Assembly: GCA_048594975.1 (NCBI GenBank)
Contig: JBMDXQ010000145.1
Location: forward strand, 55,284-119,283
Reading direction: 5' to 3'
Origin: Vicinamibacterales bacterium
GTDB taxonomy: Bacteria; Acidobacteriota; Vicinamibacteria; Vicinamibacterales; 2-12-FULL-66-21
Length of the DNA stretch: 64,000 nt
Notes under the pieces: model-generated
Database searches by the model: none
What the model saw: the letters and a program-made list of their open reading frames with translations, nothing else
Told to the model about the DNA's origin: nothing
Program-made: the position numbers and the translations under genes
Shown here: positions 1 through 64,000 of the stretch, in pieces
Layout: each line of letters starts with the position of its first letter
How positions within the stretch are numbered: position 1 is the stretch's first letter

Positions 1-1523
1 ACTTCGAGACGCCGAACCCGATCGAGGAGGCGGCGCGCGCCGCGTATGCGCTCAATCCGATCCCGGAGATCCCGGTGAGCGACTTCCGCGTGCTCGGCGG
101 GCTGCTGTTCGCCGACGGGCCGACGAACAAGACCGTGACGAAGTTCCTCCCGCGCGCGGCCGCGTCGTACCTGCTGTCGGATCGCACCGTGCTGCGCGCC
201 GGCGCCGGGTTGTTCTCCTACGACTATCTGTTCGAGAACATCAACCAGGCGGGCTTCGCGCAGGCGACGCCGGTCCTGGTCACGACCGACAACGGGCTGA
301 CCTTCACCGGGGCGAATCTCACGAACCCGCTGCCGAGCGGGCAGTTGATCCAGCCGGTCGGCTCGGCGAACGGGCTGGCGAGCCAGCTCGGACAGAACCT
401 CGGCACGATCTACCAGCAGGACCGCGAGGCGCCGTACTACACGCGGTGGGAGGCGAGCCTCCAGCGCGACTTCGTGCGCGGCTGGGTCCTGGCGTTCACC
501 TACGTCGGGTCGCTCGGCCACAACCTGCCGGTCGCACACACGATCAACGGCATTCCGACGCAGTACCTCTCGACGACGCGCAGCCGCGACGCGGCCAACG
601 AGTCGTTCCTGAGCACGACCGTGCGCAACCCGCTCGCCGGCCTGCTTCCGGGCAGCACGATCAACGGCTCCACGGTGCAGCGCCAGCAGCTGCTGCGGCC
701 GTACCCGCACTTCGGCGGCACGTTCGCCGTCGAGGAGTACAACGGATCGGACAGCTACCACGGCGGGACCGTCCAGCTGCAGAAGCGGTTCGCGAACGGC
801 AACTCGATCACGTCCCAGTACACGTACTCCAGGTCGCGCGACGAGCTGAATTTCCTGAACCCGTCCGATGGAGTCCTCGAGGACCGGGTCGCGCCGAACG
901 ATCGGCCGCACCGCTTCTCGATCGGCGCGGTGATGCAGCTGCCGTTCGGTCGCCAGCAGACGTGGGGCCACGACTGGAACGGCGTCGTTGACGCCTTCCT
1001 CGGCGGGTGGCAGCTCAGCTCGACCTACCAGTACCAGTCGGGATCGCCGCTGACGTGGGGCAACGTGTACTACGACTCGGCGTGCGGGGATCCGAAGGAT
1101 CTCGAGTCGTACATCGGCAGGAAGGTCTCCGGTGGTACGGCCGGTCTCATCGGCGACGCGCCGGCCTGGGACCTGAGCTGCTTTTACTTCCACGACGCGG
1201 CGGTGCAGACCAACGGCGTGGACGACCCGGCGAAGCAGCGGGCGGATCAGCGGATCTCGATGGGCAACACGTACCGCTATTTCCCGTCGACGCTGCCCGG
1301 CGTGCGGACGCACCAGCTGCATCTGCTCGACTTCGGGCTGACCAAGAACTTCGCGCTGCCACGCGGCATGCGGCTGCAGGTCCGGATGGAGGCCATCAAC
1401 GGCCTGAACTACACGGTCCTGTGGAACCCGAATGTCACGCCGAGCAACGCGAACTTCGGCTACATCAATCAGGAACGCAACAACCCGCGCGACCTCCAGC
1501 TCGGGCTGCGGTTGACGTTCTGA
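1..1523 (+). CDS. TonB-dependent outer-membrane receptor, C-terminal part (5' end off-window)
   Basis: Frame of ORF-track 75..1523 stays open to the window edge. Gly/Tyr/Asn-rich beta-strand sequence ends ...RDLQLGLRLTF, with the terminal Phe typical of TonB-dependent/OMP barrels. Confidence 0.8.
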   Translation, partial: FETPNPIEEAARAAYALNPIPEIPVSDFRVLGGLLFADGPTNKTVTKFLPRAAASYLLSDRTVLRAGAGLFSYDYLFENINQAGFAQATPVLVTTDNGLTFTGANLTNPLPSGQLIQPVGSANGLASQLGQNLGTIYQQDREAPYYTRWEASLQRDFVRGWVLAFTYVGSLGHNLPVAHTINGIPTQYLSTTRSRDAANESFLSTTVRNPLAGLLPGSTINGSTVQRQQLLRPYPHFGGTFAVEEYNGSDSYHGGTVQLQKRFANGNSITSQYTYSRSRDELNFLNPSDGVLEDRVAPNDRPHRFSIGAVMQLPFGRQQTWGHDWNGVVDAFLGGWQLSSTYQYQSGSPLTWGNVYYDSACGDPKDLESYIGRKVSGGTAGLIGDAPAWDLSCFYFHDAAVQTNGVDDPAKQRADQRISMGNTYRYFPSTLPGVRTHQLHLLDFGLTKNFALPRGMRLQVRMEAINGLNYTVLWNPNVTPSNANFGYINQERNNPRDLQLGLRLTF

Positions 1524-1531
1524 CAGGACGG

Positions 1532-1612
1532 ATCACGAGCGACGGGCCACGTGCTGACGTGACGCCCGTCGCCACGTGGCACGCCAGCACGTGACGCCCG
1601 CCGCTCGTGATG
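1532..1612. repeat. Long imperfect inverted repeat (about 25-bp arms) with internal 12-bp direct repeat. Candidate terminator or operator between the receptor gene and the GntR gene.
   Basis: ATCACGAGCG (1532-1541) is the exact reverse complement of CGCTCGTGAT (1603-1612). Arms extend through CACGTGCTG / CAGCACGTG. ACGTGACGCCCG occurs twice (1557-1568, 1589-1600). Confidence 0.5.
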
Positions 1613-1650
1613 CGGAACGCCCAGCATCTCGGATATAGTTCGGATCATCC

Positions 1651-2418
1651 ATGACTCGCCGCGCGCGTTCGCTCGAGGGCAGTGCGGAGCAGGTGGTGTC
1701 GCACGTCCGCAACCTGATCGAGAGCGGCCGCCTGCGGCCCGGCGATCGACTGCCGGCCGAGCGCGAGCTGGCGATGCAGATCGGCGTCAGCCGGCCCACC
1801 GTTCGCGCGGGGCTGCAGGCGCTCGCGGCCATCGGCGTGGTCCAGAGCCGTCACGGGTCCGGGACCTACATCCCCGCCGGCCCGCCGGCGCTCGGCACCG
1901 ACGCCCTGAGCTTTCTCGCCGCGCTGCACGGGTTTACCCGCGAGGAGATGTACGAGGCGCGGCGCATCCTCGAGGTCGGGGCCAGCGGCCTTGCCGCCGA
2001 GCGCGCCACGCCCGAGCATCTCGCCACGCTGTCGGAGGAAGTGGCCAACCTGTTCGCGTCGCTTCACCAGCCGCACGCCTTTCTCGTCCACGACATCAAC
2101 TTCCACCGCGGCGTGGGCGCCGCCTCAGGCAATCCCATCGTCGCCTCGCTCACCGAGATGGTGTCGGCGCTCTACTACGAACAGCGGCGCGAGACCGCGG
2201 AACGCGCGACCGAGGACAACCTGCGGGACGCGGCCGAGGCGCACCGCCGCATCTACCAGGCGATCCGGGTACGCGACGCGGAAGGCGCACGACGCGCGAT
2301 GCACGAGCACCTCAGCGCGTCGCTCGACTACCAGAAGCACGAACCTGCCGGCGACGGACACGGCGCCGGCCAGGGGCGGCTAGCCGGCGATCTCGGCAAG
2401 CATCTGATCCGGGGTTGA
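1651..2418 (+). CDS. GntR/FadR-family transcriptional regulator
   Basis: N-terminal winged-helix motif RLRPGDRLPAERELAMQIGVSRPTVRAGLQALAAIGVV, followed by a helical FCD-like C-terminal domain. Adjacent to hexuronate genes. The 3' end overlaps the convergent gene by 39 nt. Confidence 0.85.
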   Translation: MTRRARSLEGSAEQVVSHVRNLIESGRLRPGDRLPAERELAMQIGVSRPTVRAGLQALAAIGVVQSRHGSGTYIPAGPPALGTDALSFLAALHGFTREEMYEARRILEVGASGLAAERATPEHLATLSEEVANLFASLHQPHAFLVHDINFHRGVGAASGNPIVASLTEMVSALYYEQRRETAERATEDNLRDAAEAHRRIYQAIRVRDAEGARRAMHEHLSASLDYQKHEPAGDGHGAGQGRLAGDLGKHLIRG

Positions 2419-4305
2419 GTAGCGCTCCAGCCGCTGGCGCGCCGCCGCGGCGCGCGCCGGCGTCGTCAGGCCGGTGCTTTCCGCCAGGAAGAGGATGTAG
2501 CCGGCGACGCGCGTCATGAACCGGAGCCGCGCCTCGGGGGTGATGGCGTAGAACCGCGCCCGCTGGGCGTAGCCGGCGGGCGAGTGGTCGCCCAGCGCCG
2601 ACTTCTCGGGCCTGCCTCCGGCCGCCAGCACGAACAGGAAGTTGTACTCGAAGAAGAACATGTAATCCGGGCTGGGCGGCAGTGCCTCGAGCGCCGCGCG
2701 GCACGCCGCCGGCGAGGCGAAGAGCCCGTCGCCGGCTGCCAGCCCGGCGTGCGCCAGCGACGCGGTGATGAACGAGCGCGCCATCTCGCGCCCGGTCGGG
2801 TCGTTGTCGAACGCGCCGGTCAGCGCGAGTTCGAGCGTGAAGCGGTACCAGTCGCGCCACAGCGCCGCGTCCCGCTCGTCGCGCGATTGCGAGAGCGCGA
2901 CGCCCATCTCATAGGTGTAGCGGCCGCTGGTCTTGATCTCGAGCCGGCCGCCGGTGACCTCGCCCATGACCCGGTAGTTCTCCGCGGACTTCCCCGAGCC
3001 GGAATGGAAGCCGATGCTCGCGTCGAAGGCGCGGCAGACCGCCCACTGCCGTGCGACGAGCGCGCGCAGCGCGTCGTTGTCCGGATAGGGCGTGTTCTTC
3101 TGGAAGCCGAACGCCGGCGCGACGAAATCGATGCGCAGATCGAGCGCGCGGCAGAGTGACAGCATCACCGCGCTGGTCTCGGCGGTCGTCCGGCCGGGCA
3201 GCTCGTCGATCGACAGCTCGCGCAGGTACCGGCGGCCCGCCGCCGTCGTGAAGGCGGCCTCGCGCGCGCCCCGGTACCTGTCGTCGCGACGCTTCATCTT
3301 GCACATCGCCGGCCACACGGTCGCGAGCAGCCGGACCAGCCCGGTCTCGTCGATCGCGACACCGCTTGCCGCGACCTCGCGGCGCACGCGGTCCACCACC
3401 GCGGCGGGCACTGCGGAGGCGACCCAGGCCGACGGATCGGCCGGCAGGGGGGTCCGCGCCAGCTCCGGGGAGAGATCGAACGTGATGTAGCTGGCGAGCA
3501 GGCAGCCGCGCACGAGCGCCTCCTCGCGCGCGTCGAACTTGCCGCCGATCGGCTGGTGGTCCGCGTTGAAGCTCCAGGGGATCCGGCGGCGGTGGAAGCC
3601 GGTCCTGAGCTTCCAGAGCACGCAGCCGTGACTCATGCCTTCGACGCTCTGCCCCTGGTGCCCCTCGGGCACGCTGCTCCCGATGAAGGGGAACGGCACC
3701 GAGTCGAGCTCCCCGGAGAGCATGGCGTCGACGTCGTAGACCAGCTCGCGCGGGATGCTGTTCTGGTTGGCGGTCATCCCGAGCTCGAGCGCGCTCATCG
3801 CCCAGTCGACCGCCGGCCAGTGCAGCGTCGTGAAGCGCGCGCCGATGCCGAGCGTGCGGCGACCGAGATCGGCGCTGGCCGTCGGGAAGATGGTCGAGTC
3901 CGGGTCGTGCTCCTGGACGGCGTTCTTCAGGCGCAGCAGGTTTTCCCAGGTCGCCGGGAAGGCCACTTCGTCGGCGCCGAGCACGATCCCATCGTCGAGG
4001 ACGTCAGCCGCCCGGCGCGTGTCGATCGCCTTCAGCCGCCACGCGCAGTCGCCCGTCGCGGGATCCTCGACGAGGCTCCAGGTCCCGGCGGCGGTGTGGA
4101 ACGCGCTCTTCGGCCATTCTCCGATCAATGCGCGTGGCGCCCCACCCCCGCGCGCGTCGCGCTCGCTTCGCTCGCCGGCCGCACGACCGCCAGCGGTGAG
4201 CCTCGCCGCGAGCGCCGGCCAGTCGAGGCAGAAGTCGGGGCTCACACACGGGTTGGTGGCGATACGCAGGCCGTGATCGAGGAGGAACCGGTTGATCGGA
4301 CGCAT
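2380..4305 (-). CDS. uxaE: UxaE-family tagaturonate/fructuronate epimerase-like protein (641 aa)
   Basis: Internal start MRPINRFLL of ORF-track 2380..5013. The upstream 236 codons are Arg/Gly-rich junk overlapping the SDR gene. Motifs IGFHSGSGKS and EIKTSGRYTYE resemble UxaE. The ATG overlaps the SDR stop (ATGA). Confidence 0.7.
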   Translation of the reverse strand: MRPINRFLLDHGLRIATNPCVSPDFCLDWPALAARLTAGGRAAGERSERDARGGGAPRALIGEWPKSAFHTAAGTWSLVEDPATGDCAWRLKAIDTRRAADVLDDGIVLGADEVAFPATWENLLRLKNAVQEHDPDSTIFPTASADLGRRTLGIGARFTTLHWPAVDWAMSALELGMTANQNSIPRELVYDVDAMLSGELDSVPFPFIGSSVPEGHQGQSVEGMSHGCVLWKLRTGFHRRRIPWSFNADHQPIGGKFDAREEALVRGCLLASYITFDLSPELARTPLPADPSAWVASAVPAAVVDRVRREVAASGVAIDETGLVRLLATVWPAMCKMKRRDDRYRGAREAAFTTAAGRRYLRELSIDELPGRTTAETSAVMLSLCRALDLRIDFVAPAFGFQKNTPYPDNDALRALVARQWAVCRAFDASIGFHSGSGKSAENYRVMGEVTGGRLEIKTSGRYTYEMGVALSQSRDERDAALWRDWYRFTLELALTGAFDNDPTGREMARSFITASLAHAGLAAGDGLFASPAACRAALEALPPSPDYMFFFEYNFLFVLAAGGRPEKSALGDHSPAGYAQRARFYAITPEARLRFMTRVAGYILFLAESTGLTTPARAAAARQRLERYSTPDQMLAEIAG

Positions 4306-5093
4306 CAAATGGTCATGGCGTGGAAGCCGCCGTCGATGATGAGTTCGGTGCCGGTGATGAACGAGCCGGCGGCCTCGCTCGCCAGGAGCAGCGTGGCGCC
4401 GATGAGCTCGTGCGCCTCGCCGAAGCGCTGCATCGGAGTATGCCCCATGATGCTGGCAACGCGATCGGGCACCAGCACCCGGCGGTTCTGTTCCGCGGGG
4501 AAGAACCCCGGCACCAGCACGTTGACGCGCACCCGGTGCCGCCCCCACTCGCGCGCCAGGTTGAGCGACAGGTTGTGCACCGCGCTCTTGGTGGCCGAAT
4601 AGGTGAACACCCGCGAGAGCGGCACGACGCCGGACAGGGAGCCGACGTTGATGATGGAGCCGCCGTGGCCGGCCTCCACCAGGTGCTGGCCGAAGACCTG
4701 GCAGCCGACGAACACGCCCTTGACGTTCACGGCGACGATGCGATCGAACTCCTCGTCGGTGATCTCGAAGAACGGCGTGGGCGAGTTGACGCCGGCGCCG
4801 TTCACCACGACGTCGACGCGGCCGCATCGCTGCAGGACGGCGCCGAGCAGCCCCTCGAGCGCGGGCCGGTTCGTTGCCTCGGCGACGTGGAACCAGGCGC
4901 GGCCGCCCGCCGCCTCGATCGCGCGGATCCGCGCCGCCGCCCTGTCGGCGTTGCGCCCGACGATGACCACCTCCGCGCCGGCGCCGGCGAGGCCCTCGGC
5001 CATCGCGCCGCACAGCTCCCCGGTGCCGCCGATGACGACGGCGACCTTACCGGCAAGCGAGAAGAGGGCGCGCAGGTAGTCGTCGGTTGTCAT
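4305..5093 (-). CDS. SDR-family oxidoreductase (probable uronate/aldonate dehydrogenase-reductase)
   Basis: Internal start [11 protein letters not shown] of ORF-track 4305..5549. Rossmann motif [13 protein letters not shown], catalytic YSATK and NVGS motifs. Translationally coupled to the uxaE-like gene. Confidence 0.85.
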
Positions 5094-5222
5094 CGGTTGT
5101 GCGGTGATCGTATCGCGGAAGAGGCTGCCGGCAAAACGCCGCGAAGGCCTGCGCCGGCGTAAGATGAGCAGGACGCGCGGCTGCCCGCTCGTCGGGAGCC
5201 GCGCTGGGGAGAGCCTCCGACC

Positions 5223-5498
5223 GTGAAGCCAGTGATCATCATCAGCGGCCGTGACAACGTGGCGACCGCGCTCGAGGCGCTCGAGGCGGGACGCCGCCTG
5301 ATCCTCGACGGGATCGAGGTCGCGGTCCGCGAGCCGATTCCCTCCGGCCACAAGGTCGCGCTGCGGCGCATCGCCGCCGGCGACGCGGTCGTGAAGTACG
5401 GCAGCCCGATCGGCATCGCCACCGCGGACATCGAGCCCGGCGCGCACGTGCACGCGCACAACGTGGAGAGCGCACGGGGACGCGGAGATCTTCGATGA
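5223..5498 (+). CDS. uxaA: UxaA-family (altronate/galactarate dehydratase) small N-terminal SAF-domain subunit
   Basis: 91 aa with a GTG start. Contains DNVATAL...I..GHKVAL..I..G..V.KYG..IG, typical of the UxaA/GarD N-terminal SAF domain. Followed by the large subunit. Confidence 0.8.
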
Positions 5499-5504
5499 CG
5501 GTGG

Positions 5505-5573
5505 CGATGCCGAATGCCGAACGTTCTTCCCGCTCTCGGCATTCAGCATTCAGCATTCGGCATTCAGCACTGA
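5505..5573. repeat. Heptamer tandem repeat GCATTCR (4 copies plus 1 degenerate) with inverted copies upstream. Potential hairpin.
   Basis: GCATTCA at 5539, 5546 and 5560; GCATTCG at 5553; degenerate GCACTGA at 5567. Inverted CGAATGC/ATGCCG units at 5505-5524. Fills nearly the whole 76-nt gap between the split uxaA genes and ends 1 nt before ATG 5575. Confidence 0.85.
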
Positions 5574-5574
5574 C

Positions 5575-6759
5575 ATGCGTCAGAACACCATGAGCCCCGG
5601 TTTCTACGGTTTCAGGCGTCCGGACGGGCGCGTGGGCACGCGCAACCACGTGCTCGTCGTGCCGACGGTGATCTGCGCGTCGGTCGTGGCCGAGCGCGTC
5701 GCCACGGCCGCGCAGCCGCTCGGCGCGGCGCTGCCGCACCTGGCCGGGTGCGGCCAGCTCGGGCCGGACATGCGGACCACGCACGACACGCTGGCCGCCT
5801 ACTGCGCGCATCCCAACGTCGGCGCGGTAGTGGTGGTGGCGCTGGGGTGCGAGCAGGTGGCGGCGCAGGGGCTTGCCGATCGCGCCCGGCAGCACGGCAA
5901 GCCGGCGGCGGTGATCGCCATCCAGGCGGAAGGGGGGACGGTGCACGCGACGGAACGCGGCGCCGCGCTGGCGCGCGAGTTCGCCGGCCGCCTCGCGCAA
6001 CAGGAGCGCGAGTGGTGCGACGTCTCCGAGCTCACGCTGTCGGTCAAGTGCGGCGGCTCCGACTACACCTCCGGCCTCGCCTCCAACCCCGCGCTCGGAC
6101 GTGTCACCGATCGCCTCGTCGATCTCGGTGGCGGCGCGGTGCTGGCGGAGGTGGCCGAGATCCTCGGCGCCGAGCACGTGCTGGCCGCGCGCGCGACGCG
6201 CGCCGAGACGGCGGCGCGGCTGATCCAGATCGTCACCAGCGTCGAAGCCGGCGCGCGCGCCCTCGGCCTCGATATCCGCGGCACGCAGCCCTCGCCGGGC
6301 AACATGCGTGGGGGCCTCACCACGATCGAGGAGAAGTCGCTCGGCGCGACCTACAAGGGCGGCGAGCGCGCGCCGCTGGAGGAGGTGGTGGGCTACGCCG
6401 AGCCCGTGGCGCGCCGCGGTCTCACCGTAATGGACACGCCCGGCCTGGACGTCGAGGCGGTGACGGGCATGGTCGCGGGCGGCGCGCAGGTCGTGGCCTT
6501 CACGACCGGGCTCGGCACCCCGACCGGCAACCCGGTCGCGCCGGTGGTCAAGATCACCGCCAACGCGCTCACCGCGCGCCACATGGCGGATAACATCGAC
6601 GTGGACGTGAGCGGGATCCTCGAGGAGGCGGAGACGCTGGAGGCCGCCGCGGAGCGCTTGTTCGCCGAGATCCTGTCGGTCGCATCAGGGCAGGAGACAG
6701 CGTCCGAACGCCTCGGCCACCGCGAGTTCGCGATTCACCGGCGAAACCCGACGATATAG
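5575..6759 (+). CDS. uxaA: UxaA-family hydrolyase, large subunit (altronate dehydratase-like)
   Basis: 394 aa. N-terminus FYGFRRPDGRVGTRNHVLVVPTV is typical of the UxaA C-terminal domain family. The start could alternatively be ATG 5590. Confidence 0.85.
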   Translation: MRQNTMSPGFYGFRRPDGRVGTRNHVLVVPTVICASVVAERVATAAQPLGAALPHLAGCGQLGPDMRTTHDTLAAYCAHPNVGAVVVVALGCEQVAAQGLADRARQHGKPAAVIAIQAEGGTVHATERGAALAREFAGRLAQQEREWCDVSELTLSVKCGGSDYTSGLASNPALGRVTDRLVDLGGGAVLAEVAEILGAEHVLAARATRAETAARLIQIVTSVEAGARALGLDIRGTQPSPGNMRGGLTTIEEKSLGATYKGGERAPLEEVVGYAEPVARRGLTVMDTPGLDVEAVTGMVAGGAQVVAFTTGLGTPTGNPVAPVVKITANALTARHMADNIDVDVSGILEEAETLEAAAERLFAEILSVASGQETASERLGHREFAIHRRNPTI

Positions 6760-6810
6760 CTCTTGGAGGCACGGATGGTTCGCGGCAGGCCCGTCCGCGT
6801 TGTTCGGGTG

Positions 6811-7050
6811 CGCGTGGGGCCCACATCGTCCTGGGCGCCGGGGCCCCATCCCCGGCGCTGCCGCGTCGCGCGCCGCGGCGGCTGAAGGCTGCCACGCGCA
6901 CTGAGAGAGGGCGGCTGGAGGACCAAACTACCCGGGCGCTGAATACACCCGGACGTCCTCCGAGCGGAGCGAGGCGGCACGCGCGAAGCGCGCCCGCGAG
7001 CGCGGCCAGCGTGAAACGCGTGGGGCTCGGGCCCCACGCGCACTGAGAGA
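6811..7050. repeat. Structured, repeat-containing intergenic element upstream of the FAD oxidoreductase gene
   Basis: 17-bp direct repeat CCACGCGCACTGAGAGA at 6892-6908 and 7034-7050. Perfect 10-bp stem CGCGTGGGGC/GCCCCACGCG with loop TCGG at 7017-7040. A related CGCGTGGGGCCCAC lies at 6811-6824. Confidence 0.7.
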
Positions 7051-7071
7051 AGACGAGGGAGCCTGAAAGCC

Positions 7072-8667
7072 GTGCAGAGATGCCGAGTCGTCCTGCCCCT
7101 GATCATGTTGGCGACATGGACGGGCAGCGACGAACCGCTCACGCAACCACCCCCCGCGCGCACCTGGGACCTCGTCGTCTACGGGGGCACCGCGGGCGGC
7201 GTGATCACCGCCGTCGCGGCGGCCCGCGAGGGCCTGCGGGTAGCGCTCCTCGAGCCGCGTGATCACCTGGGCGGCATGGTGTCCGGCGGCCTCGGCTGGA
7301 CGGACCACGGCCGTCAGCAGGTCATCGGCGGCTACTCGCGGGAGTTCTTCGAGCGCGTCGGCCGGAAGTACGGCAAGCCGATCGAGTGGCACCTCGAGCC
7401 GCACGTGGCCGAGGAGGTCTTCCGCGAGCTGGTGAAGGAGGCCGGCGTCGAAATCTTCTTCCGGCATCGGCTCCGTGAGCGGGTGGGCGTCGAGAAGAGC
7501 GGCGCGCGGGTCACGGCGATCACGATGGAGAACGGCGCCCGCCTGGGCGCGCGCATCTTCGCCGACGCGAGCTACGAAGGCGACCTCATGGCGCAGGCCG
7601 GCGTGTCCTACTCGTGGGGCCGGGAAGGCGCGCCGGAGTACGGTGAATCGCTGGCCGGCGTTCGCGATCGGACGCCGAAGCACCAGTTCACCGTTCGCGT
7701 CCGGCCGTTCGACGACGCCGGCCGGTTGCTCCCCGAGATCTCGCCGGAGCAAAAGGCGGCGGCCGGCTCGGCCGATCGGAAGGTGCAGGCGTACAACTTC
7801 CGCGTCTGCATGACGCGCGTCACCGCGAACCGCGTTCCCTTCCCGCGACCGGCGGGGTACGTCCCGGCGCGCTACGCGCTGCTCGCGCGAATGCTCGCCG
7901 CGATGGACCGGGAGAAGCAGGCGAAGGGCGAAACGTGGTCCAGCGTGGACGTGATGAAGCCGGACCCGCTCCCGAACGGCAAGACCGACACCAACAACAA
8001 CGGCGCCTTCTCGACCGACTACATCGGCGGCAACTACGGATACGCGGAGGGGAGCTATGCGACGCGCGCCCGGATCTGGCAGGCGCACGTCGACTACGTG
8101 CAGGGCTTCCTCTACTTCCTGCAGCACGACCCGCAGGTGCCACAAGGCCTGCACGACGACGTCGCGTCCTGGGGACTGTGCCGGGACGAGTTCACCGACA
8201 CCCGCAACTGGCCGCACCAGCTGTACGTGCGGGAAGCGCGCCGATTGATCGGCGAGCACGTGATGTCACAGAAGGACATCCAGCTGGAGCTCACGAAGCC
8301 GGATGCGATCGGGATGGGCTCCTACAACAGCGACTCGCACAACGTGCAACGGATCGTGAACGACGAGGGGTTCGTCGAGAACGAGGGAGACATGCAGGTG
8401 CCGGTCACGCCCTACCAGATCCCCTATCGCGTGATGCTGCCGAAGCGGGCCGAGGCGACCAACCTGCTGGTGCCGGTGTGCTTCTCGGCGACGCACGTCG
8501 CCTACTCGACGCTGCGGATGGAACCGCAGTACATGATCATCGGCCACGCTGCGGGTGTCGCCGCAGCGATCGCCGCCAGGAGGAACACGGCGCTGCAGGA
8601 TGTGGAGACCGCCGCGCTGGCCGCGAGGCTGCGCGCGCAGCGGGCGGTGTTCGAGTACAAGCCCTGA
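7072..8667 (+). CDS. FAD-dependent oxidoreductase (secreted or periplasmic)
   Basis: 531 aa. Hydrophobic N-terminus, dinucleotide-binding motif DLVVYGGTAGGVITAVAAAREGLRVALLEP and HLGGMVSGGLGWTD, typical of the FAD_oxidored family. Confidence 0.75.
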   Translation: MQRCRVVLPLIMLATWTGSDEPLTQPPPARTWDLVVYGGTAGGVITAVAAAREGLRVALLEPRDHLGGMVSGGLGWTDHGRQQVIGGYSREFFERVGRKYGKPIEWHLEPHVAEEVFRELVKEAGVEIFFRHRLRERVGVEKSGARVTAITMENGARLGARIFADASYEGDLMAQAGVSYSWGREGAPEYGESLAGVRDRTPKHQFTVRVRPFDDAGRLLPEISPEQKAAAGSADRKVQAYNFRVCMTRVTANRVPFPRPAGYVPARYALLARMLAAMDREKQAKGETWSSVDVMKPDPLPNGKTDTNNNGAFSTDYIGGNYGYAEGSYATRARIWQAHVDYVQGFLYFLQHDPQVPQGLHDDVASWGLCRDEFTDTRNWPHQLYVREARRLIGEHVMSQKDIQLELTKPDAIGMGSYNSDSHNVQRIVNDEGFVENEGDMQVPVTPYQIPYRVMLPKRAEATNLLVPVCFSATHVAYSTLRMEPQYMIIGHAAGVAAAIAARRNTALQDVETAALAARLRAQRAVFEYKP

Positions 8668-9110
8668 ACCCCACGACGTCGGTCAACGCCGTGAAGGAAC
8701 GCTGCGTCTAACGCGGGCACGGGGGTCGTGGGCGATCTGGTCGAGGACGGCCACACCGCGTCCCCCTCGCCCTCCGTGTACACGTGCGACGCGGCGGGCG
8801 CGTGGCCGGATCCCGATTACGTCGCGCGCACCTCAGACGCCGCCGCGTTCGCGCGGACCTCCGGCGCCTGGTGCGCGAGCTCGATTCGACCCGCGCGATC
8901 TTCGGGCTGCGGCCGCTTTGGGACGTGCTGGACGGCGCGCTCGACCGACCACGCTTCGCGCAGCCGCTCGGCATCGACGCCGCGGGCGCGGCGGTGCCCT
9001 CGGTGCACGCGCCGTTCGCGATCACCAAACTAGCCCCGGAGGGCACCGAACGACACTTGTGTTGACGTGTAGCGCAGCCCTTCATTCAGGGTTGCCCACG
9101 CGCCGTGACA

Positions 9111-9128
9111 GCAGGCCTGAAGGCCTGC
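9111..9128. terminator. GC-rich palindromic hairpin in a convergent intergenic region
   Basis: GCAGGCC-TGAA-GGCCTGC (7-bp stem), 42 nt downstream of the minus-strand isomerase stop. No U-tract. Confidence 0.4.
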
Positions 9129-9169
9129 ACTACGAGCGGCGCGCGGCGTCAACGCAAGTGCTGCCGTGA

Positions 9170-10159
9170 TTAGCCGAACGCCTCGCGCAGCACCTTGAGG
9201 CTCCTTGGTACGGCCGTCGACGGGTCCTCTTTGCCCTCCATCTCCAGCGACACCCATCCCTTGAAGTTCGCTTTGCGGAGAATGCCGGCGATGCGCGGGT
9301 AGTCGAGATCCAGCGTGTACCACTCGCCGCCGCCGTAATAGGTCTTCGCCTGCACGATGGAGGCGTACGGCGCGAGCTTCTCGATTTCCGGGTACGGGTC
9401 GCCCGGGAAGTTGCCGGTGTCGAGGTTGATGCCGAGCCACGGAGCGTTGATCGTCTTGTAGATCCGCAGCAGGTTCTCCGTCTTCGTCGTCAGGCCCCAG
9501 TGGTTCTCGAGCGCGAGCAGGACGCCGGCCTTCTCCGCGGCCGGCAGGCACGCCTGGATGCCCTCGATGCACCACGTGAACGCGTCCTCGTCCGTGTAGC
9601 CCGTGATCGGGGGCTCGTCGCCTTTGACCTTCATCAGGTCGTCGAACGAGCGGATCGTGTTCCAGCGGCCCGAGTTGAGCCGGATGCTGGGAATGCCCAG
9701 CCGCTCTGCCAGCTCGATGCAGCGGAGGGTGTGCATCACCGCCTGGTCGCGTTCCTCCGCCTTCTCCGAGATGAAGTCCTGGTGGATCGACAGCATCGGC
9801 AGGGCGAGGCCGTTGCGGAACGCCGCCTGTTTCAGCAGGTTGACGTACGCCGGCGACTCGTCGCCCATCTGGCGGTGGAGGATCTCGACGCCGTCGAACC
9901 CGAGCCGCGCCGCATCGTCGATGACTTTCTCCACCGGATAGCGCGGCTCGCGGAAGTGCCAGTAGGAGTACGTCGAGACGGCGATGCGGATCGGTGAGGG
10001 GTTGGGCTGCGCGGTGCCGGCTGACGGCGTCTGCCCGCGAGAGGCGGCCGCGGTGTTTTCGGCAGCCGCAGCGGGTCGGCATGGTGCAAGGGCGACGGCA
10101 CCTGCCGCGGCCCGGAGCGTCCCGAGCGCCGAACGGCGCGTGATCGTTCGTGGAGCCAT
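9170..10159 (-). CDS. Sugar phosphate isomerase/epimerase (xylose-isomerase-like TIM barrel) with TAT signal
   Basis: Internal start [15 protein letters not shown] (twin-Arg) of ORF-track 9170..10852. Body contains GFDGVEI, ALENHWG and LDTGNF motifs. Confidence 0.8.
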
Positions 10160-10324
10160 GGGTGGCGGAGTATACCGCGAGCCCGTGACGGAAACGCGGC
10201 AGGGGGCGTCGCTGATCCGCAGTGCCTCACGCGGAGCGACGATTTCTCGGGCGATTTCGGCTGCAGAGACTGGATCGGCTCTTGCTCCGGCAGCACCCTG
10301 TTCCCCGGGCAGTGAGCCGTCCTG

Positions 10325-10855
10325 ATGCACGCGAACCGCCGCCCTCATCTGCCTCTCGTCATGCTCTGCCTCCTGCTGTCCGGCGCCGGACCGGCCGCCA
10401 ATGAAGCCAACGAAATGGTGAACGCCGCGGCCGTGATGCCCTCGAGTATCCAGGTCGAGTCGCTGCTGCGGTCTACCACCGCGCGCATGCTCGAGAAGTC
10501 GCCGACGTTCAAGCGGCAGTGCGATCGCATCGGCGCGTCGGGGACGCTGGTCGTCAAGGTCCGCGTAGTTCCCGCGGCCAAGAACAGCTTCACGCGCGCG
10601 ACCACCACGTTCCGCCGCTACTCCTCGGGCCTCACCATCGCCGACGTCGAGATCCCGGCCGCCTCGCCGGTAGTCGAGCTGCTCGCGCACGAGTTCGAGC
10701 ACATCGCGGAGTACGTCGAAGGCGTCAACCTCAAGACGCTCGCCCGCGAGGACCCGGCGGAGGTCTACCAGATGCGCGACGGGTCGTTCGAGACGAACCG
10801 CGCCGTCGAGGCGGGCCGTGCAGCGGCGAGGGAGATGGACCTGCACACCCACTGA
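10325..10855 (+). CDS. Secreted hypothetical protein with HExxH motif
   Basis: 176 aa. Signal-like N-terminus [29 protein letters not shown] contains HEFEH. Confidence 0.55.
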
Positions 10856-11027
10856 CGCCGTCGTGCCGGCGCCGATCGATCGTCCCGGCTGCCGGTCGTC
10901 GCCCGGTCACGCCGATCCCACCTCGGGCCTTTCCCGCCGGACTCCCGCACGCACAGCACAGGCAGGGAACGCGAACCTGCCCGCTACCGCTCGCCGACGG
11001 CGCGCGGATAGTACAATTGCCGCCGCG

Positions 11028-13265
<2,238 letters not shown>

Positions 13266-13308
13266 GGCACACTCGGCGTTCCGCTGTGTTCGGGACAATC
13301 CCGGATCC

Positions 13309-13734
13309 CTAATCCGAGAACGCGGCGATCAAAATCAGGATCGTGCCGAGCGCTGCCGCCGCGCCTGCGGCCGCACCGATCCCGATCGCCTTGCCGACGC
13401 TGTTCGGGGACTCGGGGGTCACGGCGAGCACTTCCGACAGCGGGATCTCCACCGGCAGCTCCGGCACGCGCGTGCGCCGCTGCACCACGATGGCGGTGTC
13501 GCTCGCCTTCATCAGCGTGCCCTTGACCACCTCGCCGGCCGCGCGGTCGACACGGACCTTCGTGCCGGCCGCCAGCCGCTGCACGTATTCCGCCAGGATG
13601 GCCTGGTCCGCGGCCGATCGGGACGGCGCGGCGGCCTGCGCCGGCGTTGCCGCGGCGACGCGGGGCCCCGGAGCGGTCGCGCAGCCGCTGCTGAGCGCGG
13701 TACACAACACCAGCACGATGGCGTGTCTCGTCAT
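13309..13734 (-). CDS. Lipoprotein, hypothetical
   Basis: 141 aa. Lipobox LSSGC after a hydrophobic signal. Gly/Ala-rich hydrophobic C-terminus. Confidence 0.65.
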   Translation of the reverse strand: MTRHAIVLVLCTALSSGCATAPGPRVAAATPAQAAAPSRSAADQAILAEYVQRLAAGTKVRVDRAAGEVVKGTLMKASDTAIVVQRRTRVPELPVEIPLSEVLAVTPESPNSVGKAIGIGAAAGAAAALGTILILIAAFSD

Positions 13735-13757
13735 AGATCCCTCGCAGGAACCAGCGC

Positions 13758-14429
13758 TCAGAAGTCCATCCCGAACCCGAACCGCAGGAGTGCCTCGTCG
13801 ACCCCACCCTTGAAGGTGAGCCGCAGATCGCTGCGGAAGAACGCGCGCTGCGTCATATACGCCTTGAACCCTGCGGCGGCAAACGGCCGGACGATCGACT
13901 CCTGATCGGGTGCGATCGTGCGCGCCGGAAGGACCTCGCGCGGGGTCCGCGTCACCTCGTCCCAGATGATTGTGGGATCCCGCTGCTCACGCGTGGTCTC
14001 CCACGTCAGGTCGATCCCGGCCGCGACGTGCGGGTGGAACCACGCATTGCGGAACGCCTGGTAGTGCTGCGCGAGCGTCAGCCTGCGCGTGTCGAAGAGC
14101 AGCCGTGACGTCGTATAGGTGACCTGCCGGTCGACGACGACCCGGGTCGTCGCATAGATGTCCCCGCCTGTCGTCGCCCCGAAGTCGAGCTCGGTCTTGT
14201 GATGGTCGGTCCAGTACCAGCCGACCCCCAGGCCGCCGTAAAGGCTGCTGTTGTACCAGTCGTTGTAGGACTCCCGGCTGGCGTCGCTCTTGTTGGCGTT
14301 GAACCAGCCGAGCGTGCCGGTCACGTCCCACCGCGCGATCGGAGAGGGCGGAACCGGCGTCTGCGCGTCGACCCGCGTCGAGCCGGCAATCACCAGCAGC
14401 GCAGCACCCAGGACGCGGAGTGCCTTCAT
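13758..14429 (-). CDS. Outer-membrane beta-barrel protein
   Basis: 223 aa. Signal peptide MKALRVLGAALLVIAGSTRVDAQ, alternating aromatic strands, C-terminal ...GFGMDF. Confidence 0.7.
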   Translation of the reverse strand: MKALRVLGAALLVIAGSTRVDAQTPVPPSPIARWDVTGTLGWFNANKSDASRESYNDWYNSSLYGGLGVGWYWTDHHKTELDFGATTGGDIYATTRVVVDRQVTYTTSRLLFDTRRLTLAQHYQAFRNAWFHPHVAAGIDLTWETTREQRDPTIIWDEVTRTPREVLPARTIAPDQESIVRPFAAAGFKAYMTQRAFFRSDLRLTFKGGVDEALLRFGFGMDF

Positions 14430-14493
14430 GCCCCGTATTGCGTGCGGGCACGCAGGATCGGCTCACCGCTTGAGCGGGCGCCCGGCAGCGAGC

Positions 14494-15639
14494 CTACAGC
14501 CCCCGGATCCGCGCGGCCGCCTCCCTGAGCGTCTCGTCCTTTTTCGCGAAGCAGAACCGGACGACGCGCGGCGCCGGCGACCTGTGCAGGAACGGCGACG
14601 TGGGGATGGACGCGACGCCGTGCTCCCGGGTCATCCGCACGCAGAACGCGGAGTCGTCTTCGTCGGAGATGGCCGAGTAGTCCATCAGCTGGAAGTAGCT
14701 GCCGCGGCACGGTAGCGGCCGGAACCGCGACCCCGCCATGAGCTGCAGGAAGAGATCGCGCTTGGCCTGGTAGAACGCCGCCAGCCCGTCCAGGCCGCGC
14801 CGTGTCGCCAGGAAGTCGGCGATGGCGTGCTGGACGGGCGTGTTGGTCGCAAACGTGACGAACTGGTGCACCTTGCGGAACTCCGCGGTCAGCGGCGCAG
14901 GCGCGACCGCGTAGCCCACTTTCCACCCGGTGGTGTGGTAGGTCTTGCCGAACGATCCGACGATGACGCTGCGTACGGCCAGCGCGTCGTGCCGCGCCAT
15001 GCTCTCGTGGCGCGCGCCGTCGAACACGATGTGCTCGTAGACCTCGTCGCTGACGATCAGGATGCCCGTCCCGTCGACGGTGCGCGCGAGCTCTGCGACG
15101 TCCGCTGGCGCGAGCACCGAGCCGGTCGGATTGTGCGGCGAGTTGAGGACGATCAGGCGGGTTCGCGGCGTCACCGCGTGACGGACCGCATCCCAGTCGA
15201 TGGCGTACTCGGGCGGCCCCATCGATACGACTACGGGCACGCCGCCGCTCAGCTCGATCGCCGGTATGTAGGAGTCGTAGCACGGCTCAAGGACGATCGC
15301 CTCGTCGCCGGGTCGGACCGACGCAGCGATCGCATCGAAGAGCGCCTCGGTGGCGCCCGAGGTGACGGTGACCTCGGCGTCCGGATCGTAGCGGCGGCCG
15401 TAATAGTGCTCGAATTTGGCGGCGATCGCCTCGCGCAGCGGCAGGACGCCCTGCATCGGCGCGTACTGGTTGCGGCCGGCGCGCATGTGCCGGGCCACCG
15501 TCTCGACGAGGTCCGGGTCGCAGTCGAAGTCGGGAAAGCCCTGCGACAGGTTGATCGCGCCGAGCTCCGCCGCCATTCGCGACATCACCGTGAAGATCGT
15601 CGTCCCGACCGACGGCAGCTTGGAATCAATGTGAATCAT
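14494..15639 (-). CDS. PLP-dependent aminotransferase (methionine aminotransferase/YbdL-like, class I)
   Basis: 381 aa. INLSQGFPDF near the N-terminus, NSPHNPTG, SFGKTYHTTGWKVGY (PLP-Lys motif). Confidence 0.85.
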   Translation of the reverse strand: MIHIDSKLPSVGTTIFTVMSRMAAELGAINLSQGFPDFDCDPDLVETVARHMRAGRNQYAPMQGVLPLREAIAAKFEHYYGRRYDPDAEVTVTSGATEALFDAIAASVRPGDEAIVLEPCYDSYIPAIELSGGVPVVVSMGPPEYAIDWDAVRHAVTPRTRLIVLNSPHNPTGSVLAPADVAELARTVDGTGILIVSDEVYEHIVFDGARHESMARHDALAVRSVIVGSFGKTYHTTGWKVGYAVAPAPLTAEFRKVHQFVTFATNTPVQHAIADFLATRRGLDGLAAFYQAKRDLFLQLMAGSRFRPLPCRGSYFQLMDYSAISDEDDSAFCVRMTREHGVASIPTSPFLHRSPAPRVVRFCFAKKDETLREAAARIRGL

Positions 15640-16144
15640 GGTGATCGACCGCTCGGGCCGATTCCTCGAATACCCCCGTGACCGTGTTCTTCCGCACCGC
15701 GTGCCAGGGGAAGTGCTTTCCGTTCATCGCGATGTAGACGCCGGGCGGAAGGACCTGGACGAACGAGAGCGCGCTTCCGAGGTTGAACAGGCCGTCCGAG
15801 CTGCCGAACGCGTACGGCACCATGGCGCCGGTGAGCACGATCGTCTTGCCTGCCAGCGCGGCGGTGGCCAGCGCGCGGGCGGTTTCGACCATCGTGTCGG
15901 TGCCGTGGGTGACGACGATGGCCGGCTCGCCGGCGGCGCGGCACCGCTGGACGATCCGCTGCCGTCCCTCGTCGTTCAGGTCCAGGCTGTCCACCATCAT
16001 CGCGGTCTCGATGGTGACGTCGAGGCGGCATCGGCCGCGGCGCAGCATCTCGTCGACGTGGGACTGCCGGAAAAAGAGGCGGCCGTTGAGCTCGTCGTAC
16101 TCCTTGTCGAAGGTGCCGCCGGTCACGATGATCCGGATCGCCAT
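15626..16144 (-). CDS. Short asparaginase-family protein (N-terminal catalytic domain only)
   Basis: Internal start MAIRIIVTGGTFDKEY of ORF-track 15626..16909. Contains TGGT and HGTDTM motifs. The 3' end overlaps the aminotransferase start by 14 nt. Confidence 0.75.
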   Translation of the reverse strand: MAIRIIVTGGTFDKEYDELNGRLFFRQSHVDEMLRRGRCRLDVTIETAMMVDSLDLNDEGRQRIVQRCRAAGEPAIVVTHGTDTMVETARALATAALAGKTIVLTGAMVPYAFGSSDGLFNLGSALSFVQVLPPGVYIAMNGKHFPWHAVRKNTVTGVFEESARAVDHHDSH

Positions 16145-16308
16145 GGCTGACAATTCTGTTGCCGTGCCGCCGATTCTGTGCGGCCCCCATTCTAGTGCCG
16201 CCGCCAGGCGCCTCCTCGAAAACGGCCTAAGTGGCCGCCGCGGCGCGGGTTGCCGGCCGCGTCGGTCGGCGGGCACCGCCATTGCCTGACGGCTCGCAGG
16301 AGGTACCC

Positions 16309-16398
16309 ATGGTATTGGTGGCGGTGACCGTTGTGTTCGCGGTCGTGGCGTTCGTGTTCGTTCAGCGTCGGCGCGCGCGGAAGAAGGCGACGGCCTAG
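16309..16398 (+). CDS. Small membrane protein (29 aa), not in ORF track
   Basis: GGAGG lies 7 nt upstream of the ATG. Translation is MVLVAVTVVFAVVAFVFVQRRRARKKATA: one TM helix plus a basic tail. GC-rich third codon positions. Confidence 0.5.
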   Translation: MVLVAVTVVFAVVAFVFVQRRRARKKATA

Positions 16399-16445
16399 GC
16401 CCGAGTTCGCCGGGAGCCGACGCTGGCGCCCGGCGCGGCGCACGC

Positions 16446-19046
16446 TCAGCGTGTGCCGGCGGCGCGGAACAGATCGTCTGCCGACGACAGCACCACGCGC
16501 CGCAGCCGGTCTGGATAGTCCTGCGGAAGCGAGGCGACGAAGCCGGAGACCATCCGGCTGGCCGCAGCGGAGCTGTGGCCGGACAGCGTCGCGTCCATCC
16601 ATCGCTTCGGAAAGAAGATGTCGCCGGTGCGTTGAATCTCCCGCAGCAGCGCGAGGCTCGGCGGAATGTACTGCTCCGCCGAGGCCGCGCGCAGGGGGTG
16701 ATGCAGGTACCCGACCGCTTCGAGCACCCACGGCTCGCGGCGGCGGTTCGCGGCGTCCTCGAGGCCCTCGAAGAAGGCCTCGCGGATCGCCGGGTCGGCT
16801 GACAGCGCCGGGCGCACGAAGGCGAACCGCGCCTTCCGGTCCGGGTTCTGAATCCGCTCCTGCTGCCGCTCGAGGATGGCGGCCCACGCCGGCACCTCGC
16901 GCACGGCAAGCTCCTGCGCCAGCGTGATGAAATCGGGCTCGGCCAGCTCGAGGCCGGGAACGGCTTCCTCCTTTCCCCACACGCGCTCCAGCCACTGCAG
17001 CGTCGCAGGCGTGATCGCCGTATCCCGCAGCGCCGAGAACCACGCCGACTTCCGGCTCTGGGCCGGCGCCGCGTCGAGGCCGGCGCGAAGCGTTCGTTCC
17101 AGCGAACCCGCCACGGCGGCGCGCTCGACCGGCGACAGCCACCGCCAGAAGGCCTGCTGCGTGTAGCCCAGCATACGCTGCAGGTTGAGATCGTCGGTCT
17201 CGCGCGGGAGCGTGTCCAGCAGGAGGTCGAACATCCGGCGCGGTTGCACCCGGCCGTCGAGCATCTCCTCCCACAGGGTGATCAAGGCGGCGCCGCGCGC
17301 GAGCCCGTCCAGCCCCGGGAGGTGTTCCAGGAGGTACGCGCGGCTGCGCGAATCGAGGACAAAATTCCCGTACGCGATCCCGCGGGAGTTGGGCAGCACG
17401 AACAACAGGGTCGACGTGTTCTCAGCGTGCACGACCGGGGCGCGCGTGGCTGAAAGCGGGACGGTGTACTGGACCTGTTTGCGGGTCGGAAGATCCGTTC
17501 CGCCCTGCGCCGTCGCCACCAGCGCGTCCACCTTCTGCGCCCAGAGGAGCCCGCGAGCCCCGACCGGGTCGCGTTGCGCGAACGCGACGTGGAGCCCGTT
17601 GCCGGTTTCCGCGACTTCCGTCGTGATGGTCGGCCGGCCGCGTTCCTCCACCCAGGCGTGACTCCAGGCCTTCAGATCCTCGGGCGTCCGCTCGTCCAGC
17701 AGGGCGATGAGGTCGGGCCAGGACGCGTTGCCGAACGCATGATCGCGCAGGTACATACGCAGGCCGTCGCGCAGCGTCTCGGCGCCGAGCATCAGCTCGA
17801 GGTGGCGCATGACGATCGGCGCTTTCTGATAGATGATCGAGCCGTACAGGCTCCCGGCTTCGTTCAGGTTGTCGAGCCGCTGGCGGATCGCGTTGCTCCC
17901 GTCGGTGCGGTCGACGTCGTAGGCCGCCGGGTAGTGCGCCAGCAGGAACCGGAGGTCGTGATTGATCTCCGGAAAGGATGGGTTGACGATCTTCGCCGCC
18001 AGGAAGCTGGCGAAGACCTCCTTCATCCACACGTCGTCGAACCACCTCATCGTCACCAGGTCGCCGAACCACATGTGCGACGTCTCGTGGGCGATCAGGC
18101 TGGCGCGTCCGAGCTTCTGGTTCACGGTGGCGGACGGGTCGAGCAGCAGCGCCGGAGCGTTGTAGAAGATCGCGCCGGCGTGCTCCATGCCGCCGAACTG
18201 GAACGCGGGGACGAGCAGGAAATCGAACTTCGCCCACGGGTACGGGATCGACGTGTAGTCCTCGAGCCAGGCGAGCGCGACGGCGTGCAGGTCGAAGATC
18301 GCGTCGCGGTTGCGCGCGACCTTCTCTTTGTCGGTCTCGCGGTGGAACATGCGGAAGCGGCGTCCTCCGCGCTCCGCGGCCTCGACGTGGAACCGCCCGG
18401 CAGCGAACGAAAAGAGATACGTCGGCAGCGGCGGCGTTTCCGCGAACTCGACCTGCAGACGCTGCCCCTCGCTCCGGCGCGACGTCTCGGCGGCGTTCGA
18501 CAGCGCCTCCCAGCTGCCCGGAATGCTCAGCATCAGCCGGAACCTGGACTTCAGATCCGGCTGGTCGAAGCAGGGAAACGCGAGACGCGCCCGCGCCGGT
18601 ACGAAGAGCGCGTACATGAACTCGGGATTACGGTTCAGCGCGGCGTCACCGGCCGTGAATGCGACCTCGATCGCGTTGTCGCCGGGACGAAAGGCGGCGG
18701 CGGGCACCAGGATGTGCTCGTTCGCCGCGACGAACTCGATCGGCTTTCCGCCGGCGCTGACCGACAGGCCCGATGTCGGTCCGGCGAAATCCAGAATCAG
18801 CGGCCGCGCCGTGTCCGCGATGCTGAACCGGATCGCCGCCCGGCCCCTGACCGGCTCGGAGAGTACGGACGGAATCGTGAACTCGAGATCGTAGCGGACG
18901 TTCTTCAGCCGTGCCGCGCGCTCCTGCGCCAGCGAGAGCGGCACGCCGCGCGCCGGCGCAGCGTCGGCGCCGCGCCGCTGGACGGCAGCGCCCAGCGCGG
19001 CCGCCGCCGTACAGACGAGAAGCAGCCGGAACATGCTGCCGATCAT
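16446..19046 (-). CDS. M1-family zinc aminopeptidase
   Basis: Internal start MIGSMFRLLL (GAGGGAG Shine-Dalgarno just upstream) of ORF-track 16446..19190. GGMEH (GxMEN-like) and HETSH-x18-E gluzincin motifs. Confidence 0.85.
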   Translation of the reverse strand: MIGSMFRLLLVCTAAAALGAAVQRRGADAAPARGVPLSLAQERAARLKNVRYDLEFTIPSVLSEPVRGRAAIRFSIADTARPLILDFAGPTSGLSVSAGGKPIEFVAANEHILVPAAAFRPGDNAIEVAFTAGDAALNRNPEFMYALFVPARARLAFPCFDQPDLKSRFRLMLSIPGSWEALSNAAETSRRSEGQRLQVEFAETPPLPTYLFSFAAGRFHVEAAERGGRRFRMFHRETDKEKVARNRDAIFDLHAVALAWLEDYTSIPYPWAKFDFLLVPAFQFGGMEHAGAIFYNAPALLLDPSATVNQKLGRASLIAHETSHMWFGDLVTMRWFDDVWMKEVFASFLAAKIVNPSFPEINHDLRFLLAHYPAAYDVDRTDGSNAIRQRLDNLNEAGSLYGSIIYQKAPIVMRHLELMLGAETLRDGLRMYLRDHAFGNASWPDLIALLDERTPEDLKAWSHAWVEERGRPTITTEVAETGNGLHVAFAQRDPVGARGLLWAQKVDALVATAQGGTDLPTRKQVQYTVPLSATRAPVVHAENTSTLLFVLPNSRGIAYGNFVLDSRSRAYLLEHLPGLDGLARGAALITLWEEMLDGRVQPRRMFDLLLDTLPRETDDLNLQRMLGYTQQAFWRWLSPVERAAVAGSLERTLRAGLDAAPAQSRKSAWFSALRDTAITPATLQWLERVWGKEEAVPGLELAEPDFITLAQELAVREVPAWAAILERQQERIQNPDRKARFAFVRPALSADPAIREAFFEGLEDAANRRREPWVLEAVGYLHHPLRAASAEQYIPPSLALLREIQRTGDIFFPKRWMDATLSGHSSAAASRMVSGFVASLPQDYPDRLRRVVLSSADDLFRAAGTR

Positions 19047-19074
19047 ATGCGCTCCCTCGTGCCCGTGACCGCGA

Positions 19075-20241
19075 TCAAGCGGTTCGGCGCGTGCGAAGCA
19101 CCACCAGCGCCGCGACCACCACGAAGAAGCAGATGGTGATGACCGAGAGCTGCATGAACTGCCGGTAGAGCGAGCGCCCCAGCAGGTCATAGAGGCTCAA
19201 GCCGATGATGAGGACGGCGGCAGCGGCAAGGTAGCGGACGACGCGGGGCAAAGCCGCTTCGTAGTTGGCGAGCAGGACGATCGCCGGGGTCGCGACGAGC
19301 AAGACGTAGTCCCATCCCTGCGGCGAGAGGAGCGGCACGAGCGTCAGGAGCAGTGCGCCCTCGAGCACGTGCGGCGCCGGCAGCCCGCCACGGCGCACGA
19401 AGACGTAGCCGGCGGCGGCGAGCAGCGCCGCGACGGTTGCGACCACGAGCGGCCTCACCGCCGGGCTCTCGCCGCACCACTTCGCGAACATCCCCGCGAC
19501 CGAGACGTTGTCCTGGTTGGTGAGGTTCGGCGCCGTCGAACCGGTTACCGTGTGCCACCAGTTCAGGTGCAGCGCGATGCTCCCGGGCAGGCCGTAGACG
19601 ACCGCGGGAAGCGCGGCGATGACCAGCGCGCCGGCGGCAAAGCCGGCGAGGGCGCCGATGCGCCGCCGTGCGATGAGCCAGGGTGCAAACAGCAGGGCGT
19701 ACGGCTTGATCACCGCCGCGAGCGCCAGCAGCAACCCGGCAACGTCTTCACGCCCGGCGCTCATCGCGCGAATCCCGAGAAGCACCACGACGCCAAACAG
19801 CAGGTTCACCTGCCCGAGGACCAGCTCGTGGCCGTAGAACTTGCCCATGGCCACGACGGCGATAACCGCGAGGAACCAGGCCGGCTTCCTTCGATCCGGC
19901 AGGACGGCCAGGCTCAGCGCCACGAGCGCGACGACGAGCAGGGCGGAGGTGCGGAACCACACCTGCTTCGCGGTCGCGAGCGGCACCATGCCCGCCGGGG
20001 TCGCGAGCACCGCAAAGGCCGGCAGGTACTTGAACTGGTAGTGCCCGTCATCGGCGCGATAGAGCGGGGCGGCCTCGCGTGCACGTACCGCCGCCCGCCA
20101 GTACACCTCGAAGTCGGCCATCCGGCCGGCGGGAACGACGAGCAGCAGCGCCGAGAGGAGTGCGGCGATGACGAGGGAGGTGGCGGGTCGTCGCGTCGGG
20201 CCGACCGGGTGCTGCGCACCCGGAATGATGGGCCGATTCAC
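19075..20241 (-). CDS. Polytopic membrane glycosyltransferase, GT87/DUF2029-like
   Basis: 388 aa with more than 9 hydrophobic segments. N-terminal DFEVYWRAA...PLY......YQFKYLP resembles the DUF2029/mannosyltransferase family. Confidence 0.6.
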   Translation of the reverse strand: MNRPIIPGAQHPVGPTRRPATSLVIAALLSALLLVVPAGRMADFEVYWRAAVRAREAAPLYRADDGHYQFKYLPAFAVLATPAGMVPLATAKQVWFRTSALLVVALVALSLAVLPDRRKPAWFLAVIAVVAMGKFYGHELVLGQVNLLFGVVVLLGIRAMSAGREDVAGLLLALAAVIKPYALLFAPWLIARRRIGALAGFAAGALVIAALPAVVYGLPGSIALHLNWWHTVTGSTAPNLTNQDNVSVAGMFAKWCGESPAVRPLVVATVAALLAAAGYVFVRRGGLPAPHVLEGALLLTLVPLLSPQGWDYVLLVATPAIVLLANYEAALPRVVRYLAAAAVLIIGLSLYDLLGRSLYRQFMQLSVITICFFVVVAALVVLRTRRTA

Positions 20242-20306
20242 CGGTCAGGACGTTGACAGACCGCTGGACGAGGCCTCGGCAGTTGCGCGTAGCCCCGCCG
20301 TGTTCT

Positions 20307-21950
20307 TCATCGTCCTCCCGGGATGCGATCGAGGCCCACCAGCGTCCACCCCGCAGCGCCCCGGCGGAAGTACACCGTGATGGGATCCGCCCACGCGGTG
20401 TGCTGCGCATGGTACGCGCGAATGCGGGCGCTGACGAACTCCGCGCCGAGGACGTCGGCCGGCGCCTGCGCGCGCGGCTCGGTGACGGTCTGTTCGCTGC
20501 CGACCGGGTGGTGCGCGTTTGACGCGTTGTCGAACCGTGACCACTCGATGGTGTATTTCTCGGCCGGCGCGGCGATGCCGGCCGACACGGCAGCGTTCTC
20601 GAACGTCAGCTGGCCCGACCCGTCCAGAGCGGGACGGACGATCGGGCTCGTGCCGTTCAGCCACGTGTTGAGCACCTTGCGTCGGCGTACCAGCAGCGTG
20701 TCCACCAGGTAATCGGTGGCGCGCTGGTCGGTGTACTTCGCGGCGCCCACCACCGCCCGCACCGCCTCCTCCGGGACGGCGGCGACGATGCGGGCCGCCC
20801 AGAAGCGGTCGTCGGCCCCAGCCAGGCGGAACGCGGGGTTGGCGTAGTCCGGCTTCCACAGGGCCGGATCGAAGTACGACGATTCGAAACGGCCGACCGC
20901 TGCCAGGTCGGGGTAGGGGACCTTGATCCACGGCCGCACGTACAGGCCGAGCGTCAACATCGTGATCAGCGTGGGCCGCGCCTCCCATACGAACTCGTTG
21001 CCGGCGCGCCGGCTCTGCGCCTGCACGCTGCCGCTGCCGAGCGTGGAGCCGAAGTCGAGCAGGTGGTGGCGGACGATCGCCCGCCCGTCCGCGCGGATGA
21101 GCGTGTCGAGCGTGTTGGAGCTCCGCACTTCGTCGTGGTTCAACCAGGCAGAGAACACGAGCAGGCCGCGCAGCTCGCGGCGGTGCTCGTGCGGGAAGAT
21201 GTCGTTGGGATCGTCGGGCCGGGTCCCGTGGTACCGGAACGGCCCCAGCGGCTCGCCCGGGAGGTTGCGGCTGGCCAGCACCCGGTACGATCCGTCGGGT
21301 CCCCGCGCCGCTTTCTCGAGCACCGCGTCGACGTGCCGCCACTGCAACGGCTCGTCCTTCCCGTCCTCGTCCTTCGCCGTTGCGCCCGCCCCGATCGAAA
21401 GCTGCTCGCGGCGGAATGATGCCAAGTAGTTTTCCGGCACGTGATAGCCGAAGGCGTGGAACAGCTTCGTCGCGATGACCTCCGCGCCGCTCGCCATCTC
21501 GGGGTTGCTCCGGGGGTCGAACTTGATCCAGTAGATCTCCCGCGATTCGTCGCGCATCGTGAAGCCGGGCGTCACGCCCTCGCTCTTGATGCTGATGATC
21601 TCCCAGCGCCCCGTCGGGCCGGTCCCGCGGTCGGGGCCGCGCACGATTTCGTCGATCGACATCGGCCGCGCGCCGACGCGGTTCGTGAACCAGCTCGAAT
21701 CGGGAACTTCGTCCACGGTGTTGATGTTGACGGCGCGGCGGGGCTCCTTGTCGCCCGCGTCGCGGAACGAGCTTTCCAGGAGATCGTAGGTGCCGCTGAC
21801 GCGCGTCCGGTCCACGCCGGAAGCGTCCTGGGTCTCGGGATCGCGCGCGATCGGGTCGTCGGGGTAGAAGCGGGGCGTCGCAGCGCGACCCGGCGCGGTG
21901 AGACACCACAGGGCGGCAAGGGCGGGGACCAGACAGGCGCAGCGGCGCAT
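20307..21950 (-). CDS. Secreted hypothetical protein with atypical kinase-like motifs
   Basis: Internal start MRRCACLVPALAALWCLTAPGRA (signal peptide) of ORF-track 20307..22163. Contains WLNHDEVRSSNTLD...HLLDFGSTLG. The start overlaps the stop of the upstream Omp85 gene (TGATG). Confidence 0.6.
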   Translation of the reverse strand: MRRCACLVPALAALWCLTAPGRAATPRFYPDDPIARDPETQDASGVDRTRVSGTYDLLESSFRDAGDKEPRRAVNINTVDEVPDSSWFTNRVGARPMSIDEIVRGPDRGTGPTGRWEIISIKSEGVTPGFTMRDESREIYWIKFDPRSNPEMASGAEVIATKLFHAFGYHVPENYLASFRREQLSIGAGATAKDEDGKDEPLQWRHVDAVLEKAARGPDGSYRVLASRNLPGEPLGPFRYHGTRPDDPNDIFPHEHRRELRGLLVFSAWLNHDEVRSSNTLDTLIRADGRAIVRHHLLDFGSTLGSGSVQAQSRRAGNEFVWEARPTLITMLTLGLYVRPWIKVPYPDLAAVGRFESSYFDPALWKPDYANPAFRLAGADDRFWAARIVAAVPEEAVRAVVGAAKYTDQRATDYLVDTLLVRRRKVLNTWLNGTSPIVRPALDGSGQLTFENAAVSAGIAAPAEKYTIEWSRFDNASNAHHPVGSEQTVTEPRAQAPADVLGAEFVSARIRAYHAQHTAWADPITVYFRRGAAGWTLVGLDRIPGGR

Positions 21951-23173
21951 CAGAACATCTTGCTGAACTTGGTGAGATAGCGGAAGCCTTCGCCGCCGCC
22001 GGTGGCGATATCGAACCGGAAGAAGACGGCCTGGGCGGTGTTGAAGCGGAAGCCGATCCCGTAGGCGCGCTTCATGTGGCCGAACTCGAGGTCGGCGGCG
22101 CGCGGCGCGACCGTGCCCCAATCGGTGAACAGCGCCATGTCGAGCAGGCCGAAGGCCTCCCACCGGTACTCGAGATTGAAGAAGACGGCGCTGTCGTCCC
22201 GGAAGCGGTAGTCGGCCACGCTTCGAAGGGAGGTGGGTCCGCCGATCGTCGGCTTGAGGTAGAACGGGGTCTGCTGCCCGTCGTGCGGGCTCGTCGTCGT
22301 CAGGCGCGCCTGAACGGCGAACACCCGCTTCTTGTCGAAGATCGGGAAGAACTGCTGCAGGCGGGCGTCCAGGCCGTCGAATCCGTAGAGGTCCAGCTCG
22401 GTATCCGATTGCCGCCGCCAGGTGAGCGTGTAGTAGCCCCCGTTTCGCGCGTTCCCGGGCTCGTCGCGGTAGTCGTAGACGGCGAACAGGTCGGTGTAGG
22501 TGAACGCCGGCTGTGCCGCCAGCCCGGGTGCCGCCGCGTCATCGAACCGCTCTTCGAGCGAGGGGTATCCCGAGTCGGTGCCCGGCCCGAGATCGGGGCT
22601 CATCCGGCCGATGCGGGTGCCCACCTCGAGGCCGTCGTGCGGCCGCACGATGGCGCGCCCCTCGAATCGCCGGTTGTCCAGCAGGTAGCTGACGCGATCG
22701 CCTGCGAGCGACTCGGCGCCGAGGCCGTAGAAGTCTTCCTGCGGGTGGTGGTGGTAGGTCGCCTCGACGCCCACTTCGAGGCGCTCCTTCGCGAGGTAGG
22801 GCAGCGAGAAATCCACGCGCGCGAGCTGGTAGTTGCGGAAGGTCCAGCCGCCCTCGAGTTCGACTCGTGCAGTACGATCGAACAGGTCGTGGCGGAATCC
22901 GCCGCCCAGCCCAATCCCCGATCCGATCGGCTTGTGCGTATACCCCCATTCGACGAAGAAGCCGTTGTGCGGGGCGATGCGCGCGAGCGGGTACTGCGGG
23001 TCGAACCTCAGGAGGAGTCTCTCCAGGCGCCCCGGCTCGTAGGGACGGAGCTGCCTGGCCTTCTCCGCCCGCTGCGCTTCGAGCAGCGCCGCGCGCGTGT
23101 CCTGGGCCAGCGCTGGGCTCGAGGCGCACACGAGTGACGCCGCGACGGAGGCACACAGAACGCGGCCGAGCAT
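21950..23173 (-). CDS. Omp85/BamA-family outer-membrane barrel lacking POTRA repeats
   Basis: Start set at MLGRVLCASVAASLVCASSPALAQ. Motif IGGPTSLRSVADYRFRDD (GGxxxLRGY-like). C-terminal ...YLTKFSKMF. Confidence 0.7.
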   Translation of the reverse strand: MLGRVLCASVAASLVCASSPALAQDTRAALLEAQRAEKARQLRPYEPGRLERLLLRFDPQYPLARIAPHNGFFVEWGYTHKPIGSGIGLGGGFRHDLFDRTARVELEGGWTFRNYQLARVDFSLPYLAKERLEVGVEATYHHHPQEDFYGLGAESLAGDRVSYLLDNRRFEGRAIVRPHDGLEVGTRIGRMSPDLGPGTDSGYPSLEERFDDAAAPGLAAQPAFTYTDLFAVYDYRDEPGNARNGGYYTLTWRRQSDTELDLYGFDGLDARLQQFFPIFDKKRVFAVQARLTTTSPHDGQQTPFYLKPTIGGPTSLRSVADYRFRDDSAVFFNLEYRWEAFGLLDMALFTDWGTVAPRAADLEFGHMKRAYGIGFRFNTAQAVFFRFDIATGGGEGFRYLTKFSKMF

Positions 23174-23195
23174 AGGGTAAAGACGATAACGTAGA

Positions 23196-24008
23196 ATGCC
23201 TGACTTGACCACTACGAGTTCGGAGACGCGTTCCGATTCCCCGCAATCACCGCCCCGGCGGCGGTCACTGCTGCCGCCTTCCTACGAGCGCGCGGTCGGG
23301 CACGCGCGCCGCATCGAGTTCGCGGCGGACCGGCCGATCCGCGCGCGGAACAAGGTCAGTTACCGGCTGGCGCACTGGCCGATCTGGATCTGGGTGTTCT
23401 TCATCGCTCCCGGTCCGCTCACCTTCGACCTGTTCGAGCGCGGCTTCGACGGCCGCATGGCGCTGTGGCTCGCCGTGGTGATCCTCGGCACGGGTGTGGC
23501 CGGCCTGCGCGGCAGGCTGCCCGGCGTCGAGCCGCGGCCTTACATCATCCGGTTCACCGAGGACCGGCCCAACCCGCTGTACCGGCGGGTGTGCTACACG
23601 CTGGCGTGGAGCGAGATGATCGGGTTCGCCCTCCTCAACGTCGCCGGGATGGTCACGGCGCTCCTTACCGGCGAATGGCGGCTCCGGCAGCTGTACGACG
23701 CCTTCTACTTCCCGATCGCAGGGACAATCTGGGTGCTCGGCGCGCTGGGCCGCCTGCCGCGCGTCTGGACGTCCACCAGGGGCGAAGGGCACGAGCGGCG
23801 GTACTTCTATGGCTCGGCCTGGGCGGTGTGCATCGCGCAGCCGGTGCTCTGGCTGCTCTGGAAAGCGCTCCCGCACACCCGCACCGCGGATGCCGTCAAG
23901 CTCGCGGCGTTTCTCGCCGTTCTCGCCTGGGTCGGGAACATGGCGCGCCGGGGGCTGCTGCCGAGGACGCGGCCGATCGTGCCGGGGGAGCTGGCCGTTT
24001 CCGACTGA
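23196..24008 (+). CDS. Integral membrane protein, hypothetical
   Basis: 270 aa with about 6 hydrophobic segments (WPIWIWVFFIAPGPL etc.). Only 22 bp from the divergent Omp85 start, so the start is uncertain. Confidence 0.5.
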   Translation: MPDLTTTSSETRSDSPQSPPRRRSLLPPSYERAVGHARRIEFAADRPIRARNKVSYRLAHWPIWIWVFFIAPGPLTFDLFERGFDGRMALWLAVVILGTGVAGLRGRLPGVEPRPYIIRFTEDRPNPLYRRVCYTLAWSEMIGFALLNVAGMVTALLTGEWRLRQLYDAFYFPIAGTIWVLGALGRLPRVWTSTRGEGHERRYFYGSAWAVCIAQPVLWLLWKALPHTRTADAVKLAAFLAVLAWVGNMARRGLLPRTRPIVPGELAVSD

Positions 24009-24017
24009 CGGTCGGGG

Positions 24018-25181
24018 ATGAAGCCGCGCGTCCTGTTCGTCAACGGCGGCATTCTCGGCCTGCTCACGTTCCACCACTACCTCCAGCGGATGCTGCCCAC
24101 GCAGTCGGCCGTCGACTGGGAGCAGATCCTGCTGACCGAGGGGCTCTCGCTTCGGGCGCGCGCGGTGCGCCGCCTGCTCGCGACGAGGGTGTGGAAGGAC
24201 GGGCTGTTCGGCGTCTCGAACCTGGACCTGGCCCGCTTCAGGCTGGAGCTCTTTTCCGGGCTGCTCGCGCGGCACCGGATCGCGCGCTCCGGCCGCTGCG
24301 ACGTGCTCCACTTCCACCGCCAGGCCACCGCCTACGGCAGCCTCGACCTGATGCGGCGCGTGCCCTCCATCGTCGCGATCGACTGCACGCAGGACTGCGT
24401 GATGCAGATGGCCACGACGCGGCTGGAGCGCGCCACCTACGAGGCCAACGCACGGATGGACGGCGCCATCTTCCGCCGCGCGGCGGCCCTCGTGGCGACG
24501 TCGCGGTGGGCGGCCGAGTCGGTGCGGCGGCGCTACGGGGAGCGGACGGCACCGATCCACGTGATCCCCAATCCGGTTCTGAACGATGACTTCGACCCGG
24601 CATGGATCGAGCGGCGAGCCGCGCGCGCTCCGGCGGGCCACCGGCCGCGGTTCCTGTTCGTCGGCGGCGATTTCCCGCGCAAGGGCGGTTTCGACCTGCT
24701 CACCGTCTGGACGGAGGGCGGCTTTCACACGCGTGCGCGCCTCGAGATCGTGACCGACTGGCCGCTGACCGGTCCGATGCCGGAGGGGGTGACGCTGCAC
24801 CGCGGCGTCCGGGCGCATAGCGCCGAGTGGGCTGCCCGGTGGGCGGACGCCGACGTGTTCGTGCTGCCGACGCGCAACGAGGCGTTCGGTCTCGTGTTCC
24901 AGGAAGCCGCAGCGGCCGGACTGCCGGCGATCGGCACGCGCGAGAACGCGGTGCCGGAGATCGTGGTGGACGGCGACACCGGCCTGCTCGTGCCGGTCGG
25001 CGACCGCACCGCGCTCGCCGCGGCAATGGACCGCCTCGCCGCCTCGCCGGAGCTGCGCGAGCGTCTCGGCCGTTGCGCGCGCGCGTTCGTCGAGCGGGCC
25101 GCCGATCCCGCGGCTTACCTGGCGAAGCTCGTCGCCCTCCTTGTCGAGGCAGCGCGGCGCGGCGCCCACCCGCCGGCGTGA
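24018..25181 (+). CDS. Glycosyltransferase family 4 (GT-B)
   Basis: 387 aa. PTRNEAFGLVFQEAAAAGLPAIGTRENAVPEIVVDGDTGLLV (E-x7-E region). Confidence 0.8.
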   Translation: MKPRVLFVNGGILGLLTFHHYLQRMLPTQSAVDWEQILLTEGLSLRARAVRRLLATRVWKDGLFGVSNLDLARFRLELFSGLLARHRIARSGRCDVLHFHRQATAYGSLDLMRRVPSIVAIDCTQDCVMQMATTRLERATYEANARMDGAIFRRAAALVATSRWAAESVRRRYGERTAPIHVIPNPVLNDDFDPAWIERRAARAPAGHRPRFLFVGGDFPRKGGFDLLTVWTEGGFHTRARLEIVTDWPLTGPMPEGVTLHRGVRAHSAEWAARWADADVFVLPTRNEAFGLVFQEAAAAGLPAIGTRENAVPEIVVDGDTGLLVPVGDRTALAAAMDRLAASPELRERLGRCARAFVERAADPAAYLAKLVALLVEAARRGAHPPA

Positions 25182-25231
25182 CGTCCAGCTGGCGAAAAGT
25201 CTCCGCGCGCGCGATGCGCTAGCATCTGAGC

Positions 25232-27706
25232 ATGCAGGCGGGTACCGCATCGAGCGCCGCCGCGGACCTATCGCGGCTGCTGGCCGCGTTCGTCGCCGAA
25301 CGCTATCCGTTTGCGCTCGCGACCGTCCGCGAGGCCTTCGCCGCCGCCGGCGGCCCCCGCGCCCGCGACGCGGCCGGCATCGACGCGCTGCGCCGGCCCT
25401 TCCAGGCCCGCCTGCGCGCGGCGTTCGACAGCGTCGCCGTCGACCCTGCGGCCGAGGCCGTTCCGGGCGTGAAGATCGTGCAGCGCATGGCGGGTGCCGT
25501 CGATGAACTGGTCGAGGCGTGCGACGCGTTGCTCCGCCGCGCCGCGATCCGCGCCTCGCTGACGGCGGCCGAACGGCGCGAGATCCTCACGGGCATGGTG
25601 CGCACGCGTGCGACGGACAACCGCCTGAAGGCCTTCTTCAGCGGCAGCGAGATCCGCTACGGCGACGCGCCGTTCCAGGGCAAGGGGTTCCGTTCGCTCG
25701 GGCAGGAAGCGATCTACGCCGCCGCGATCCGGCTGCGCCGCGGCGATGAGTACCTGAAGGAGGACGGCTGGCACGGCGACGTGGTCGCGCCGATGATCCG
25801 CGATGCCGGCGCTGCGCTGGGCATGCGGCCCGGGCCCGAGACGATCCGGATGGTGCTCTCGGCGCAGATGGGCAAGGCGGGCCCGCCGATGGGCGGCAAG
25901 GACCTGCACATCGGCGACCTCGATCACGGCATCCTGCCACCGGCCGCCCCGCTCGCCATCAGCGTCCTCACCGCCGCCGGGCTGGCGATGGCGTTCGCCC
26001 GCCAGGCCGACGGGCGCGTGGTCATCTCGTTCATCGGCGAAGGCGGCACGTCGCTCGGCGAATGGCACGAGGCGATCAACCTGTGCGCCGTGCGCCGGTT
26101 GCCGGCGGTGTTCTGCGTGGAGAACAACCAGACGGCGCTTTCCACGCCCGTGGCGGAGCAGTCGGCGGCGCGGACGTTCGCCGACAAGGCCGCCGGCTAC
26201 GGCATTCCGGGGTTCACCATCGACGGCACCGACCCGGACGAGATCGCCGCCGCCTTCGCGTGGGCGGTCGAACGGGCCCGCGCCGGCCGCGGCCCGGCGC
26301 TGATCGAACTGCTCTGCATGCGCATGTGCGGGCATGCGCACCACGACGACATGCTGTATCTCGGCAAGGACGCACCGCCGTCGTGGGAGTACCCGCCGCT
26401 CGCCGATCAAGGGTACGCCGATCGGGATCTGTACTCGTTCTGGGCGGCACGCGATCCGATCGCGCGCTACGCCGAGCGGCTGGTCAAGGACGGCGTCATC
26501 GAGGCGGGCGATCTCGAGCGCCTGAAGCGCGAGGCGGACGCGCTCGTCGAGGAACAGGCCCGGCGCGTCATCGAGGCGCCGTGGCCGGATCCGGCGGGCG
26601 CCGGCGCGGGCGTCCTGCAGGGCGAACCGCCGCGGGTGCGCGTGGAGGTGCTGGATCCGGCGGTGCGCGATCGCGCGCGCGCCGCCGACCTGCCGCCGGT
26701 CGAAGCCGCGCCGCCCTTCGACCGGGGCGGCGCGACGTTCCTGGAGGCGGTCATGCTGGGCGTCGGCGACGCGCTGCGCAGCGATCGCCGCGTGTTCGTC
26801 TACGGCCAGGACGTGGGCGGCCGCTACGGCAACGCCTTCCTGCTGCTCCGTCCGTTGCTCGGCGAGTTCGGCGAGCGGCTGGTCAACTCTCCGCTGGCGG
26901 AAAGCGCGGTGATCGGCGTGTGCATCGGTGCGGCGCTCGCCGGCGAGCGGCCCATCGGCGAGATGCAGTTCAACGACTTCGTCGCAACCGGCTTCAATCA
27001 GCTCGTCAACAACGCGGCGAAGATCCGCTACCGCTGGGGCGGGTCGGTGCCCATGGTGTTGCGCATGCCGTGGGGCGGCCTGCGCCACGCCGGTCCCTAT
27101 CACAGCCAGAACACCGAAGCGTGGTTCTACCGCGTGCCGGGCCTGAAGATCGTGGTGCCCTCGACGCCCGCGGATGCCCGCGCGTTGATGGCCGCCGCGG
27201 TCGCCGATCCGGATCCGGTCCTCTACTACGAGCACATCGCGCTCTACCGCGATCCGCGCGTCCGGCAGGTGCTCGGGAGTGAGGCGCCCACCCCGCTGCC
27301 CATTGGCCGGGCGGCGCTGCGGCGTGCCGGCGCGCACCTCGCCCTCGTGTCCTACGGCGCGTACGCGCACGCCGCCATGCGGGTCGCCGGGCGGCTCGCC
27401 TCGGACGGCATCGAGGCGAGCGTGCTGGACCTGCGGACGATCGCGCCGCTCGATCGCGAGACGCTCCTCGCCGTCACCCGGCACTGCGGCCGGGTGCTCG
27501 TCGTCCACGAAGACACGCGCACCGGCGGCATCGGCGAGAGCGTCGCCGCCATCATCCAGGAAGAAGCGTTCGAGTGGCTCGACGCGCCCGTGCGCGTCCT
27601 CGGCGCGCTCGACACGCCCGTCCCTTACTCGCCGCCGCTCGAGGAGCGGTTCCTGCCTGGCGAGGCGGAGATCGAGCGCGCCGCCCGCCTCCTCGCCGCC
27701 TACTGA
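25232..27706 (+). CDS. Fused 2-oxoacid dehydrogenase E1 component, alpha plus beta subunits (ThDP-dependent)
   Basis: 824 aa. The alpha part contains the ThDP motif ISFIGEGGTSLGEWHEAINLCAVRRLPAVFCVENNQ. The beta part contains GEMQFNDF and the transketolase C-terminal-like region. Confidence 0.8.
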   Translation: MQAGTASSAAADLSRLLAAFVAERYPFALATVREAFAAAGGPRARDAAGIDALRRPFQARLRAAFDSVAVDPAAEAVPGVKIVQRMAGAVDELVEACDALLRRAAIRASLTAAERREILTGMVRTRATDNRLKAFFSGSEIRYGDAPFQGKGFRSLGQEAIYAAAIRLRRGDEYLKEDGWHGDVVAPMIRDAGAALGMRPGPETIRMVLSAQMGKAGPPMGGKDLHIGDLDHGILPPAAPLAISVLTAAGLAMAFARQADGRVVISFIGEGGTSLGEWHEAINLCAVRRLPAVFCVENNQTALSTPVAEQSAARTFADKAAGYGIPGFTIDGTDPDEIAAAFAWAVERARAGRGPALIELLCMRMCGHAHHDDMLYLGKDAPPSWEYPPLADQGYADRDLYSFWAARDPIARYAERLVKDGVIEAGDLERLKREADALVEEQARRVIEAPWPDPAGAGAGVLQGEPPRVRVEVLDPAVRDRARAADLPPVEAAPPFDRGGATFLEAVMLGVGDALRSDRRVFVYGQDVGGRYGNAFLLLRPLLGEFGERLVNSPLAESAVIGVCIGAALAGERPIGEMQFNDFVATGFNQLVNNAAKIRYRWGGSVPMVLRMPWGGLRHAGPYHSQNTEAWFYRVPGLKIVVPSTPADARALMAAAVADPDPVLYYEHIALYRDPRVRQVLGSEAPTPLPIGRAALRRAGAHLALVSYGAYAHAAMRVAGRLASDGIEASVLDLRTIAPLDRETLLAVTRHCGRVLVVHEDTRTGGIGESVAAIIQEEAFEWLDAPVRVLGALDTPVPYSPPLEERFLPGEAEIERAARLLAAY

Positions 27707-27796
27707 ACGGGTCACGGCACACGCGTGGTGGCGCGTCTCGTCCTGTCCGGCGCGCCGCGGTTGGTGTGTCAGCGCGGTCGCATCCACGTATCTCAT

Positions 27797-27826
27797 TTGA
27801 CACAGACGAGCTGGATCTGCGAAAAT
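27797..27826 (+). promoter_or_regulatory. Candidate sigma-70-type promoter for the EPS regulator/operon
   Basis: Perfect TTGACA (27797-27802), an 18-nt spacer, then GAAAAT (27821-27826). Lies in the only AT-richer stretch of the 211-nt intergenic region, about 90 nt upstream of ATG 27918. Confidence 0.35.
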
Positions 27827-27917
27827 TCGTTCTGTTCCCCACAATTCGACTTCCCCTGCCCGGCAGCGCGCCCGCGCGGCCCGCTGTGACCGAGAGGGCG
27901 GAGCCGTCCCACCCGCC

Positions 27918-28898
27918 ATGTCGAACCAGTCACTGATCCGCCGGACGCCCCCGGCCCTCGCCGGGGCGTCGGATGCAGCACGACGCGCGCAGGCGTCCGC
28001 CGAGCGCGCGGCATCGCGCCGTACACCGCTGCTGCTGTCGTGCAAACCCGGCTGCCGCCCGCGTGAGATCGCCGAGTCCATTCACGCCCGCGGCGACGGC
28101 GGCGCCCCGTTCGCGGCGCTCGACTGCACGGCGGCAGATGCGGCGGCGGTCGCGTCGCAGCTGTTCGGCCAGGCGGCCGCACGGGGCGCGTCCGCCGATC
28201 TCGAGGTGCTCGGTCCGGGCTCGCTCCTGCTCGCGACCGACCGCGGCACGCTCTTCGTCGAGGCGATCGACGAGCTTCCGGCTGCCGCGCAGCGCCGGCT
28301 GGCGCGCGTGCTGCGCGACGGCGAGGCGCGGGCCGGCCATGGCGTGGTGCCGATTCGCTGCCGTCTGATCGCCTCGGCCTCGCCGGATCTCGCCGCGGAG
28401 GTGCGAACCGGCCGATTCCGTCACGACCTGTATCGCCGGCTGAACGCGGACCGCATCGACGTGCCGCCGCTGCGGCAGCGCCCCGAAGACCTGCCGGCGG
28501 TCATCGAGGCGCTGCTCGGACCGGCGGTCGACGGCCGGCCGGCGCGCTCGTTCACGCGGCCGGCGCTGACCGTGCTCGCGGCGCTGCCCTGGACGGAGAA
28601 CGTCGACGAGCTGGCCGCGCTGCTGGCCCGCGTGCTGCGCGAGGCCGGGCCGGAGGTGCGCCAGGAGGACGTGCTCACGCAGCTGCCCATCGACGGTGCG
28701 TTCAAGCGGCCGGATCTCACCGCCAGCCTGCGCGAGGCGCGGCAGCGCTTCGAGCGTGAGTACATCGCCGCCGTCCTCGAGCGGCACCAGTGGCGGATGG
28801 TCGACGCTGCGCGCGCCCTCGGCATCGAGCGCGCCAACCTGTATCGCAAGACACGGCAGCTCGGGATTACCCGCGCCCCGCGTGTCGCGCCGACGTAG
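27918..28898 (+). CDS. Enhancer-binding-protein-like regulator with degenerate AAA+ motifs and Fis-type HTH (no receiver domain)
   Basis: 326 aa. AAA+ sigma-54-interaction-like core (RFRHDLYRRLNADRIDVPPLRQRPEDLP). Walker A is replaced by CKPGCRPRE, Walker B by FVEAIDEL, and GAFTGA by AARGAS. The C-terminal HTH is MVDAARALGIERANLYRKTRQLGI. Confidence 0.7.
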   Translation: MSNQSLIRRTPPALAGASDAARRAQASAERAASRRTPLLLSCKPGCRPREIAESIHARGDGGAPFAALDCTAADAAAVASQLFGQAAARGASADLEVLGPGSLLLATDRGTLFVEAIDELPAAAQRRLARVLRDGEARAGHGVVPIRCRLIASASPDLAAEVRTGRFRHDLYRRLNADRIDVPPLRQRPEDLPAVIEALLGPAVDGRPARSFTRPALTVLAALPWTENVDELAALLARVLREAGPEVRQEDVLTQLPIDGAFKRPDLTASLREARQRFEREYIAAVLERHQWRMVDAARALGIERANLYRKTRQLGITRAPRVAPT

Positions 28899-28910
28899 AG
28901 GGACGGACCC

Positions 28911-30134
28911 ATGGTGCACGCGAAAAGAAGCCGGCTGGTTGCGGCGGTGCTGCTGCTCCTCTGGAGCCTGGGGTGGGTCCGCCTGGCCGGCGCCCAGGGT
29001 CCCGATCCGGAGCGGGCGCCGCTGAAGCTCGGCCCCCTGGAGCTGTGGCCGGTCCTGGTCGTCCGCAACGTCGGCGTCGACGACAACGTCTTCAACGAGG
29101 CCGAGGAGCCGAAGAGCGATTTCACGTTCACGGCGGCCCCGACGCTCGATCTCGTCTTGCGGCCGCCGCGGACCCGGCTCTCGTTCGTGACCGGCAGCGA
29201 GTATGCGTACTTTCGTGACTACGCCGACGAGCGCCACATCAATCGCACCCTCGGCGCGCGCGTCGAGTTCGACCTCACGCGCTTCCATCCCTTTGCCGCC
29301 GCCACCGTCCAGCGCTTCCGCGAGCGGCCGAGCGCGGAGATCGACCTCCGCGCGCGCAGCCGGCTGCACTCCTACACCGCCGGCGTTCGCGTGCCGCTCG
29401 GGCCGGTGGTGTCCGCGACCGTTGCCGCGCGGCGGCAGACGAGCCGCTTCGATCAGGGACAGCAGTTCCGCGGCGCCGAGCTCGACGTGGAGCTGAACGC
29501 CGAGAACCGCGGGCTCGACGGCGCGCTCGCCTTTCAGGTGACGCCGATTACGAGTGTGAGCGTGGCGATCTCCAGGGAGGAAGATCGTTTCGAGCTGTCG
29601 CCGCTGCGCAACGCAGACTCGCTGCGCGTGGCGCCGACGGTCACGTTCACGCCGCTCGGGGCGTTCAGCGGGTCCGCCTTCATCGGCTGGCGCCGGTTCG
29701 ACGCGCTCGACGCCAGCATCGAGGATTACTCCGGCCTGGTCGCCGGCGGGACGGTCGGCGTCCACATCGTCGACCGCTACCACGTCGAGGCCGCCTTCTC
29801 ACGGGACGTCCGCTACTCGTACGAGGCGGCGACACCCACGTACCTGTGGATGGCCGGCCGGGGGACGCTGCGCACCGACCTGTTCGGCGGGGTCGACGTG
29901 CGTGTCCTGGGCGGCCGCGAGGTGATCGCCTACCGCGCGGTTCTCGACGCGGCCGCGCCGGCGCCGCGCGACTCGGTCGTCATCTACGGCGGAGGGGTCG
30001 GCTACAACGTCCGCGATCGCCTCCGCGTCGGCGTCGACGCAGAACACTCGACACGCAGTTCGGGCCTGGCGCCGCGCGGCTACACCGGCAACCGCGTGTT
30101 CGCATCGCTCACCTGGGGAGTACGCCAGCAATGA
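28911..30134 (+). CDS. EPS-associated outer-membrane beta-barrel protein (putative)
   Basis: 407 aa. Signal peptide LVAAVLLLLWSLGWVRLAGAQ. Alternating strand pattern throughout. First structural gene of the EPS operon. Confidence 0.55.
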   Translation: MVHAKRSRLVAAVLLLLWSLGWVRLAGAQGPDPERAPLKLGPLELWPVLVVRNVGVDDNVFNEAEEPKSDFTFTAAPTLDLVLRPPRTRLSFVTGSEYAYFRDYADERHINRTLGARVEFDLTRFHPFAAATVQRFRERPSAEIDLRARSRLHSYTAGVRVPLGPVVSATVAARRQTSRFDQGQQFRGAELDVELNAENRGLDGALAFQVTPITSVSVAISREEDRFELSPLRNADSLRVAPTVTFTPLGAFSGSAFIGWRRFDALDASIEDYSGLVAGGTVGVHIVDRYHVEAAFSRDVRYSYEAATPTYLWMAGRGTLRTDLFGGVDVRVLGGREVIAYRAVLDAAAPAPRDSVVIYGGGVGYNVRDRLRVGVDAEHSTRSSGLAPRGYTGNRVFASLTWGVRQQ

Positions 30135-30958
30135 CGACAGTCCTGATCGCTCTGATGGTGCTCCTGGTGCAGGTGACGGCGCAGCCGCCGGCGGACACGG
30201 GAGCGGACGAGTACGTGGTCGGCGTCGGCGACGAGCTGCAGCTCACGGTCTTCGGCGAGGACGACATGACCCGCGAGCGGCTGGTCGTCGATGCCGACGG
30301 CACGATCGAGGTGCCGCAGCTCGGCCGCGTCCCTGCAGCGGGCAGGACGCCGCGCCAGATCCAGGACGGGATCGCCGATCAGCTGCTCGAGCGGAAGATC
30401 TTCGTCCGGCGGCCGTCCGTCGCGATCCGGGTGATCGTCTACCGCAGCCAGACCATACGCGTCGAGGGCCAGGTGCGGAATCCCGGGGTGATCGTCATGG
30501 AGGGCATGCTGAGCCTCGCCGACGCGATCTACAAGGCGCAGGGGCTCACGGCGGATGCCGGGGCCGTCGTTCACGTGTACCGCGCGCAGCCGGGCGATGC
30601 CGCGGCCCTCCCGCTCGATCGACAGCCCGACATCGAGATCTCGCGCGAGGACGTCGATGCGGGCCGCGCCCTCCACATCCGGCTGCGCGACGGCGATCGG
30701 GTGCACGTCCCGCGCGCCCCGACGTTCAAGGTCACCGGGCACGTCCGGTCGCCCGCAATCTACACCTGGCGGCCGAAGCTCACGGTGTGGGAGGCGGTGT
30801 CCGCCCTCGCCGGCGGGCTGACGGAGCGCGGGGCCAAGGGCCGCATCCAGATCTTCCGCGTCGTCGACGGCCGGCGGCAGACGATCGACGTCCACAAACC
30901 GGAGGAGGAGCTGGTGCAGCCCGACGACACGATCAACGTGCGGGGACGCATCATCTGA
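30131..30958 (+). CDS. wza: Polysaccharide export protein, Wza-like (Poly_export plus SLBB)
   Basis: Internal start MTTVLIALMVLLV of ORF-track 29846..30958, with an ATGA overlap. Y.VG.GD.L...VFGEDD......VD.DG.I..P.LG.V.A.G.T motif. Confidence 0.8.
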   Translation: MTTVLIALMVLLVQVTAQPPADTGADEYVVGVGDELQLTVFGEDDMTRERLVVDADGTIEVPQLGRVPAAGRTPRQIQDGIADQLLERKIFVRRPSVAIRVIVYRSQTIRVEGQVRNPGVIVMEGMLSLADAIYKAQGLTADAGAVVHVYRAQPGDAAALPLDRQPDIEISREDVDAGRALHIRLRDGDRVHVPRAPTFKVTGHVRSPAIYTWRPKLTVWEAVSALAGGLTERGAKGRIQIFRVVDGRRQTIDVHKPEEELVQPDDTINVRGRII

Positions 30959-32067
30959 TGCGTGCGCCGTTGCGCGTGCTGCACCTCTGCGCCGGGAACC
31001 TGTACGGCGGCGTGGAGCGGATCGTCGCCGCGTGCGCGCGGGCGCGGCATCTCTGCCCGACGATGACGCCGTTTGTGGCCGTCTGCTTCGATGGCCGGCT
31101 GTCGCGTGAGGTGGAGGATGCGGGGATGCCCTGCCAGCGGCTGGGCGCGGTGCGGTTCAGCCGGCCATGGACGGTGTGGGCCGCGCGCCGCCGGCTCGCG
31201 CGTCTGCTGTCCATCGAAGCGCCCGACGCGGCGATCTGTCACTCCGCGTGGGCGTTCGCGCTGGCTGCACCGATCGTGCGCCGCCACCGGGCGCAGCTGA
31301 TCCTGTGGCTCCACGATCGCGTGGACGGCCGGACCTGGACCGAGCGCTGGGCCGCGATGTCGGCGCCCGACCTGGTCATCAGCAACAGCCGGTTCACCGC
31401 CGCGACGGTACCGGCCATGTTCCCGCGCGCTGACGCGGTCGTGCTCTACGCGCCCGTGCTCGACGGACCCGGCCTGCCCGCCGGCAGCCGGGAGACGCTG
31501 CGCGCCTCGCTCGGTGCGGACGAGAACGACGTCGTGGTGCTCATGGCGAGCCGCCTCGAGGAATGGAAGGGGCACCGCCTGCTGCTGCGCGCGATCCAGC
31601 ACCTCGCGGGGCAGTGGCGGGTGTGGATTGCCGGGTCCGCGCAGCGTCCGCACGAGGAAGTATACGCGGCGGAGCTGCAGGACACCGTCCGCGCGATGAA
31701 TGCAGCCGCACGGGTGACGTTCCTGGGCGCGCGCGAGGACGTGCCGGCGCTGATGCGGGCGGCCGACGTGTACTGCCAGCCCAATGCCGCACCGGAGCCG
31801 TTCGGGGTCGCGTTCGTCGAAGCGCTCTACGCCGCCCGTCCGGTCGTGACGACCCGCATGGGCGGCGCGCAGGAGATCGTCACCGATCAATGCGGCGTGC
31901 TCGTGCCGGCCGACGACGAGGGGGCACTGGCGGTGGCGCTCGAGCGTCTCGTGTCGGATCCGGCGCTGCGCCGGCGGCTGGGCGAGGCCGGTCCGGCGCG
32001 CGCCCGGGCGCTGTGCGATCCCGCCGACCAGCTGCGCCGCCTGCGCAGCCTCGTGCACGGCGCATGA
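30958..32067 (+). CDS. Glycosyltransferase family 4
   Basis: Internal start MRAPLRVLHLCAGNLYGGVERIV, with a TGATG overlap. C-terminal PNAAPEPFGVAFVEALYAARPVVTTRMGGAQEIV. Confidence 0.8.
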   Translation: MRAPLRVLHLCAGNLYGGVERIVAACARARHLCPTMTPFVAVCFDGRLSREVEDAGMPCQRLGAVRFSRPWTVWAARRRLARLLSIEAPDAAICHSAWAFALAAPIVRRHRAQLILWLHDRVDGRTWTERWAAMSAPDLVISNSRFTAATVPAMFPRADAVVLYAPVLDGPGLPAGSRETLRASLGADENDVVVLMASRLEEWKGHRLLLRAIQHLAGQWRVWIAGSAQRPHEEVYAAELQDTVRAMNAAARVTFLGAREDVPALMRAADVYCQPNAAPEPFGVAFVEALYAARPVVTTRMGGAQEIVTDQCGVLVPADDEGALAVALERLVSDPALRRRLGEAGPARARALCDPADQLRRLRSLVHGA

Positions 32068-32774
32068 GTGCCGGCAGGACCTCCCCGATGCCGCTGACGC
32101 CCGACGCGGAGTGGCGGGCCCGGCAGAGCTTCGGCGCCAGCGAGCCGGTGATCTACGAGACCGTCAGGTCCCTCCTCGCCGAGCGCGGCGTTTCGGGTGT
32201 GATTGCCGACGTCGGGTGCGGCACAGGCGCGCTCGCGCGAATGCTCGCCCCGAGCGTGGGCCAGATCATCGGCGTGGACCTGGTGCGGTACGACGCTCTC
32301 CCCGCAACCGTCGACTTCAGGCACTGCGATCTCGACCGCGAGCCGCTGCCACTGACCGACAGGGAAGTGGACGCCGCCGTCGCGGTGGAGACGATCGAGC
32401 ACCTCGAGAACCCGCGGGCATTCACCCGTGAGCTCGCCCGCATCGTCCGTCCCGGCGGCTGGATCGTCGTCACGACGCCCAACCAGCTGAGCGTGTTGAG
32501 CCTGCTGACGCTGCTCGTGAAGCAGCGGTTTGCCGCATTTCAGGATTCGGCGTATCCCGCGCACCGCACCGCGTTGCTCGAGATCGACCTGCGACGGATC
32601 GCGGCCGAGTGCGCGCTCGAAGACGTGGACATGCGCTACACCTGTTCGGGCCGCGTACCGCTCATGGCGTGTCACTACCCGCGGCGATTCGCACGCGCGT
32701 GGCCACGCGGGCTATCCGACAACGTCGTGCTCATCGGTCGCACGCCAGTGTCTCGAACGACCGCTCCGGGGTAG
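32064..32774 (+). CDS. Class I SAM-dependent methyltransferase
   Basis: Internal start MSAGRTSP, with an ATGA overlap. Motif I is VIADVGCGTGALARML, followed by VETIEHLENP. Confidence 0.8.
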   Translation: MSAGRTSPMPLTPDAEWRARQSFGASEPVIYETVRSLLAERGVSGVIADVGCGTGALARMLAPSVGQIIGVDLVRYDALPATVDFRHCDLDREPLPLTDREVDAAVAVETIEHLENPRAFTRELARIVRPGGWIVVTTPNQLSVLSLLTLLVKQRFAAFQDSAYPAHRTALLEIDLRRIAAECALEDVDMRYTCSGRVPLMACHYPRRFARAWPRGLSDNVVLIGRTPVSRTTAPG

Positions 32775-32777
32775 CGG

Positions 32778-33989
32778 ATGCGCATCGCATTCATCAGCGT
32801 GTCCGACCGGATGGGAGGCTCCGAGGCGGTGCTCCTGGAGACCGTGCGGGGCCTTCGCCGAACGCGCCCCGAATGGGAACTGCACCTGATCTCACCCGGT
32901 GACGGTGCGCTGCCCCGCGCCGCGCGGGCGGCAGGCGCGGCAACCGTCGCGCTCCCGATGCCGCCGGCGATCGCCCGCTTCGGCGAGACGGCCGCGTTCG
33001 GTGGCACGCGCGCGGTGCTGCCGCTCCGGCTCGTGCCGGCGGTCGCGGCGGTCCCCGCCTACCAGAAGGCCTTGAACGGCGCGCTGGATCGGATTGCGCC
33101 GGCAGTCGTCCACACCAACGGGTTCAAGGCGCACGTGTTCGCGGCGCGGCGCCGGGCCGCCGCCGCCCTCGTCTGGCACCTGCACGAGTACGTCACGCCG
33201 AGGCGGCTGACGCGGCGGCTGCTGCGCCACTACGCCGCACGGTGCGACGCCATCGTGGCGAACTCGCGCAGCGTCGGCGCCGACGCCGAGGCCGTCTTCG
33301 CCGGCCGGGCCGCGCAGGTGATCCCGAACGCGGTCGATCTCGACGTGTTCTCGCCCGACGGCGAGCAGACCGATCTTGACGCGCTGAGCGGGCTGGCGCC
33401 GGCACCGCCGGGCACGATCAGGGTCGGCCTGGTCGCTGCCTTCGCGCGCTGGAAAGGACACGCCGTGTTCCTCGAAGCGCTCGCGCGGCTGCCACGGGAA
33501 CTGCAGCTGCGCGGCTATGTCGTCGGCGGGCCCGTTTACGACACCGCGGGCAGCCAGTACTCGACTGCGGAGCTCGCCACGCTGGCCCGGGTGCGCGGCC
33601 TCGACGGCCGGCTCGGCCTGACCGGTTTCGTCGCCGCCCCCGCCGGCGCGCTGCGCGCGCTCGACATCGTCGTGCACGCCAGCACCGATCCGGAGCCCTT
33701 CGGCCTCGTCGTCGCCGAGGCGATGGCGTGCGGCCGCGCCGTGGTGACGAGCGGCACCGGCGGCAGCGCCGAGCTCGTGCGCGACGGCGTGGACGCCATC
33801 GTGCACCGTGCGGGAGACGCCGGAGATCTCGCGTGCGGTATCGCCCGGCTCGCCGGCGAGCATATGCTGCGCCGGCGAATCGGCGAACGGGCACGTGCCA
33901 CTGCGCAGGCGAGGTTCGATTCCCGGCGCCTGTCGGAGCAGTTCGCCACCGTCTACGAGGACGCGGCCCGCCGCCGGGGGACACGATGA
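32778..33989 (+). CDS. Glycosyltransferase family 4
   Basis: 403 aa. MRIAFISVSDRMGGSE at the N-terminus. HASTDPEPFGLVVAEAMACGRAVVTSGTGGSAELV. Confidence 0.8.
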   Translation: MRIAFISVSDRMGGSEAVLLETVRGLRRTRPEWELHLISPGDGALPRAARAAGAATVALPMPPAIARFGETAAFGGTRAVLPLRLVPAVAAVPAYQKALNGALDRIAPAVVHTNGFKAHVFAARRRAAAALVWHLHEYVTPRRLTRRLLRHYAARCDAIVANSRSVGADAEAVFAGRAAQVIPNAVDLDVFSPDGEQTDLDALSGLAPAPPGTIRVGLVAAFARWKGHAVFLEALARLPRELQLRGYVVGGPVYDTAGSQYSTAELATLARVRGLDGRLGLTGFVAAPAGALRALDIVVHASTDPEPFGLVVAEAMACGRAVVTSGTGGSAELVRDGVDAIVHRAGDAGDLACGIARLAGEHMLRRRIGERARATAQARFDSRRLSEQFATVYEDAARRRGTR

Positions 33990-35353
33990 CGGGAACCGCG
34001 GTGCAGCCGCTCGGTGCATCGGCGATGCGACAGGCCGCCGTCCCGGCCCGCCTGCCGTGGGGATTCGCCGAGCTGTTCGTCGTCAGCCAGACGGCGCTGC
34101 CGGCGCTTCTCTATCTGCCGGGCACGCAGGCGATACGGCTGCCGATTCGCGTATCAGCCTTCGTGATCAGCCTGGCGGCGCTCGGCTGGTCGCTCGCGAA
34201 CCCGCGGCACCGCTGTCCTCCCCACCGCGCGTCCCCCTGGCTGGTCGGCGCGTTCGGCGTCCTGCTGCTGATGATCTTCCATCCGACTACCAGCTCGCTC
34301 TACGGCGGGCTGGCGCACGCGGCGCTATACGTTGCGGTCGCGGCGCCGTTCGTCTGGGCGCCGGGGTTCGTGCACACGCCCGAACAGCTCGCTCGCCTGA
34401 TCGCCCTCATTCTCGTGTGCAGCGGGGCCAACGCCGTCGTGGGCGTCTTGCAGGTCTACGCGCCCGAGACCTTCATGCCGCAGGAGCTCTCGCGCGTGCT
34501 CACCGCCTCGTCTACAGGCCTCGGGCCGGTGACCTACACGGGCCCCGACGGCCGCGTCATCGTCCGTCCGCCCGGGCTGTTCGACACGCCTGGCGCGGTC
34601 GCCGGTCCGGCGATGTTCGCGGCGCTGCTCGGCGTGGTGTTCGGCCTGAGCGCGCTGCCCGCCTGGAAACGGGCCGGGAGCTTCGTGCTCGCCGGGGCCG
34701 GCTTCGCTGCGGTCTACCTCACGCAGGTGCGCATCAGCTTCGCGATGATCCTGCTGATGTTCATCGGCTACGCGGTGGCGCTGCTGCGCCAGCGACGCTT
34801 CGGCAAGGCGACCACGATCGGCGTGCTGGGCGGCGTCCTGCTCTGCACCGGGTTCGCGTTCGCGCTGACCCTCGGCGGACAGAGCGTCTCCGAGCGGTTC
34901 ATGACGGTGCTGGCCGGCGATCCGGTCTCGGTGTACTACGAGGCGCGCGGGATTCAGCTCTCGTACAGCCTCTCGGAGCTGATGCTCGATTACCCGATCG
35001 GCGCGGGGCTGGCGCGCTGGGGCATGGCGGCGGCGTACTTCGGGTCGTCGCGCGTGCCGACGATGTGGGCGGAACTGCAGGTGACGGGCTGGTTGATCGA
35101 CGGCGGCGTGCCGCTGCTCGTGCTCTACAGCGGCGCCCTGCTGGTCGTCGCCCACTCGCAGTTCCGGCTCGCGCGGCTGACGCAGTATCCGCGTATCGCC
35201 GCCTGCGCGGCGGTCGTATTCGCCGTCGGCCTGGGACCGATCGCGATGACGGTGAGCTTCACGCCGTTTGTCACGCAGCTCGGGGTGCAGTTCTGGTTCC
35301 TCGCCGGCGCGCTGCACGGCGTCGCGTGCCGCGCGCGGCTGCAGCACGCATGA
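33986..35353 (+). CDS. wzy: Wzy-type polymerase / O-antigen-ligase-like polytopic membrane protein
   Basis: Internal start MTGTAVQPLG, with an ATGA overlap. About 10-12 TM segments with a large loop. Sits in a Wzx/Wzy-type EPS operon. Confidence 0.6.
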   Translation: MTGTAVQPLGASAMRQAAVPARLPWGFAELFVVSQTALPALLYLPGTQAIRLPIRVSAFVISLAALGWSLANPRHRCPPHRASPWLVGAFGVLLLMIFHPTTSSLYGGLAHAALYVAVAAPFVWAPGFVHTPEQLARLIALILVCSGANAVVGVLQVYAPETFMPQELSRVLTASSTGLGPVTYTGPDGRVIVRPPGLFDTPGAVAGPAMFAALLGVVFGLSALPAWKRAGSFVLAGAGFAAVYLTQVRISFAMILLMFIGYAVALLRQRRFGKATTIGVLGGVLLCTGFAFALTLGGQSVSERFMTVLAGDPVSVYYEARGIQLSYSLSELMLDYPIGAGLARWGMAAAYFGSSRVPTMWAELQVTGWLIDGGVPLLVLYSGALLVVAHSQFRLARLTQYPRIAACAAVVFAVGLGPIAMTVSFTPFVTQLGVQFWFLAGALHGVACRARLQHA

Positions 35354-36477
35354 CCTCGTGGCTGCTCGTGTCCGGGGACTTCACGCCGCTCGGCGGGATG
35401 GACCGCGCCAACCACGCGCTGGCGGCGTACCTCGCCGGGCGCCCCGACACCTGCGTGCATCTGGTAACGCACCGCGCCTGGCCCGATCTGGAGGCGCGCG
35501 CGGCGGTTCGCGTGCACCGGGTCGTGCGGCCGGCGGGATCGCACCTGGCCGGCGCTCCGCTGCTGGCCGCCTCCGCGCTGCGCTGGACGCAGCGGTTGCG
35601 CCGCGAGCGCCCTCGAGTGGTCGCCAACGGCGGCAACGCCGACCTGGGAGAGGTCACGTGGGTGCACTACGTTCATGCGGCGTACCGGCCGACGACCGCC
35701 GATTCGGCGCTGCGGCGCTGTCGCGCCCGTGCCACGCACGGGTACTTCTCGCGTCTCGAGCGGGCGGCACTGCCGCGGGCGCGGCTCGTGATCTGCAACA
35801 GCCGGCGCACCGCGCGCGACGTCGTCGATCGTCTCGGCGTGATGAGCAGCCGCGTGCGCACTGTCTACTACGGCGCCGACGCGGCACAACTGTCGACGGT
35901 CGACGCCGAGGAGCGCGCGCGGGCGCGCGCTGCGCTCGGGTGGCAAGAGCGGCGCCGCACCGCGCTCTTCGTCGGAGCCCTCGGCGATCGAAGGAAGGGA
36001 TTCGACCGGCTGTTCGAGGCGTGGACGCGGCTGCTCGCCGACCCCGCGTGGGACGTCGATCTCATGGCCGCCGGGGAGGGCAGCGAGCTATCGGCGTGGC
36101 GTCGGCGGGCCGACGACCACGCCGGCCGCATCCGGCTCCTGGGTTTCCGGACCGACGTGCCGCGGTTGCTCGCGGCGAGCGATCTGCTCGTCCACCCGGC
36201 GCGCTACGAGGCGTACGGACTCGGCGTCCACGAGGCGATCTGCCGCGGCATTCCCGCCCTCGTCAGCGCCGGGGCGGGCGTTGCCGAGCGCTATCCTGCG
36301 GAGCTCCGCGAGCTCCTGCTGCAGGACGTGGAGAACGTCGACGAGCTGTGCGCCTGCCTGCGACGGTGGCGTGCCGACGCGGACGGGGTGGCGGCGCGCG
36401 TGAAGCCGTTCGCCGATCGGTTGCGGGAACGCTCGTGGGACGACATGGCTGCCGAGATCGTGGAGCTGCTCTCGTGA
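35350..36477 (+). CDS. Glycosyltransferase family 4
   Basis: Internal start MTSWLLVSGDFTPLGGMDRAN of ORF-track 33808..36477, with an ATGA overlap. LLVHPARYEAYGLGVHEAICRGIPALVS. Confidence 0.75.
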   Translation: MTSWLLVSGDFTPLGGMDRANHALAAYLAGRPDTCVHLVTHRAWPDLEARAAVRVHRVVRPAGSHLAGAPLLAASALRWTQRLRRERPRVVANGGNADLGEVTWVHYVHAAYRPTTADSALRRCRARATHGYFSRLERAALPRARLVICNSRRTARDVVDRLGVMSSRVRTVYYGADAAQLSTVDAEERARARAALGWQERRRTALFVGALGDRRKGFDRLFEAWTRLLADPAWDVDLMAAGEGSELSAWRRRADDHAGRIRLLGFRTDVPRLLAASDLLVHPARYEAYGLGVHEAICRGIPALVSAGAGVAERYPAELRELLLQDVENVDELCACLRRWRADADGVAARVKPFADRLRERSWDDMAAEIVELLS

Positions 36478-37409
36478 CGGTGACTGCCGGCTTCGCGCCG
36501 CTCGCGTCCTGCTGGATCTGCGGCGGCGCCGCGCTCGTGCCCGTGCACGAGCTCCGCTTCGAGCTGGAGATCTACCGCACCCAGGACCCAGAGCTCGCCG
36601 CCTACCACGGCCAGCGGCTCGCGCTGCAGCGCTGTCGCGCCTGCGGTTTCGCGCAGCCGGAGGCGCTCCCGGTGCTGCCACGGTTCTTCGATCGCATGTA
36701 CGACCAGCGCTGGTCGGAGGACTGGGTTGAGGGCGAGGTCCGTTCGCCGGTGAAGGACCTGATCTTCTCGCACGTGCTCGACGCGCTGGCGCGACGCCTG
36801 CCGCCCGGGCGCCGTCGGCTGCTGGACGTCGGCGCGCACGCTGGCCGCTTCCTCCGGATCGCCAACCGGAGAGGATGGACGAGCGAAGGCATCGAACTCA
36901 ACCCGCAGACCTGCGCCTACGCCTCCCGCAGCGCCGGGGTAGTCGTCCACCAGGGGAACGTGCACACCCTCGAGACCGCAGGTCGGCGCTTCGACACGAT
37001 CACGATGACCGACGTGCTCGAGCACGTTCCGGATCCGGTAGCGGTACTCCGGCGCGTCCACGCGCTGCTCGACGAGGGCGGGTGGGTGGCAATCAAAGTG
37101 CCGAACGGCCCGGCACAGCGCCTGAAGGAGCGGCTGAAGTCCTGGCTGCTTCCCCGGTACCGGCCGTCGCTTGCCGACAACCTGGTGCACGTGAACCACT
37201 TTTCGGCTGCGTCGCTCCGGCTCGCGCTGAGCGTCGCCGGCTTCGCGGGGACGACCATCACGGTCGGCGCGCCGGAGCTCCCCGCCGGGAGCGGAGCGGC
37301 GCACGCGTTTGCCCGGACGGCGAGGCGCGCGCTGTTCATCGCGGCGCACCTCACGGGCGGCGCCTGCTCCCCGGTTGCCTTCAACCTCCAGGCGTATGCA
37401 CGCCGCTGA
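36474..37409 (+). CDS. Class I SAM-dependent methyltransferase with N-terminal CxxC...CxxC zinc-ribbon
   Basis: GTG start overlapping the previous stop (GTGA). CWICGG...CRACGF, then LLDVGAHAGRFL and MTDVLEHVPDP. Confidence 0.75.
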   Translation: MTVTAGFAPLASCWICGGAALVPVHELRFELEIYRTQDPELAAYHGQRLALQRCRACGFAQPEALPVLPRFFDRMYDQRWSEDWVEGEVRSPVKDLIFSHVLDALARRLPPGRRRLLDVGAHAGRFLRIANRRGWTSEGIELNPQTCAYASRSAGVVVHQGNVHTLETAGRRFDTITMTDVLEHVPDPVAVLRRVHALLDEGGWVAIKVPNGPAQRLKERLKSWLLPRYRPSLADNLVHVNHFSAASLRLALSVAGFAGTTITVGAPELPAGSGAAHAFARTARRALFIAAHLTGGACSPVAFNLQAYARR

Positions 37410-37427
37410 TCCGCCCGGCGTATCGAC

Positions 37428-38981
37428 ATGACGCGCGTTGCCCGCGCTTCGATCGCGACGGTCTACGGCTACCTGCGGTTCGGCCTCGCGCTTGCCGCCG
37501 GCCTGCTGGTGGTGCCCTTCGTCGTCGGCGAGCTCGGGCCGCGCGTGTACGGGTTCTGGCTCGCGTCGGGCGAGGTGCTGGGTTACGCCGCGATGGCGGA
37601 CTTCGGCCTGCTCGGCACCATGCCGTGGCTCGTCGCCGAAGCCGACGGCCGGCGCGACCGCGAATCGATCAGGCGGCTGATGAGCAACGGCGCCGCGGCC
37701 GCGCTGATGCTCACGGTCGTCTACGCGGCGGGCGTGCTGCTCCTGTGGCACGTGCTGCCGTCCCTGCTTCGACTCGGTCCCGCGGAGCGCGAGGTCGTGC
37801 TCGGGCCGTTCGTGCTGGTTGCCGTCGCGGCCGGGCTGACCATGCCGCTGCGCATCTTCAGCGTGACGCTCGCGGGCCTCCAGGACGTGACGTTCCAGGG
37901 CATCGTCTCCGCCTGCGCCTGGGCCGCCGACGTGGTGCTGACCATCGTCCTGCTGGAGCTCGGCTACGGGCTGTACGCTCTGGCGGCGGCCGCAGCGTTT
38001 CCCGGACTGGCTGCCGCCCTGGCGTCCGCCGTGCGGTTGCGGCTGATTGCGCCCGACCTGACGACCGGGTGGAACCCTCCGACGCGGTCCGTCATTTCGC
38101 GCCTGTTCAAGGAGAGCATCGGCGCCTGGTTCAGCCAGTGGGGCTGGCGGCTGACGTCGGCGACCGACGGCATCATCCTCGCCGCGCTTGGCAATCCCGT
38201 TGCCGTCACCGCGCTGGCGATGACGTCGCGGCTCGGGAACATGTTGATGCAGATGTCGTGGATGCCCGGCGACAGCGCACTGGTCGGCCTCGCCAGCCTG
38301 AGCGGCGAGCGGCACCCGCCGCGGCTGCGCGCCGCGGTGGTGGCGCTGCTGCGCGTGAACATCGCGCTTGCCGGCGCCGCTGTCTGCGTCGTACTCGCCG
38401 CCAACCCGGGGTTCGTGGCCTGGTGGATCCCCGGCAACGTCTTCGCGGGGGACCGGGTGAATGGGCTCCTCGCGGTTGCCCTCATGCTCAGCTCGATCGC
38501 CCACGCCGTGATCATCGTGACCAGCGTGCTCGGCCGGCGCGTGCTCGTGGGCGTCGCTACGCTGGCCACCGGCGTCGGGCAGGCGACGCTGGCATATCTG
38601 CTGGCGCGTCAGTTCGGCGTTACCGGGGTCGTCGTCGCATCGATTGCAGCGCAGACGCTCATCCTGCTGCCGATGCTCGCGCGCGCATTCGCGGCGATGG
38701 GCGGGGTGAGCTTCGGGGATGCCGTCCGCGAGGTGGCGCTGCCGCTGCTCACGCGGTCTGGTCCGCTCGCCGTCGCGGCCTTCGCGATCGGCTTCTGGCT
38801 GCCCCCGCCGCCCGGCTGGACGGTCGTCCTGCTCGGCGCCGCGGTGGGAGTGGCCTACCTGTGGCTGACGCGCAGCGTGTATCTCGATTACCCGGCGATC
38901 CAGGCCCTGCTCGATCGCCTTCCCGCCTGGGGGATGCCGCCGGCGCTGCGGCGGCGCCTGGCGCCGAGGCGCGCGGTGTGA
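37428..38981 (+). CDS. wzx: Wzx-type oligosaccharide flippase (MOP superfamily)
   Basis: 517 aa with about 12-14 TM segments. N-terminal pattern is typical of polysaccharide biosynthesis/flippase proteins. Confidence 0.7.
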   Translation: MTRVARASIATVYGYLRFGLALAAGLLVVPFVVGELGPRVYGFWLASGEVLGYAAMADFGLLGTMPWLVAEADGRRDRESIRRLMSNGAAAALMLTVVYAAGVLLLWHVLPSLLRLGPAEREVVLGPFVLVAVAAGLTMPLRIFSVTLAGLQDVTFQGIVSACAWAADVVLTIVLLELGYGLYALAAAAAFPGLAAALASAVRLRLIAPDLTTGWNPPTRSVISRLFKESIGAWFSQWGWRLTSATDGIILAALGNPVAVTALAMTSRLGNMLMQMSWMPGDSALVGLASLSGERHPPRLRAAVVALLRVNIALAGAAVCVVLAANPGFVAWWIPGNVFAGDRVNGLLAVALMLSSIAHAVIIVTSVLGRRVLVGVATLATGVGQATLAYLLARQFGVTGVVVASIAAQTLILLPMLARAFAAMGGVSFGDAVREVALPLLTRSGPLAVAAFAIGFWLPPPPGWTVVLLGAAVGVAYLWLTRSVYLDYPAIQALLDRLPAWGMPPALRRRLAPRRAV

Positions 38982-38988
38982 CGCCGGC

Positions 38989-39849
38989 ATGACTGGGCAC
39001 ACCGGCATCGGACGGTCGTACCGGGACCCCGGCCGGGTCGAACGGCTGGGATCGCGGCTGCGAGCCGCCGTGGCCGCGACGCCCTTTCGCGGCGTGCTGC
39101 GGACCGTCTTTCGCCGGACGCTCGGCTGGGTGGCGGGCGATCGTCTCGTGGCGACACTCCCCGGGGGTGAGCGGGTGCGCGTGTTGCCGGAGCATCGGCA
39201 ACTCGCGTGGAACGCGGAAGAGTACGCGGCATTCAAGAGCGCGGTCATCTCCGGCGCAACGGTCTTCGACGTCGGCGCCAACCTCGGCGCCTACACGGTG
39301 TTGTTCGCGCAGTGGGTCGGTCCACGCGGCCGCGTGTTCGCCTTCGAGCCGGCGCCCGACACCCGGTCCGGGCTCGTCCGTCAGGTCGCGCTCAACGGCG
39401 TCGACATGCGCGTCGAGGTGCGGCCGGAGGCGGTGGCGGCCTCGAGCGGCGTGCGCTCCCTTCACGCGAGCGGGCTGCGGGGCGACAACCGGCTGGCGTC
39501 GGCGGACGCCGCGCCCGACGGCGACTGCCTGCCCGTTCCGACGACGAGCATCGACGAGTTCTGTGAGGGCGGCGGGATCGACCCCGACGTGCTCAAGATC
39601 GATGTCGAGGGGGCCGAGCTCGACGTCCTGCGCGGAGCGCGGCGCACCATCGCCAGGCGTGGATCGTCATTGATGCTTTTCGTCGAGCTGCATCCGCGCA
39701 TATGGGGGCAGTCAGGTGTCTCCCGGGGGGACCTCGAAGACGAGCTGGCCGCGCAGGGTCTGACGATCGAGCGGATTGATGACGGCGGAGATCCATGGGC
39801 GATCGAGGGCGTCTGCGTTCGTGTCCGGCGGCGGCCATGCGCATCCTGA
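38989..39849 (+). CDS. FkbM-family methyltransferase
   Basis: 286 aa. VFDVGANLGAYTVLFA...VFAFEP and LKIDVEGAELDVLRGA signatures. Confidence 0.8.
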   Translation: MTGHTGIGRSYRDPGRVERLGSRLRAAVAATPFRGVLRTVFRRTLGWVAGDRLVATLPGGERVRVLPEHRQLAWNAEEYAAFKSAVISGATVFDVGANLGAYTVLFAQWVGPRGRVFAFEPAPDTRSGLVRQVALNGVDMRVEVRPEAVAASSGVRSLHASGLRGDNRLASADAAPDGDCLPVPTTSIDEFCEGGGIDPDVLKIDVEGAELDVLRGARRTIARRGSSLMLFVELHPRIWGQSGVSRGDLEDELAAQGLTIERIDDGGDPWAIEGVCVRVRRRPCAS

Positions 39850-41030
39850 TCGCGAACGAGGCGGCGGTCGGAAACGGCGGCGTGGAGAGCTACCTCTCGG
39901 CGCTCATGCCGGCGCTGAGCGCGCGCGGGTACGCCGTCGCGCTGCTCCACGCAAACACGCGGCGCGAGGCGGGGAGCACCCGCCTCGAGGGTGCGGAGCT
40001 GAATGCCAGCGTCGCCGACGACTCGCTGGAGGGCGCCTTCGATCGGGTGCGCGCATGGCGGCCTGACGTCTGCTTCTCGCACAACCTGCGTCAGCTCGAC
40101 GTCGAGGAGCGTCTGCTCGCGGAATGGCCCGTCGTCAAGATGATGCACGGCTACTTCGGGACCTGCGTCAGCGGGCAGAAGACGCATGCGTACCCCGCGC
40201 CGGTGCCTTGCACGCGCGAGTTTGGCGCCGCCTGCCTCGCCTTGTACCTCCCGCGCCACTGCGGGCGCTACCGCCCCCTGGTGATGGTGCGCCAATTCCG
40301 CGGGGAGCTGCGCCAGCACTCGCTGCTACCGCGCTATGCGGCAGTCCTGACCGCCAGCCGTCACATGGCCGCCGAGTTCGTGCGTCATGGCGTCGCGCCC
40401 GGACGGGTGATCGCCGCGCCGCTCTTTCCAACGGAGCGGCCCGCCGGTGCCCTGCGCGAGGTTCCGCTGACGCCGACCGTGCTCTTTGCCGGGAGAATGA
40501 CGCCACTCAAGGGCGGCGACGTGCTCGTCCGCGCCGTTGCCCTGGCCTCCCGGGCGCTGGGTGGGACCGTGCAGCTGATGATGGCGGGCGACGGCCCGGA
40601 GCGGCACGCGCTCGACGCGCTCGCGCAACGGCTGGGCGTCGCCGCGACTTTTGCCGGCTGGGTCGGCGGCCGCGCGCGAACGTCGCTGTTCCGCGCGGCC
40701 AGCGTGGTGGCGGTGCCCAGCCTGTGGCCGGAGCCGTTCGGTCTCGTGGGCCTCGACGTGGGCGTGCACGGCGTACCGGCGGTTGCCTTCGATGTCGGTG
40801 GAATCGGCGAGTGGCTGCGCGACGGCGTCAACGGCGTGCTCGTGCGCAAGCCGGGGAGCGCCGAAGCTCTCGGCGGGGCACTCGCCGACGTGCTCGCGGA
40901 TCGCGAACGCCTGGCGCGCTACGGCGAAGGCGCTGCTGTCGTGGCGGCTGACATGTCCATCGACGTCCACGTCGCGGCGGTCGAGCGCGTGCTCCTCGAC
41001 GTGGCGGCGGCGAACCGGGCGGCCATGTGA
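39837..41030 (+). CDS. Glycosyltransferase family 4
   Basis: Internal start MRILIANEAAVGNGGVESY, with a 13-nt overlap. VVAVPSLWPEPFGLVGLDVGVHGVPAVAFDVGGIGEWL. Confidence 0.75.
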   Translation: MRILIANEAAVGNGGVESYLSALMPALSARGYAVALLHANTRREAGSTRLEGAELNASVADDSLEGAFDRVRAWRPDVCFSHNLRQLDVEERLLAEWPVVKMMHGYFGTCVSGQKTHAYPAPVPCTREFGAACLALYLPRHCGRYRPLVMVRQFRGELRQHSLLPRYAAVLTASRHMAAEFVRHGVAPGRVIAAPLFPTERPAGALREVPLTPTVLFAGRMTPLKGGDVLVRAVALASRALGGTVQLMMAGDGPERHALDALAQRLGVAATFAGWVGGRARTSLFRAASVVAVPSLWPEPFGLVGLDVGVHGVPAVAFDVGGIGEWLRDGVNGVLVRKPGSAEALGGALADVLADRERLARYGEGAAVVAADMSIDVHVAAVERVLLDVAAANRAAM

Positions 41031-42151
41031 GCCGGACGTTCCACCTGCTCACCGGCGAGTACCCGCCTCAAGTGGGCGGCGTCGGCGACTACACCGCGAA
41101 ACTGGCGGCCGCGCTCGCGCGGCGCGGCTGTGCGATCCACGTCTGGTCGCCGGCGGTCTGCGACGGTTCAGACGGCGGCGTGATCGTCCACGCGCTGCCC
41201 GATCGGTTCGGCGCAGCCTCGCGGCGGGCCATCGCGGGCGGCATCGCCTCGCAACCGGGCCGCGTCGTCGTCCAGTACGTCCCCAACGCGTTCGGCAGCC
41301 GCGGCGCGAACCTGCCGTTCTGCCGATGGGTGGCGCGGCTGCGCGGCCGCGGAGCCGACGTGCGGGTGATGTTCCACGAACCGTACTTCTACTTCACGGC
41401 GGCCCGTCCGTTCGCCAATCTCCTGGCGCTAGCCCAGCGCGCGATGGCGGCGCTGCTCCTCCGCGGCGGCGGCGTCGCCTACCTGTCGACCGACCGCTGG
41501 ATCGAGTACCTGTGCCCGTATGCGCCGGCCGGCACCTCGTGGACGGTTCTGCCGATCCCCGCGACGGCGGAAGGAGATGCCGCGCCCGAGGCGATCGAGC
41601 GCTGGTGCCGCACCGCCGGGGGCGGGCCGCTCGTCGGGCACTTCGGCAGTTACGGTGATCACGTCGCCCGCGACCTGGAGCCGGTCGTCGTGGCGCTGCT
41701 CTCGTCCGCGGCGCCGGTGACGCTGCTGCTGATCGGCCGGAACAGCGAGCGCTTCGCCGATCGGCTGGTGAGCGTGCGACCGGAGTTCGCTGGGCGGGTG
41801 CACGCCGCCGGGGCGCTGGCCGAACGCGACGTGGTCGCGGCGCTGAAAGCGTGCGCCGTGCTCGTCCAGCCGTTTCCCGATGGTGTCACGACCCGGCGAA
41901 CCTCCGTCATGGCGGGCCTCGCGGCGGGCGTCGCCACGGTGACGACCGACGGTCGGCTCACCGAACGTGTCTGGCGCGAGACCGGCGCCGCGGCGCTCGT
42001 CCCCGCCGGCGCCGTGGGCGCGATGCGTGACACGGTCCTCGGCCTGTTGACGGAAGGCGAGAGGCGCCACGCGCAAGCCGCAGCTGGCAGGTGCGTGTAC
42101 GCCGAGCGGTTCGCGATCGAACGGACCGTCGATCTGCTCACCGGCGCATGA
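41027..42151 (+). CDS. Glycosyltransferase, GT-B fold (GT4-like, divergent)
   Basis: 374 aa with a GTGA overlap. FHLLTGEYPPQVGGVGDYT at the N-terminus. The C-terminal E-x7-E region is weak. Confidence 0.6.
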   Translation: MSRTFHLLTGEYPPQVGGVGDYTAKLAAALARRGCAIHVWSPAVCDGSDGGVIVHALPDRFGAASRRAIAGGIASQPGRVVVQYVPNAFGSRGANLPFCRWVARLRGRGADVRVMFHEPYFYFTAARPFANLLALAQRAMAALLLRGGGVAYLSTDRWIEYLCPYAPAGTSWTVLPIPATAEGDAAPEAIERWCRTAGGGPLVGHFGSYGDHVARDLEPVVVALLSSAAPVTLLLIGRNSERFADRLVSVRPEFAGRVHAAGALAERDVVAALKACAVLVQPFPDGVTTRRTSVMAGLAAGVATVTTDGRLTERVWRETGAAALVPAGAVGAMRDTVLGLLTEGERRHAQAAAGRCVYAERFAIERTVDLLTGA

Positions 42152-43302
42152 GCGAACTTCGCATCCTGCTCGTGGGCGACTACCCGGACGATCCACGCCT
42201 CGGGTCGGCGAAAGTCGCGCACAAGCTGCGGGATGAGCTCCGGGCCGCCGGGCACGAATGCGACGCACTGTTCGCGCCCGACCTGGGCGCGTGGCCCTCC
42301 GGCCGGCAGCTCAGGCAGCTCGTGTCCCCGGTCGCCGCACGTGCCGCAATCGCGCGAGCCTTCGCCCGCGGCGCCTACGACGTGGTGGATGCCTGCAGCG
42401 CCGAGGGCCTCTGGTTCGGCGTGCTGAAGCGCGCGGGACGTCATCGCGTCGCCGCGCTCGTCTGCCGTTCGCACGGGCTGGAGCACCTCAACTATCGGCG
42501 CATGCTCGACGACAGCCGCGCCGGCATCACGGCGAAGCCGTGGACCCGCCGCGTCTGGTACCCGGCGTCTCGACTCAGCCAGGTCGCGCTCGCCGCGCGC
42601 GCCGCCGATCGGCTGCTGCTGCTCAACGAGATCGATCGCGAGTTCGCCCTCCGTCGCGGCTGGCAGCCAGCCGACCGCATTGACCTGATCCCGCACGGCG
42701 TCTCGGAGCGATATCTGCAGCTCCCGCCCGTGTCAGCGCCGCGCGGGGCGGGCGCGCTGTTCTGCGGCTCGTGGGATCACGTAAAGGGCATCCGATATCT
42801 GGTGGACGCCTTCTCGCAGCTTGCCGCCGCGGGACACGCCGTGCCGCTGACCATCCTCGGTCCGGGGGTGCCGGCCGGGTCGGTCATCGGCGACTTCCCC
42901 GAAGTCGCGCGCGCGCATCTCACGGTCCTCGATCGCGTGCCGGAGGACGCCGTCGTCCAGCTGTATCGCCGGCACGACGTCCTCGTCGCCCCTTCGACGT
43001 ACGAGGGCTTCGGCCTCGTCGTCGTCGAGGCCATGTCGCAGGGCTTGCCGGTGATTGCGACGCCCGTCGGCTGCGCAGCGTCGGTCGTGCACGACGGCGT
43101 CAACGGCCGTCTCGTGCCGGCGCGCGACGCCGGCGCGTTCGCCGCCGCCGTGCGTCAGATGATGGACGCTCCGCAGGCGCGCGTGTGCATGGGTGCCGCG
43201 GCGGCGAGCACCGTCGCCGGCATGTCCTGGCGTGCAACCGCCGCTCGTACGGTCGAGTGCTACCGCCGCGCGCTTGCGCAGGTGCGAGGACGTGCCGCGT
43301 GA
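42148..43302 (+). CDS. Glycosyltransferase family 4
   Basis: Internal start MSELRILLVGDY, with an ATGA overlap. VLVAPSTYEGFGLVVVEAMSQGLPVIATPVGCAASVV. Confidence 0.8.
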   Translation: MSELRILLVGDYPDDPRLGSAKVAHKLRDELRAAGHECDALFAPDLGAWPSGRQLRQLVSPVAARAAIARAFARGAYDVVDACSAEGLWFGVLKRAGRHRVAALVCRSHGLEHLNYRRMLDDSRAGITAKPWTRRVWYPASRLSQVALAARAADRLLLLNEIDREFALRRGWQPADRIDLIPHGVSERYLQLPPVSAPRGAGALFCGSWDHVKGIRYLVDAFSQLAAAGHAVPLTILGPGVPAGSVIGDFPEVARAHLTVLDRVPEDAVVQLYRRHDVLVAPSTYEGFGLVVVEAMSQGLPVIATPVGCAASVVHDGVNGRLVPARDAGAFAAAVRQMMDAPQARVCMGAAAASTVAGMSWRATAARTVECYRRALAQVRGRAA

Positions 43303-44219
43303 GCACTGCGCTCACGATCGGCATCACGACGCGCGACCGGCCCGAGTCGCTGCGCCGCTGCCTCGCCTCCGTGTCGTCGATTCCGGGTGATGCCCACGAC
43401 GTGGTGGTGTTCGACGATGCGTCCACCGTCCCGGCCGCCGATGTGGTTGCGCGTTGCGCCGGCACCACGCTCGTACGCGTGGTGCGCGACGACCGGGGTG
43501 TCGGCCCGATCGAAGGGCGCAACCGGCTCATTGCGGAGGCACGCCACGAGTTCGTCCTTCTCCTGGACGACGACGCAGCCGTGTTCGACGGCGGCGCAAT
43601 CGCGCGCGGCGTCGGCCTGCTCGAACATGACGGTCGGGTAGCCGCCGTCGCGTTCGCGCAGGCGGAAGCCGACGGACGGCCGTGGCCCGAGCATATGCAG
43701 CCGGGCCGGGGCCGCGAACCCGCCTGCGTGGCCGCCTACATCGGCTTCGCGCATCTGATCCGGCGGAGCGCGTTCACCGCCGTGGGCGGCTACCGGGCCG
43801 ATCTCGTGTTCTACGGAGAGGAGAAGGACCTCTGCCTACGGCTGCTCGATGCCGGGTATCTCGTCGTGTACCTGCCGGACGCGCTCGTTGCGCACGTACC
43901 GGACCCCTCAGGGCGCGACCACGGGCGCTACGTGCGGCAGGTCATCCGCAACGATTGCCTGTCGTCCCTCTACAACGAACCCTGGCTGCTGGTGGCCGCG
44001 GGCCTGCCGGTCCGTCTCTGGCGCCTTCGGCGAATGGCGCGGGCGGTGCCCTCCCGTGGTGCCAGCAGCGTGGTCTGGCTCCTCGGAGAGCTGTGGCGCG
44101 GGTGGCCGAGCGTGACGGCGAACCGTCGCGCGGTTTCGTGGCGGACGATTCGCACGTGGCGTCGCCTGAGTCGCAGCGTCGTCCCGTACCGCCCCGCGGC
44201 GCATTCGGGCACGCGATGA
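43299..44219 (+). CDS. Glycosyltransferase family 2
   Basis: GTG start (GTGA overlap). LTIGITTRDRPESLRRCLASV...VVVFDDAS...LLLDDD (DxD) motifs. Confidence 0.8.
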   Translation: MSTALTIGITTRDRPESLRRCLASVSSIPGDAHDVVVFDDASTVPAADVVARCAGTTLVRVVRDDRGVGPIEGRNRLIAEARHEFVLLLDDDAAVFDGGAIARGVGLLEHDGRVAAVAFAQAEADGRPWPEHMQPGRGREPACVAAYIGFAHLIRRSAFTAVGGYRADLVFYGEEKDLCLRLLDAGYLVVYLPDALVAHVPDPSGRDHGRYVRQVIRNDCLSSLYNEPWLLVAAGLPVRLWRLRRMARAVPSRGASSVVWLLGELWRGWPSVTANRRAVSWRTIRTWRRLSRSVVPYRPAAHSGTR

Positions 44220-45343
44220 AACGGCTCCTGACCATCGCGCATTCCTACGTCGTCGGCCTCAACCGCCGGCTGGCGCACGAGATGGCCATCCAGGGGCAGG
44301 GCGACTGGGACGTGACCGCCGTCGCCCCGCAGCGCTACGCCGGCGACCTGCGCAGCATCGCCGTCGAGTCGGTGCCCGACGAGCGCTGCCGCCTGGAGTC
44401 GGTCCCCGTTCACCTCGACTCGATTCCGCACCTGATGTTCTACGGCCGGGGCCTCGGTGCCACGCTGCGCGGGCGATGGGACGTCGTGCACTGCTGGGAG
44501 GAGCCGTACGTCGCCTCCGGGTTCCAGGTCGCGAGCCAGGCGCCGCCGGGCGCGCGTTTCGTGTTCGCCACGTTCCAGAACATCGCCAAACGCTACCCGC
44601 CGCCGTTCGCCTGGTTCGAACGGCGAGTCCTGGCGCGTGCCGATGGATGGATTGCGTTCGGCCGCACGGTGCACGACACCCAGCAGCCCCGCCCCGGCTT
44701 TGCCGCGCTGCCCTCGCGGATCATCCCGCCGGGAGTGGACACCGAGCGCTTCGCGCCGGATGGTGCCGCGCGGGCTCAGGTGCGCGCGCGGTTCGGCTGG
44801 GACGAGGAAGTTCCCGTTCTCGGGTTTGCCGGCCGCTTCGTCGAGGCGAAGGGCGTCGCGCTGCTCGCCGCGGTCCTTCCGAAGCTGCGCACCTCCTGGC
44901 GCGCCCTCTTCGTCGGTGACGGTCCCGCGCGCCCGCAGCTCGAGGCACTGGCAGCGGACCGGCCGCGCGCCGTGGCCGTCGTCACCGGAGTGACGCACGA
45001 CCAGGTACCGGCGTACCTCAACGCCATGGACCTGCTCTGTGCCCCGAGCCAGACGACGGCGCGGTGGCGCGAGCAGTTCGGGCGCATGTCGATCGAGGCG
45101 ATGGCCTGCGGCGTGCCGGTGGTCGGCAGCGACAGCGGTGAGATCCCGCACGTCGTCGGTGAGGCAGGCGCCATCGTCGCCGAACGCGACGTCGACGGAT
45201 GGGTGGCGGCGATTGACGGCCTGCTTTGCGACGGCCATCGGCGGAAGGCGCTCGGCGCGGCCGGCGTGGCGCGCGCGCGCCAGTACTTCGGCTGGCCGGC
45301 CATCGCCCGCGCGCACCTCGACTTCTTCGAGGATCTGCTGTGA
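44216..45343 (+). CDS. Glycosyltransferase family 4
   Basis: Internal start MKRLLTIAHSYVVGLN, with an ATGA overlap. LLCAPSQTTARWREQFGRMSIEAMACGVPVVGSDSGEIPHVV. Confidence 0.8.
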   Translation: MKRLLTIAHSYVVGLNRRLAHEMAIQGQGDWDVTAVAPQRYAGDLRSIAVESVPDERCRLESVPVHLDSIPHLMFYGRGLGATLRGRWDVVHCWEEPYVASGFQVASQAPPGARFVFATFQNIAKRYPPPFAWFERRVLARADGWIAFGRTVHDTQQPRPGFAALPSRIIPPGVDTERFAPDGAARAQVRARFGWDEEVPVLGFAGRFVEAKGVALLAAVLPKLRTSWRALFVGDGPARPQLEALAADRPRAVAVVTGVTHDQVPAYLNAMDLLCAPSQTTARWREQFGRMSIEAMACGVPVVGSDSGEIPHVVGEAGAIVAERDVDGWVAAIDGLLCDGHRRKALGAAGVARARQYFGWPAIARAHLDFFEDLL

Positions 45344-46521
45344 GCCTGCGCGTGGCCGTCGTCGCCGACTTCGTCGAGGAGGGGTGGCCGAGCATGGACC
45401 TCGTGGCGGAAATGCTCGTCGATCGCCTGGAGCACGAACACGCCGAAGAGGTGACGGTGGCGCTGGTCCGGCCCCCCCTGCGGCGCCGCCTCGGCGTCCT
45501 GCCGGGCACGCGTCGGCTGCGGCCGGCGCTCACTGCCGATCGCATCGTGAACCGCCTCTGGGATTTCCCGCGAAGCCTCGCCGGGCTTGCGGCTCGACAC
45601 CATGTCTTCCACGTTGTCGACCACAGTTACGCGCACCTGGTCCACCGGCTGCCGGCGGAGCGGACGCTCGTCACCTGCCACGACCTCGACGCGTTCCGCT
45701 GCCTGCTCGGCGGCGAACGCGAACGGCGCTCCGCACCGTTCCGGGCGATGACGCGCTACATCCTCGAGGGCCTGAAGCGGGCGGCGCACATCGCCTGCGA
45801 CACCGTCGCGACCCGCGACGCGCTCGTGGCCCAGGCCGGCATTGCCGTGGCGCGAACCAGCGTCGTCCACAACGGGCCCCATCCCGCCTGCAGTCCGGCG
45901 CCCGAACCGTTCGCCGACGGCGAAGCCGGGCGGCTGCTCGGTCCCGACGCGGCGCGAGCGACCTGGATCCTGCACGTCGGCAGCTCGATCCCGCGCAAGC
46001 GCATCGACGTGCTGCTGCGCGTGGTCGCGGCGGTGCGCCGGACGCATCCCGAGGTGCGGCTGATCAGGGTGGGCGGGCCGCTCACTGCCGCGCAGCGCGC
46101 GCTCGCTGACGAGCTGCGCGTCGCGGGTGCGGTCGTCTCGCTGCCGTTCCTCGATCGCGCGACGCTCGCCGCGGTCTACCGTCGAAGCGCCCTGCTGCTG
46201 CTGCCGTCCGACCGCGAGGGGTTCGGGTTGCCGGTGCTTGAGGCGATGGCCTGTGGCACGCCGGTCGTGGCGAGCAGCATCGAGGCGTTGCGCGAGGTCG
46301 GCGGATCGGCGGCCACGTACTGCCCGGCCGGCGACGCCGACGTGTGGGCGGCAGCTGTCGGCGCGTTGCTCGAGGAGCGCCGGACGCGGCCGCAGCTGTG
46401 GGAGGCGAAGCGGCAGGGCGTGATCGCCCGCGCCACCGTGTTCAGCTGGTCGCGCTACACCCGCGACATCGTGACGCTTTATCGCCGGCTCGTCCCCGGC
46501 GGAGTGCCGGAGCCGGCGTGA
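45340..46521 (+). CDS. Glycosyltransferase family 4
   Basis: GTG start (GTGA overlap). LLLLPSDREGFGLPVLEAMACGTPVVASSIEALREV. Confidence 0.8.
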   Translation: MSLRVAVVADFVEEGWPSMDLVAEMLVDRLEHEHAEEVTVALVRPPLRRRLGVLPGTRRLRPALTADRIVNRLWDFPRSLAGLAARHHVFHVVDHSYAHLVHRLPAERTLVTCHDLDAFRCLLGGERERRSAPFRAMTRYILEGLKRAAHIACDTVATRDALVAQAGIAVARTSVVHNGPHPACSPAPEPFADGEAGRLLGPDAARATWILHVGSSIPRKRIDVLLRVVAAVRRTHPEVRLIRVGGPLTAAQRALADELRVAGAVVSLPFLDRATLAAVYRRSALLLLPSDREGFGLPVLEAMACGTPVVASSIEALREVGGSAATYCPAGDADVWAAAVGALLEERRTRPQLWEAKRQGVIARATVFSWSRYTRDIVTLYRRLVPGGVPEPA

Positions 46522-47636
46522 TCTCCGTCGTGCACGTCGCCAAGTTCTATCCGCCGGTTCCCGGGGGTATGGAACGCGTCGTCGAATCGCTTTGCGCCGC
46601 CACGCGCGGGCGCGCCCGGAGCAGCGTCATCGCGCTCAACACCACGCCGCGGACGGTGCACGAGGTTGTCGACGGGGTGGACGTGACGCGTGTCGGGGTC
46701 GCGGCGACGCGCGGCTCGGTTCCGATTGCCCCCGGTCTTGCCGGCGTGTTGCGGCGCGCCCGCGCCGACGTGATGGTGCTGCACGAGCCGAACCCGTGGG
46801 CGCTCACCTCGCTGCTGCTCTCGCGGGTGAAGATGCCGCTCGCCGTGTGGTTCCACAGCGAGGTGGTCCGTCCTCGGCTGCAATACCGGCTGTTCTACGC
46901 CCCGGTGGCGCGGCCGGTCTACCGCCGGGCGCGCCGGATCGTGGTGTCCTCGCCGCCCCTGGCGGAGCACGCGGCGGCGCTGGCGCCGTATCGGGAACGC
47001 GTCGCCGTCGTGCCGTTCGGGATCGACTCGGCCCGCTGGCGCGCCTCGCCGGCGACCGCCACGCGAAGCGCCGCGATCCGGGAAGCGGCGCGCGGCCGGC
47101 CGCTGGTGCTGTTTGCCGGTCGCATGGTGCCGGACAAGGGGCTCGACGTCCTGCTTCGCGCGCTCGAGGGCACCGAGGCGGCGGCCGTGCTCGCCGGCGA
47201 CGGCCCGTCTCGGGCGGAGGCGGAAGCGCTTGCCCGGCGGCTCGGCCTCGACAGCCGCGTCACCTTCACCGGCGAGGTGCCGCATGCGGAGCTGGTCGCG
47301 CTCTATCACGCGTGCGATCTGTTCGTGTTGCCCTCGGTCACTCCCGCCGAAGCGTTCGGTTACGTGCAGCTCGAGGCAATGGCGTGCGGACGGCCGGTGG
47401 TGAGCACGCGCGTGCGATCCGGCGTGCCCTGGGTCAATCGCGACGGTGTGACCGGTCTGACCGTCCCCCCGTCCGATCCCTCCGCACTCCGCCGCGCGAT
47501 CGAGACGCTCGGCGGCGATCCGGATCTGCGCGAGCGGATGGGGGAGGCCGGCCGGGCGCGGGTAGCCTGGGAGTTCACGCTGGAGCGCATGGCGGCGCGG
47601 ACCGCGGCGCTGCTCGAGGACGTGGCGGCCGGCTGA
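46518..47636 (+). CDS. Glycosyltransferase family 4
   Basis: GTG start (GTGA overlap). VISVVHVAKFYPPVPGGMERVV; LFVLPSVTPAEAFGYVQLEAMACGRPVVSTRV. Confidence 0.8.
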   Translation: MISVVHVAKFYPPVPGGMERVVESLCAATRGRARSSVIALNTTPRTVHEVVDGVDVTRVGVAATRGSVPIAPGLAGVLRRARADVMVLHEPNPWALTSLLLSRVKMPLAVWFHSEVVRPRLQYRLFYAPVARPVYRRARRIVVSSPPLAEHAAALAPYRERVAVVPFGIDSARWRASPATATRSAAIREAARGRPLVLFAGRMVPDKGLDVLLRALEGTEAAAVLAGDGPSRAEAEALARRLGLDSRVTFTGEVPHAELVALYHACDLFVLPSVTPAEAFGYVQLEAMACGRPVVSTRVRSGVPWVNRDGVTGLTVPPSDPSALRRAIETLGGDPDLRERMGEAGRARVAWEFTLERMAARTAALLEDVAAG

Positions 47637-48241
47637 TGGCCAAGCGCGCGCTGGACGTGGTGCTGTCGCTCTTCGGCCTGGTGGCGTCGTCGCCGCTCTG
47701 GCCGATCATCGGCGCCGCGATCAAGCTCGAAGACGGCGGCCCGATCTTCTACCGCCAGCCACGGGTCGGGCAGTTCGGCCGCGTGTTCGACGCGCTGAAG
47801 TTTCGATCGATGCGGCCGGATGCCGAGGCGGCGAGCGGCGCGATTCAGGCGGGCGAGAACGATCCGCGCGTGACGCGCGTCGGCCGTGTGATGCGCGCGA
47901 CCGCCATGGACGAACTCCCGCAGCTGTGGAACATCCTGCGCGGCGACATGAGCTTCGTCGGCCCGCGGGCGCTCCGGCCGGGCGAGATCGAATCGGCGGC
48001 CGACGGCCGGATCGTGCGCCTCGATGAGATTCCGGGGTACCACCGGCGCATCACCGTCAGGCCCGGGTTGACGGGCGTGGCACAGGTCTACGCCGCGCGG
48101 GACATTCCGCGGCGCCACAAGTTCAGGTACGATCGACTCTATATCGAGACGCGCTCGTGGACGCTCGACGTGCGGTTGATTCTCCTGTCGTTCTGGATTA
48201 GTTTCCGCGGCACATGGGAAGCCCGGGGCCGAAAATACTGA
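47636..48241 (+). CDS. Priming sugar-phosphate transferase (bacterial sugar transferase family, small PGT)
   Basis: Internal start [22 protein letters not shown], with a TGATG overlap. KFRSM...[22 protein letters not shown]...PGLTG motifs. Confidence 0.85.
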
Positions 48242-48248
48242 GGCTGCC

Positions 48249-49409
48249 GTGCGCGACGTAGCCGTCGTCGGTGCCGGTCCGGCCGGCCTGATCGCGGCAC
48301 GGCGCCTCGCGGCCGCCGGGCACGACGTGGTGGTGCTGGAAGAGCACGAGCACATCGGGGTCCCCGTCCACTGCACCGGCCTCATCGGACTTGACGCCTT
48401 CGCCGAGCTGCCGATCCCCCGCGAGGCGATCCTCGGTACAGCCCGCGCCGCCCGCTTCGTTGCCGCCGACGGCACGTCGGTCGTCGTCGATTCGGAGCGC
48501 GTCTGCGCCGCGGTCATCGATCGCGCCGCGTTCGACCAGGCGCTGGCCCGCGAGACGCGCGAGGCCGGCGCCGAGCTGCGCGCGGGCGCGCGCGTGCGCC
48601 GCATCGACGTCCGGTCCGACCGCGTGGTCATTTCCGGGGACACGGAGGACTCGACGGTCCACGCGCGCCTGTGCGTCCTCGCGTGCGGCGCCAGCTACCG
48701 CTTCAACCGCGCGCTCGGGCTGGGCGTGCCGCGCGCGTTCGTGCAGAGCGCGCAGCTCGAGGCGGCGCTCGAGGGACCCGACAGCATCGAGGTGTTCCTC
48801 GGCCGCTCGGTCGCCCCGGGCGGCTTCGCCTGGCTGGTGCCGTTCCGCCGCGGCCTGCGCTCGTTCACGCGCGTCGGCCTGATGTGCCAGTCCAGCGCCG
48901 CCGGACGCTTCGCCGAGTTCACCGCGGCCATCCGCTCCCGTTTCGACGTGGCCGACCCCTGGCCGGCGCCGCGCGTCAAGCTGCTGCCGCTCGGCCCGGT
49001 CAACCGGACGTATGCGCATCGGATCCTCGCCGTCGGCGACGCCGCCGGGCTGGTCAAGCCCACGACCGGCGGCGGCATCTACTACGGCCTGATCAGCGGC
49101 GATCTCGCGTCGGCCATCGCCGACGAGGCGCTGCGCGAGGGTGATCTGTCGCGTGCGCGTCTGCGCGCCTACGAGAAGCGGTGGCGCCAGCGGCTCGGCG
49201 CGGAAATCCGCGTCGGGCTCGCGTTCCGCCGCCTGGCGTCGCGGCTCACGGACCGGTCGATCGACGCGCTCGTCGAACTTGCGCGCGTGGACGGCCTGCT
49301 GCCGCTGCTCAAGCAGACCGCCGACTTCAACTGGCATCGGCGCTCGGCGCTCGCCCTCCTCCGTCACGCCGAAGTCCGCCGCATCCTCCTCGGTTCCCTC
49401 TGGAGCTGA
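48249..49409 (+). CDS. Geranylgeranyl-reductase-family FAD-dependent oxidoreductase
   Basis: 386 aa with a GTG start. VAVVGAGPAGLIAARRLAAAGHDVVVLE, CTGLIG, VGDAAGLVKPTTGGGIYYGLISG. Confidence 0.75.
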   Translation: MRDVAVVGAGPAGLIAARRLAAAGHDVVVLEEHEHIGVPVHCTGLIGLDAFAELPIPREAILGTARAARFVAADGTSVVVDSERVCAAVIDRAAFDQALARETREAGAELRAGARVRRIDVRSDRVVISGDTEDSTVHARLCVLACGASYRFNRALGLGVPRAFVQSAQLEAALEGPDSIEVFLGRSVAPGGFAWLVPFRRGLRSFTRVGLMCQSSAAGRFAEFTAAIRSRFDVADPWPAPRVKLLPLGPVNRTYAHRILAVGDAAGLVKPTTGGGIYYGLISGDLASAIADEALREGDLSRARLRAYEKRWRQRLGAEIRVGLAFRRLASRLTDRSIDALVELARVDGLLPLLKQTADFNWHRRSALALLRHAEVRRILLGSLWS

Positions 49410-49472
49410 CCGCGCGCCGGCCGCCGCCGGGCGGTTCTGCATCTCATCACCAGTCGTGACACACTGCGCCCC

Positions 49473-50234
49473 GTGACTGATCCGGTTCGCGACGGGCACT
49501 ACGCGCGCAAACAGATCTACTGTCCGACCGCAGTGGTGGCATGGAGCCATCGCCGCCGGTTCGCCCTGGCCACAGAGCTCGCCGGAGAGAGCTCCGGGAG
49601 GCTCCTCGATTTCGGGTGCGGCGACGGCACGTTCGCGGCGCTGGTGCACGATCGGTTTGCCGCAGTGGTCGCCGCCGATCCGGACGCCGCGCAGATGGCC
49701 GACTGCCGGCAGCGATTTGCCGGCCTCGGCAACGTCCAGTTCCTGCTCACCTCGATGCTCGACGCTCCCTCGCATTCCGGGGCATACGACGTGGTGACCT
49801 GCATGGAGGTGCTCGAGCACACGACCGACGCAGAGCGCCGCCGGGTCGTCGATGCGCTGGCGCGGTACGTACGCGCCAAGGGCCGCATCGTGATCAGCGT
49901 CCCGATCGAGATCGGCCCCGCGCTGCTGGCCAAACAGTTCGTCCGGGCGGTCGCGGCACGCCGGGGTCACGGCGACTACCAGCACCGCGAGACCTACACG
50001 CCGCGCGAGATGGCCGTGGCGGTCCTGGGGCGGCGCGCCCTCGCTCGCGCGACCTACACCGCCGATCGCCCTGGTGGTCCTGTGGTCTACTGCGGGCACA
50101 AGGGCTTCGACTGGCGGGTCCTCGAGGCGGAGATTCGCGACCGGCTGGCGGTCGAGCGCCGGGTGTTCTCGCCGGTGCCGTTTGCCGGCCCGCTGCTGAA
50201 CAGCCAGGTCTGGTTCGTGTGCCGACGGAAATGA
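49473..50234 (+). CDS. Class I SAM-dependent methyltransferase
   Basis: 253 aa with a GTG start. LLDFGCGDGTFAAL, VVTCMEVLEH. Confidence 0.75.
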   Translation: MTDPVRDGHYARKQIYCPTAVVAWSHRRRFALATELAGESSGRLLDFGCGDGTFAALVHDRFAAVVAADPDAAQMADCRQRFAGLGNVQFLLTSMLDAPSHSGAYDVVTCMEVLEHTTDAERRRVVDALARYVRAKGRIVISVPIEIGPALLAKQFVRAVAARRGHGDYQHRETYTPREMAVAVLGRRALARATYTADRPGGPVVYCGHKGFDWRVLEAEIRDRLAVERRVFSPVPFAGPLLNSQVWFVCRRK

Positions 50235-51412
50235 GCGGGAGCGCGGGACACGATCGCGTGAGCGAACACGAGATCGCCGCAGTCGTTCGCGGCGGCGCCC
50301 TCGTGCCCTCGAACCCGGCGTCGTTCGTGGCCATGGCGCTCAGGCACCGGATGGCGCCGCTCCTGGTGCATGCCGGGGTGGCGTCGCGGCTGCCGCGGGA
50401 CGAGGGCGCGCGTCTGGTCGAGCATGCCCGCCACGAGCTGGTCGTCGCCGAGCTGCGCGATCGCGAGCTGGCGCGCGTGCTCGCCCTCCTCGACGCAGCC
50501 GGCCTGCGGCCGCTCGTCGTGAAAGGCGCGCACCTGGCGCACACGTGTTACCCGGAGAGCTACCTCAGGCCGCGCGACGACACGGACCTGTTGCTGCCGC
50601 GCGCGGATGCCGCGCGGCTGACAGCGGTCTTGGCGCGCGCGGGCTACCGACGGCTGCCGGACATCACCGCCGATGTCGTGCACGGTCAGGTACTGTTCGA
50701 GCGTGCCGAGAACGTGTCCGTTGTGCTCGACGTGCACTGGCAAATCGCGTCACCCCGGATCGCCGCCGGGCTGCTGTCCTACGACGAACTGATGATCCAC
50801 GCCGTCGACCTGCCGCGCCTCGGCGAAGGTGCGCGAGCGCCGGCCCCCGTGCACGCGCTGGCGCTCGCGTGCATCCACCAGGCGGCGCACCACTCCGGCC
50901 ACGAGCTGCTGCTCTGGATGTACGACATCCACCTGATCGGCTCCCGCTTCACCCCGGCCGACAGCGGCGAGTTCTGCAGCCTGGCGTTCGATCGGAAGAT
51001 GGCTCGACTGTGTGCGCACGCCATCGCGGCGGCAGCCGAGTTCTTCCCCTTCGATTGTTGCGCGGCGCTGCTCGAGCGGCTCGCCGCCGCCGGCAGCCAC
51101 GAGCCCACGGCGTTTCTCGTCGAGCCGCGCACGCCGCTGGCGCAGCTGGCCTCTGACCTCTCGGTCACGCGCACTCCCGCAGCGCGCTTCCGGCTGCTGC
51201 TGGCGCACCTGTTTCCGCCGCCGGCGTATATGCGCCACGCGTACGGCGTGTCGACGACCGCGCTGCTGCCGTTGTTCTACGGCCATCGCATCGCCCGCGG
51301 CGCCGGCCGGTGGTTGCGCGGAGGACTGCGACACACCAACAGGACTGATCAGGAAGTCGTCCCGTCAACCCCCGATCGTCAACGGCCGACTCCCAAGGGA
51401 CCCTCGGGCTGA
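50231..51412 (+). CDS. Uncharacterised nucleotidyltransferase-family protein (NTP_transf_5-like)
   Basis: Internal start MSGSAGHDRV of ORF-track 49541..51412, with an ATGA overlap. LVVKGAHLAHTCYPESYLRPRDDTDLLLPRADAARL..LARAGY...DVHWQI pattern. Confidence 0.65.
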   Translation: MSGSAGHDRVSEHEIAAVVRGGALVPSNPASFVAMALRHRMAPLLVHAGVASRLPRDEGARLVEHARHELVVAELRDRELARVLALLDAAGLRPLVVKGAHLAHTCYPESYLRPRDDTDLLLPRADAARLTAVLARAGYRRLPDITADVVHGQVLFERAENVSVVLDVHWQIASPRIAAGLLSYDELMIHAVDLPRLGEGARAPAPVHALALACIHQAAHHSGHELLLWMYDIHLIGSRFTPADSGEFCSLAFDRKMARLCAHAIAAAAEFFPFDCCAALLERLAAAGSHEPTAFLVEPRTPLAQLASDLSVTRTPAARFRLLLAHLFPPPAYMRHAYGVSTTALLPLFYGHRIARGAGRWLRGGLRHTNRTDQEVVPSTPDRQRPTPKGPSG

Positions 51413-51496
51413 TGTCTTGATCCCGTCCAATGTCCCGGTGTCGGGCAGTCGGGCGCTGGAAGGCAGGAGTCTTCGCCGGCGTTGTTCAGCAGCACG

Positions 51497-52201
51497 TCAG
51501 TCGCGGGGCAGCGGCCGGGCGGCCCGGGGATTTTCGGGAAGCGTCTCGCCGGCGCGCTTCGGAAGGAACCAGTCCACCAGCCGGATCAGCCGGCCGCGTC
51601 GCGTCGGCAGCAACTCCTGCAGCCGCTCGAAGACCATGATCGCGTCCGCCAGCGTGTGCACGACCCCGATGCCGCGCGAGAGCGCGTGCTCCGTGGCGGC
51701 GGTGTCCGGGTCGCGCTGCATCAGCAGCCCCTTGGCTGCCGACGTCGTGACGACATCGACGCAGTTGATCGACAGATCGTCGACAACGATGTCGAGCCGC
51801 AGGCCGTTGGCGATCTCACCGCGCGAGCCCGGCACCGTCAGCACTGCCGGGAGGAAGAACCCGTGCCGCTCGATCCACCATTGCGTCTGGAACTGGACCG
51901 TGTCGCCGGCGCTCGCCGGCCGGTTCGTCAGGAAGAAGACCTCCCACCCGCCCGCCCGCGCCGCGCTGTATAGCCGCGCAATCTGATCGGGCTCGTACGC
52001 CTCCAGGTCCACCCACCAGTTCCTCCGCTGCGCCACCCACTCCCAGACTCGCTTCACGTCCCTCTGCGGGCTCGCGCGCGCACCGGCCGGCTGATCGGCA
52101 TCCCCGATCTCGCGGCCGAGGCACTGCCGCGCGGCGTCGTGAAACGCGGTGCGGAAGTCGGCCAGCACGCCGTCCACGTCGACGCCGATCCTGAGCGCCA
52201 T
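51497..52201 (-). CDS. HAD-superfamily phosphatase, 5'(3')-deoxyribonucleotidase-like
   Basis: 234 aa. Motif I is IGVDVDGVLADF. The start overlaps the stop of the upstream ligase-like gene by 1 nt (TGATG). Confidence 0.6.
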   Translation of the reverse strand: MALRIGVDVDGVLADFRTAFHDAARQCLGREIGDADQPAGARASPQRDVKRVWEWVAQRRNWWVDLEAYEPDQIARLYSAARAGGWEVFFLTNRPASAGDTVQFQTQWWIERHGFFLPAVLTVPGSRGEIANGLRLDIVVDDLSINCVDVVTTSAAKGLLMQRDPDTAATEHALSRGIGVVHTLADAIMVFERLQELLPTRRGRLIRLVDWFLPKRAGETLPENPRAARPLPRD

Positions 52202-53457
52202 CAGGGCGTCGGCGCAGCCGCCTCACGCGACGAGGCGTGGACCAGGATCGCGGCGGCGACCGCGGCGGTGGCGGCATTGGCTGGCGTCGTCAGGCCGGTC
52301 TCGAGCAGGCTCTGGACGGCGACGCCGAACAGGCCGCTCGCCGCGCCCGCTCGGATCCAGAAAATCGGGGTGTCGTCCGAAGCGAGCCGCCGGGACGCGC
52401 CGCGAAGCAGCGCCGCCAGCGCGCCGGCCAGCGGGATTGCCACCAGCAGTCCACCTTCGGAGAGCACCTGCAGGTAGTGGTTGTGCGCCTGGTTGAAGAT
52501 CACGCCCGCCAGGTCACGCTGGTACACGGCCATCGACGTTTGATACGTGCCGAGGCCGGTGCCCGTCAACCAGAAATCCCGGACGACCGCCATCGTATCC
52601 CGCCAGATCGCGGCCCGGCCGGCGACGCTGGCGCCGGCGCTGGCCAGGCGTCCCGTCACGAGCGATGCGTCCATGCCCCACAGGACGATCGCGACCGATG
52701 CCATCGTGCCGCCGGCAATCAGGATCGCCGGGCGCGCCAGCCGGCGCGGCGCGGCGACGAGCCGCCCGCGCGCCAGCAGCGCCGCCACCGCGGCCGCGGC
52801 CACCATCCCGATGACGGCGGACCTCGACAACGAGACGACCGTCGCGGCCATCAGCAGAACGGCCGCGCCAAGCAGCAGCCCGCCGCGCAGATCGAGGGCA
52901 TCCAACAGGCGGCGCTGCCAGGGCGTTCCCGCTCGCGGGCCATGGTGCGCCGTGGCGTGCGCCATCACGTAGCCGGCACACAGCGGTGCGACGAGGATGG
53001 CCCACGTGCCGAAGTGGTTGCGGTTGACGAAGGGGCCGAACGGAGCAGGCCCCTGATCGAGTGGCCGCCACGTCCAGTACATCAGGCCGCGCGCCGTGGC
53101 GTCCTGCGCGACGGCGACGATCGACAGCGTCAGGCCGCTGCAGGCCAGCACGCGCACCACGAGGCGCAAGCCGCCGGCAGCGAAGATGTGCCGCGCGCAG
53201 ACAAACAGCACCAGCGCGCCGCCGAACAGCAGCACGGCCGCGGCCGTCGCGTCGGCATCGATGGTCAGGGGCAGCGACCCGCGCGCGGGCGTCAGGCTCA
53301 GCGCCGTCCCCACGCGTTCGGCGGCGGGGGAAACCGCGGTGCGCAGTAGCGGCGGGAAGGGCACCAGCTGCAGCGCGGCGGTACCGGCGGCGAGTGCCAG
53401 CCAGCGATCGAGTGCCGGCGCCGGACCGCGCCCCAGGACCGCCGGCCGGTACAGCAC
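52201..53457 (-). CDS. O-antigen ligase / Wzy_C-family polytopic membrane protein
   Basis: 418 aa with a GTG start. Many TM segments. FWLTGTGLGTY....Y........AHNHYLQVLSEGGLL is typical of the Wzy_C domain. Confidence 0.75.
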   Translation of the reverse strand: MLYRPAVLGRGPAPALDRWLALAAGTAALQLVPFPPLLRTAVSPAAERVGTALSLTPARGSLPLTIDADATAAAVLLFGGALVLFVCARHIFAAGGLRLVVRVLACSGLTLSIVAVAQDATARGLMYWTWRPLDQGPAPFGPFVNRNHFGTWAILVAPLCAGYVMAHATAHHGPRAGTPWQRRLLDALDLRGGLLLGAAVLLMAATVVSLSRSAVIGMVAAAAVAALLARGRLVAAPRRLARPAILIAGGTMASVAIVLWGMDASLVTGRLASAGASVAGRAAIWRDTMAVVRDFWLTGTGLGTYQTSMAVYQRDLAGVIFNQAHNHYLQVLSEGGLLVAIPLAGALAALLRGASRRLASDDTPIFWIRAGAASGLFGVAVQSLLETGLTTPANAATAAVAAAILVHASSREAAAPTP

Positions 53458-53581
53458 GACGAGCGCGACACAGGCGAACGCCGGGATGGCGAGGTGGCGT
53501 GGGTAGGTTCCGCCGAAGGCGAACGCCGTCCAGGCCAGTAGCGCGGCGACGACGGCCGCCCCCGCCGCTGACCCGGGGCGG

Positions 53582-55849
53582 CTACGCGGAAACCTGGTTC
53601 TGACCGTAGTAGCTCTTGTACTGATACCCGTAGTATCGGGCGTAGTAGTACTTGTTCCGATCCAGGTCGACCCGGTTGAGGACGGCGCCGATCCCGCGCA
53701 GGCGCCCGGCCCGCAACGTCTCGAGGGCCCGCTCCGCGTGCACCCGTCGGGTCATCTCCGATCCGATCACGAACACCATGCCGCCGAGCCTCGGCGCGAG
53801 GACGGCCGCGTCGGTGACCGCCAGCACCGGCGGGGTGTCGATGACCACCCACTCGAACGGGCCGGTGGCGAGGTTGGCGAGCAGCTGGTTCATCCGATCG
53901 GACCCGAGCAGCTCCGACGGGTTCGGCGGCGTCGGCCCGGCCGTAATGACGAACAGGTTCGGCTCGCGGGTGCGCTGCACGACGTCGCGCACGCGCGACT
54001 GGCCGACGAGCAGGTGCGAGAGCCCGCGCACGTTGGGCAGGCCGACCGTCCGGTGAAGCGCCGGCCGCCGCATGTCGGCGTCGATGAGCAGCACGCGCGA
54101 GCCGGCCAGCGCCAGGGCGAGCGAGATGTTGCAGGCGGTCGTCGTTTTGCCTTCGAGCGGCTGGCTGCTCGTCACGCCGATGATACGCGCCTGTTCGCTC
54201 GAGCTGGTGAACACGAGCGACGTCCGCAGCGACCGGAACGCCTCGCCGAAGTCGTGCGGGACCGTCTCGGTGAGCAGCGGCACGCGGCCGCCGCGTACCG
54301 AGGGGAGCAGTCCGAGCAGCGGCAGCCCCAGCCGCCGGGTGACGTCGTCCGGCGTCTTCACCGTGTCGTCCAGGTACTCGAGGCCGAACACGAGCCCCAG
54401 TGCCATTGTGAGTCCTGCCAGAATCGCGGTGATCAGGTCGCGCCGCGTGTCCGGCGTGATCGGCACTGCCGGCGGTTGCGCCCGATCCATCAGCTTCACG
54501 TTGTTGGCCTTGCTGTTGGCCGCGATCTGCACCTTCTGGTATTCGGTGATCAGCGACTTGTGCAGCTCGCGGCTCGCGTCGGCCTGGCGCTTGAGCCCGT
54601 TGTACTCCGCCGCTTTCTTGTCGAGCGCCGCGACGCTGGCGGTCTGCGCCTGGAAGGTGTGCGCGAGCTGTCCCTCCTGGTGCCGCGCGCTCTCGTAGGC
54701 GCTTCGGTAGCGCTCCTTCGCGCGGAACCGCGCCGCGACGAGCTCCTGCTGCGCGTTCTCGAGGCTCACCTTCAGCTTGCGCATGGTTTCGTGGTTCTCG
54801 CCGTAGCGCTGTCCGAGCTGTGACTGCTCGGCGAGCAGGCGGTTCAGCTCGCCGCGCGCCTTGACCACGTCTTCCGCCATGCCGATGAGCGGGATGAGGT
54901 CGGCCGAGTCGTCGCCCGGCTTCGCTCCGGCGACCTGGTTCCACTGGTTCGACGCGCTGCGCAGCGCCGCCTGCGCGCTCAGCCACTGGGTATTGAGCTC
55001 GTTCAGGCGCGTGACCACGACGTTGGTGCGATCCTCGAGCGACTGCGCGTTCCGGTCCTCCCGGTAGCGGGCGAGAGCGTCTTCCGCCTCGCGCGCGCGC
55101 TGGTCGGCGCTCGCCAGCTCCTTCTCGATCCACCGCAGCGTGTTCGTGGTCGCTTCCAGCCGGTTCTCCAGGTTCTGTGCGACGTACTCCTCGGCAATGG
55201 TGTTGGCGGCAAGCGCCGCGAACTGCGGATCGTGATGCCGGTAGACGATGTTGACGAGCAGCGACGCCTCGACCGGCACGATCGTGACGCGGCTCATGAG
55301 CGCAGTGATCACCGTCTCTTCCCGCGACGCCGGCGCCTGCGCCACAGCCGGGTCCGGCGTCCCGCCCGGACGGGAGAACAGGCCGCGTACCCACACGGTC
55401 AGGCCGCTGCGCGCCTGCCGCAGCAGCGACAGCGGGTCGCGCCCCACCGGGCCGCTGCCGCTGAACAGCGGGTGATCGACCAGCTTCAGCCGCCGGACGA
55501 CGCGCCGCCCGACCTCGCGGCTGCGCATCACCTGGTACTGCGTCGTGTAGTACGCCTCGATCGCCTGGTAGTTCAGCGGGTCGGTCACGCCGATCGCGCC
55601 GATGGACGTCGACCGCTCGTCGCTGATCTCCACCTGGGCCGACGTCTGGTAGATCGGGATCGTCGAGTACGACTGCACCATCATGATCCCGAACACGAGC
55701 AGGAATGCGGTCGCGGCGATGCGGCGGTGCTTGAAAACGGCGTTGAGGCGATCCAGCAGGTGAACGGGCTGGCCGGAGGCCGGCAGCGGCACCCCGGGCG
55801 GCGTTTCCGTGGCACCCACCGCCGCTCGCATCTCCTGGGTATCGAACAT
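53582..55849 (-). CDS. wzc: Polysaccharide co-polymerase / tyrosine autokinase (Wzc/GumC, PCP-2a)
   Basis: 755 aa. Wzz-type N-terminal TM, long coiled-coil periplasmic region and a second TM. Walker A is SSQPLEGKTTTA, A' is LLIDADMRRP, B is VVIDTPPVLAVTDA. C-terminal Tyr cluster YYYARYYGYQYKSYYG. Confidence 0.9.
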   Translation of the reverse strand: MFDTQEMRAAVGATETPPGVPLPASGQPVHLLDRLNAVFKHRRIAATAFLLVFGIMMVQSYSTIPIYQTSAQVEISDERSTSIGAIGVTDPLNYQAIEAYYTTQYQVMRSREVGRRVVRRLKLVDHPLFSGSGPVGRDPLSLLRQARSGLTVWVRGLFSRPGGTPDPAVAQAPASREETVITALMSRVTIVPVEASLLVNIVYRHHDPQFAALAANTIAEEYVAQNLENRLEATTNTLRWIEKELASADQRAREAEDALARYREDRNAQSLEDRTNVVVTRLNELNTQWLSAQAALRSASNQWNQVAGAKPGDDSADLIPLIGMAEDVVKARGELNRLLAEQSQLGQRYGENHETMRKLKVSLENAQQELVAARFRAKERYRSAYESARHQEGQLAHTFQAQTASVAALDKKAAEYNGLKRQADASRELHKSLITEYQKVQIAANSKANNVKLMDRAQPPAVPITPDTRRDLITAILAGLTMALGLVFGLEYLDDTVKTPDDVTRRLGLPLLGLLPSVRGGRVPLLTETVPHDFGEAFRSLRTSLVFTSSSEQARIIGVTSSQPLEGKTTTACNISLALALAGSRVLLIDADMRRPALHRTVGLPNVRGLSHLLVGQSRVRDVVQRTREPNLFVITAGPTPPNPSELLGSDRMNQLLANLATGPFEWVVIDTPPVLAVTDAAVLAPRLGGMVFVIGSEMTRRVHAERALETLRAGRLRGIGAVLNRVDLDRNKYYYARYYGYQYKSYYGQNQVSA

Positions 55850-55876
55850 GTGGTCCTGTCTGCGGGCGGAACGCCG

Positions 55877-56422
55877 CTACCGCTGTGCGCTCACGGGACG
55901 GACCGCCTCCGGCGCAATCGCGGTGATACCGGCCAGGGCCGCCGCGGAAACCGCGGCCGCGCCGGCGCTGCTGAAGAACTCGGCGTACCACGGCACCTTC
56001 ACGCGGAGCCTGACGAACGTGGCGACCGTCTCGCCGGGCGCGATCGTGAACGGCTGGCCGAGCGCCAGGACCCCACCGCTCTCCGAGACCAGCTCGACGA
56101 GATACGATCCGCTCTCGACGCTCGCGAACGTGAACCGGCCGTCCTCGCCGCCGACCGTGGTCGCCTCGACGCGCCCGGTCTGCAGGTTCCGCAGCCGAAG
56201 CCGCGCGTTCGGGATGGGAGAATTGTCGGCGTACCACGCGGCGCCGAGAATCGACGTCCCACGCCGCGCCGCGGCGCTCGTGGCGTCCGCCTTCGCCGGC
56301 GGTGCCGCGTCGGCATGGCGCCGCGCCGGCGGGTCCGTCCGCGGAGCGGCGGCCGCGATGAGCGTGCCGAGCAGCAGGCAGACCATCGGCCAGCCGACCG
56401 ACCGGGATGCGCGAGTCCTCAT
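55877..56422 (-). CDS. Carboxypeptidase-regulatory-like domain protein (secreted)
   Basis: Internal start MRTRASRSVGWPMVCLLLGTLIAAAAP of ORF-track 55877..56572. NARLRLRNLQTGRVEATTVGGEDGRFTFASVESGSYLVEL. First gene of the wzc operon. Confidence 0.65.
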   Translation of the reverse strand: MRTRASRSVGWPMVCLLLGTLIAAAAPRTDPPARRHADAAPPAKADATSAAARRGTSILGAAWYADNSPIPNARLRLRNLQTGRVEATTVGGEDGRFTFASVESGSYLVELVSESGGVLALGQPFTIAPGETVATFVRLRVKVPWYAEFFSSAGAAAVSAAALAGITAIAPEAVRPVSAQR

Positions 56423-56440
56423 GGAGATACCCGTCTTATC

Positions 56441-56459
56441 GGTTCCCCGGGCGGGAACC
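56441..56459 (-). promoter_or_regulatory. Hairpin in the 5' leader of the wzc operon
   Basis: GGTTCCC-CGGGC-GGGAACC (7-bp stem), 19-37 nt upstream of start 56422. Confidence 0.35.
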
Positions 56460-56910
56460 CTACGACCAGCGCAATTTTGAAGCCGTGTGTGTCCCGGCAT
56501 CGTACCGGCTCGACGCCATGGGACAACCGGAGTGGCCAGCGGAAGCCTCGGCAGCCCCGGGCTTCTCTGCAAGGCGGTAAACCCGTAGAGCCAAAGTACT
56601 TAATGACCATCGCCGCACGGGCGCCCGGGACGCCAGTCGAACCATGTACCGCGCGGTCGACGCACGGCGTCTTCACAGGCGTTCCGGGCGCGGCCCGGAG
56701 GCCCGCGACGCTCATCCACCCGCGGTTCAGAACCGTGATCGATATTGCAGTGCTGTTATCAGCCGGCCCAACGCTGCCACGAGGCCGGACGGCGCTGCGC
56801 GGCGGCCGCGGCAATCCGGTGCGAATCTCGCCAGCCACGCCTGTCTGCAGCGGGCTCCAGCCGAGGCGCGCCGGCCGCACCATTTTGTGGCCGGGAGTTA
56901 CAATTCGCGC

Positions 56911-57189
56911 ATGGCCGTCACGCTGGAGTCCCGTGTGTCAATTTCCGACGACGCGGTTTTCCGCGAGCTCGAGGGGGAGGCGGTGATCGTTCATCTCGAC
57001 TCCGGGACGTACTACGGCCTCGATCCCGTCGGGACCCGACTGTGGCAGCTGATCGACACGCACGGGCGACTGCAGCGTGCATTCGACGCGGCGCTCGAGG
57101 AGTTCGATGTCGAACCGGAACGGCTGCAACACGATCTGCTCCAGCTCGTGTCCGAGCTCGCGCGCCACAGGCTCGTCGAGGTACGGTGA
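56911..57189 (+). CDS. PqqD-family RiPP recognition element (lasso peptide B1)
   Basis: Internal start MAVTLESRVS of ORF-track 56644..57189. AVFRELEGEAVIVHLDSGTYYGLDPVGTRLWQLID is a typical PqqD fold sequence. Confidence 0.85.
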   Translation: MAVTLESRVSISDDAVFRELEGEAVIVHLDSGTYYGLDPVGTRLWQLIDTHGRLQRAFDAALEEFDVEPERLQHDLLQLVSELARHRLVEVR

Positions 57190-57596
57190 TGGGGCGCGCG
57201 AACGCCGGGCCGCCGTTCGCGCTGCGTCTCGAAGCGTACGTGCTGGCCGTGCTCGTCCGCATCATCCTCCGCACCACGTCGCTCAAGCGCGCGGGTGCGC
57301 TGCTCGCGCGCGTGCCACGGCGCCGCGCGGGCGGCGCCGACACCGCCGCAACCTGTCTCGGCGCAGCTTCCGAGGCCGCGGCCCGAGTCGCCCACCCGAC
57401 CTGCCTCTTCGAGTCGCTGGTTGCCTTCGCGCTGCTCGCGCGGCGCGGCTACGACGTCGTGCTCCACGTCGGCGCCAGGCGCGAAGCCGGGCTGGAGGCG
57501 CACGCCTGGGTGACGATCGCGGGTCGCCCCTGCCAGCCGGAAGCGCTCCTCGGCTACACCGAGTTCTGGCGCGTCGTGGCCGCGTCCGGACGGTGA
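57189..57596 (+). CDS. Lasso peptide biosynthesis B2 protein (transglutaminase-like Cys protease)
   Basis: Internal start MGRANAGPP, with a TGATG overlap. CLFESLVAFALLARRGYDVVLHVGAR......HAWVTIAG matches the catalytic Cys/His signature of B2 leader peptidases. Confidence 0.85.
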   Translation: MGRANAGPPFALRLEAYVLAVLVRIILRTTSLKRAGALLARVPRRRAGGADTAATCLGAASEAAARVAHPTCLFESLVAFALLARRGYDVVLHVGARREAGLEAHAWVTIAGRPCQPEALLGYTEFWRVVAASGR

Positions 57597-57600
57597 GCGC

Positions 57601-59469
57601 ATGAGCGGCGTTGCCGCCGTCTTGCGCGCGTCCGCCGACGCACCGGCGGAAGCGGACCTCGGGCCCATGCTCGCCGCCTCGGCGCACCGAGCGCCTCACG
57701 GGACCGCCGCATGGTCGGGTGAGGGCGTCGCGCTCGGATACCTGTCGTTCGAGACGATTCCCGGCAGCGAACCGCAACCGCTCGTCGACCCGTTGCGCGG
57801 CCTGGCGATCGTGTTCGATGGCCGCCTCGACAATCGCGAGGAGCTGGCGACGGCGCTGGACGTGGATGCCGGGACGTCGGATTCGCGCCTGGTACTCGAG
57901 GCCTTTGCCGCCTGGGGACCCGGGGCCGCGCCGCGTGCGCTCGGCGACTTCGCGTGGATCGCATGGGACGCGGTCCGCCGCCGGCTGGTGGCGGCGCGCG
58001 ATCATCTTGGCAGCCGTCCCCTGCATTACTGCGCGCGACCCGACGTGGTCCTCTGCGCGACCGATGTGGCCCAGTTGCTGGCGCATGCCTCGACGCCCCG
58101 GGAGGCCGACCCGGATGTCGTCGCCGATTACCTCGCGCTCGACGTGCAGAACGCCGCCGCGACGCTGCTGCGCGGCGTCAACCGCGTGCCGCCCGGCCAC
58201 GTGCTGGTCGTCGAGCGGGGCCGCGCGTCTCTCCGCCGGTACTGGCGCGCCGAGCCGCGCGAGACGCTGCGCCTGCGCGGCGATCGCGAGTATGCGCAGC
58301 GATGCCGCGAGCTGCTGGCGCGCAGCGTCGCCGCGCGGATGCGGAGCCGCCGTCCGGTGGCGGCGATGCTGAGCGGCGGCGTCGATTCGTCGTCGATCGT
58401 GGCGACGGCTGCGCGGCTGCAGGCGGGGCCGGGCGCGGGCATCGCGCCGTACTCGATGGTGTTTCCCGGCCGCTCGGAGGCGGACGAGCGCGCGTTCATC
58501 GAAGAGGTCGCGGCGCACCACGGCCTGACGGCCGTGCTCGTGGAGCCCGCGCGCGTGACCGCGCGCGCCATGCGCGAGCACGCCGCGCGAACGCTCGACT
58601 GCCCAGCCTTTGCGTCCGACTTCGGCGCCCGCAGCCTGTACGACGCGATTCGCGGCCGCGGGCACGACGTCGTGCTCACCGGCGCCGGCGGCGACTACCT
58701 GTTCGGCGGCAGCGTGTTCCAGTACGCCGACCACCTCCGCGAGTTACGCGTCGCAGCCGCCGTGCGCCAGTTCCTCGCCGACCGGCACACCCAGTCGTCC
58801 GGTTGGTCCCGCCTGGCGCTGTTCCAGGCCGGCGTCTGGCCGCTCCTGCCGGGAGGGCTCAAACGCGTCCTGCGTCCCGCGGCGCGCCGCGTTGCCGGGA
58901 TACGCGACCGCCCGCCGTGGTTGCGGCTTCCGCGGGCGGCGCGACCGGCGACGCCGGAGCGGCAGCGCGGCGGGAGCTTCGCGACCGAGGAAGTGACGCG
59001 CGAGCTGGGGAGCGGACTGCACAGTCTCTTCCTCGAGGCCGGGGAGCGCGAGCTCGCCCGGGTGCCGCTCGAAGCCCGAGACCCGCTGCTCGACGTGCGC
59101 CTGGTGGAGTTCGCGCTGTCGATTCCAGAGACCCAGCGCCGCCGGGGGCCGGTGCACAAGTTGGTGCTGCGCAACGCCCTCGGGCCGGATCTCCCGCCGC
59201 GCGTCGCCACGCGGCGGACCAAGGCCGCGTTCGGCTACGTGATCATGGAGGTGCTCGCGGCGCTCGGCGGCGCCAGCTTCCTCACCTCGATGCGCATCGC
59301 CGAGGCGGGCTGGGTCGATGGCGCCGCGCTCGCGACGGCATACGAGCGCGCGCGGCGGCGGTTCTCCGCCGGCGACCTGCGGTACGGGAACGAGTTGCCC
59401 TGGCTCTGGATGGCAGTCGCGATCGAGTTGTGGTTCGACGCGGTGTTCGAGCGCGCGTCGCCGGGGTGA
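57601..59469 (+). CDS. Asparagine-synthetase-like lasso cyclase (C protein)
   Basis: 622 aa. The N-terminus is MSGV (Ser in place of the glutaminase Cys). PP-loop is VAAMLSGGVDSSSIV. Flanked by B2 and the precursor. Confidence 0.85.
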   Translation: MSGVAAVLRASADAPAEADLGPMLAASAHRAPHGTAAWSGEGVALGYLSFETIPGSEPQPLVDPLRGLAIVFDGRLDNREELATALDVDAGTSDSRLVLEAFAAWGPGAAPRALGDFAWIAWDAVRRRLVAARDHLGSRPLHYCARPDVVLCATDVAQLLAHASTPREADPDVVADYLALDVQNAAATLLRGVNRVPPGHVLVVERGRASLRRYWRAEPRETLRLRGDREYAQRCRELLARSVAARMRSRRPVAAMLSGGVDSSSIVATAARLQAGPGAGIAPYSMVFPGRSEADERAFIEEVAAHHGLTAVLVEPARVTARAMREHAARTLDCPAFASDFGARSLYDAIRGRGHDVVLTGAGGDYLFGGSVFQYADHLRELRVAAAVRQFLADRHTQSSGWSRLALFQAGVWPLLPGGLKRVLRPAARRVAGIRDRPPWLRLPRAARPATPERQRGGSFATEEVTRELGSGLHSLFLEAGERELARVPLEARDPLLDVRLVEFALSIPETQRRRGPVHKLVLRNALGPDLPPRVATRRTKAAFGYVIMEVLAALGGASFLTSMRIAEAGWVDGAALATAYERARRRFSAGDLRYGNELPWLWMAVAIELWFDAVFERASPG

Positions 59470-59555
59470 CGCCGGTCCGGCTGCGGGCTATGATGTCAGG
59501 AGCGAGGCGCGCCGCCTCCATGTCCCGGCGGCCGCGGAGGGCTGGCGGGGGCTGC

Positions 59556-59735
59556 ATGACCGAAGAAAACGCCCGGAACGAAAGGTCCGCGCCGCAGCAG
59601 GTCCGGCCGCCGCGGCGCCCCTACACGTCCCCGCGGCTCATCGAGTACGGCTCGGTCGCCAAGCTGACCCGCGGTCAGCGCTCGGTCAACTCGGATTTCC
59701 CGAAGGCCGGTTTCCAGCGATCGCATTGCCTCTGA
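59556..59735 (+). CDS. Lasso peptide precursor (A), 59 aa, not listed as its own ORF
   Basis: MTEENARNERSAPQQVRPPRRPYTSPRLIEYGSVAKLTR/GQRSVNSDFPKAGFQRSHCL. Exact Y-x2-P-x-L-x3-G-x5-T-x-G leader pattern, with Thr at -2, Gly1 and Asp8. GGAGG lies at 59537-59541. Confidence 0.8.
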   Translation: MTEENARNERSAPQQVRPPRRPYTSPRLIEYGSVAKLTRGQRSVNSDFPKAGFQRSHCL

Positions 59736-59745
59736 GCGTTCCCGT

Positions 59746-60888
59746 GTGTCGCTGATCGTCGATGAGCACCGCGAGTACCTGTCCGACGCGACGCGGCTGG
59801 CCGTGTTCGCGCGCGCGCTCGCCCACCACGTCGCCCCGCAATCGATCGTCGCCGACCTGGGGACGGGCACCGGGATCCTCGCGGTCCTCGCCTGCCGCGC
59901 CGGCGCCGCCCGCGTGTACGCCATCGAGTCGACCGGCATGGTGGAAATCGCCCGCGCCGTCGCGACCGCCAATGGCTTCGCCGGCCGCATCCACGTGATC
60001 AAGGCGGACGTCGCCGAGGTGGCCCTCCCCGAGCGGGTCGATGTCATCGTCGGCGACTTCGTCGGCCGGTTCGGGTTCGAGTCGGGGATCTTCGAGTCGT
60101 ATCCTGCGGCGGCGGCCGCGCTGTTGAAGCCGGGCGGAGTCGTGATCCCGTCAGAGATCACGCTGTCGATCTTTCCGGTCGAATCAACCGGTCTGGACGA
60201 GCGCGTGCGGTTCTGGCAGGCCCCGCGACAGGGCGTCGTCGTGGCGCCGGCGGAGGACTGGGCGCTCAACACCGGCTATCCTGCCGCGATCGGCGCGGTG
60301 GCGCTGCTCGGAGACGCCGTGGAGGTCGCGCGCGTGCCGACCACCTCCGTGACCGCGCACAGCCTCGGCGCTGACGTGCGCCTGGTCATCCGGCGCGCCG
60401 GCGTCCTCCACGGGCTGGGCGGTGCCTTTGCCGCGCAGCTGGCGCCGGGCGTCACGCTGACGAACGCGCCCACCGCGGTCGAGCGCATCGCGCGGCGCAA
60501 CGTCTTCTTTCCCGTTCGAACGCCGGTGGAGGTGACCGAGGGAGACATGGTCCAGGTTCGGATGCGGATCCTCCCGACCGAGTCGATCGTGAGCTGGACC
60601 GTCGAGGTGCGTGCCGCCGATGGTGCCGTGCGCATGCGCAGCGCCCACTCGACGCTGCATGGCCTGTTGATCGCGCGCGAGGACCTGGCGCGCGCCCGGC
60701 CGGATTTCGTGCCCGCGCTGACGCGACGCGGGAACGCGCGACTGACGGTGCTCGCTTTGTGCGACGGACGGCGGACGCTGAGCGAGGTCGAGCGGGGCGT
60801 ATACGACCTGCACCAGGAGCTGTTCGAGACGCCGGCCGAGGCGGCGGCCTTCGTCGCGGAAGTGACCTCCAGGTACGCGCGGACATGA
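59746..60888 (+). CDS. PRMT-fold SAM methyltransferase fused to a C-terminal PqqD/RRE-like domain
   Basis: 380 aa with a GTG start. Motif I VADLGTGTGILAVLACRAGAARVYAIE. Double-acid loop VDVIVGDFVGRFGFESGIFES. LKPGGVVIPS plus a beta-barrel-like middle section (VLHGLGGAFAAQL...TNAP...NVFFPV). C-terminus ARLTVLALCDGRRTLSEVERGVYDL...AAAFVAEV is PqqD-like. Confidence 0.7.
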   Translation: MSLIVDEHREYLSDATRLAVFARALAHHVAPQSIVADLGTGTGILAVLACRAGAARVYAIESTGMVEIARAVATANGFAGRIHVIKADVAEVALPERVDVIVGDFVGRFGFESGIFESYPAAAAALLKPGGVVIPSEITLSIFPVESTGLDERVRFWQAPRQGVVVAPAEDWALNTGYPAAIGAVALLGDAVEVARVPTTSVTAHSLGADVRLVIRRAGVLHGLGGAFAAQLAPGVTLTNAPTAVERIARRNVFFPVRTPVEVTEGDMVQVRMRILPTESIVSWTVEVRAADGAVRMRSAHSTLHGLLIAREDLARARPDFVPALTRRGNARLTVLALCDGRRTLSEVERGVYDLHQELFETPAEAAAFVAEVTSRYART

Positions 60889-61841
60889 AATACTGCGCCT
60901 TCGGCTGCACACTCGAGAGCGACGAGCCGCTTCCGGAGCTGCCGCCGGCGCCCGGTTCGCCGGCGCCGCGGTGGCGCGTGTTCTGGCACGATTCGATCCG
61001 CTGGCCGGCCGCGCTGCGATGGCGCACGCTGTGGGCCGCGGCCCGCGCGGACGGCGGCGTCGCGGTGGCACGCGCCGCGGGCACGTGCTTCCTGCGGTTC
61101 GACGGCCTCGCGACGGCGGCGATCGGCCGCGGGCGCATCGCCCTCGCCCCCGTTCACTCGGCGGATCCCGAGGCCGTCCGCCACGCCCTGCTCGATCAGA
61201 TCTTGCCGCTGGCTCTCGCCGCCGCGGGGGAAACGGTCCTGCACGCAAGCGCCGTGGCGGCCGGTGGCGCCGCGCTGCTGTTCGCGGGCGGCGCGGGGTC
61301 CGGGAAATCGACGCTGGCCGCTGCGCTGTCGGCTGGTGGCGCGGAAGTGCTCGCCGACGACGGCGTGCTGCTCGAGCGCCGCGGCGAGGCGGTCTGGGCC
61401 GTCCCGTCCTATCGGGGCCTGCGGCTGTGGCCGGACGCTGCGGCCGGTACGGTTGTGCGCGGTTTCTCGATGGCGGCGCGGCCGCGTCGCGCCGCCGCGA
61501 TCGAGAAGTATCGTCTCGTGCCGCGCGACGCCGTGATCTGCGCACCGGCGTTACCGGTCGCCGCGGTGTACACGCTGCATCCCGGGTCGGGCGCGCCGGC
61601 GTTCTCCAGGCTCACGCGCCGGGACACCGCGCTGGAGCTGGTCAGACACGCGTACACGCCGGAGCCCGCTGGCCGTGCCGGCGTCGTCGCCCACCTCGAC
61701 CGCGCCGTATCCTGGTCCGAGGGACTGGACGTGTGGCGGCTCGACGCGCCGCGCGACCTCACGAGCCTGCCGGGGCTCGCCGCCGCCGTCCTGGCACACG
61801 CCGGCGCGCGCGGCGCTTCTGCTAGATTACAGACCCGATGA
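60885..61841 (+). CDS. HPr-kinase-related P-loop protein (putative RiPP kinase)
   Basis: Internal start MKYCAFGCTLES of ORF-track 60759..61841, with an ATGA overlap. LHASAVAAGGAALLFAGGAGSGKSTLAAAL is typical of the HprK C-terminal kinase domain. Confidence 0.7.
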   Translation: MKYCAFGCTLESDEPLPELPPAPGSPAPRWRVFWHDSIRWPAALRWRTLWAAARADGGVAVARAAGTCFLRFDGLATAAIGRGRIALAPVHSADPEAVRHALLDQILPLALAAAGETVLHASAVAAGGAALLFAGGAGSGKSTLAAALSAGGAEVLADDGVLLERRGEAVWAVPSYRGLRLWPDAAAGTVVRGFSMAARPRRAAAIEKYRLVPRDAVICAPALPVAAVYTLHPGSGAPAFSRLTRRDTALELVRHAYTPEPAGRAGVVAHLDRAVSWSEGLDVWRLDAPRDLTSLPGLAAAVLAHAGARGASARLQTR

Positions 61842-62680
61842 CACGACAGGTCGACGTGCTGACTTCGGCGACGCTCAAACACCTCCGCGACCGTTGGTGG
61901 GATGACGACTTCACCGAGTTCATGCGGGACACCGTCGCGCCCCGCCCGGGCCAACGGATCCTCGACGTCGGCTGCGGCACCGGCACCGCGGAGGTGCGCC
62001 TGTCGCGGCTGCGCATCTCGCAGATCAACATCGTCGCCGTCGACCTGGTAGTGGAGCGCGTGGCGCAGGCGCGGACGGCGGCGCAGGCGCACAACATCCG
62101 CTCCAGCTTTGCGGCGGCGGACGCCTGCGTGCTGCCCTTCGGCGACGACACGTTTGACTCGGCATTCTGCGTCGCCGTGCTCCAGCACATCCGCGACGTC
62201 CCGCGCGCCGTCCGGGAGCTCGCCCGGGTCACGCGGCCGGGAGGCCGCGTCGTCGCCGTCGAGCCGGACAACTCGGGCCGCTACTTCTACAGCTCGTCGG
62301 ACGCGGGGCGCCGCGCCTATGACGCCGCCGGCCAGTTCTTCGCCACGCTCGCGGAGATCCGCGGCGACGCGACCGACCGCGCCGTCGGGCCGAAGCTGCC
62401 CGCGCTGTTCGCGCAGAGCGGCATCCATCCCCTGCGCGTCCACCTGTTTCCGGTCTCCCGCGCGCAGCTGGGCGCGCCCTCCGATGCCGTCTGGGCGGAG
62501 CGGCGGGCCGCAGTGCGGGACGCAGCCGAGCATGCGCCCGACGACGCGATCGGCCGGCTCGGACGCGATTATCTGAAGCTCCTGGATCGCTACGCCCAGG
62601 AGGCGCACGCCGCCGGTCCGGCGTTCGTCGAGATCCAGAACACGCTGCTCTTCGCTACCGTCGGGCAGCGGCCGGAATGA
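61838..62680 (+). CDS. Class I SAM-dependent methyltransferase
   Basis: 280 aa with an ATGA overlap. ILDVGCGTGTAEV, FDSAFCVAVLQHI, RPGGRVVAVE. Confidence 0.8.
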   Translation: MTRQVDVLTSATLKHLRDRWWDDDFTEFMRDTVAPRPGQRILDVGCGTGTAEVRLSRLRISQINIVAVDLVVERVAQARTAAQAHNIRSSFAAADACVLPFGDDTFDSAFCVAVLQHIRDVPRAVRELARVTRPGGRVVAVEPDNSGRYFYSSSDAGRRAYDAAGQFFATLAEIRGDATDRAVGPKLPALFAQSGIHPLRVHLFPVSRAQLGAPSDAVWAERRAAVRDAAEHAPDDAIGRLGRDYLKLLDRYAQEAHAAGPAFVEIQNTLLFATVGQRPE

Positions 62681-63483
62681 TGGCCCACCGCGGCCCGGGT
62701 GGCGCGGCGCGTCGCGCGCCTCGCGCCGGCGCCGCCGGCTGGGACGAGTACGCGCCGTTCTACGACTGGGAGAATGCGCAGACGGTGGCCCGCCGCGACG
62801 TCGCGTTCTGGCAGCGGCTCGCCGCGGCGCAGGACGGCACGGTCCTCGAGCTCGGGTGCGGTACGGGGCGGATCTCCGTGCCGGTCGCGCGGACGGGCGC
62901 GCGGCTGGTCGGCATCGATCGGTCGGCGCCGATGCTGCGGCGCGCCGCGCAGCGGCTGCGCCGCGTGCCGGGCGCGTGCGCACGGCTCGTGCGCGGCGAC
63001 ATCCGGGCGCTGCCCTTCCGGCAGCGGGTCGGCTTCTCGCTGGTGATGGCGCCGTACGGGATGCTGCAGTCGCTGACCAGCGAGCGCGACCTGCGCGCGA
63101 CGCTGCATTCGATTCACCGGGTACTGCGTCGCGGCGGCCTGCTGGCGATCGACCTGGTGCCCGACCTGCCCCGCTGGCAGGAGTACTCACGGCGCACCAC
63201 CCTCTCCGGGCGCCGCGGGCGCGGCCACCTGACGCTGGTCGAATCGGTACGCCAGGACCGTCGGCGCCGGCTGACGATCTTCGACCAGGAATACGTGGAG
63301 CGCCGCGGTCGCAGCCGCCGGTCGCACCGCTTCTCCCTCGCGTTCCGGACGCTGTCGGTGCGGGAGGTGGCGGCGCGCCTCGAAGCTGCCGGGTTCCAGG
63401 TCCAGGCAGTCCTCGGCGACTATCAGGGCGGCCCGTGGGATGAACGCGCCGACGTGTGGCTCATCCTCGCGGTGCGGCACTAG
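62677..63483 (+). CDS. Class I SAM-dependent methyltransferase
   Basis: 268 aa with an ATGA overlap. VLELGCGTGRISVPVA..GARLVGIDRS, LRRGGLLAIDL. Confidence 0.8.
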   Translation: MMAHRGPGGAARRAPRAGAAGWDEYAPFYDWENAQTVARRDVAFWQRLAAAQDGTVLELGCGTGRISVPVARTGARLVGIDRSAPMLRRAAQRLRRVPGACARLVRGDIRALPFRQRVGFSLVMAPYGMLQSLTSERDLRATLHSIHRVLRRGGLLAIDLVPDLPRWQEYSRRTTLSGRRGRGHLTLVESVRQDRRRRLTIFDQEYVERRGRSRRSHRFSLAFRTLSVREVAARLEAAGFQVQAVLGDYQGGPWDERADVWLILAVRH

Positions 63484-63596
63484 AGCAGCGATCGCGAATG
63501 GGCTCGTGCACCGAGGGCGGCGATGCGCTCCGGTGCAAGGCGCGACGACCGAGAATGCCGGGAGTATTCGATGGAGGGGCAATGCCGCAGCGCGGG

Positions 63597-63622
63597 TCCG
63601 CCGCGCGCTTGTGCGCGGTGGA
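63597..63622 (+). terminator. Strong GC hairpin downstream of the lasso operon
   Basis: TCCGCCGCGC-GCTTGT-GCGCGGTGGA (10-bp stem including one G-U), 114 nt after stop 63483. No U-tract directly after it. Confidence 0.4.
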
Positions 63623-63752
63623 GCGCCGGATGCAGCATCGGCCGAATGCCGTGGCTTTTCCAGGTACCATCTCCAGCTGCCACCCGCCGCGGCGGCGGCG
63701 GAAATGGTAGGATCAAGGGTCTTTTTTCGCGGCCATTCCCGAGGGATCGACC

Positions 63753-64000
63753 ATGTCCGGCCATTCCAAATGGCACACGATCAAGCACAAGAAGGGTGCG
63801 GCTGACGCCAGGCGCGGCAAGATCTTCACCCGCATCATCAAGGAGTTGACCGTCGCGGCGCGCGCCGGTGGCGGCGACCCCGACGCCAACCCCCGCCTGC
63901 GCACCGTCATCGCCGACGCGAAGTCGGTGAACATGCCGGCCGACAACATCAAGCGCGCGATCCAGCGGGGCACGGGCGAGCTGCCCGGCGTCGCCTACGA
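63753..64000 (+). CDS. yebC: YebC/PmpR-family transcriptional regulator (3' end off-window)
   Basis: [37 protein letters not shown]... is the highly conserved YebC N-terminus. GAGGGA lies 7 nt upstream of the ATG. Open to the window end. Confidence 0.9.

What the first reader, a model, noticed from the sequence alone, without database searches (positions are those of the whole stretch)
56911..63483. Complete lasso-peptide cluster (B1-B2-C-A) with a kinase and three methyltransferases, wedged into an EPS locus
Eight same-strand genes are joined by 1-4 nt overlaps or gaps of at most 86 nt. They are a PqqD RRE, a B2 protease (CLFESL...HAWV), an Asn-synthetase-like cyclase (SGGVDSS PP-loop, Ser instead of the glutaminase Cys) and an unannotated 59-aa precursor. 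These are followed by a PRMT-fold methyltransferase fused to a second RRE, an HPr-kinase-like protein and two further class I SAM methyltransferases. The core machinery is textbook. The tailoring combination (kinase + PRMT-like + 2 MT) does not match any characterised lasso peptide I know. Known tailoring includes C-terminal O-methylation, citrullination, Ser phosphorylation, acetylation and aspartimide formation. No ABC exporter or isopeptidase lies between the divergent wzc operon and the housekeeping yebC gene, so export and immunity are unexplained.
Basis: partly seen in the sequence, partly recalled or inferred. Interest (0 to 1): 0.88.

Follow-up and report, generated by a model that had tools for sequence, protein, structure and literature searches.

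The report
Lasso peptide cluster with Cys-Leu tail
This is a complete, intact lasso-peptide gene cluster from a large family that has not been characterised, and comparing about 170 related loci shows that its arginine-methyltransferase-like enzyme goes with a conserved Cys-Leu peptide end, not with arginine.

Summary
Window 56911-63483 carries eight tightly packed, same-strand genes: PqqD-type B1, B2 protease, Asn-synthetase-like cyclase, a 59-aa precursor (leader YxxPxLxxYGxxxKLT-R, core GQRSVNSDFPKAGFQRSHCL, Gly1-Asp8 ring), a PRMT-fold methyltransferase, an HPr-kinase-like kinase and two class I methyltransferases.

The interpretation needs revision in four respects.
- **Not a one-off.** The cassette B1-B2-C-A-PRMT-like-kinase recurs in hundreds of uncultured Nitrospirota, Acidobacteriota, Methylomirabilota, Binatota and Actinomycetota.
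- **Not an arginine methyltransferase.** The enzyme lacks the second Glu of the double-E loop and the THW loop, and 50 of 74 related cores contain no Arg. Its gene co-occurs with a C-terminal Cys-Leu: 20 of 24 distinct precursors with the gene end that way, 0 of 10 without it (p = 8e-6).
- **Kinase is intact.** It keeps the full catalytic motif of the proven lasso kinase BsfK. A ring Ser/Thr at position 4 or 5 (Ser4 here) is conserved and is its likely target.
- **No second RRE, and not wedged in.** Sequence tests do not support an RRE fusion. The lasso cassette sits inside EPS loci, in shuffled orders, across two phyla.

The chemistry remains unproven. I rate it a new variant of a known kind.

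The parts
56911..57189 (+). B1: PqqD-type RiPP recognition element (92 aa)
   Evidence: Matches Pfam PqqD at 3e-16. The best NCBIfam hit is lasso_PqqD_Bac, below its cut-off.
57189..57596 (+). B2: transglutaminase-like leader peptidase (135 aa)
   Evidence: Matches NF033537 lasso B2 at 56.4 bits against a cut-off of 33, and Transglut_core3 at 2.5e-15. The Cys (CLFESL) and His (HAWV) motifs are present.
57601..59469 (+). C: Asn-synthetase-like lasso cyclase (622 aa)
   Evidence: Matches Asn_synthase at 2.8e-47 and GATase_7 at 8.9e-20. The PP-loop SGGVDSS is present and the N-terminus is MSG. The best NCBIfam hit is lasso cyclase NF033535 at 319.6 bits, below its 525-bit cut-off.
59556..59735 (+). 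A: 59-aa precursor. The leader is 59556-59672 (ends KLT-R, Thr at -2). The core is 59673-59732, GQRSVNSDFPKAGFQRSHCL, with predicted Gly1-Asp8 ring, Ser4 and C-terminal Cys19-Leu20.
   Evidence: Matches NF033521 lasso leader at 24.7 bits against a cut-off of 19. Homologous precursors occupy the same position in more than 100 loci. The coordinates were re-read.
59746..60888 (+). PRMT-fold SAM methyltransferase with a C-terminal three-helix domain (380 aa). The proposed target is the C-terminal Cys-Leu of the precursor.
   Evidence: The evidence comes (fold and active-site substitutions; co-occurrence with a Cys-Leu end). The RRE tests are negative.
60885..61841 (+). HPr-kinase-like peptide kinase (318 aa). 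The proposed target is ring Ser4.
   Evidence: The conserved motif is H120, G135, G138, G140, K141, S142, D158, D159. Its spacing is identical to the BsfK catalytic motif. The fold matches PEPCK and HprK/P.
61838..62680 (+). MT2: class I SAM methyltransferase, UbiE/MenG-like (280 aa). The substrate is unknown.
   Evidence: Matches Methyltransf_11 at 1.4e-21. It is found after the kinase only in the Acidobacteriota subclade.
62677..63483 (+). MT3: class I SAM methyltransferase (268 aa). The substrate is unknown.
   Evidence: Matches Methyltransf_25 at 3.6e-20. The best NCBIfam hit is the daptide-type RiPP methyltransferase at 86.8 bits, below its 175-bit cut-off. It is retained in L088, which lacks the PRMT-like gene.
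59466..59494 (+). Sigma-70-like promoter match just upstream of the precursor gene. The evidence is weak.
   Evidence: It is the only match in 7.5 kb, against 0.3 expected from shuffles.
50231..51412 (+). NTP_transf_5 nucleotidyltransferase-family protein (393 aa). It is part of the conserved neighbourhood.
   Evidence: Matches PF14907 at 7.5e-30. This family follows the kinase directly in Nitrospira and other loci. Homologues of the window's copy flank the cassette in Acidobacteriota.
49473..50234 (+). MT4: a fourth class I methyltransferase (253 aa), overlapping the NTP_transf_5 start by 4 nt.
   Evidence: It is conserved next to the cassette in L040, L052, L076, L078 and L088.
48249..49409 (+). 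Geranylgeranyl-reductase-family FAD protein (386 aa)
   Evidence: Matches TIGR02032 at 197.4 bits against a cut-off of 158.8. It is conserved beside the priming transferase and the lasso cassette.
46592..48241 (+). EPS priming polyprenyl glycosylphosphotransferase. The coordinates are those of the open reading frame, and the real start may lie further downstream.
   Evidence: Matches Bac_transf at 1.3e-57 and EPS_sugtrans at 1.9e-69.
51497..52201 (-). HAD/NT5C-like protein in the wzc operon
   Evidence: The NT5C hit is weak. The protein is conserved at 51-60% identity in L005, L049, L052 and L075.
52201..53457 (-). Wzy_C (O-antigen ligase/polymerase-like) membrane protein
   Evidence: Matches PF04932 at 3.1e-16.
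53582..55849 (-). Wzc-type chain-length determinant and tyrosine autokinase
   Evidence: Pfam hits are GNVR and AAA_31. TIGR01007 scores 177 bits against a cut-off of 108.
55877..56572 (-). CarboxypepD_reg-domain protein, divergent from B1
   Evidence: Matches PF13620 at 4.2e-8. It is conserved next to Wzc in relatives.

Best explanation
**What it is.** The region is a functional class II (split-B) lasso-peptide operon. It belongs to a widespread, uncharacterised family defined by a PRMT-fold methyltransferase and an HPr-kinase-like kinase placed directly after the precursor gene.

**Proposed pathway. Steps 1 and 2 rest on family membership. Steps 3 to 5 are inferred.**
1. B1 binds the leader through the YxxPxLxxYG...KLT motif.
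2. B2 cuts after Arg(-1). C adenylates Asp8 and closes the Gly1-Asp8 macrolactam around the 12-residue tail.
3. Before cyclisation, the kinase phosphorylates the ring hydroxyl residue, which is Ser4 here. A Ser or Thr at ring position 4 or 5 is conserved across the family. The proven lasso kinase BsfK does the same at Ser3, with help from its B1.
4. The PRMT-fold enzyme has lost the arginine-binding clamp and gained conserved arginines in the same pocket. It recognises the near-invariant C-terminal Cys-Leu with its free carboxylate. It methylates within that dipeptide, on the Cys sulfur or the Leu carboxylate.
5. MT2 and MT3 are specific to the Acidobacteriota subclade and add further methyl groups at unknown sites.

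**Genomic setting.** In Acidobacteriota and Methylomirabilota the operon is a conserved component of a Wzc/Wzy-type exopolysaccharide locus, which also carries NTP_transf_5, a fourth methyltransferase and a geranylgeranyl-reductase-family gene. The peptide therefore probably works together with the polysaccharide rather than as a free-standing antibiotic.
For: **Core machinery and precursor.**

**Family breadth.** The PRMT-like protein has more than 850 homologue clusters, and the 120 best listed are all about 380 aa. The cassette was mapped in 80 GTDB loci and 80 metagenome loci.

**Not an arginine methyltransferase.**
- In the alignment to PRMT6, the first Glu of the double-E loop is an invariant Asp104.
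- The second Glu is replaced by Ala113.
- The THW loop is replaced by R-R-N (R250, N252), and HEEM is replaced by H-R-E-Y.
- 50 of 74 distinct cores have no Arg, and 42 of 74 have neither Arg nor Lys.

**Link to Cys-Leu.**
- 73 of the 74 listed cores found beside the PRMT-like gene end in Cys-Leu (one in Cys-Ile), and each has exactly one Cys. About six further precursor-like ORFs from these loci (L007, L036, L056, L069, L070) were left out of that list and do not end so, which makes about 92% overall; some of them look like frameshifted assemblies.
- In a sample anchored on the kinase, 20 of 24 distinct precursors with the gene end Cys-Leu, against 0 of 10 without it (Fisher p = 7.6e-6).
- In the window's own subclade, L088, L089, L090 and L091 have the kinase directly after the precursor, with no PRMT-like gene. 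Their cores end KKDH, VKKP, ARKP and KRRS instead of Cys-Leu.
- L074 and L055 keep the PRMT-like gene and the Cys-Leu end but have no kinase.

**Kinase.** H120, G135, G138, G140, K141, S142, D158 and D159 are conserved. Their spacing equals that of BsfK residues H148, G163, G166, G168, K169, S170, D186 and D187, which mutagenesis showed to matter. BsfK phosphorylates Ser3 and is accelerated by BsfB1 (PMC10368454).

**Ring hydroxyl.** Ser/Thr occurs at ring position 4 or 5 in 70 of 76 cores, against 39 +/- 4 in within-ring shuffles. It occurs in 11 of 11 cores from PRMT-less clusters that have the kinase.

**EPS link.**
Against: - No experiment supports any step, and all relatives are from metagenomes or MAGs.
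- Four distinct loci keep the PRMT-like gene with precursors that do not end in Cys-Leu: L085, L101, L111 and L160. L069, L070 and L092 add further cases.
- Enzymes of the PRMT/PrmA fold are known as N-methyltransferases. To my knowledge S- or carboxyl-O-methylation has not been shown for this fold.
- The position of the gained arginines relative to SAM was inferred from a sequence alignment, not measured on the model.
- The ring Ser/Thr is not at one fixed position, and Gly/Ser/Thr-rich rings raise the chance level.
- The window's core does contain two Arg (R3, R16), so arginine methylation cannot be excluded for this particular peptide.
- MT2 and MT3 could act on the polysaccharide.
- The cyclase scores below NCBI's trusted cut-off for lasso cyclases.
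Confidence: 0.55

Rival explanations
1. The PRMT-like enzyme is a true peptide arginine N-methyltransferase that methylates Arg3 and/or Arg16 of the core, guided by a fused RRE.
For: The fold and the SAM-binding motifs are those of type I PRMTs. The window's core has two Arg. All Cys-Leu-ended cores of the window's immediate subclade carry Arg or Lys at ring position 3, except two GGGS cores.
Against: The second Glu of the double-E loop and the THW loop are not conserved. 50 of 74 related cores have no Arg. Presence or absence of the gene follows the Cys-Leu end, not Arg. L088 to L091 keep Arg or Lys at position 3 but have lost the gene. The C-terminal domain gives no PqqD signal.
Confidence: 0.1
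2. The PRMT-like enzyme acts elsewhere, for example on the kinase-installed phosphate to give a methyl phosphoester, on a backbone nitrogen or on the ring. The Cys-Leu end is an unmodified functional motif, for metal or target binding, that merely co-evolves with it.
For: The PRMT-like gene and the kinase gene are adjacent, and in the window and its closest relatives they overlap. The conserved arginines gained in the pocket would also suit a phosphate. At least seven loci keep the PRMT-like gene without a Cys-Leu end, and the precursors listed for them keep the ring Ser/Thr. Many tails are rich in Met and Cys, as in Cu(I)-binding motifs.
Against: L074 and L055 have the PRMT-like gene and a Cys-Leu end but no kinase, so a phosphate cannot be its obligatory substrate. 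No Cys-Leu end was found without the gene (0 of 10).
Confidence: 0.17
3. MT2 and MT3, and perhaps MT4 and NTP_transf_5, tailor the exopolysaccharide or its lipid carrier rather than the peptide. Only the kinase and the PRMT-like enzyme are lasso tailoring enzymes.
For: MT2 and MT3 occur only in the EPS-embedded Acidobacteriota subclade. In L004 and L020 other sequence separates them from the kinase. Both are generic class I methyltransferases with no family-level assignment.
Against: In the window they overlap the kinase gene and each other by 4 nt, so they are co-translated with the lasso genes. MT3's best NCBIfam match is a RiPP (daptide) methyltransferase. NTP_transf_5 follows the kinase directly in Nitrospira, where no EPS genes are nearby. 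A homologue modifies the phosphorylated lasso peptide pseudomycoidin.
Confidence: 0.25
4. The cluster is a decaying or silent remnant that makes no product.
For: No exporter, immunity gene or isopeptidase lies in the operon. The cyclase scores below the NCBIfam cut-off. Only one weak promoter-like site was found.
Against: All eight reading frames are intact, with genome-typical GC3 of about 0.9. Catalytic motifs are preserved in B2, C and the kinase. Relatives at 57-85% identity keep the same order and a conserved precursor.
Confidence: 0.05

Closest known systems
Phosphorylated lasso peptides: the BsfA/BsfK system of Bradymonas sediminis, paeninodin (PadeK) and pseudomycoidin (PsmK/PsmN)
   Same: These systems share the split B1/B2, the cyclase and an HPr-kinase-like kinase with the same catalytic motif. 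An NTP_transf_5-type gene is also associated. Their kinases act on the linear precursor, and B1 helps.
   Different: Paeninodin-type kinases phosphorylate a C-terminal Ser, whereas the C-terminus here is Leu. BsfK targets Ser3, and the conserved hydroxyl here is at position 4 or 5. None of those clusters has a PRMT-fold methyltransferase or a Cys-Leu end. They carry an ABC exporter, which is absent here.
Lassomycin-type C-terminal methyl esters (StspM)
   Same: A SAM methyltransferase modifies the C-terminus of the linear lasso precursor before cyclisation.
   Different: According to the reviews, StspM was modelled on mitomycin 7-O-methyltransferase, a small-molecule O-methyltransferase type. 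The enzyme here has a PRMT fold. StspM is broadly tolerant of the C-terminal residue, whereas this family has a fixed Cys-Leu. C-terminal methylation here is a hypothesis only.
Type I protein arginine methyltransferases (PRMT1, PRMT6, CARM1)
   Same: They share the Rossmann domain plus beta-barrel fold, motif I, post-I and even the ELPERVD segment. The profile E-value is 5.5e-45, and TM reaches 0.85.
   Different: The second Glu of the double-E loop and the THW loop are missing. Conserved Arg residues are gained. An extra C-terminal three-helix domain is present. The protein is bacterial and RiPP-associated, and most substrates lack Arg.
HPr-rel-A system and ScmC of the SynChlorMet cassette (NCBIfam and Pfam family names)
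   Same: Each pairs an HprK-related P-loop protein with a PqqD-family peptide chaperone. The window's kinase gives weak hits to TIGR04352 and TIGR04355, and its relatives to PF27840 ScmC.
   Different: All hits are far below the cut-offs and cover only the P-loop region, so the kinase is not a member of those families.
Eukaryotic CaaX processing, as an analogy only
   Same: A conserved Cys near the C-terminus with a terminal Leu is paired with a dedicated methyltransferase. A geranylgeranyl-reductase-family gene lies nearby.
   Different: Cys is penultimate, not fourth from the end. No prenyltransferase or CaaX protease was seen. The resemblance comes from memory and was not tested.

Membership tests
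Lasso peptide biosynthetic gene cluster (split-B type) | PqqD-like RRE (B1) | tested here: met
   Pfam PqqD at 3e-16, 59.9 bits against a cut-off of 23.4.
Lasso peptide biosynthetic gene cluster (split-B type) | Transglutaminase-like Cys protease (B2) | tested here: met
   NF033537 at 56.4 bits against a cut-off of 33. The Cys and His motifs are visible in the translation.
Lasso peptide biosynthetic gene cluster (split-B type) | Asn-synthetase-like ATP-dependent macrolactam synthetase (C) | tested here: inconclusive
   Asn_synthase scores 162.5 bits and the PP-loop is present. The best NCBIfam hit is lasso cyclase NF033535, but at 319.6 bits it is below the 525-bit cut-off.
Lasso peptide biosynthetic gene cluster (split-B type) | Precursor with a YxxPxL...T(-2) leader, and a core with an N-terminal Gly and an Asp/Glu at position 7-9 | tested here: met
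   NF033521 at 24.7 bits against a cut-off of 19. Thr is at -2, with Gly1 and Asp8.
Lasso peptide biosynthetic gene cluster (split-B type) | Threaded lariat topology of the product | not testable with these tools
   This needs MS, NMR, or heat and carboxypeptidase assays.
Phosphorylated lasso peptides (paeninodin type) | HPr-kinase-like kinase with an intact catalytic motif | tested here: met
   H120, G135, G138, G140, K141, S142, D158 and D159 are conserved and match the BsfK motif.
Phosphorylated lasso peptides (paeninodin type) | C-terminal Ser as phosphate acceptor | tested here: not met
   The core ends in His-Cys-Leu.
Phosphorylated lasso peptides (Bsf type) | Ring Ser/Thr as phosphate acceptor | tested here: inconclusive
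   Ser4 is present. Ser/Thr is conserved at ring position 4 or 5 in 70 of 76 cores. No phosphorylation data exist.
Type I protein arginine methyltransferases | PRMT fold with SAM-binding motifs | tested here: met
   
Type I protein arginine methyltransferases | Double-E loop with two Glu, and a THW loop | tested here: not met
   The residues are Asp104 and Ala113, and R-R-N replaces T-H-W.
Type I protein arginine methyltransferases | Arginine-containing substrate | tested here: not met
   50 of 74 associated cores have no Arg. The window's own core does have two.
RRE-fused tailoring enzyme | PqqD-like winged-helix domain in the same polypeptide | tested here: not met
   0 of 24 C-terminal domains hit PqqD at E <= 10. 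The hhalign probability against the B1 family is 0.2%. The model shows three helices and no beta-sheet wing.
Aspartimide-forming lasso peptides (PIMT type) | PCMT-family O-methyltransferase | tested here: not met
   The only hit is a marginal PCMT match for MT2, at 20.0 bits against a cut-off of 20.3. It covers the SAM-binding part alone.

The most novel reading that the evidence does not exclude
A PRMT-fold enzyme has been repurposed from arginine to the C-terminal Cys-Leu of a lasso peptide. It would make an S-methyl-cysteine or a terminal methyl ester, possibly as an activated intermediate for a further C-terminal reaction. The doubly tailored peptide, phosphorylated and methylated, would be a working part of exopolysaccharide assembly or regulation in Acidobacteriota and Methylomirabilota rather than an antibiotic. 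In Nitrospira the Met-rich, Cys-ended versions would bind copper or another soft metal.
Probability: 0.25. Interest if true: 0.8.

Novelty: new variant of a known kind. Interest (0 to 1): 0.6.

Why it matters
- **New chemistry.** Lasso peptides are a well-known class, but no characterised member uses a PRMT-fold enzyme or has a fixed Cys-Leu end. If the inference is right, it would add a new tailoring chemistry and a new substrate class for the PRMT fold.
- **Abundant, uncultured hosts.** The family is common in environmentally dominant groups such as Nitrospira nitrifiers, soil Acidobacteriota and Methylomirabilota. Almost no natural products are known from these groups.
- **Function beyond antibiotics.** The cassette is repeatedly embedded in exopolysaccharide loci. 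That points to a physiological role other than antibiosis, which is an open question for most lasso peptides.
- **A ready experiment.** Natural pairs of clusters with and without the methyltransferase, whose precursors end with and without Cys-Leu, give a direct design for testing the link.

Tried and rejected
- **RRE fusion.** I tested the last ~85 residues of 24 family members against Pfam and the PDB by profile. I also compared them with a 26- to 71-member B1 alignment by hhalign. There was no signal. By eye the segment resembles the helical half of PqqD, but I did not count that as evidence.
- **Arginine methylation as the conserved function.** I rejected this on active-site residues and on substrate composition.
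- **C-terminal Ser phosphorylation (paeninodin type).** I rejected this because the C-terminus is Leu.
- **Compositional island or insertion.** GC content is uniform at 0.70-0.75 across 48-64 kb.
- **Regulatory signals.** The promoter and terminator scan and the inverted-repeat search around the operon gave nothing beyond one weak promoter-like site.
- **Literature.** Eight full-text searches used lasso peptide combined with PRMT, HPr kinase, methyltransferase, Nitrospira, Acidobacteria, exopolysaccharide, S-methyl and Pfam accessions. None found a description of this family. The RODEO paper and the paeninodin paper were not held, so their supplementary co-occurrence tables could not be checked.
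- **Failed or faulty runs.**
  - A first metagenome scan with the broad kinase alignment failed because it had no conserved stretch.
  - A first precursor regular expression had a spacing error and found nothing. I corrected it.

Full report
**1. What is in the sequence**

Window 56911-63483 holds eight + strand genes with the GC3 typical of this 72% GC genome.
- a 1-nt overlap between B1 and B2;
- gaps of 4, 86 and 10 nt around the cyclase and the precursor;
- three ATGA-type 4-nt overlaps joining the last four genes.

Family searches confirm the core machinery:
- B1 is a PqqD protein (3e-16).
- B2 passes NCBI's lasso B2 model (56.4 bits against a cut-off of 33) and shows the CLFESL and HAWV motifs.
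- The 622-aa protein is an Asn-synthetase homologue with the SGGVDSS PP-loop and Ser in place of the N-terminal Cys. Its best NCBIfam match is the lasso cyclase model, though below the trusted cut-off.
- The 59-aa ORF passes the lasso leader model NF033521 (24.7 bits against a cut-off of 19).

The leader ends KLT-R, with Thr at -2. The core is GQRSVNSDFPKAGFQRSHCL, which predicts a Gly1-Asp8 ring and a 12-residue tail.

**2. The tailoring proteins**

*The methyltransferase (380 aa).*
- It is a PRMT-fold enzyme. A family profile hits PRMT6, PRMT2, PRMT8, PRMT1 and CARM1 at 1e-45 to 1e-37 over residues 7-278.
- An AlphaFold2 model (pLDDT 94.7) matches the same structures at E of about 1e-27, with TM up to 0.85.
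- The residues that make a PRMT an arginine methyltransferase are not kept. The first Glu of the double-E loop is an invariant Asp104. The second aligns with a near-invariant Ala113. The THW loop is R-R-N. HEEM in the N-terminal helix is H-R-E-Y.
- The last ~60 residues form three helices that are conserved across the family.
- I found no support for calling that domain an RRE. None of 24 members hits PqqD, even at E <= 10. Nothing relevant appears in the PDB. Profile-profile comparison with the B1 family gives 0.2% probability.

*The kinase (318 aa).*
- It has the HprK/PEPCK P-loop fold.
- Its conserved residues are H120, G135, G138, G140, K141, S142, D158 and D159.
- They sit at exactly the spacing of the motif that mutagenesis showed to be important in the lasso kinase BsfK (PMC10368454).

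*MT2 and MT3.* Both are ordinary class I methyltransferases. MT3's best NCBIfam match is the daptide RiPP methyltransferase, below its cut-off.

**3. The cluster belongs to a large family**

- The PRMT-like protein has more than 850 homologue clusters, and the 120 best listed are all about 380 aa.
- In 80 loci from GTDB species representatives, it is almost always preceded by B1, (B2), C and a small precursor, and followed directly by the kinase. The phyla include Nitrospirota, Acidobacteriota, Methylomirabilota/Rokubacteria, Binatota, Thermoleophilia, Acidimicrobiales, Myxococcota and Burkholderiales.
- Many loci add an NTP_transf_5 gene after the kinase, and some add an ABC-2 transporter.
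- MT2 and MT3 follow the kinase only in an Acidobacteriota/Vicinamibacterales subclade: L004, L005, L020, L045, L049, L086, L087 and the window.
- Close relatives at 69-85% identity have the same gene order, including the divergent wzc operon.

**4. What the precursors show**

I listed 74 distinct precursors beside PRMT-like genes.
- They share the leader Y..P.L.EYG..AKLT.
- The acceptor Asp/Glu is at position 8 in 50 cores and at position 9 in 23.
- Each core has exactly one Cys, always penultimate. 73 of 74 end in Cys-Leu and one in Cys-Ile.
- Including the few precursors I had set aside, some of which look like frameshifted assemblies, about 92% end this way.
- 50 of 74 have no Arg and 42 of 74 have neither Arg nor Lys, so arginine methylation cannot be the conserved role of the enzyme.
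- Ser or Thr sits at ring position 4 or 5 in 70 of 76 cores. Shuffling within the ring gives 39 +/- 4, with a maximum of 52 in 2000 shuffles.

**5. A test that does not depend on the methyltransferase**

That sample was selected through the PRMT-like gene, so I built two samples that were not.

*Precursor homologues.* Twenty members of the window's own subclade came back. Six do not end in Cys-Leu.
- Their contigs show that in four of them (L088, L089, L090, L091) the kinase follows the precursor directly and there is no PRMT-like gene. Those cores end KKDH, VKKP, ARKP and KRRS, where relatives have ...SCL or ...DCL.
- The other two (L085, L092) keep the gene.

*A metagenome scan anchored on the kinase.* I pooled its 80 loci with the contigs fetched through close relatives and precursor homologues (L084-L092) and counted distinct precursors.
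- With a PRMT-like gene: 20 end in Cys-Leu and 4 do not.
- Without the gene: 0 end in Cys-Leu and 10 do not.
- Fisher's exact p is 7.6e-6. The test does not correct for relatedness.

Two further observations fit the same pairing.
- L074 and L055 keep the PRMT-like gene and the Cys-Leu end but have no kinase.
- All 11 cores from PRMT-less clusters that have the kinase keep the ring Ser/Thr.

The simplest reading pairs the two universal tailoring enzymes with the two conserved features. The kinase goes with the ring hydroxyl, and the PRMT-like enzyme with the C-terminal Cys-Leu.

Which atom is methylated is unknown. The candidates are the Cys sulfur, the Leu carboxylate and a nitrogen of the dipeptide. 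The loss of an acidic clamp residue and the gain of conserved arginines in the pocket would suit an anionic group such as the free carboxylate. That is an inference from an alignment, not from measured geometry.

**6. The EPS neighbourhood**

Upstream of B1 lie, on the - strand, a CarboxypepD_reg protein, Wzc, a Wzy_C protein and a HAD-like protein. Beyond them, on the + strand, lie several glycosyltransferases and then four genes:
- a priming sugar phosphotransferase;
- a geranylgeranyl-reductase-family FAD protein (TIGR02032, above its cut-off);
- a fourth methyltransferase;
- an NTP_transf_5 gene.

The same two gene groups flank the lasso cassette in many Acidobacteriota loci, but in different arrangements.
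- In L078, L076, L040 and L067 the cassette lies between the two groups.
- In the window, L005, L049, L052 and L088 it lies after the wzc group.
- In L079 the wzc group lies upstream of the cassette and the transferase group downstream, both in reversed orientation.

Methylomirabilota loci put Wzc, Poly_export and Wzy_C beside the cassette too. Nitrospira loci do not.

GC content is uniform across the region. 'Wedged in' is therefore misleading: the association survives rearrangement across two phyla, which points to a functional link. What that link is remains unknown.

**7. Comparison with what is known**

- The closest characterised systems are the phosphorylated lasso peptides: paeninodin, pseudomycoidin and the Bsf system. 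They share the kinase type and the NTP_transf_5 partner. They differ in acceptor site and lack the PRMT-like enzyme and the Cys-Leu end.
- Lassomycin-type C-terminal methyl esters are made by an unrelated O-methyltransferase type.
- Met S-methylation in longipeptin is attributed to yet another fold.
- Reviews up to June 2026 list no lasso modification matching this family.
- I could not read the RODEO survey, where the gene co-occurrence may have been tabulated without comment.

**8. Verdict**

- The annotation as a complete lasso cluster is secure.
- The tailoring set is uncharacterised, but it is not unique to this contig.
- The proposed mechanism is supported by comparative genomics only.
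- I rate it a new variant of a known kind, with interest 0.6.

Noticed in passing
window 49473-51412: A fourth class I methyltransferase and an NTP_transf_5 gene overlap by 4 nt, 5.5 kb upstream of B1 on the far side of the wzc operon. NTP_transf_5 is the family that follows the lasso kinase directly in Nitrospira and that modifies phosphorylated pseudomycoidin.
   Followed up: partly
window 48249-49409: A geranylgeranyl-reductase-family FAD protein (TIGR02032, above its cut-off) lies next to the EPS priming transferase. The pair is conserved beside the lasso cassette in many Acidobacteriota loci. Its role is unknown, and could be saturation of the lipid carrier or peptide lipidation.
   Followed up: partly
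window 19075-35353: The EPS region extends far upstream. It includes a GT87, an Omp85-like protein, several GT4 glycosyltransferases, a fused E1 dehydrogenase/transketolase-like protein, a sigma-54 activator lacking a receiver domain and a BBP2_2 beta-barrel porin.
   Followed up: partly
window 59466-59494: This is the only sigma-70-like promoter match in the operon (GTGACG-17-TATGAT). It starts within the last bases of the cyclase gene and ends 62 nt upstream of the precursor start.
   Followed up: no
L085 7569-7981: A 76%-identical relative carries two tandem precursors with long basic tails instead of Cys-Leu, yet keeps the PRMT-like gene and the kinase. No frameshift explains this.
   Followed up: yes
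L034 and L035, 1-13300: Two Nitrospira MAGs have the precursor, the PRMT-like gene, the kinase and NTP_transf_5, but no B1 or cyclase within 10 kb upstream.
   Followed up: partly
L040 3340-4479 and L061 2842-3750: Each locus has a second PRMT-like paralogue, next to NTP_transf_5 or methyltransferase genes.
   Followed up: no
L056 12884-13900 and L071 13157-14200: A second kinase gene has its own, different precursor ending in a Lys-rich tail (...KKKKSK), with no PRMT-like gene beside it.
   Followed up: no
L086 11346-12008 and L087 6922-7584: A 2OG-Fe(II) oxygenase gene follows MT3 in a 69%-identical relative. The window has yebC at that position.
   Followed up: no
L001, L006, L011, L017, L019, L021, L029, L048 and other loci (precursor cores): Tails in Nitrospira and Terriglobia are strikingly rich in Met (for example GMGMGMCL and MMMMCL). 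Met makes up 14% of all core residues, which resembles Cu(I)-binding motifs. The window's core has no Met but ends His-Cys-Leu.
   Followed up: no
L014, L042, L046, L058, L060 (after the kinase); L053, L055, L063, L069 (upstream): Many loci encode a second stand-alone PqqD-like protein. It may serve the tailoring enzymes, and the window has only one.
   Followed up: no
L086 5222-7401: Neither the gene calls nor tblastn found a B2 gene between B1 and the cyclase in this relative. B2 may lie elsewhere or may have been missed.
   Followed up: no

Follow-up and report, generated by a model that had tools for sequence, protein, structure and literature searches.

A lasso peptide precursor gene and its conserved neighbouring PRMT-fold methyltransferase in Vicinamibacterales

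The stretch of Vicinamibacterales DNA analysed here (64,000 nucleotides, GC 71%; hereafter the window) carries an intact, tightly packed operon on the plus strand, with the gene order B1 (PqqD), B2 (protease), C (cyclase), A, MT1, K, MT2 and MT3. The genes around A are the following.

56911..57189, plus strand: B1, PqqD-type RRE (Pfam PqqD, 3e-16; NCBIfam lasso PqqD chaperone, 6e-13, below the cut-off)
57189..57596, plus strand: B2, transglutaminase-like leader peptidase (Pfam Transglut_core3, 2.5e-15; NF033537 lasso B2, 56.4 bits against a cut-off of 33)
57601..59469, plus strand: C, asparagine-synthetase-like lasso cyclase (Asn_synthase, 2.8e-47; NF033535, 4.5e-95, below the cut-off)
59746..60888, plus strand: MT1, methyltransferase of 380 aa with a PRMT fold, 10 nt after A
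60885..61841, plus strand: K, HprK-related peptide kinase (TIGR04352, 1.6e-9; Pfam Hpr_kinase_C, 3.9e-4; both local and below their cut-offs)
61838..62680, plus strand: MT2, UbiE-like class I methyltransferase (Pfam Methyltransf_11, 1.4e-21)
62677..63483, plus strand: MT3, class I methyltransferase, nearest to a daptide RiPP methyltransferase (NF041820, 1.5e-24, below the cut-off)

Neighbouring genes overlap by 1-4 nt at B1/B2, MT1/K, K/MT2 and MT2/MT3. B1, B2 and C are intact and translationally coupled, cyclase C carries an SGGVDSS PP-loop, and the catalytic motifs of the partner enzymes are all intact. MT3 is the final gene of the operon and is followed by a YebC-family gene at 63753, while the region upstream of B1 holds minus-strand exopolysaccharide genes (CarboxypepD_reg, Wzz/GNVR, Wzy). 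A search of the window for a transporter or isopeptidase gene beside the cluster found none.

Gene A itself starts 87 nt past the stop codon of cyclase C. The original prediction placed a peptide of 59 aa at 59556-59735, and the start codon (ATG), the stop codon (TGA) and the translation read from the window (MTEENARNERSAPQQVRPPRRPYTSPRLIEYGSVAKLTRGQRSVNSDFPKAGFQRSHCL) all match it. As that prediction also held, this frame enters the ORF list solely as the final stretch of 57954..59735, an ORF of 593 aa that runs over the cyclase gene in a different frame. The gene and its predicted parts are laid out as follows.

59556..59735, plus strand: lasso precursor gene A, 59 aa and a stop codon (TGA at 59733-59735)
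59556..59672, plus strand: predicted leader peptide of 39 aa, ending in PYTSPRLIEYGSVAKLTR, with the RRE-binding YxxPxL motif and Thr(-2) inside
59673..59732, plus strand: predicted core peptide of 20 aa, GQRSVNSDFPKAGFQRSHCL, delimited by family statistics
59673-59675, plus strand: codon of core Gly1
59682-59684, plus strand: codon of core Ser4
59694-59696, plus strand: codon of core Asp8
59712-59714, plus strand: codon of core Phe14
59727-59732, plus strand: codons of core Cys19-Leu20

The leader reproduces the consensus Y-x2-P-x-L-x3-G-x5-T-x-G exactly as predicted, with Y23, P26, L28, G32, T38 and G40 all in place. This strict motif has one match in the approximately 128,000 six-frame codons of the window, against an expectation of 0.002 from composition and a shuffle mean of 0.02, and that sole match is the one lying 87 nt 3' of the lasso cyclase; a six-frame search of the window for a second precursor copy found nothing beyond this single leader motif. 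The curated NCBIfam model of the lasso RiPP leader, NF033521, matches residues 23-41 with 24.7 bits (cut-off 19), so that standard RiPP mining tools are expected to recognise the ORF. The GC content of gene A by codon position (0.62/0.55/0.85) has the same pattern as that of the flanking genes. The composition given for the core is likewise correct: D8 is its single acidic residue, accompanied by 2 Arg, 1 Lys, 3 Ser, 1 His and 1 Cys. Asp8 is followed by 12 residues, and this tail length, together with the bulky Phe14, is at the level of sequence what threading and a steric plug call for; the calculated mass of the core is 2233.081 Da in linear form and 2215.0705 Da as a lasso (minus H2O; [M+3H]3+ 739.364). 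Gene A thus conforms to a lasso precursor in every feature that can be tested on sequence and, with relatives, the curated leader model and the intact B1, B2 and C genes beside it all backing this identity, we conclude from these comparisons that the small ORF is a genuine lasso peptide precursor gene.

In a protein search the peptide had 19 homologues of 50-75 aa, all metagenomic and none functionally named. In their alignment the leader is near-invariant overall and its end (IEYGSVAKLTR, followed by the first core Gly) is invariant, as are Gly1 and Asp8; Ser4 and Gly13 are near-invariant, and a C-terminal Cys-Leu is found in 13/20 sequences. About 35-39 further loci came from scanning GTDB genomes and JGI metagenomes for the leader pattern YGSVAKLTR, the GTDB matches being Vicinamibacterales MAGs. 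Because this string was itself the search pattern, its invariance among these loci follows in part from how they were found; the acidic position and the ending were no part of the pattern. Among the 44 distinct cores, the acidic residue stands at position 8 in 40, at position 9 in 3 and at position 10 in 1, and every core (44/44) has a Ser or Thr at position 4 or 5, which moves between the two when the cores are aligned on the acidic residue. A Cys-Leu or Cys-Ile ending is present in 34/44. A profile search of 1.84 billion representatives extended the family to 709 relatives at E <= 0.001, from Acidobacteriota (Vicinamibacterales), Nitrospira and Methylomirabilis. The best 150 of these 709 include 145 with the leader motif and 87 with a Cys plus hydrophobic ending, and 125 of the 145 that bear the motif have their acidic residue at position 8. 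Substitutions among the relatives cluster outside the leader motif.

These comparisons bear on several details that had been proposed for the window peptide. The Gly1-Asp8 ring gains support from the fixed spacing of the acidic residue from Thr(-2), which places it at position 8 in 40/44 cores and 125/145 representatives, and comparison with the relatives also backs the leader/core boundary after Thr38-Arg39. Three plug candidates had been named: Phe14 is kept as Phe or Tyr in the subclade of the window and is most likely the best of them, while Arg16 and His18 are not conserved. The broad list of modification acceptors narrows in the same way, with Arg and Lys being absent from 9/44 cores and Ser4 and Cys19 being conserved, which suggests Ser4 and the C-terminal Cys19-Leu20 as the conserved candidates for modification.

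The conservation extends to the neighbouring genes. Mapping by tblastn recovered B1-(B2)-C-A-MT1-K in every sufficiently long locus, down to 30-50% identity, with MT1 directly 3' of A in the relatives, and the B1-B2-C-A-MT1-K synteny is kept across phyla. In three sampled contexts (a 4.1-Mb contig, a Ca. Methylomirabilis MAG and Nitrospira MAGs) the same order is followed by NTP_transf_5, and the precursors there end in MCL, VCI and VCL. MT2 and MT3 are restricted to the subclade of the window.

It is very probable, in our assessment, that all of this is best explained jointly by gene A being the precursor gene of a split-B lasso cluster, with a core pathway and a less secure set of tailoring steps. 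The chemical steps, which we infer from the observed gene, its conservation, the enzyme families and their co-occurrence, would begin with translation from ATG 59556 into a leader of 39 aa and a core of 20 aa. By analogy with established lasso biosynthesis, B1 would bind Y23-x2-P26-x-L28 of the leader, B2 would cleave after Thr38-Arg39, and C would adenylate Asp8 and join it to the amine of Gly1, giving a macrolactam of 8 residues. The loop and tail, together 12 residues, would be threaded through this ring, with Phe14 as the likeliest steric plug.

The first of the less secure steps concerns kinase K. Its residues H120, G135, G140, K141, S142, T143, D158 and D159 are conserved across 19 orthologues, and they reproduce the motif of the lasso kinase BsfK (H148...G163..G166.G168-K169-S170...D186-D187; PMC10368454) with identical spacing, H to G being 15 and K to D being 17 residues, as in BsfK H148/G163 and K169/D186. 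Mutagenesis of BsfK has demonstrated that the same H...GKS...DD motif is essential for this lasso kinase (PMC10368454). K falls short of the models for HPr kinase/phosphorylase proper (PF07475, 20.4 bits against 33.3; TIGR04352, 37.3 against 200), with which it agrees in the P-loop region alone, and a PDB search with K gave nothing significant (1ko7, E 0.49). By its motif, K belongs with the lasso precursor kinases. BsfK phosphorylates Ser3 of the core on the leader-bearing precursor, assisted by B1 (PMC10368454). In the window peptide the C-terminal residue is Leu, so that the Ser acceptor of the paeninodin type is absent, and Ser4 lies near the core start, as in the BsfA Ser3 type. Since there is no C-terminal Ser while a Ser or Thr in the ring is universal, Ser4 is by analogy most likely the acceptor of K, which would phosphorylate it on the leader-bearing precursor as BsfK does at Ser3. 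The action of K appears to be independent of the Cys, as loci without Cys-Leu still have K.

The second less secure step concerns MT1. A phmmer search of the PDB matched it to PRMT4/6/CARM1 (1.8e-25), and its AF2 model (pLDDT 93.5) was aligned by Foldseek over approximately 320 columns to PRMT1/2/6 with E ~1e-27 and TM 0.65-0.71. MT1 possesses the Rossmann SAM domain and the PRMT beta-barrel that define a type I PRMT fold, and it has more than 800 homologues, of which the best 120 are mostly ~380 aa. Common to MT1 and the eukaryotic PRMT1/2/6 and CARM1 are the whole fold (~320 residues) and SAM motif I, and the first double-E position is acidic in MT1 too (Asp104); in contrast to the PRMTs, MT1 is bacterial and RiPP-associated, carries an extra C-terminal domain and stands beside many cognate cores that are devoid of Arg. 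The catalytic loops are altered as well. In the double-E loop the first Glu is replaced by the invariant Asp104 and the second acidic residue is offset by one, and the THW loop aligns, weakly (-1.9 bits), to Ile-Ala-Arg, so the double-E/THW signature for a substrate guanidinium is not reproduced in MT1. Nor do the cores point to an arginine substrate: 9/44 have neither Arg nor Lys, for example STTGSVGDGGGGGMMMVCL, with MT1 adjacent. Methylation of a core arginine, considered as the main reading for MT1, was rejected on these grounds, being disfavoured by the Ile-Ala-Arg that aligns weakly to the THW loop, by the altered double-E loop and by the many Arg-less cores.

The extra C-terminal domain of MT1 comprises three helices in ~70 residues and is modelled with confidence (pLDDT 93.5). 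A PqqD-like RRE was sought in it by Pfam and PDB profile searches with nothing significant found; hhalign against the B1 profile gave P = 0.075, and Foldseek ranked PqqD 3g2b second, weakly (E 0.9, TM 0.53), the domain having three helices and no beta-sheet. None of MT1, MT2 and MT3 reaches the PCMT cut-off, the best being MT2 (PF01135, 20.0 bits against 20.3).

A different target for MT1 is suggested by the ends of the precursors. A C[LI] ending was found in 23 distinct cases with MT1 next to A and in 0 without MT1, whereas other endings occur in 5 loci with MT1 and in 3 without it, in which K directly follows A. The latter three (L005, L052 and L053) all lack Cys-Leu, and L005 keeps a 13-codon remnant of MT1; as all three belong to one subclade, the losses may not be independent. 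Replacement of the Cys by a TGA-encoded selenocysteine was considered for these three loci and rejected, their DNA having a real stop, then unrelated sequence and then the kinase gene. The link is one-directional and cannot be the whole story, because five loci (L009, L010, L023, L038 and L054) have MT1 and other endings. A C-terminal Cys-Leu is the hallmark of the clade, and the counts are no more than suggestive that it tracks the presence of MT1. As MT1 tracks Cys19-Leu20, in the preferred pathway it would most likely spare the core arginines and would probably methylate either the thiol of Cys19 or the carboxylate of the terminal Leu20; MT2 and MT3 would add further methyl groups specific to the subclade.

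We can only tentatively speculate on a picture for the clade as a whole, and we consider it rather doubtful in its full form. It would be a very large clade (at least 709 clusters at 50% identity, in Acidobacteriota, Nitrospirota and Methylomirabilota), the defining feature of which would be a PRMT-fold enzyme re-tooled to methylate the Cys-Leu end, as S-methyl-Cys or a Leu methyl ester, in a peptide that is also phosphorylated on a ring Ser/Thr.

An alternative explanation is that the gene encodes a lasso-type precursor that matures in another way than predicted, through a ring other than Gly1-Asp8, into a branched-cyclic peptide that is not threaded, or through a thioether between Cys19 and a dehydroalanine derived from phospho-Ser4, which would lock the tail to the ring. 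The wide conservation of a Ser/Thr at 4/5 and of a penultimate Cys beside a kinase of the Ser/Thr type would fit such a maturation, as would the relatives in which the first core residue is non-canonical (Asn, His or Thr; Asn1 is predicted for the cores of L035-L037 and L041). However, Asp8 is the sole acidic residue of the core and its spacing from Thr(-2) is conserved, and the thioether in particular is opposed by domain searches of the operon, which found no lanthionine lyase or cyclase domain, and by the retention of K in loci that have lost Cys-Leu. We regard a different maturation as unlikely.

The position of the start codon may also be questioned, and here the gap between C and A is informative.

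59466..59494, plus strand: promoter-like site in the C-A intergenic gap (GTGACG, spacer of 17 nt, TATGAT), found by scan and alignment
59547..59551, plus strand: Shine-Dalgarno-like G-run (GGGGG), 4 nt 5' of the ATG; GGAGG in relatives

The promoter scan found 1 site (GTGACG-17-TATGAT) against 0.0 in shuffles, and the -10 box (TA..AT GT) is invariant across the aligned C-A gaps of 3-4 related loci. On the strength of this conserved -10 box and of the scan match at 59466-59494, gene A is probably transcribed from its own putative promoter in the C-A gap. The protein collection contains a 71-aa call for the same ORF from ATG 59520 (P0001), so that gene callers do find the ORF, probably with the wrong start. 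Translation from ATG 59520, or from the ATGs 59490/59493, would add 12-22 residues to the leader and leave the mature peptide as it is; besides the 71-aa version in the protein collection, such a start is allowed by the frame itself, which stays open back to 57954. Against it, the alignment of the C-A gaps has ATG 59556 invariant among related loci and ATG 59520 not conserved (L001 reads CAC there), and nearly all homologues are 54-63 aa, with the aligned Met as their first residue. Furthermore, a transcript begun just 3' of the -10 box, which ends at 59494, would exclude 59490/59493 and would give ATG 59520 a very short 5' leader. As ATG 59556 is invariant in the relatives while the upstream ATG 59520 varies, we place the start at ATG 59556 and consider an upstream start quite improbable. 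A last possibility would be a frame left open by chance in GC-rich DNA, or the remains of a decayed gene, giving no product, as the shortness of the ORF and its overlap with longer spurious ORFs in other frames might suggest. This is effectively refuted by the comparative data and retains hardly any probability, given one motif match against 0.002 expected, an NF033521 score above the cut-off, hundreds of relatives, a coding-like GC3 of 0.85 and intact catalytic motifs in the partner enzymes.

With the gene read as a lasso precursor starting at ATG 59556, the closest known systems are those with an HprK-like kinase, namely paeninodin (PadeK), ThcoK, pseudomycoidin (PsmK/PsmN) and Bradymonas BsfA/BsfK. 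The window cluster shares with these phosphorylated lassos the split B1/B2, an Asn-synthetase-like cyclase, the YxxPxL...T leader and the H...G..G.GKS...DD kinase motif, as well as a nucleotidyltransferase gene associated with the cluster family. The BsfK target, Ser3 near the core start of BsfA, parallels Ser4 here, although BsfA has Ile(-2) and the window leader keeps Thr(-2); PadeK-type kinases modify a C-terminal Ser, whereas the window core ends in Leu. The cluster also differs from the phosphorylated lassos in its order, B1-B2-C-A-MT1-K, with a PRMT-fold methyltransferase between A and K, and in the conserved Cys-Leu end, which has no counterpart among them.

The methylated lassos, comprising the lassomycin type with C-terminal methyl esters (StspM) and the aspartimide type (cellulonodin-2 and lihuanodin, with PIMT homologues), likewise have a SAM-dependent methyltransferase gene in the cluster. 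StspM modifies the C-terminus of the linear precursor (PMC9266682). MT1, in contrast, has a type I PRMT fold and is neither of the mitomycin-O-MT-like (StspM-type) nor of the PIMT family. The conserved Asp6-Thr7 of the aspartimide type is absent from the window core, which has Asn6-Ser7. The predicted Asn1 relatives have a parallel in metanodin, described in its abstract as a lasso peptide from a soil metagenome with Asn1 as a non-canonical first ring residue (PMC12670498); the window core starts with the canonical Gly, and metanodin comes from a gammaproteobacterial lineage and its abstract mentions no tailoring enzymes (PMC12670498).

The methylations of lasso peptides treated in reviews are just C-terminal O-methyl esters and PIMT-driven aspartimides (PMC9266682; 2026 review), and PRMT-like lasso tailoring does not appear in the reviews of 2022 and 2026. 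Searchable lasso literature up to 2026 was found not to contain the clade, a statement that leaves room for a mention in the RODEO paper (PMC5391289). By its gene content, the system appears to differ from all characterised lasso systems that we found in combining a PRMT-fold methyltransferase with a conserved Cys-Leu terminus. We conclude that gene A encodes a genuine lasso precursor, the class of which is known, and that it plausibly represents an uncharacterised tailoring variant. On its own the ORF adds an ordinary find to the known lasso precursors; the value lies in the pattern at the level of the clade, which is widespread among uncultured soil bacteria and in which A-MT1-K form a fixed module, the ring Ser/Thr is universal and a Cys-Leu end was never seen without MT1. 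None of these features is described in the searchable lasso literature and reviews up to 2026. If the proposed chemistry is true, it would constitute a new tailoring reaction for lasso peptides and a bacterial PRMT-fold enzyme acting on a peptide substrate other than arginine. The system is readily testable, as it needs one precursor of 59 aa and between five and eight genes, and the mass shifts to look for are known (+14.016 Da per methyl, +79.966 Da for phosphate).

Two further observations concern the wider neighbourhood and the tails of the relatives. Upstream of the operon lies another pair of genes.

49473..51412, plus strand: methyltransferase (49473-50234) and NTP_transf_5 nucleotidyltransferase (50231-51412; Pfam NTP_transf_5, 7.5e-30)

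The pair is separated from B1 by 5.5 kb and three exopolysaccharide genes. NTP_transf_5 directly follows K in the Nitrospira and Methylomirabilis loci, and the L005 locus shows the same split layout as the distant pair of the window, which may possibly be a detached part of the cluster. Finally, the tails of many relatives are Met-rich (MMMVCL), and the window core has His18-Cys19; in the same doubtful picture of the clade, these features would fit a role with soft metals, for example Cu(I), rather than that of an antibiotic.

Three of the related loci (L005, L052 and L053) have lost MT1, the gene for the PRMT-fold methyltransferase, and the precursor gene is followed directly by the gene for the HprK-related kinase; a 13-codon stub of MT1 remains in L005. 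The positions concerned are as follows:

L005, 10172-10245, MT1 reduced to the stub
L052, 1783-1836, no MT1
L053, 722-735, no MT1

In all three, the precursor ends without Cys-Leu, the C-terminal hallmark of the clade, and terminates instead in ...KKDH (L005), ...VKKP (L052) or ...KRRS (L053). Among the relatives that have MT1 but no Cys, most still have Met-containing tail ends (NMMRA, NKMMM, GMTGMN). Gly-rich loops and Met-rich tails also precede Cys-Leu in many of the precursor cores from loci L020-L046 and L047-L051, such as those ending in GGGGGMMMVCL and GMFMSTVCL, and these tails resemble Cu(I)-binding Met motifs. A sub-family of representative relatives (P0219, P0246, P0249 and P0254) has the same leader type and long cores of 33-35 aa, in which a basic tail (...PKKRR, ...AKRR, ...LKKR) replaces Cys-Leu.

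The predicted first ring residue also varies, being Asn, His or Thr in the related loci L010, L018, L023, L035-L037 and L041, with an acidic residue kept at position 8 or 9 of these cores. There is one experimental precedent for Asn1 in a lasso ring, metanodin (PMC12670498). His1 and Thr1 would be unusual in this role. At another related locus, L006 (2-368), two precursor genes lie in tandem ahead of MT1. Their cores differ (GGGSLQSDGGSTFKRTCL in one, GGGSLQADGGSTFKRTKGMCL in the other), and one of the two precursors has Gln instead of Arg at leader position -1. Two stretches of 16 kb on one GTDB contig of a single Vicinamibacterales MAG (JBFWUM010000001.1; L010, 36553-52612, and L011, 81433-97492) are identical base for base, each with a full lasso cluster. 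The repeat is a large duplication of recent origin or else an artefact of the assembly.

For the precursor in the window, the protein collection contains a gene call of 71 aa (P0001, 59520-59735) starting at the non-conserved ATG 59520, which is probably a start-codon miscall. Upstream of B1, the sequence GTTACAAT is invariant across three loci (window 56890-56913, L001 and L005; alignment A6) and lies 7-9 nt 5' of the start codon. A scan found no -35 element for this site. The mRNA for B1-B2-C may be leaderless or have only a very short leader.

A further gene pair lies 5.5 kb upstream of B1:

49473-51412, class I methyltransferase and NTP_transf_5 nucleotidyltransferase

Three exopolysaccharide genes (HAD-like, Wzy and Wzz) separate it from the lasso cluster. 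Because NTP_transf_5 directly follows the kinase gene in the Nitrospira and Methylomirabilis relatives, the cluster in the window may be split, with this pair as its detached part.

Follow-up and report, generated by a model that had tools for sequence, protein, structure and literature searches.

A lasso-cluster methyltransferase with a PRMT fold and an apparently remodelled acceptor site

As scaffolds, lasso peptides are of major importance to antibiotic and peptide-engineering work; only about a dozen reactions are known by which they are tailored. Type I protein arginine methyltransferases (PRMTs), among them PRMT6, PRMT1, PRMT2, PRMT3, and CARM1/PRMT4, consist of a Rossmann domain with motif I and post-I, a dimerisation arm, and a C-terminal beta-barrel. 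Two invariant glutamates, nine positions apart in the double-E loop, bind the guanidinium group, while the YFxxY helix at the PRMT N-terminus closes over SAM.

Methyltransferases of other families act in described lasso pathways. StspM and LasF are C-terminal carboxyl O-methyltransferases of lassomycin-type lasso peptides (PMC8498205, PMC9266682), and TceM and LihM are PIMT-type enzymes involved in aspartimide formation in cellulonodin-2 and lihuanodin (PMC9266682, PMC13352647). HprK-like kinases define a further group of clusters (PadeK/paeninodin, PsmK/pseudomycoidin, and BsfK; PMC8498205, PMC10368454); in pseudomycoidin, a nucleotidyltransferase caps the kinase-installed phosphate with a hexose (PMC8498205).

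The locus described here lies in a 64-kb stretch of DNA (the window) and combines a lasso cluster with a PRMT-like methyltransferase, hereafter MT. The literature searched on lasso peptides and arginine methyltransferases, including the accessible lasso reviews to mid-2026, contains no description of its family. The cluster comprises the following features.

56911-57189, + strand: lasso B1, a stand-alone PqqD-type RRE of 92 aa (Pfam PqqD E 2.9e-16; NCBIfam lasso_PqqD_Bac E 5.9e-13, under cutoff; start codon checked)
57189-57596, + strand: lasso B2 leader peptidase, transglutaminase-like, its start overlapping the B1 stop (Pfam Transglut_core3 E 2.6e-15; NCBIfam lasso_biosyn_B2 56 bits against a cutoff of 33)
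57601-59469, + strand: lasso cyclase C, asparagine-synthetase-like (Pfam Asn_synthase E 2.8e-47, plus GATase_7; NCBIfam lasso cyclase model E 4.5e-95, under cutoff)
59466-59494, + strand: putative sigma-70-like promoter match before the precursor gene (GTGACG-17-TATGAT, 9/12 positions; 1 site found, 0.2 expected)
59556-59735, + strand: precursor A, 59 aa, with leader ...PRRPYTSPRLIEYGSVAKLTR and core GQRSVNSDFPKAGFQRSHCL (NCBIfam lasso_leader_L3 24.7 bits against a cutoff of 19)
59746-60651, + strand: MT residues 1-302, the PRMT-type catalytic core (Rossmann SAM-binding domain to about residue 140, dimerisation-arm region, beta-barrel)
60652-60888, + strand: MT residues 303-380, a family-specific C-terminal helical domain, weakly PqqD-like and of putative function (short helix and three-helix bundle)
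60885-61841, + strand: HprK-like peptide kinase (NCBIfam HprK_rel_A E 1.6e-9 and Pfam Hpr_kinase_C E 3.9e-4, both under cutoff; His...GxGKS...DD motif in the sequence)
61838-62680, + strand: second class I SAM methyltransferase, Methyltransf_11/UbiE-like (Pfam Methyltransf_11 E 1.4e-21)
62677-63483, + strand: third class I SAM methyltransferase (Pfam Methyltransf_25 E 3.6e-20; NCBIfam daptide_MTase E 1.5e-24, under cutoff)

The genes for B1, B2, C, and a precursor with a YxxPxL...T(-2) leader run collinearly over 56911-59735 (+), which is the arrangement of a split-B lasso cluster. The MT gene (59746-60888, +) starts with GTG at 59746 and stops at 60886-60888. As the first-pass annotation had noted, it begins 10 nt after the precursor CDS, the TGA of which occupies 59733-59735; its stop overlaps the ATG of the HprK-like kinase gene by 4 nt (ATGA). 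The MT is thus embedded in the lasso cluster, directly behind the precursor gene and translationally coupled to the next tailoring gene. The second class I methyltransferase gene is present only in the closest relatives (loci L003, L009, and L163-L165). Rfam and tRNA scans of the 64-kb window were empty.

The first ~300 residues of the MT are a true PRMT core, with a likeness far beyond chance. Motif I (IVADLGTGTGILAV, residues 34-47), post-I (VYAIE, 57-61), and the stretches GDFVGRFGFES (103-113) and LKPGGVVIP (127-135) are all present as first annotated. A phmmer search of the PDB returned PRMT4.2, PRMT6, and CARM1 at E 1e-25 to 1e-20, and a family profile matched PRMT6 at E 1.7e-44 over profile positions 7-278; the Pfam models PRMT_C and PRMT5_C gave sub-threshold matches. 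The AF2 model (pLDDT 93.5) was aligned by Foldseek with PRMT6, PRMT2, PRMT4, PRMT1, and PRMT3 over ~315-325 columns at E about 1e-27 and target-normalised TM scores of 0.73-0.85. Its top 50 matches were PRMTs only, with no other methyltransferase subfamily among them, which bears out the PRMT layout proposed for the N-terminal part. The beta-barrel and dimerisation arm are covered by the PRMT6 profile match, which extends to position 278, and by the ~320 Foldseek columns. In the Rossmann domain, IVADLGTGTG, VYAIE, and Arg17 align with PRMT6 and PRMT4.2 and show little or no variation among 52 homologues. Arg17 corresponds to the arginine that binds the SAM carboxylate in type I PRMTs, and the stretch DEHREYL to their HEEML-like helix. 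Since the SAM-binding residues (Arg17, Asp37, Gly41, Gly43, and Glu/Asp at 61) are conserved across the 52 homologues, the MT is not a pseudo-enzyme.

This fold sets the MT apart from the methyltransferases already described in lasso pathways. StspM and LasF are likewise SAM-dependent tailoring enzymes of lasso pathways and act at the precursor C-terminus, a leading candidate chemistry for the MT, but they belong to an unrelated class I subfamily modelled on mitomycin 7-O-methyltransferase, use a catalytic His/Glu, have neither a beta-barrel nor a kinase partner, and occur in Actinobacteria. The PRMT fold makes membership of the MT in the StspM/MmcR-type O-methyltransferases very unlikely. TceM and LihM resemble it as members of a protein-modifying family recruited into lasso clusters; they have the PCMT fold, however, and need a conserved ring Asp6. 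A Pfam search of the MT gave no PCMT match. PIMT-like O-methylation of an Asp or Glu side chain was rejected as a candidate reaction, as only 2/40 cores encoded beside members of the MT's clade contain a second acidic residue besides the ring acceptor.

Unlike the SAM site, the acceptor site has diverged from that of type I PRMTs. The alignments of this clade show changes in three features that define the PRMT active site, namely the first and the second glutamate of the double-E loop and the His-Trp of the THW loop. The first glutamate of the double-E loop is replaced by Asp104, which is invariant in the clade, and the canonical second-Glu column holds Ser or Ala (position 113; Ser113 in the MT). 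The acidic pair is one residue closer, and its other member, the neighbouring Glu112, is variable, with Asp, Asn, Gly, or Leu at this position in part of the clade. The THW loop aligns with Arg247-Ile-Ala249-Arg250, followed by Arg251, which is likewise among the key changed positions; the His column varies, and nearly all members have Arg in place of the Trp (R-I-x-R). The YFxxY helix is absent altogether. The MT begins at the HEEML-equivalent helix, its residues 6-8 aligning with chain residue ~25-60 of PRMT constructs, and its start, MSLIVDEHR, is conserved in homologues. The first-pass annotation had correctly described a double-E-like loop with Asp in place of the first Glu and had seen no canonical THW loop, which agrees with the change of His-Trp to x-Arg.

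Stand-alone bacterial and archaeal PRMT-like proteins of ~300-330 aa (for example those of loci L133, L145, L036, and L047) match MT residues ~5-300 at 24-36% identity, but they keep E104, E113, and H249-W250 and have no C-terminal domain. Across the family, the residues at positions 112 and 250 vary together clade by clade: E or D goes with R, and F, L, H, or Y with Y, while E113 goes with W. Judging from these alignments, positions 112 and 250 may pair and fill the former guanidinium pocket. Compared with type I PRMTs, the MT is also bacterial, is located in a RiPP cluster, has partner peptides mostly free of arginine, and carries an extra 78-residue helical domain.

This C-terminal domain of ~78 residues, kept in all full-length homologues, comprises the helices H327-338, H345-355, and H363-375 (helix pLDDT about 95) and has no beta-sheet of its own. 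The first-pass annotation had read the last 80 residues or so as a PqqD/RRE domain that would dock the enzyme on the leader. An extra three-helix domain is indeed present, and its resemblance to PqqD/RRE proteins (PF05402; TfuB1 6jx3, PqqD 3g2b) includes the three-helix arrangement and an 'L-x-DG-x-R-T/S-L-x-E-I/V' stretch in the alpha1-alpha2 register. In hhalign, run with narrow and broad query alignments against a 27-member B1 profile, the expected alpha1-alpha2 register was recovered at a probability of 2% (P 0.022). What distinguishes the domain is the missing three-stranded sheet and its presence in non-RiPP contexts too. Pfam PqqD (PF05402) matched neither the full MT at E<=0.1 nor any of 27 isolated C-domains at E<=10; a PDB profile search with the C-domain found nothing, and HMMER with the B1 profile found nothing significant in it. 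Foldseek of the domain-only AF2 model gave no match at E<0.79; PqqD structures were among its top, non-significant matches (3g2b and 5sxy, E 1.4-1.6), and lasso B1 6jx3 followed at E 7.3. Of the wHTH expected of an RRE, the model shows the three helices; the last hairpin of the barrel may serve as the wing, and the RRE assignment is a reasonable guess. Homologous C-domains also occur on canonical PRMT-like enzymes in loci L029 and L119, which contain no lasso genes and in which the following gene encodes a SHOCT-domain protein, so the domain is not tied to RiPP clusters.

The MT belongs to a large family, with more than 150 full-length clusters at 50% identity, from Acidobacteriota, Nitrospirota, Rokubacteria, Myxococcota, Cyanobacteria, Chloroflexi-related bacteria, and others; it is almost confined to lasso peptide clusters, beside a peptide kinase. 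Enzymes with the C-domain and Asp104 are accompanied by lasso C/B1 and an HprK-like gene in 30/32 well-flanked loci, in contrast to canonical enzymes without the C-domain, 24/26 of which have neither lasso nor kinase genes nearby. The MT is adjacent to the kinase in 58/69 loci despite rearranged gene orders, and a homologous precursor is found at the equivalent position in over 40 loci.

These linkages bear on the idea that the MT modifies a cellular protein instead of the peptide, such as the target of the peptide (self-immunity) or a protein of the pathway. Its ancestors are protein methyltransferases, the C-domain is also found outside RiPP loci (L029, L119), and neither an ABC exporter nor an immunity gene was found in the window's cluster. 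Yet 10 nt separate the MT gene from the precursor gene before it, a peptide kinase gene is coupled to it, the lasso linkage survives rearrangement across phyla, and the catalytic signature has changed specifically in the lasso-linked clades. We regard a cellular substrate as very improbable and infer that the peptide is modified.

We compared the cores encoded beside the enzymes. In the window, the leader ends Thr(-2)-Arg(-1), and with this cleavage site the core GQRSVNSDFPKAGFQRSHCL has Arg3 and Arg16, as first annotated, together with a predicted ring Gly1-Asp8 and a Cys-Leu end (Cys19-Leu20). Arginine, the acceptor that the annotation had considered possible, is not borne out by the wider set: 24/40 cores beside clade members contain no Arg. 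Given the altered arginine-binding residues and partner peptides that mostly have no Arg, the MT probably methylates something other than arginine; as a conserved acceptor, arginine is rejected in view of the core statistics and the catalytic residues.

A true PRMT-type reaction in the window itself, with guanidino N-methylation of Arg3 and/or Arg16 and leader docking by a C-terminal RRE, would fit the confirmed PRMT fold, the acidic pair Asp104 and Glu112 that remains in the clade, and the Phe105 of the sub-lineage, which is closer to the PRMT Trp. The seven closest cores (the window, L161, two in L162, L163, L165, and L081) include five with Arg3, those of the window, L161, L163, L165, and L081, and both L162 cores are Arg-rich. 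In the L162 cores, however, Phe or Trp takes the place of Arg3, and position 16 alternates between Arg, Lys, and His among the seven. The double-E loop has a shorter spacing and no canonical second Glu, and Glu112 is itself Asn or Gly in some members; the x-Arg in place of the THW His-Trp would put a cation beside the guanidinium, and the RRE homology is non-significant. Together with the Arg-free cores, this leaves guanidino methylation unlikely.

Position 16 also invites N-methylation of lysine, or of mixed Lys/Arg, at the basic tail residue after the conserved Gly-Phe (Arg16 in the window). Close relatives have Lys at that position within a conserved GF(Q/K)(R/K), and the enzymes keep an acidic residue at 104, plus 112 in this clade. 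Lys or Arg occurs in 29/40 clade II and 18/19 clade III cores, and a [KR][ST] motif lies within the last six residues of 13/19 clade III cores, a K-T/S motif being found in the distant lasso clade. Against this, 11/40 clade cores have no Lys, Arg, or His, and their MTs are intact. We know of no PRMT-fold lysine methyltransferase, and we consider this reaction quite improbable.

A conserved element of the cores is their end, which is -Cys-Leu in 32/40 clade cores. Our preferred reading, in which our confidence falls a little short of even, is that the MT derives from PRMTs, tailors the lasso peptide, and methylates an acceptor other than arginine, preferentially at the Cys19-Leu20 end. The MT would be an active SAM-dependent enzyme of a class II, split-B lasso pathway, descended from type I PRMTs, with the Rossmann domain, dimerisation arm, and beta-barrel retained, the acceptor pocket re-modelled, and a three-helix C-terminal domain added that may dock it on the leader or on B1. 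It would act on the product of the upstream precursor together with the translationally coupled HprK-like kinase. As to the methylated atom, the Cys19 thiol could be the acceptor, the invariant Asp104 acting as its general base; alternatively, the Leu20 alpha-carboxylate could be methylated while held by Arg108, Arg250, and Arg251. Methylation at a lasso C-terminus has a precedent in lassomycin and StspM, the latter from an unrelated methyltransferase family (PMC8498205, PMC9266682).

Several observations count against this Cys-Leu assignment. Eight of the 40 clade clusters combine a core free of Cys with an intact MT, and Cys was rejected as a universal acceptor for this reason. For the carboxylate, the invariant Asp would put a negative charge near the methyl donor, which fits poorly with an anionic acceptor, and the distant lasso clade has Tyr250-Gly251 and none of the arginines invoked, with cores that end K-T/S-x, not CL. 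The Arg3 found in 5/7 of the closest cores and their basic residue at position 15-17 also speak against it and make Arg or Lys methylation conceivable in this sub-lineage. In its favour, Arg108 of the catalytic loop is present in 15/22 -CL clusters and 0/7 non-CL clusters, but this association (p 0.002) is uncorrected among 732 tests and lineage-confounded, and is therefore a hint at most. A scan of MT columns against the -CL end gave best uncorrected p values of 0.0015-0.0022 (positions 144, 205, and 108) in 732 tests, non-significant after correction and lineage-confounded.

The kinase offers a different route: the MT could methylate the Ser/Thr phosphate ester installed by the HprK-like kinase, a cap comparable to the hexose of pseudomycoidin, or otherwise need the phosphopeptide. 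This would account for the strict co-occurrence and adjacency of the two genes and their 4-nt frame overlap. Ser or Thr is present in 40/40 clade cores, at ring positions 3-6 in 38/40, and the new pocket arginines 108, 250, and 251 could bind phosphate. To our knowledge, reviews included, methyl-phosphoserine has no precedent in RiPPs. Phosphorylation of a ring Ser3 (BsfK, PMC10368454) and further derivatisation of the phosphate (PMC8498205) are both precedented. The described HprK-like kinase clusters share the kinase family with the MT loci, many of which also contain NTP_transf_5 (PMC8498205, PMC10368454), but they have no PRMT-like gene, and the MT-linked cores end in Cys-Leu, not Ser. The invariant Asp104 would repel a phosphate unless metal-bridged, and the distant lasso clade has none of arginines 108/250/251. 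Because NTP_transf_5 and MT genes occur together in about 30 loci, the MT is no simple replacement of that phosphate-capping nucleotidyltransferase, a role we rejected. On balance, phosphate methylation is improbable.

Should a switch to a non-arginine acceptor prove correct, the MT would be the first example of a PRMT fold acting on something other than a guanidino group, and the modification would be new to lasso peptides. The identity of the acceptor would add a modification to the RiPP toolbox, and the enzyme would exemplify the natural rebuilding of a PRMT pocket for another substrate. The conserved Cys-Leu end and the Met-rich tails suggest that the partner peptides, which come from uncultured soil and water bacteria, have a function in common.

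Sister enzymes suggest a broader scenario, conceivable but doubtful when taken as a whole: PRMTs would have been recruited into lasso pathways at least twice, with this clade switching its acceptor while the sisters in L069, L050, and L105 methylate arginine. The new acceptor, located in the Cys-Leu end or the kinase product, would be a thiol, a hydroxyl, a carboxylate, or a phosphate; arginine N-methylation by the sisters would have no known precedent among RiPPs of this class. In L105 and L106, where enzymes with a canonical double-E loop lie next to lasso B1, the search for precursors was negative. The enzymes of L069, L050, and L105 keep the acidic double-E residues; the L105 enzyme has the C-domain, and those of L069 (Myxococcota) and L050, which carry an N-terminal extension, are better candidates for true arginine methylation. 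The L069 partner core ends in RGG.

MT1, the PRMT-like methyltransferase gene under study, lies in a split-B lasso peptide cluster that family-model searches resolved as follows, all genes being on the + strand:

56911-57189, +, B1 (PqqD, E 2.9e-16)
57189-57596, +, B2 (Transglut_core3)
57601-59469, +, C (Asn_synthase, lasso cyclase model)
59556-59735, +, A, precursor, 59 aa (lasso_leader_L3 above cutoff)
59746-60888, +, MT1, PRMT-like gene (GTG start, 380 aa)
60885-61841, +, K, HprK-like kinase
61838-62680, +, MT2, class I methyltransferase
62677-63483, +, MT3, class I methyltransferase

As the first-pass annotation had placed it, MT1 starts 10 nt past the stop of the 59-aa reading frame, and the motifs quoted there are all present; its stop overlaps the next reading frame as ATGA. 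The precursor core, GQRSVNSDFPKAGFQRSHCL, was assigned by the Thr at −2 and has a predicted ring Gly1-Asp8. A YebC/TACO1-family gene, starting at 63753 (window end 64000), marks the end of the cluster; its counterpart in the related locus L165 precedes ruvC-ruvA-ruvB, which fixes the downstream border. A single sigma-70-like promoter match (GTGACG-17-TATGAT, 59466-59494) lies in the interval from the cyclase stop to the precursor start; the precursor and tailoring genes could be transcribed separately from it.

By fold and ancestry, MT1 is a PRMT. Its top phmmer matches among PDB sequences are PRMTs only (PRMT4.2, 1.8e-25; PRMT6, about 2e-24; CARM1, 1e-20), and a profile of 52 homologues matches PRMT6 at 1.7e-44 over positions 7-278, which comprise the Rossmann domain and beta-barrel. 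The AF2 model (pLDDT 93.5, pTM 0.83) was submitted to Foldseek, and the PRMT fold claimed earlier was borne out: the best 50 matches in the PDB are PRMT6, 2, 4, 1 and 3 throughout, over about 315-325 columns with E about 1e-27 and TM scores, normalised to the target, of 0.73-0.85. Of the Pfam models, PrmA and three generic methyltransferase ones score above the curated thresholds; PRMT_C and PRMT5_C fall below them.

In the catalytic sense, MT1 is not a member of the PRMTs. Aligned to PRMT4.2 and PRMT6, MT1 has Asp104 in place of the first Glu of the double-E motif, as first read from the sequence, and this Asp is invariant throughout the family. At the second Glu, MT1 has Ser113 and most homologues have Ala; Glu112, one residue before it, gives way to Asp, Asn, Gly or Leu in some of the homologues. 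The THW loop, rightly noted as lacking its canonical form, aligns to Arg247-Ile-Ala249-Arg250, the His column being variable and the Trp column near-invariant Arg. The N-terminal YFxxY helix is without a counterpart. A table of the catalytic columns in about 150 related genes from genomes and metagenomes served as a control. E104, E113 and H249-W250 are kept in PRMT-like genes of bacteria and archaea that are about 300-330 aa long and have no extra domain; the lasso-linked clades lack this set. D104, E/D112 and R250-R251 are found in the window's clade; in a more distant lasso clade (26-35% identity), D104 is combined with Y250-G251 and position 112 is hydrophobic. Positions 112 and 250 thus change in concert, which suggests that they touch each other and fill the former guanidinium pocket.

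One genome scan, one metagenome scan and four exact-protein look-ups yielded 165 related loci (L001-L165). Where at least 3 kb of flank was available on each side, methyltransferases with Asp104 and the C-domain (residues 303-380 of MT1) were accompanied by lasso C/B1 together with an HprK-like gene in 30 of 32 loci; neither is present in 24 of the 26 loci of canonical E104 enzymes without a C-domain. Methyltransferase and kinase genes are adjacent in 58 of 69 loci, despite lineage-dependent gene order. Full-length matches to the family number more than 150 representatives at 50% identity (E<1e-90), and the closest relatives (85-65% identity) show full synteny with the window, flanking Wzz-like and CarboxypepD_reg genes included. 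We class MT1 as a probable lasso tailoring methyltransferase that belongs to the PRMT superfamily. Described lasso methyltransferases are StspM/LasF, forming a C-terminal ester, and the PIMT-type TceM/LihM, forming aspartimide; unlike the window, the described kinase clusters of paeninodin, pseudomycoidin and BsfK have no PRMT-like gene (PMC8498205, PMC9266682, PMC10368454, PMC13352647). In the library searched by full text, no paper was found that connects PRMT-like enzymes with lasso peptides or other RiPPs. The family is a large, uncharacterised, kinase-coupled group of PRMT-derived lasso tailoring enzymes that merits experiments.

Precursors beside the methyltransferases were recovered with a leader HMM, giving 40 cores for the window's clade. 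Arg is absent from 24 of these, and 11 have no Lys, Arg or His, so that Arg cannot be the conserved acceptor. Arg3 occurs in five of the seven closest cores, the two precursors of L162 having Phe or Trp; position 16 of the seven is Arg, Lys or His. With the double-E and THW motifs altered as well, the earlier proposal that MT1 methylates arginine is probably wrong, and we consider true arginine methylation improbable. Lysine methylation is rendered quite improbable by the same 11 cores. A spare Asp/Glu is ruled out as the conserved acceptor, an acidic residue besides the ring acceptor being present in 2/40 cores, and the core statistics also rule out Cys as a universal acceptor. Common to every core are the C-terminal carboxylate and at least one Ser or Thr (or its phosphate after kinase action). 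Cores of the distant clade end in K-T/S-x motifs, with Ser/Thr within the last four residues in 17/19 and no Arg in 12/19.

Most probably, MT1 is an active SAM-dependent tailoring enzyme that works with the kinase and methylates a non-arginine acceptor in the precursor or the lasso peptide. We combine this only tentatively, at slightly less than an even chance, with an acceptor at the Cys19-Leu20 end, favoured because it is the most conserved core feature (-Cys-Leu in 32/40). Arginines of the re-modelled loop could hold the terminal carboxylate, and the Cys thiol could be deprotonated by Asp104. Lassomycin provides a precedent for methylation at the C-terminus, by an unrelated enzyme (PMC8498205, PMC9266682). 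Arg108 in the catalytic loop occurs in 15/22 -CL clusters vs 0/7 non-CL clusters, no more than a hint of an association, given an uncorrected p of 0.002 among 732 tests on related sequences. The Ser/Thr of every core, a potential phosphate after kinase action, would also allow methylation of a kinase-installed phosphate, which we nevertheless hold to be improbable; a non-peptide protein substrate is very improbable. The kinase itself has intact His, GSGKS P-loop and DD motifs. Since a C-terminal Ser is missing from the window core, the kinase more likely targets a Ser/Thr of the ring, as BsfK does with Ser3; ring positions 3-6 contain such a residue in 38/40 cores.

Met-rich tails are common among the cores (window precursor core region 59676-59732; loci L001-L165), for example GMSAMFRPTAMGMGMCL and GGPMMMACL; one Cys with several Met thioethers might, speculatively, bind a soft metal (Cu(I)) or form a shared recognition tag. 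In L162, a relative at 76% identity, two precursor genes stand in tandem (5599-6011), and their cores carry long Arg-rich tails (...GFEHKDRTRASARVRPPREAA; ...GFQHKERSRAPAQFRVP) instead of the Cys-Leu end.

The C-domain is predicted by AF2 to be a short helix plus a three-helix bundle without a beta-sheet of its own. Its stretch LALCDGRRTLSEVE resembles PqqD alpha1-alpha2, and hhalign aligns it in the same register at a probability of 2%. Pfam found no PqqD in 27 isolated C-domains, the C-domain profile had no match in the PDB, and in Foldseek the best E for a domain-only model was 0.79, PqqD structures following at E 1.4-1.6. The PqqD/RRE identity that the first-pass annotation read in the C-terminus is thus at most putative. 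The domain may nonetheless tether MT1 to the leader or to B1. Homologous C-domains occur in L029 (9974-11699) and L119 (4508-6186) on PRMT-like enzymes with acidic double-E residues and T-S-W; these loci have no lasso genes, so that the domain predates its link to lasso clusters. The next gene in both encodes a SHOCT-domain protein, forming a conserved pair. In L104 (1303-2936), a PRMT-like enzyme with acidic double-E residues, HW and a C-domain precedes genes for an S24-like peptidase and NTP_transf_5; the 7.3 kb available show no detectable lasso genes.

A second architecture is found in L069 (Myxococcota; myxobacterium) and L050 (Cytophagales MAG), whose lasso + HprK clusters contain PRMT-like genes of 401-404 aa:

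L069, 9671-10885 and 12260-12436 (-), second architecture with RGG-ending core
L050, 9680-10885, second-architecture PRMT-like entry

In both enzymes the first Glu is retained and the second-Glu position is acidic (EE in L069, G-E in L050); x-S-W replaces THW, and the C-domain is missing. Their N-terminal extension of about 105 residues is PqqD-like by eye; a PqqD match was found neither in Pfam nor by hhalign (P 0.01, not significant). The L069 core, AARVRGSPDGGPFGFKPRGG, ends in RGG, a classic motif. As enzymes that would truly methylate arginine in a lasso peptide, these two are better candidates than MT1, and they revive the arginine idea elsewhere.

Counterparts of MT2 and MT3, 3' of the kinase (61838-63483), are confined to the closest relatives, L003, L009 and L163-L165; as many as three methylations of different kinds may decorate the window peptide. 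A 2OG-Fe(II) oxygenase, which the window lacks, comes after these counterparts in L163 and L164. An NTP_transf_5 'uncharacterised nucleotidyltransferase' gene (49541-51412; domain about 50312-51007) lies 6 kb upstream of the lasso cluster, with polysaccharide genes in between; its family glycosylates the phosphate in pseudomycoidin-type lasso clusters, and homologues lie inside methyltransferase + kinase clusters in about 30 related loci. An exopolysaccharide-type locus (43682-56572) adjoins the lasso cluster:

within 43682-56572, three GT4 glycosyltransferases and an FAD oxidoreductase
within 43682-56572, -, Wzy_C O-antigen-ligase-like gene
53582-55849, -, Wzz/GNVR-CbiA tyrosine-kinase-like gene
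55877-56572, -, CarboxypepD_reg protein

Synteny of the last two genes with the lasso cluster extends to L161-L163.
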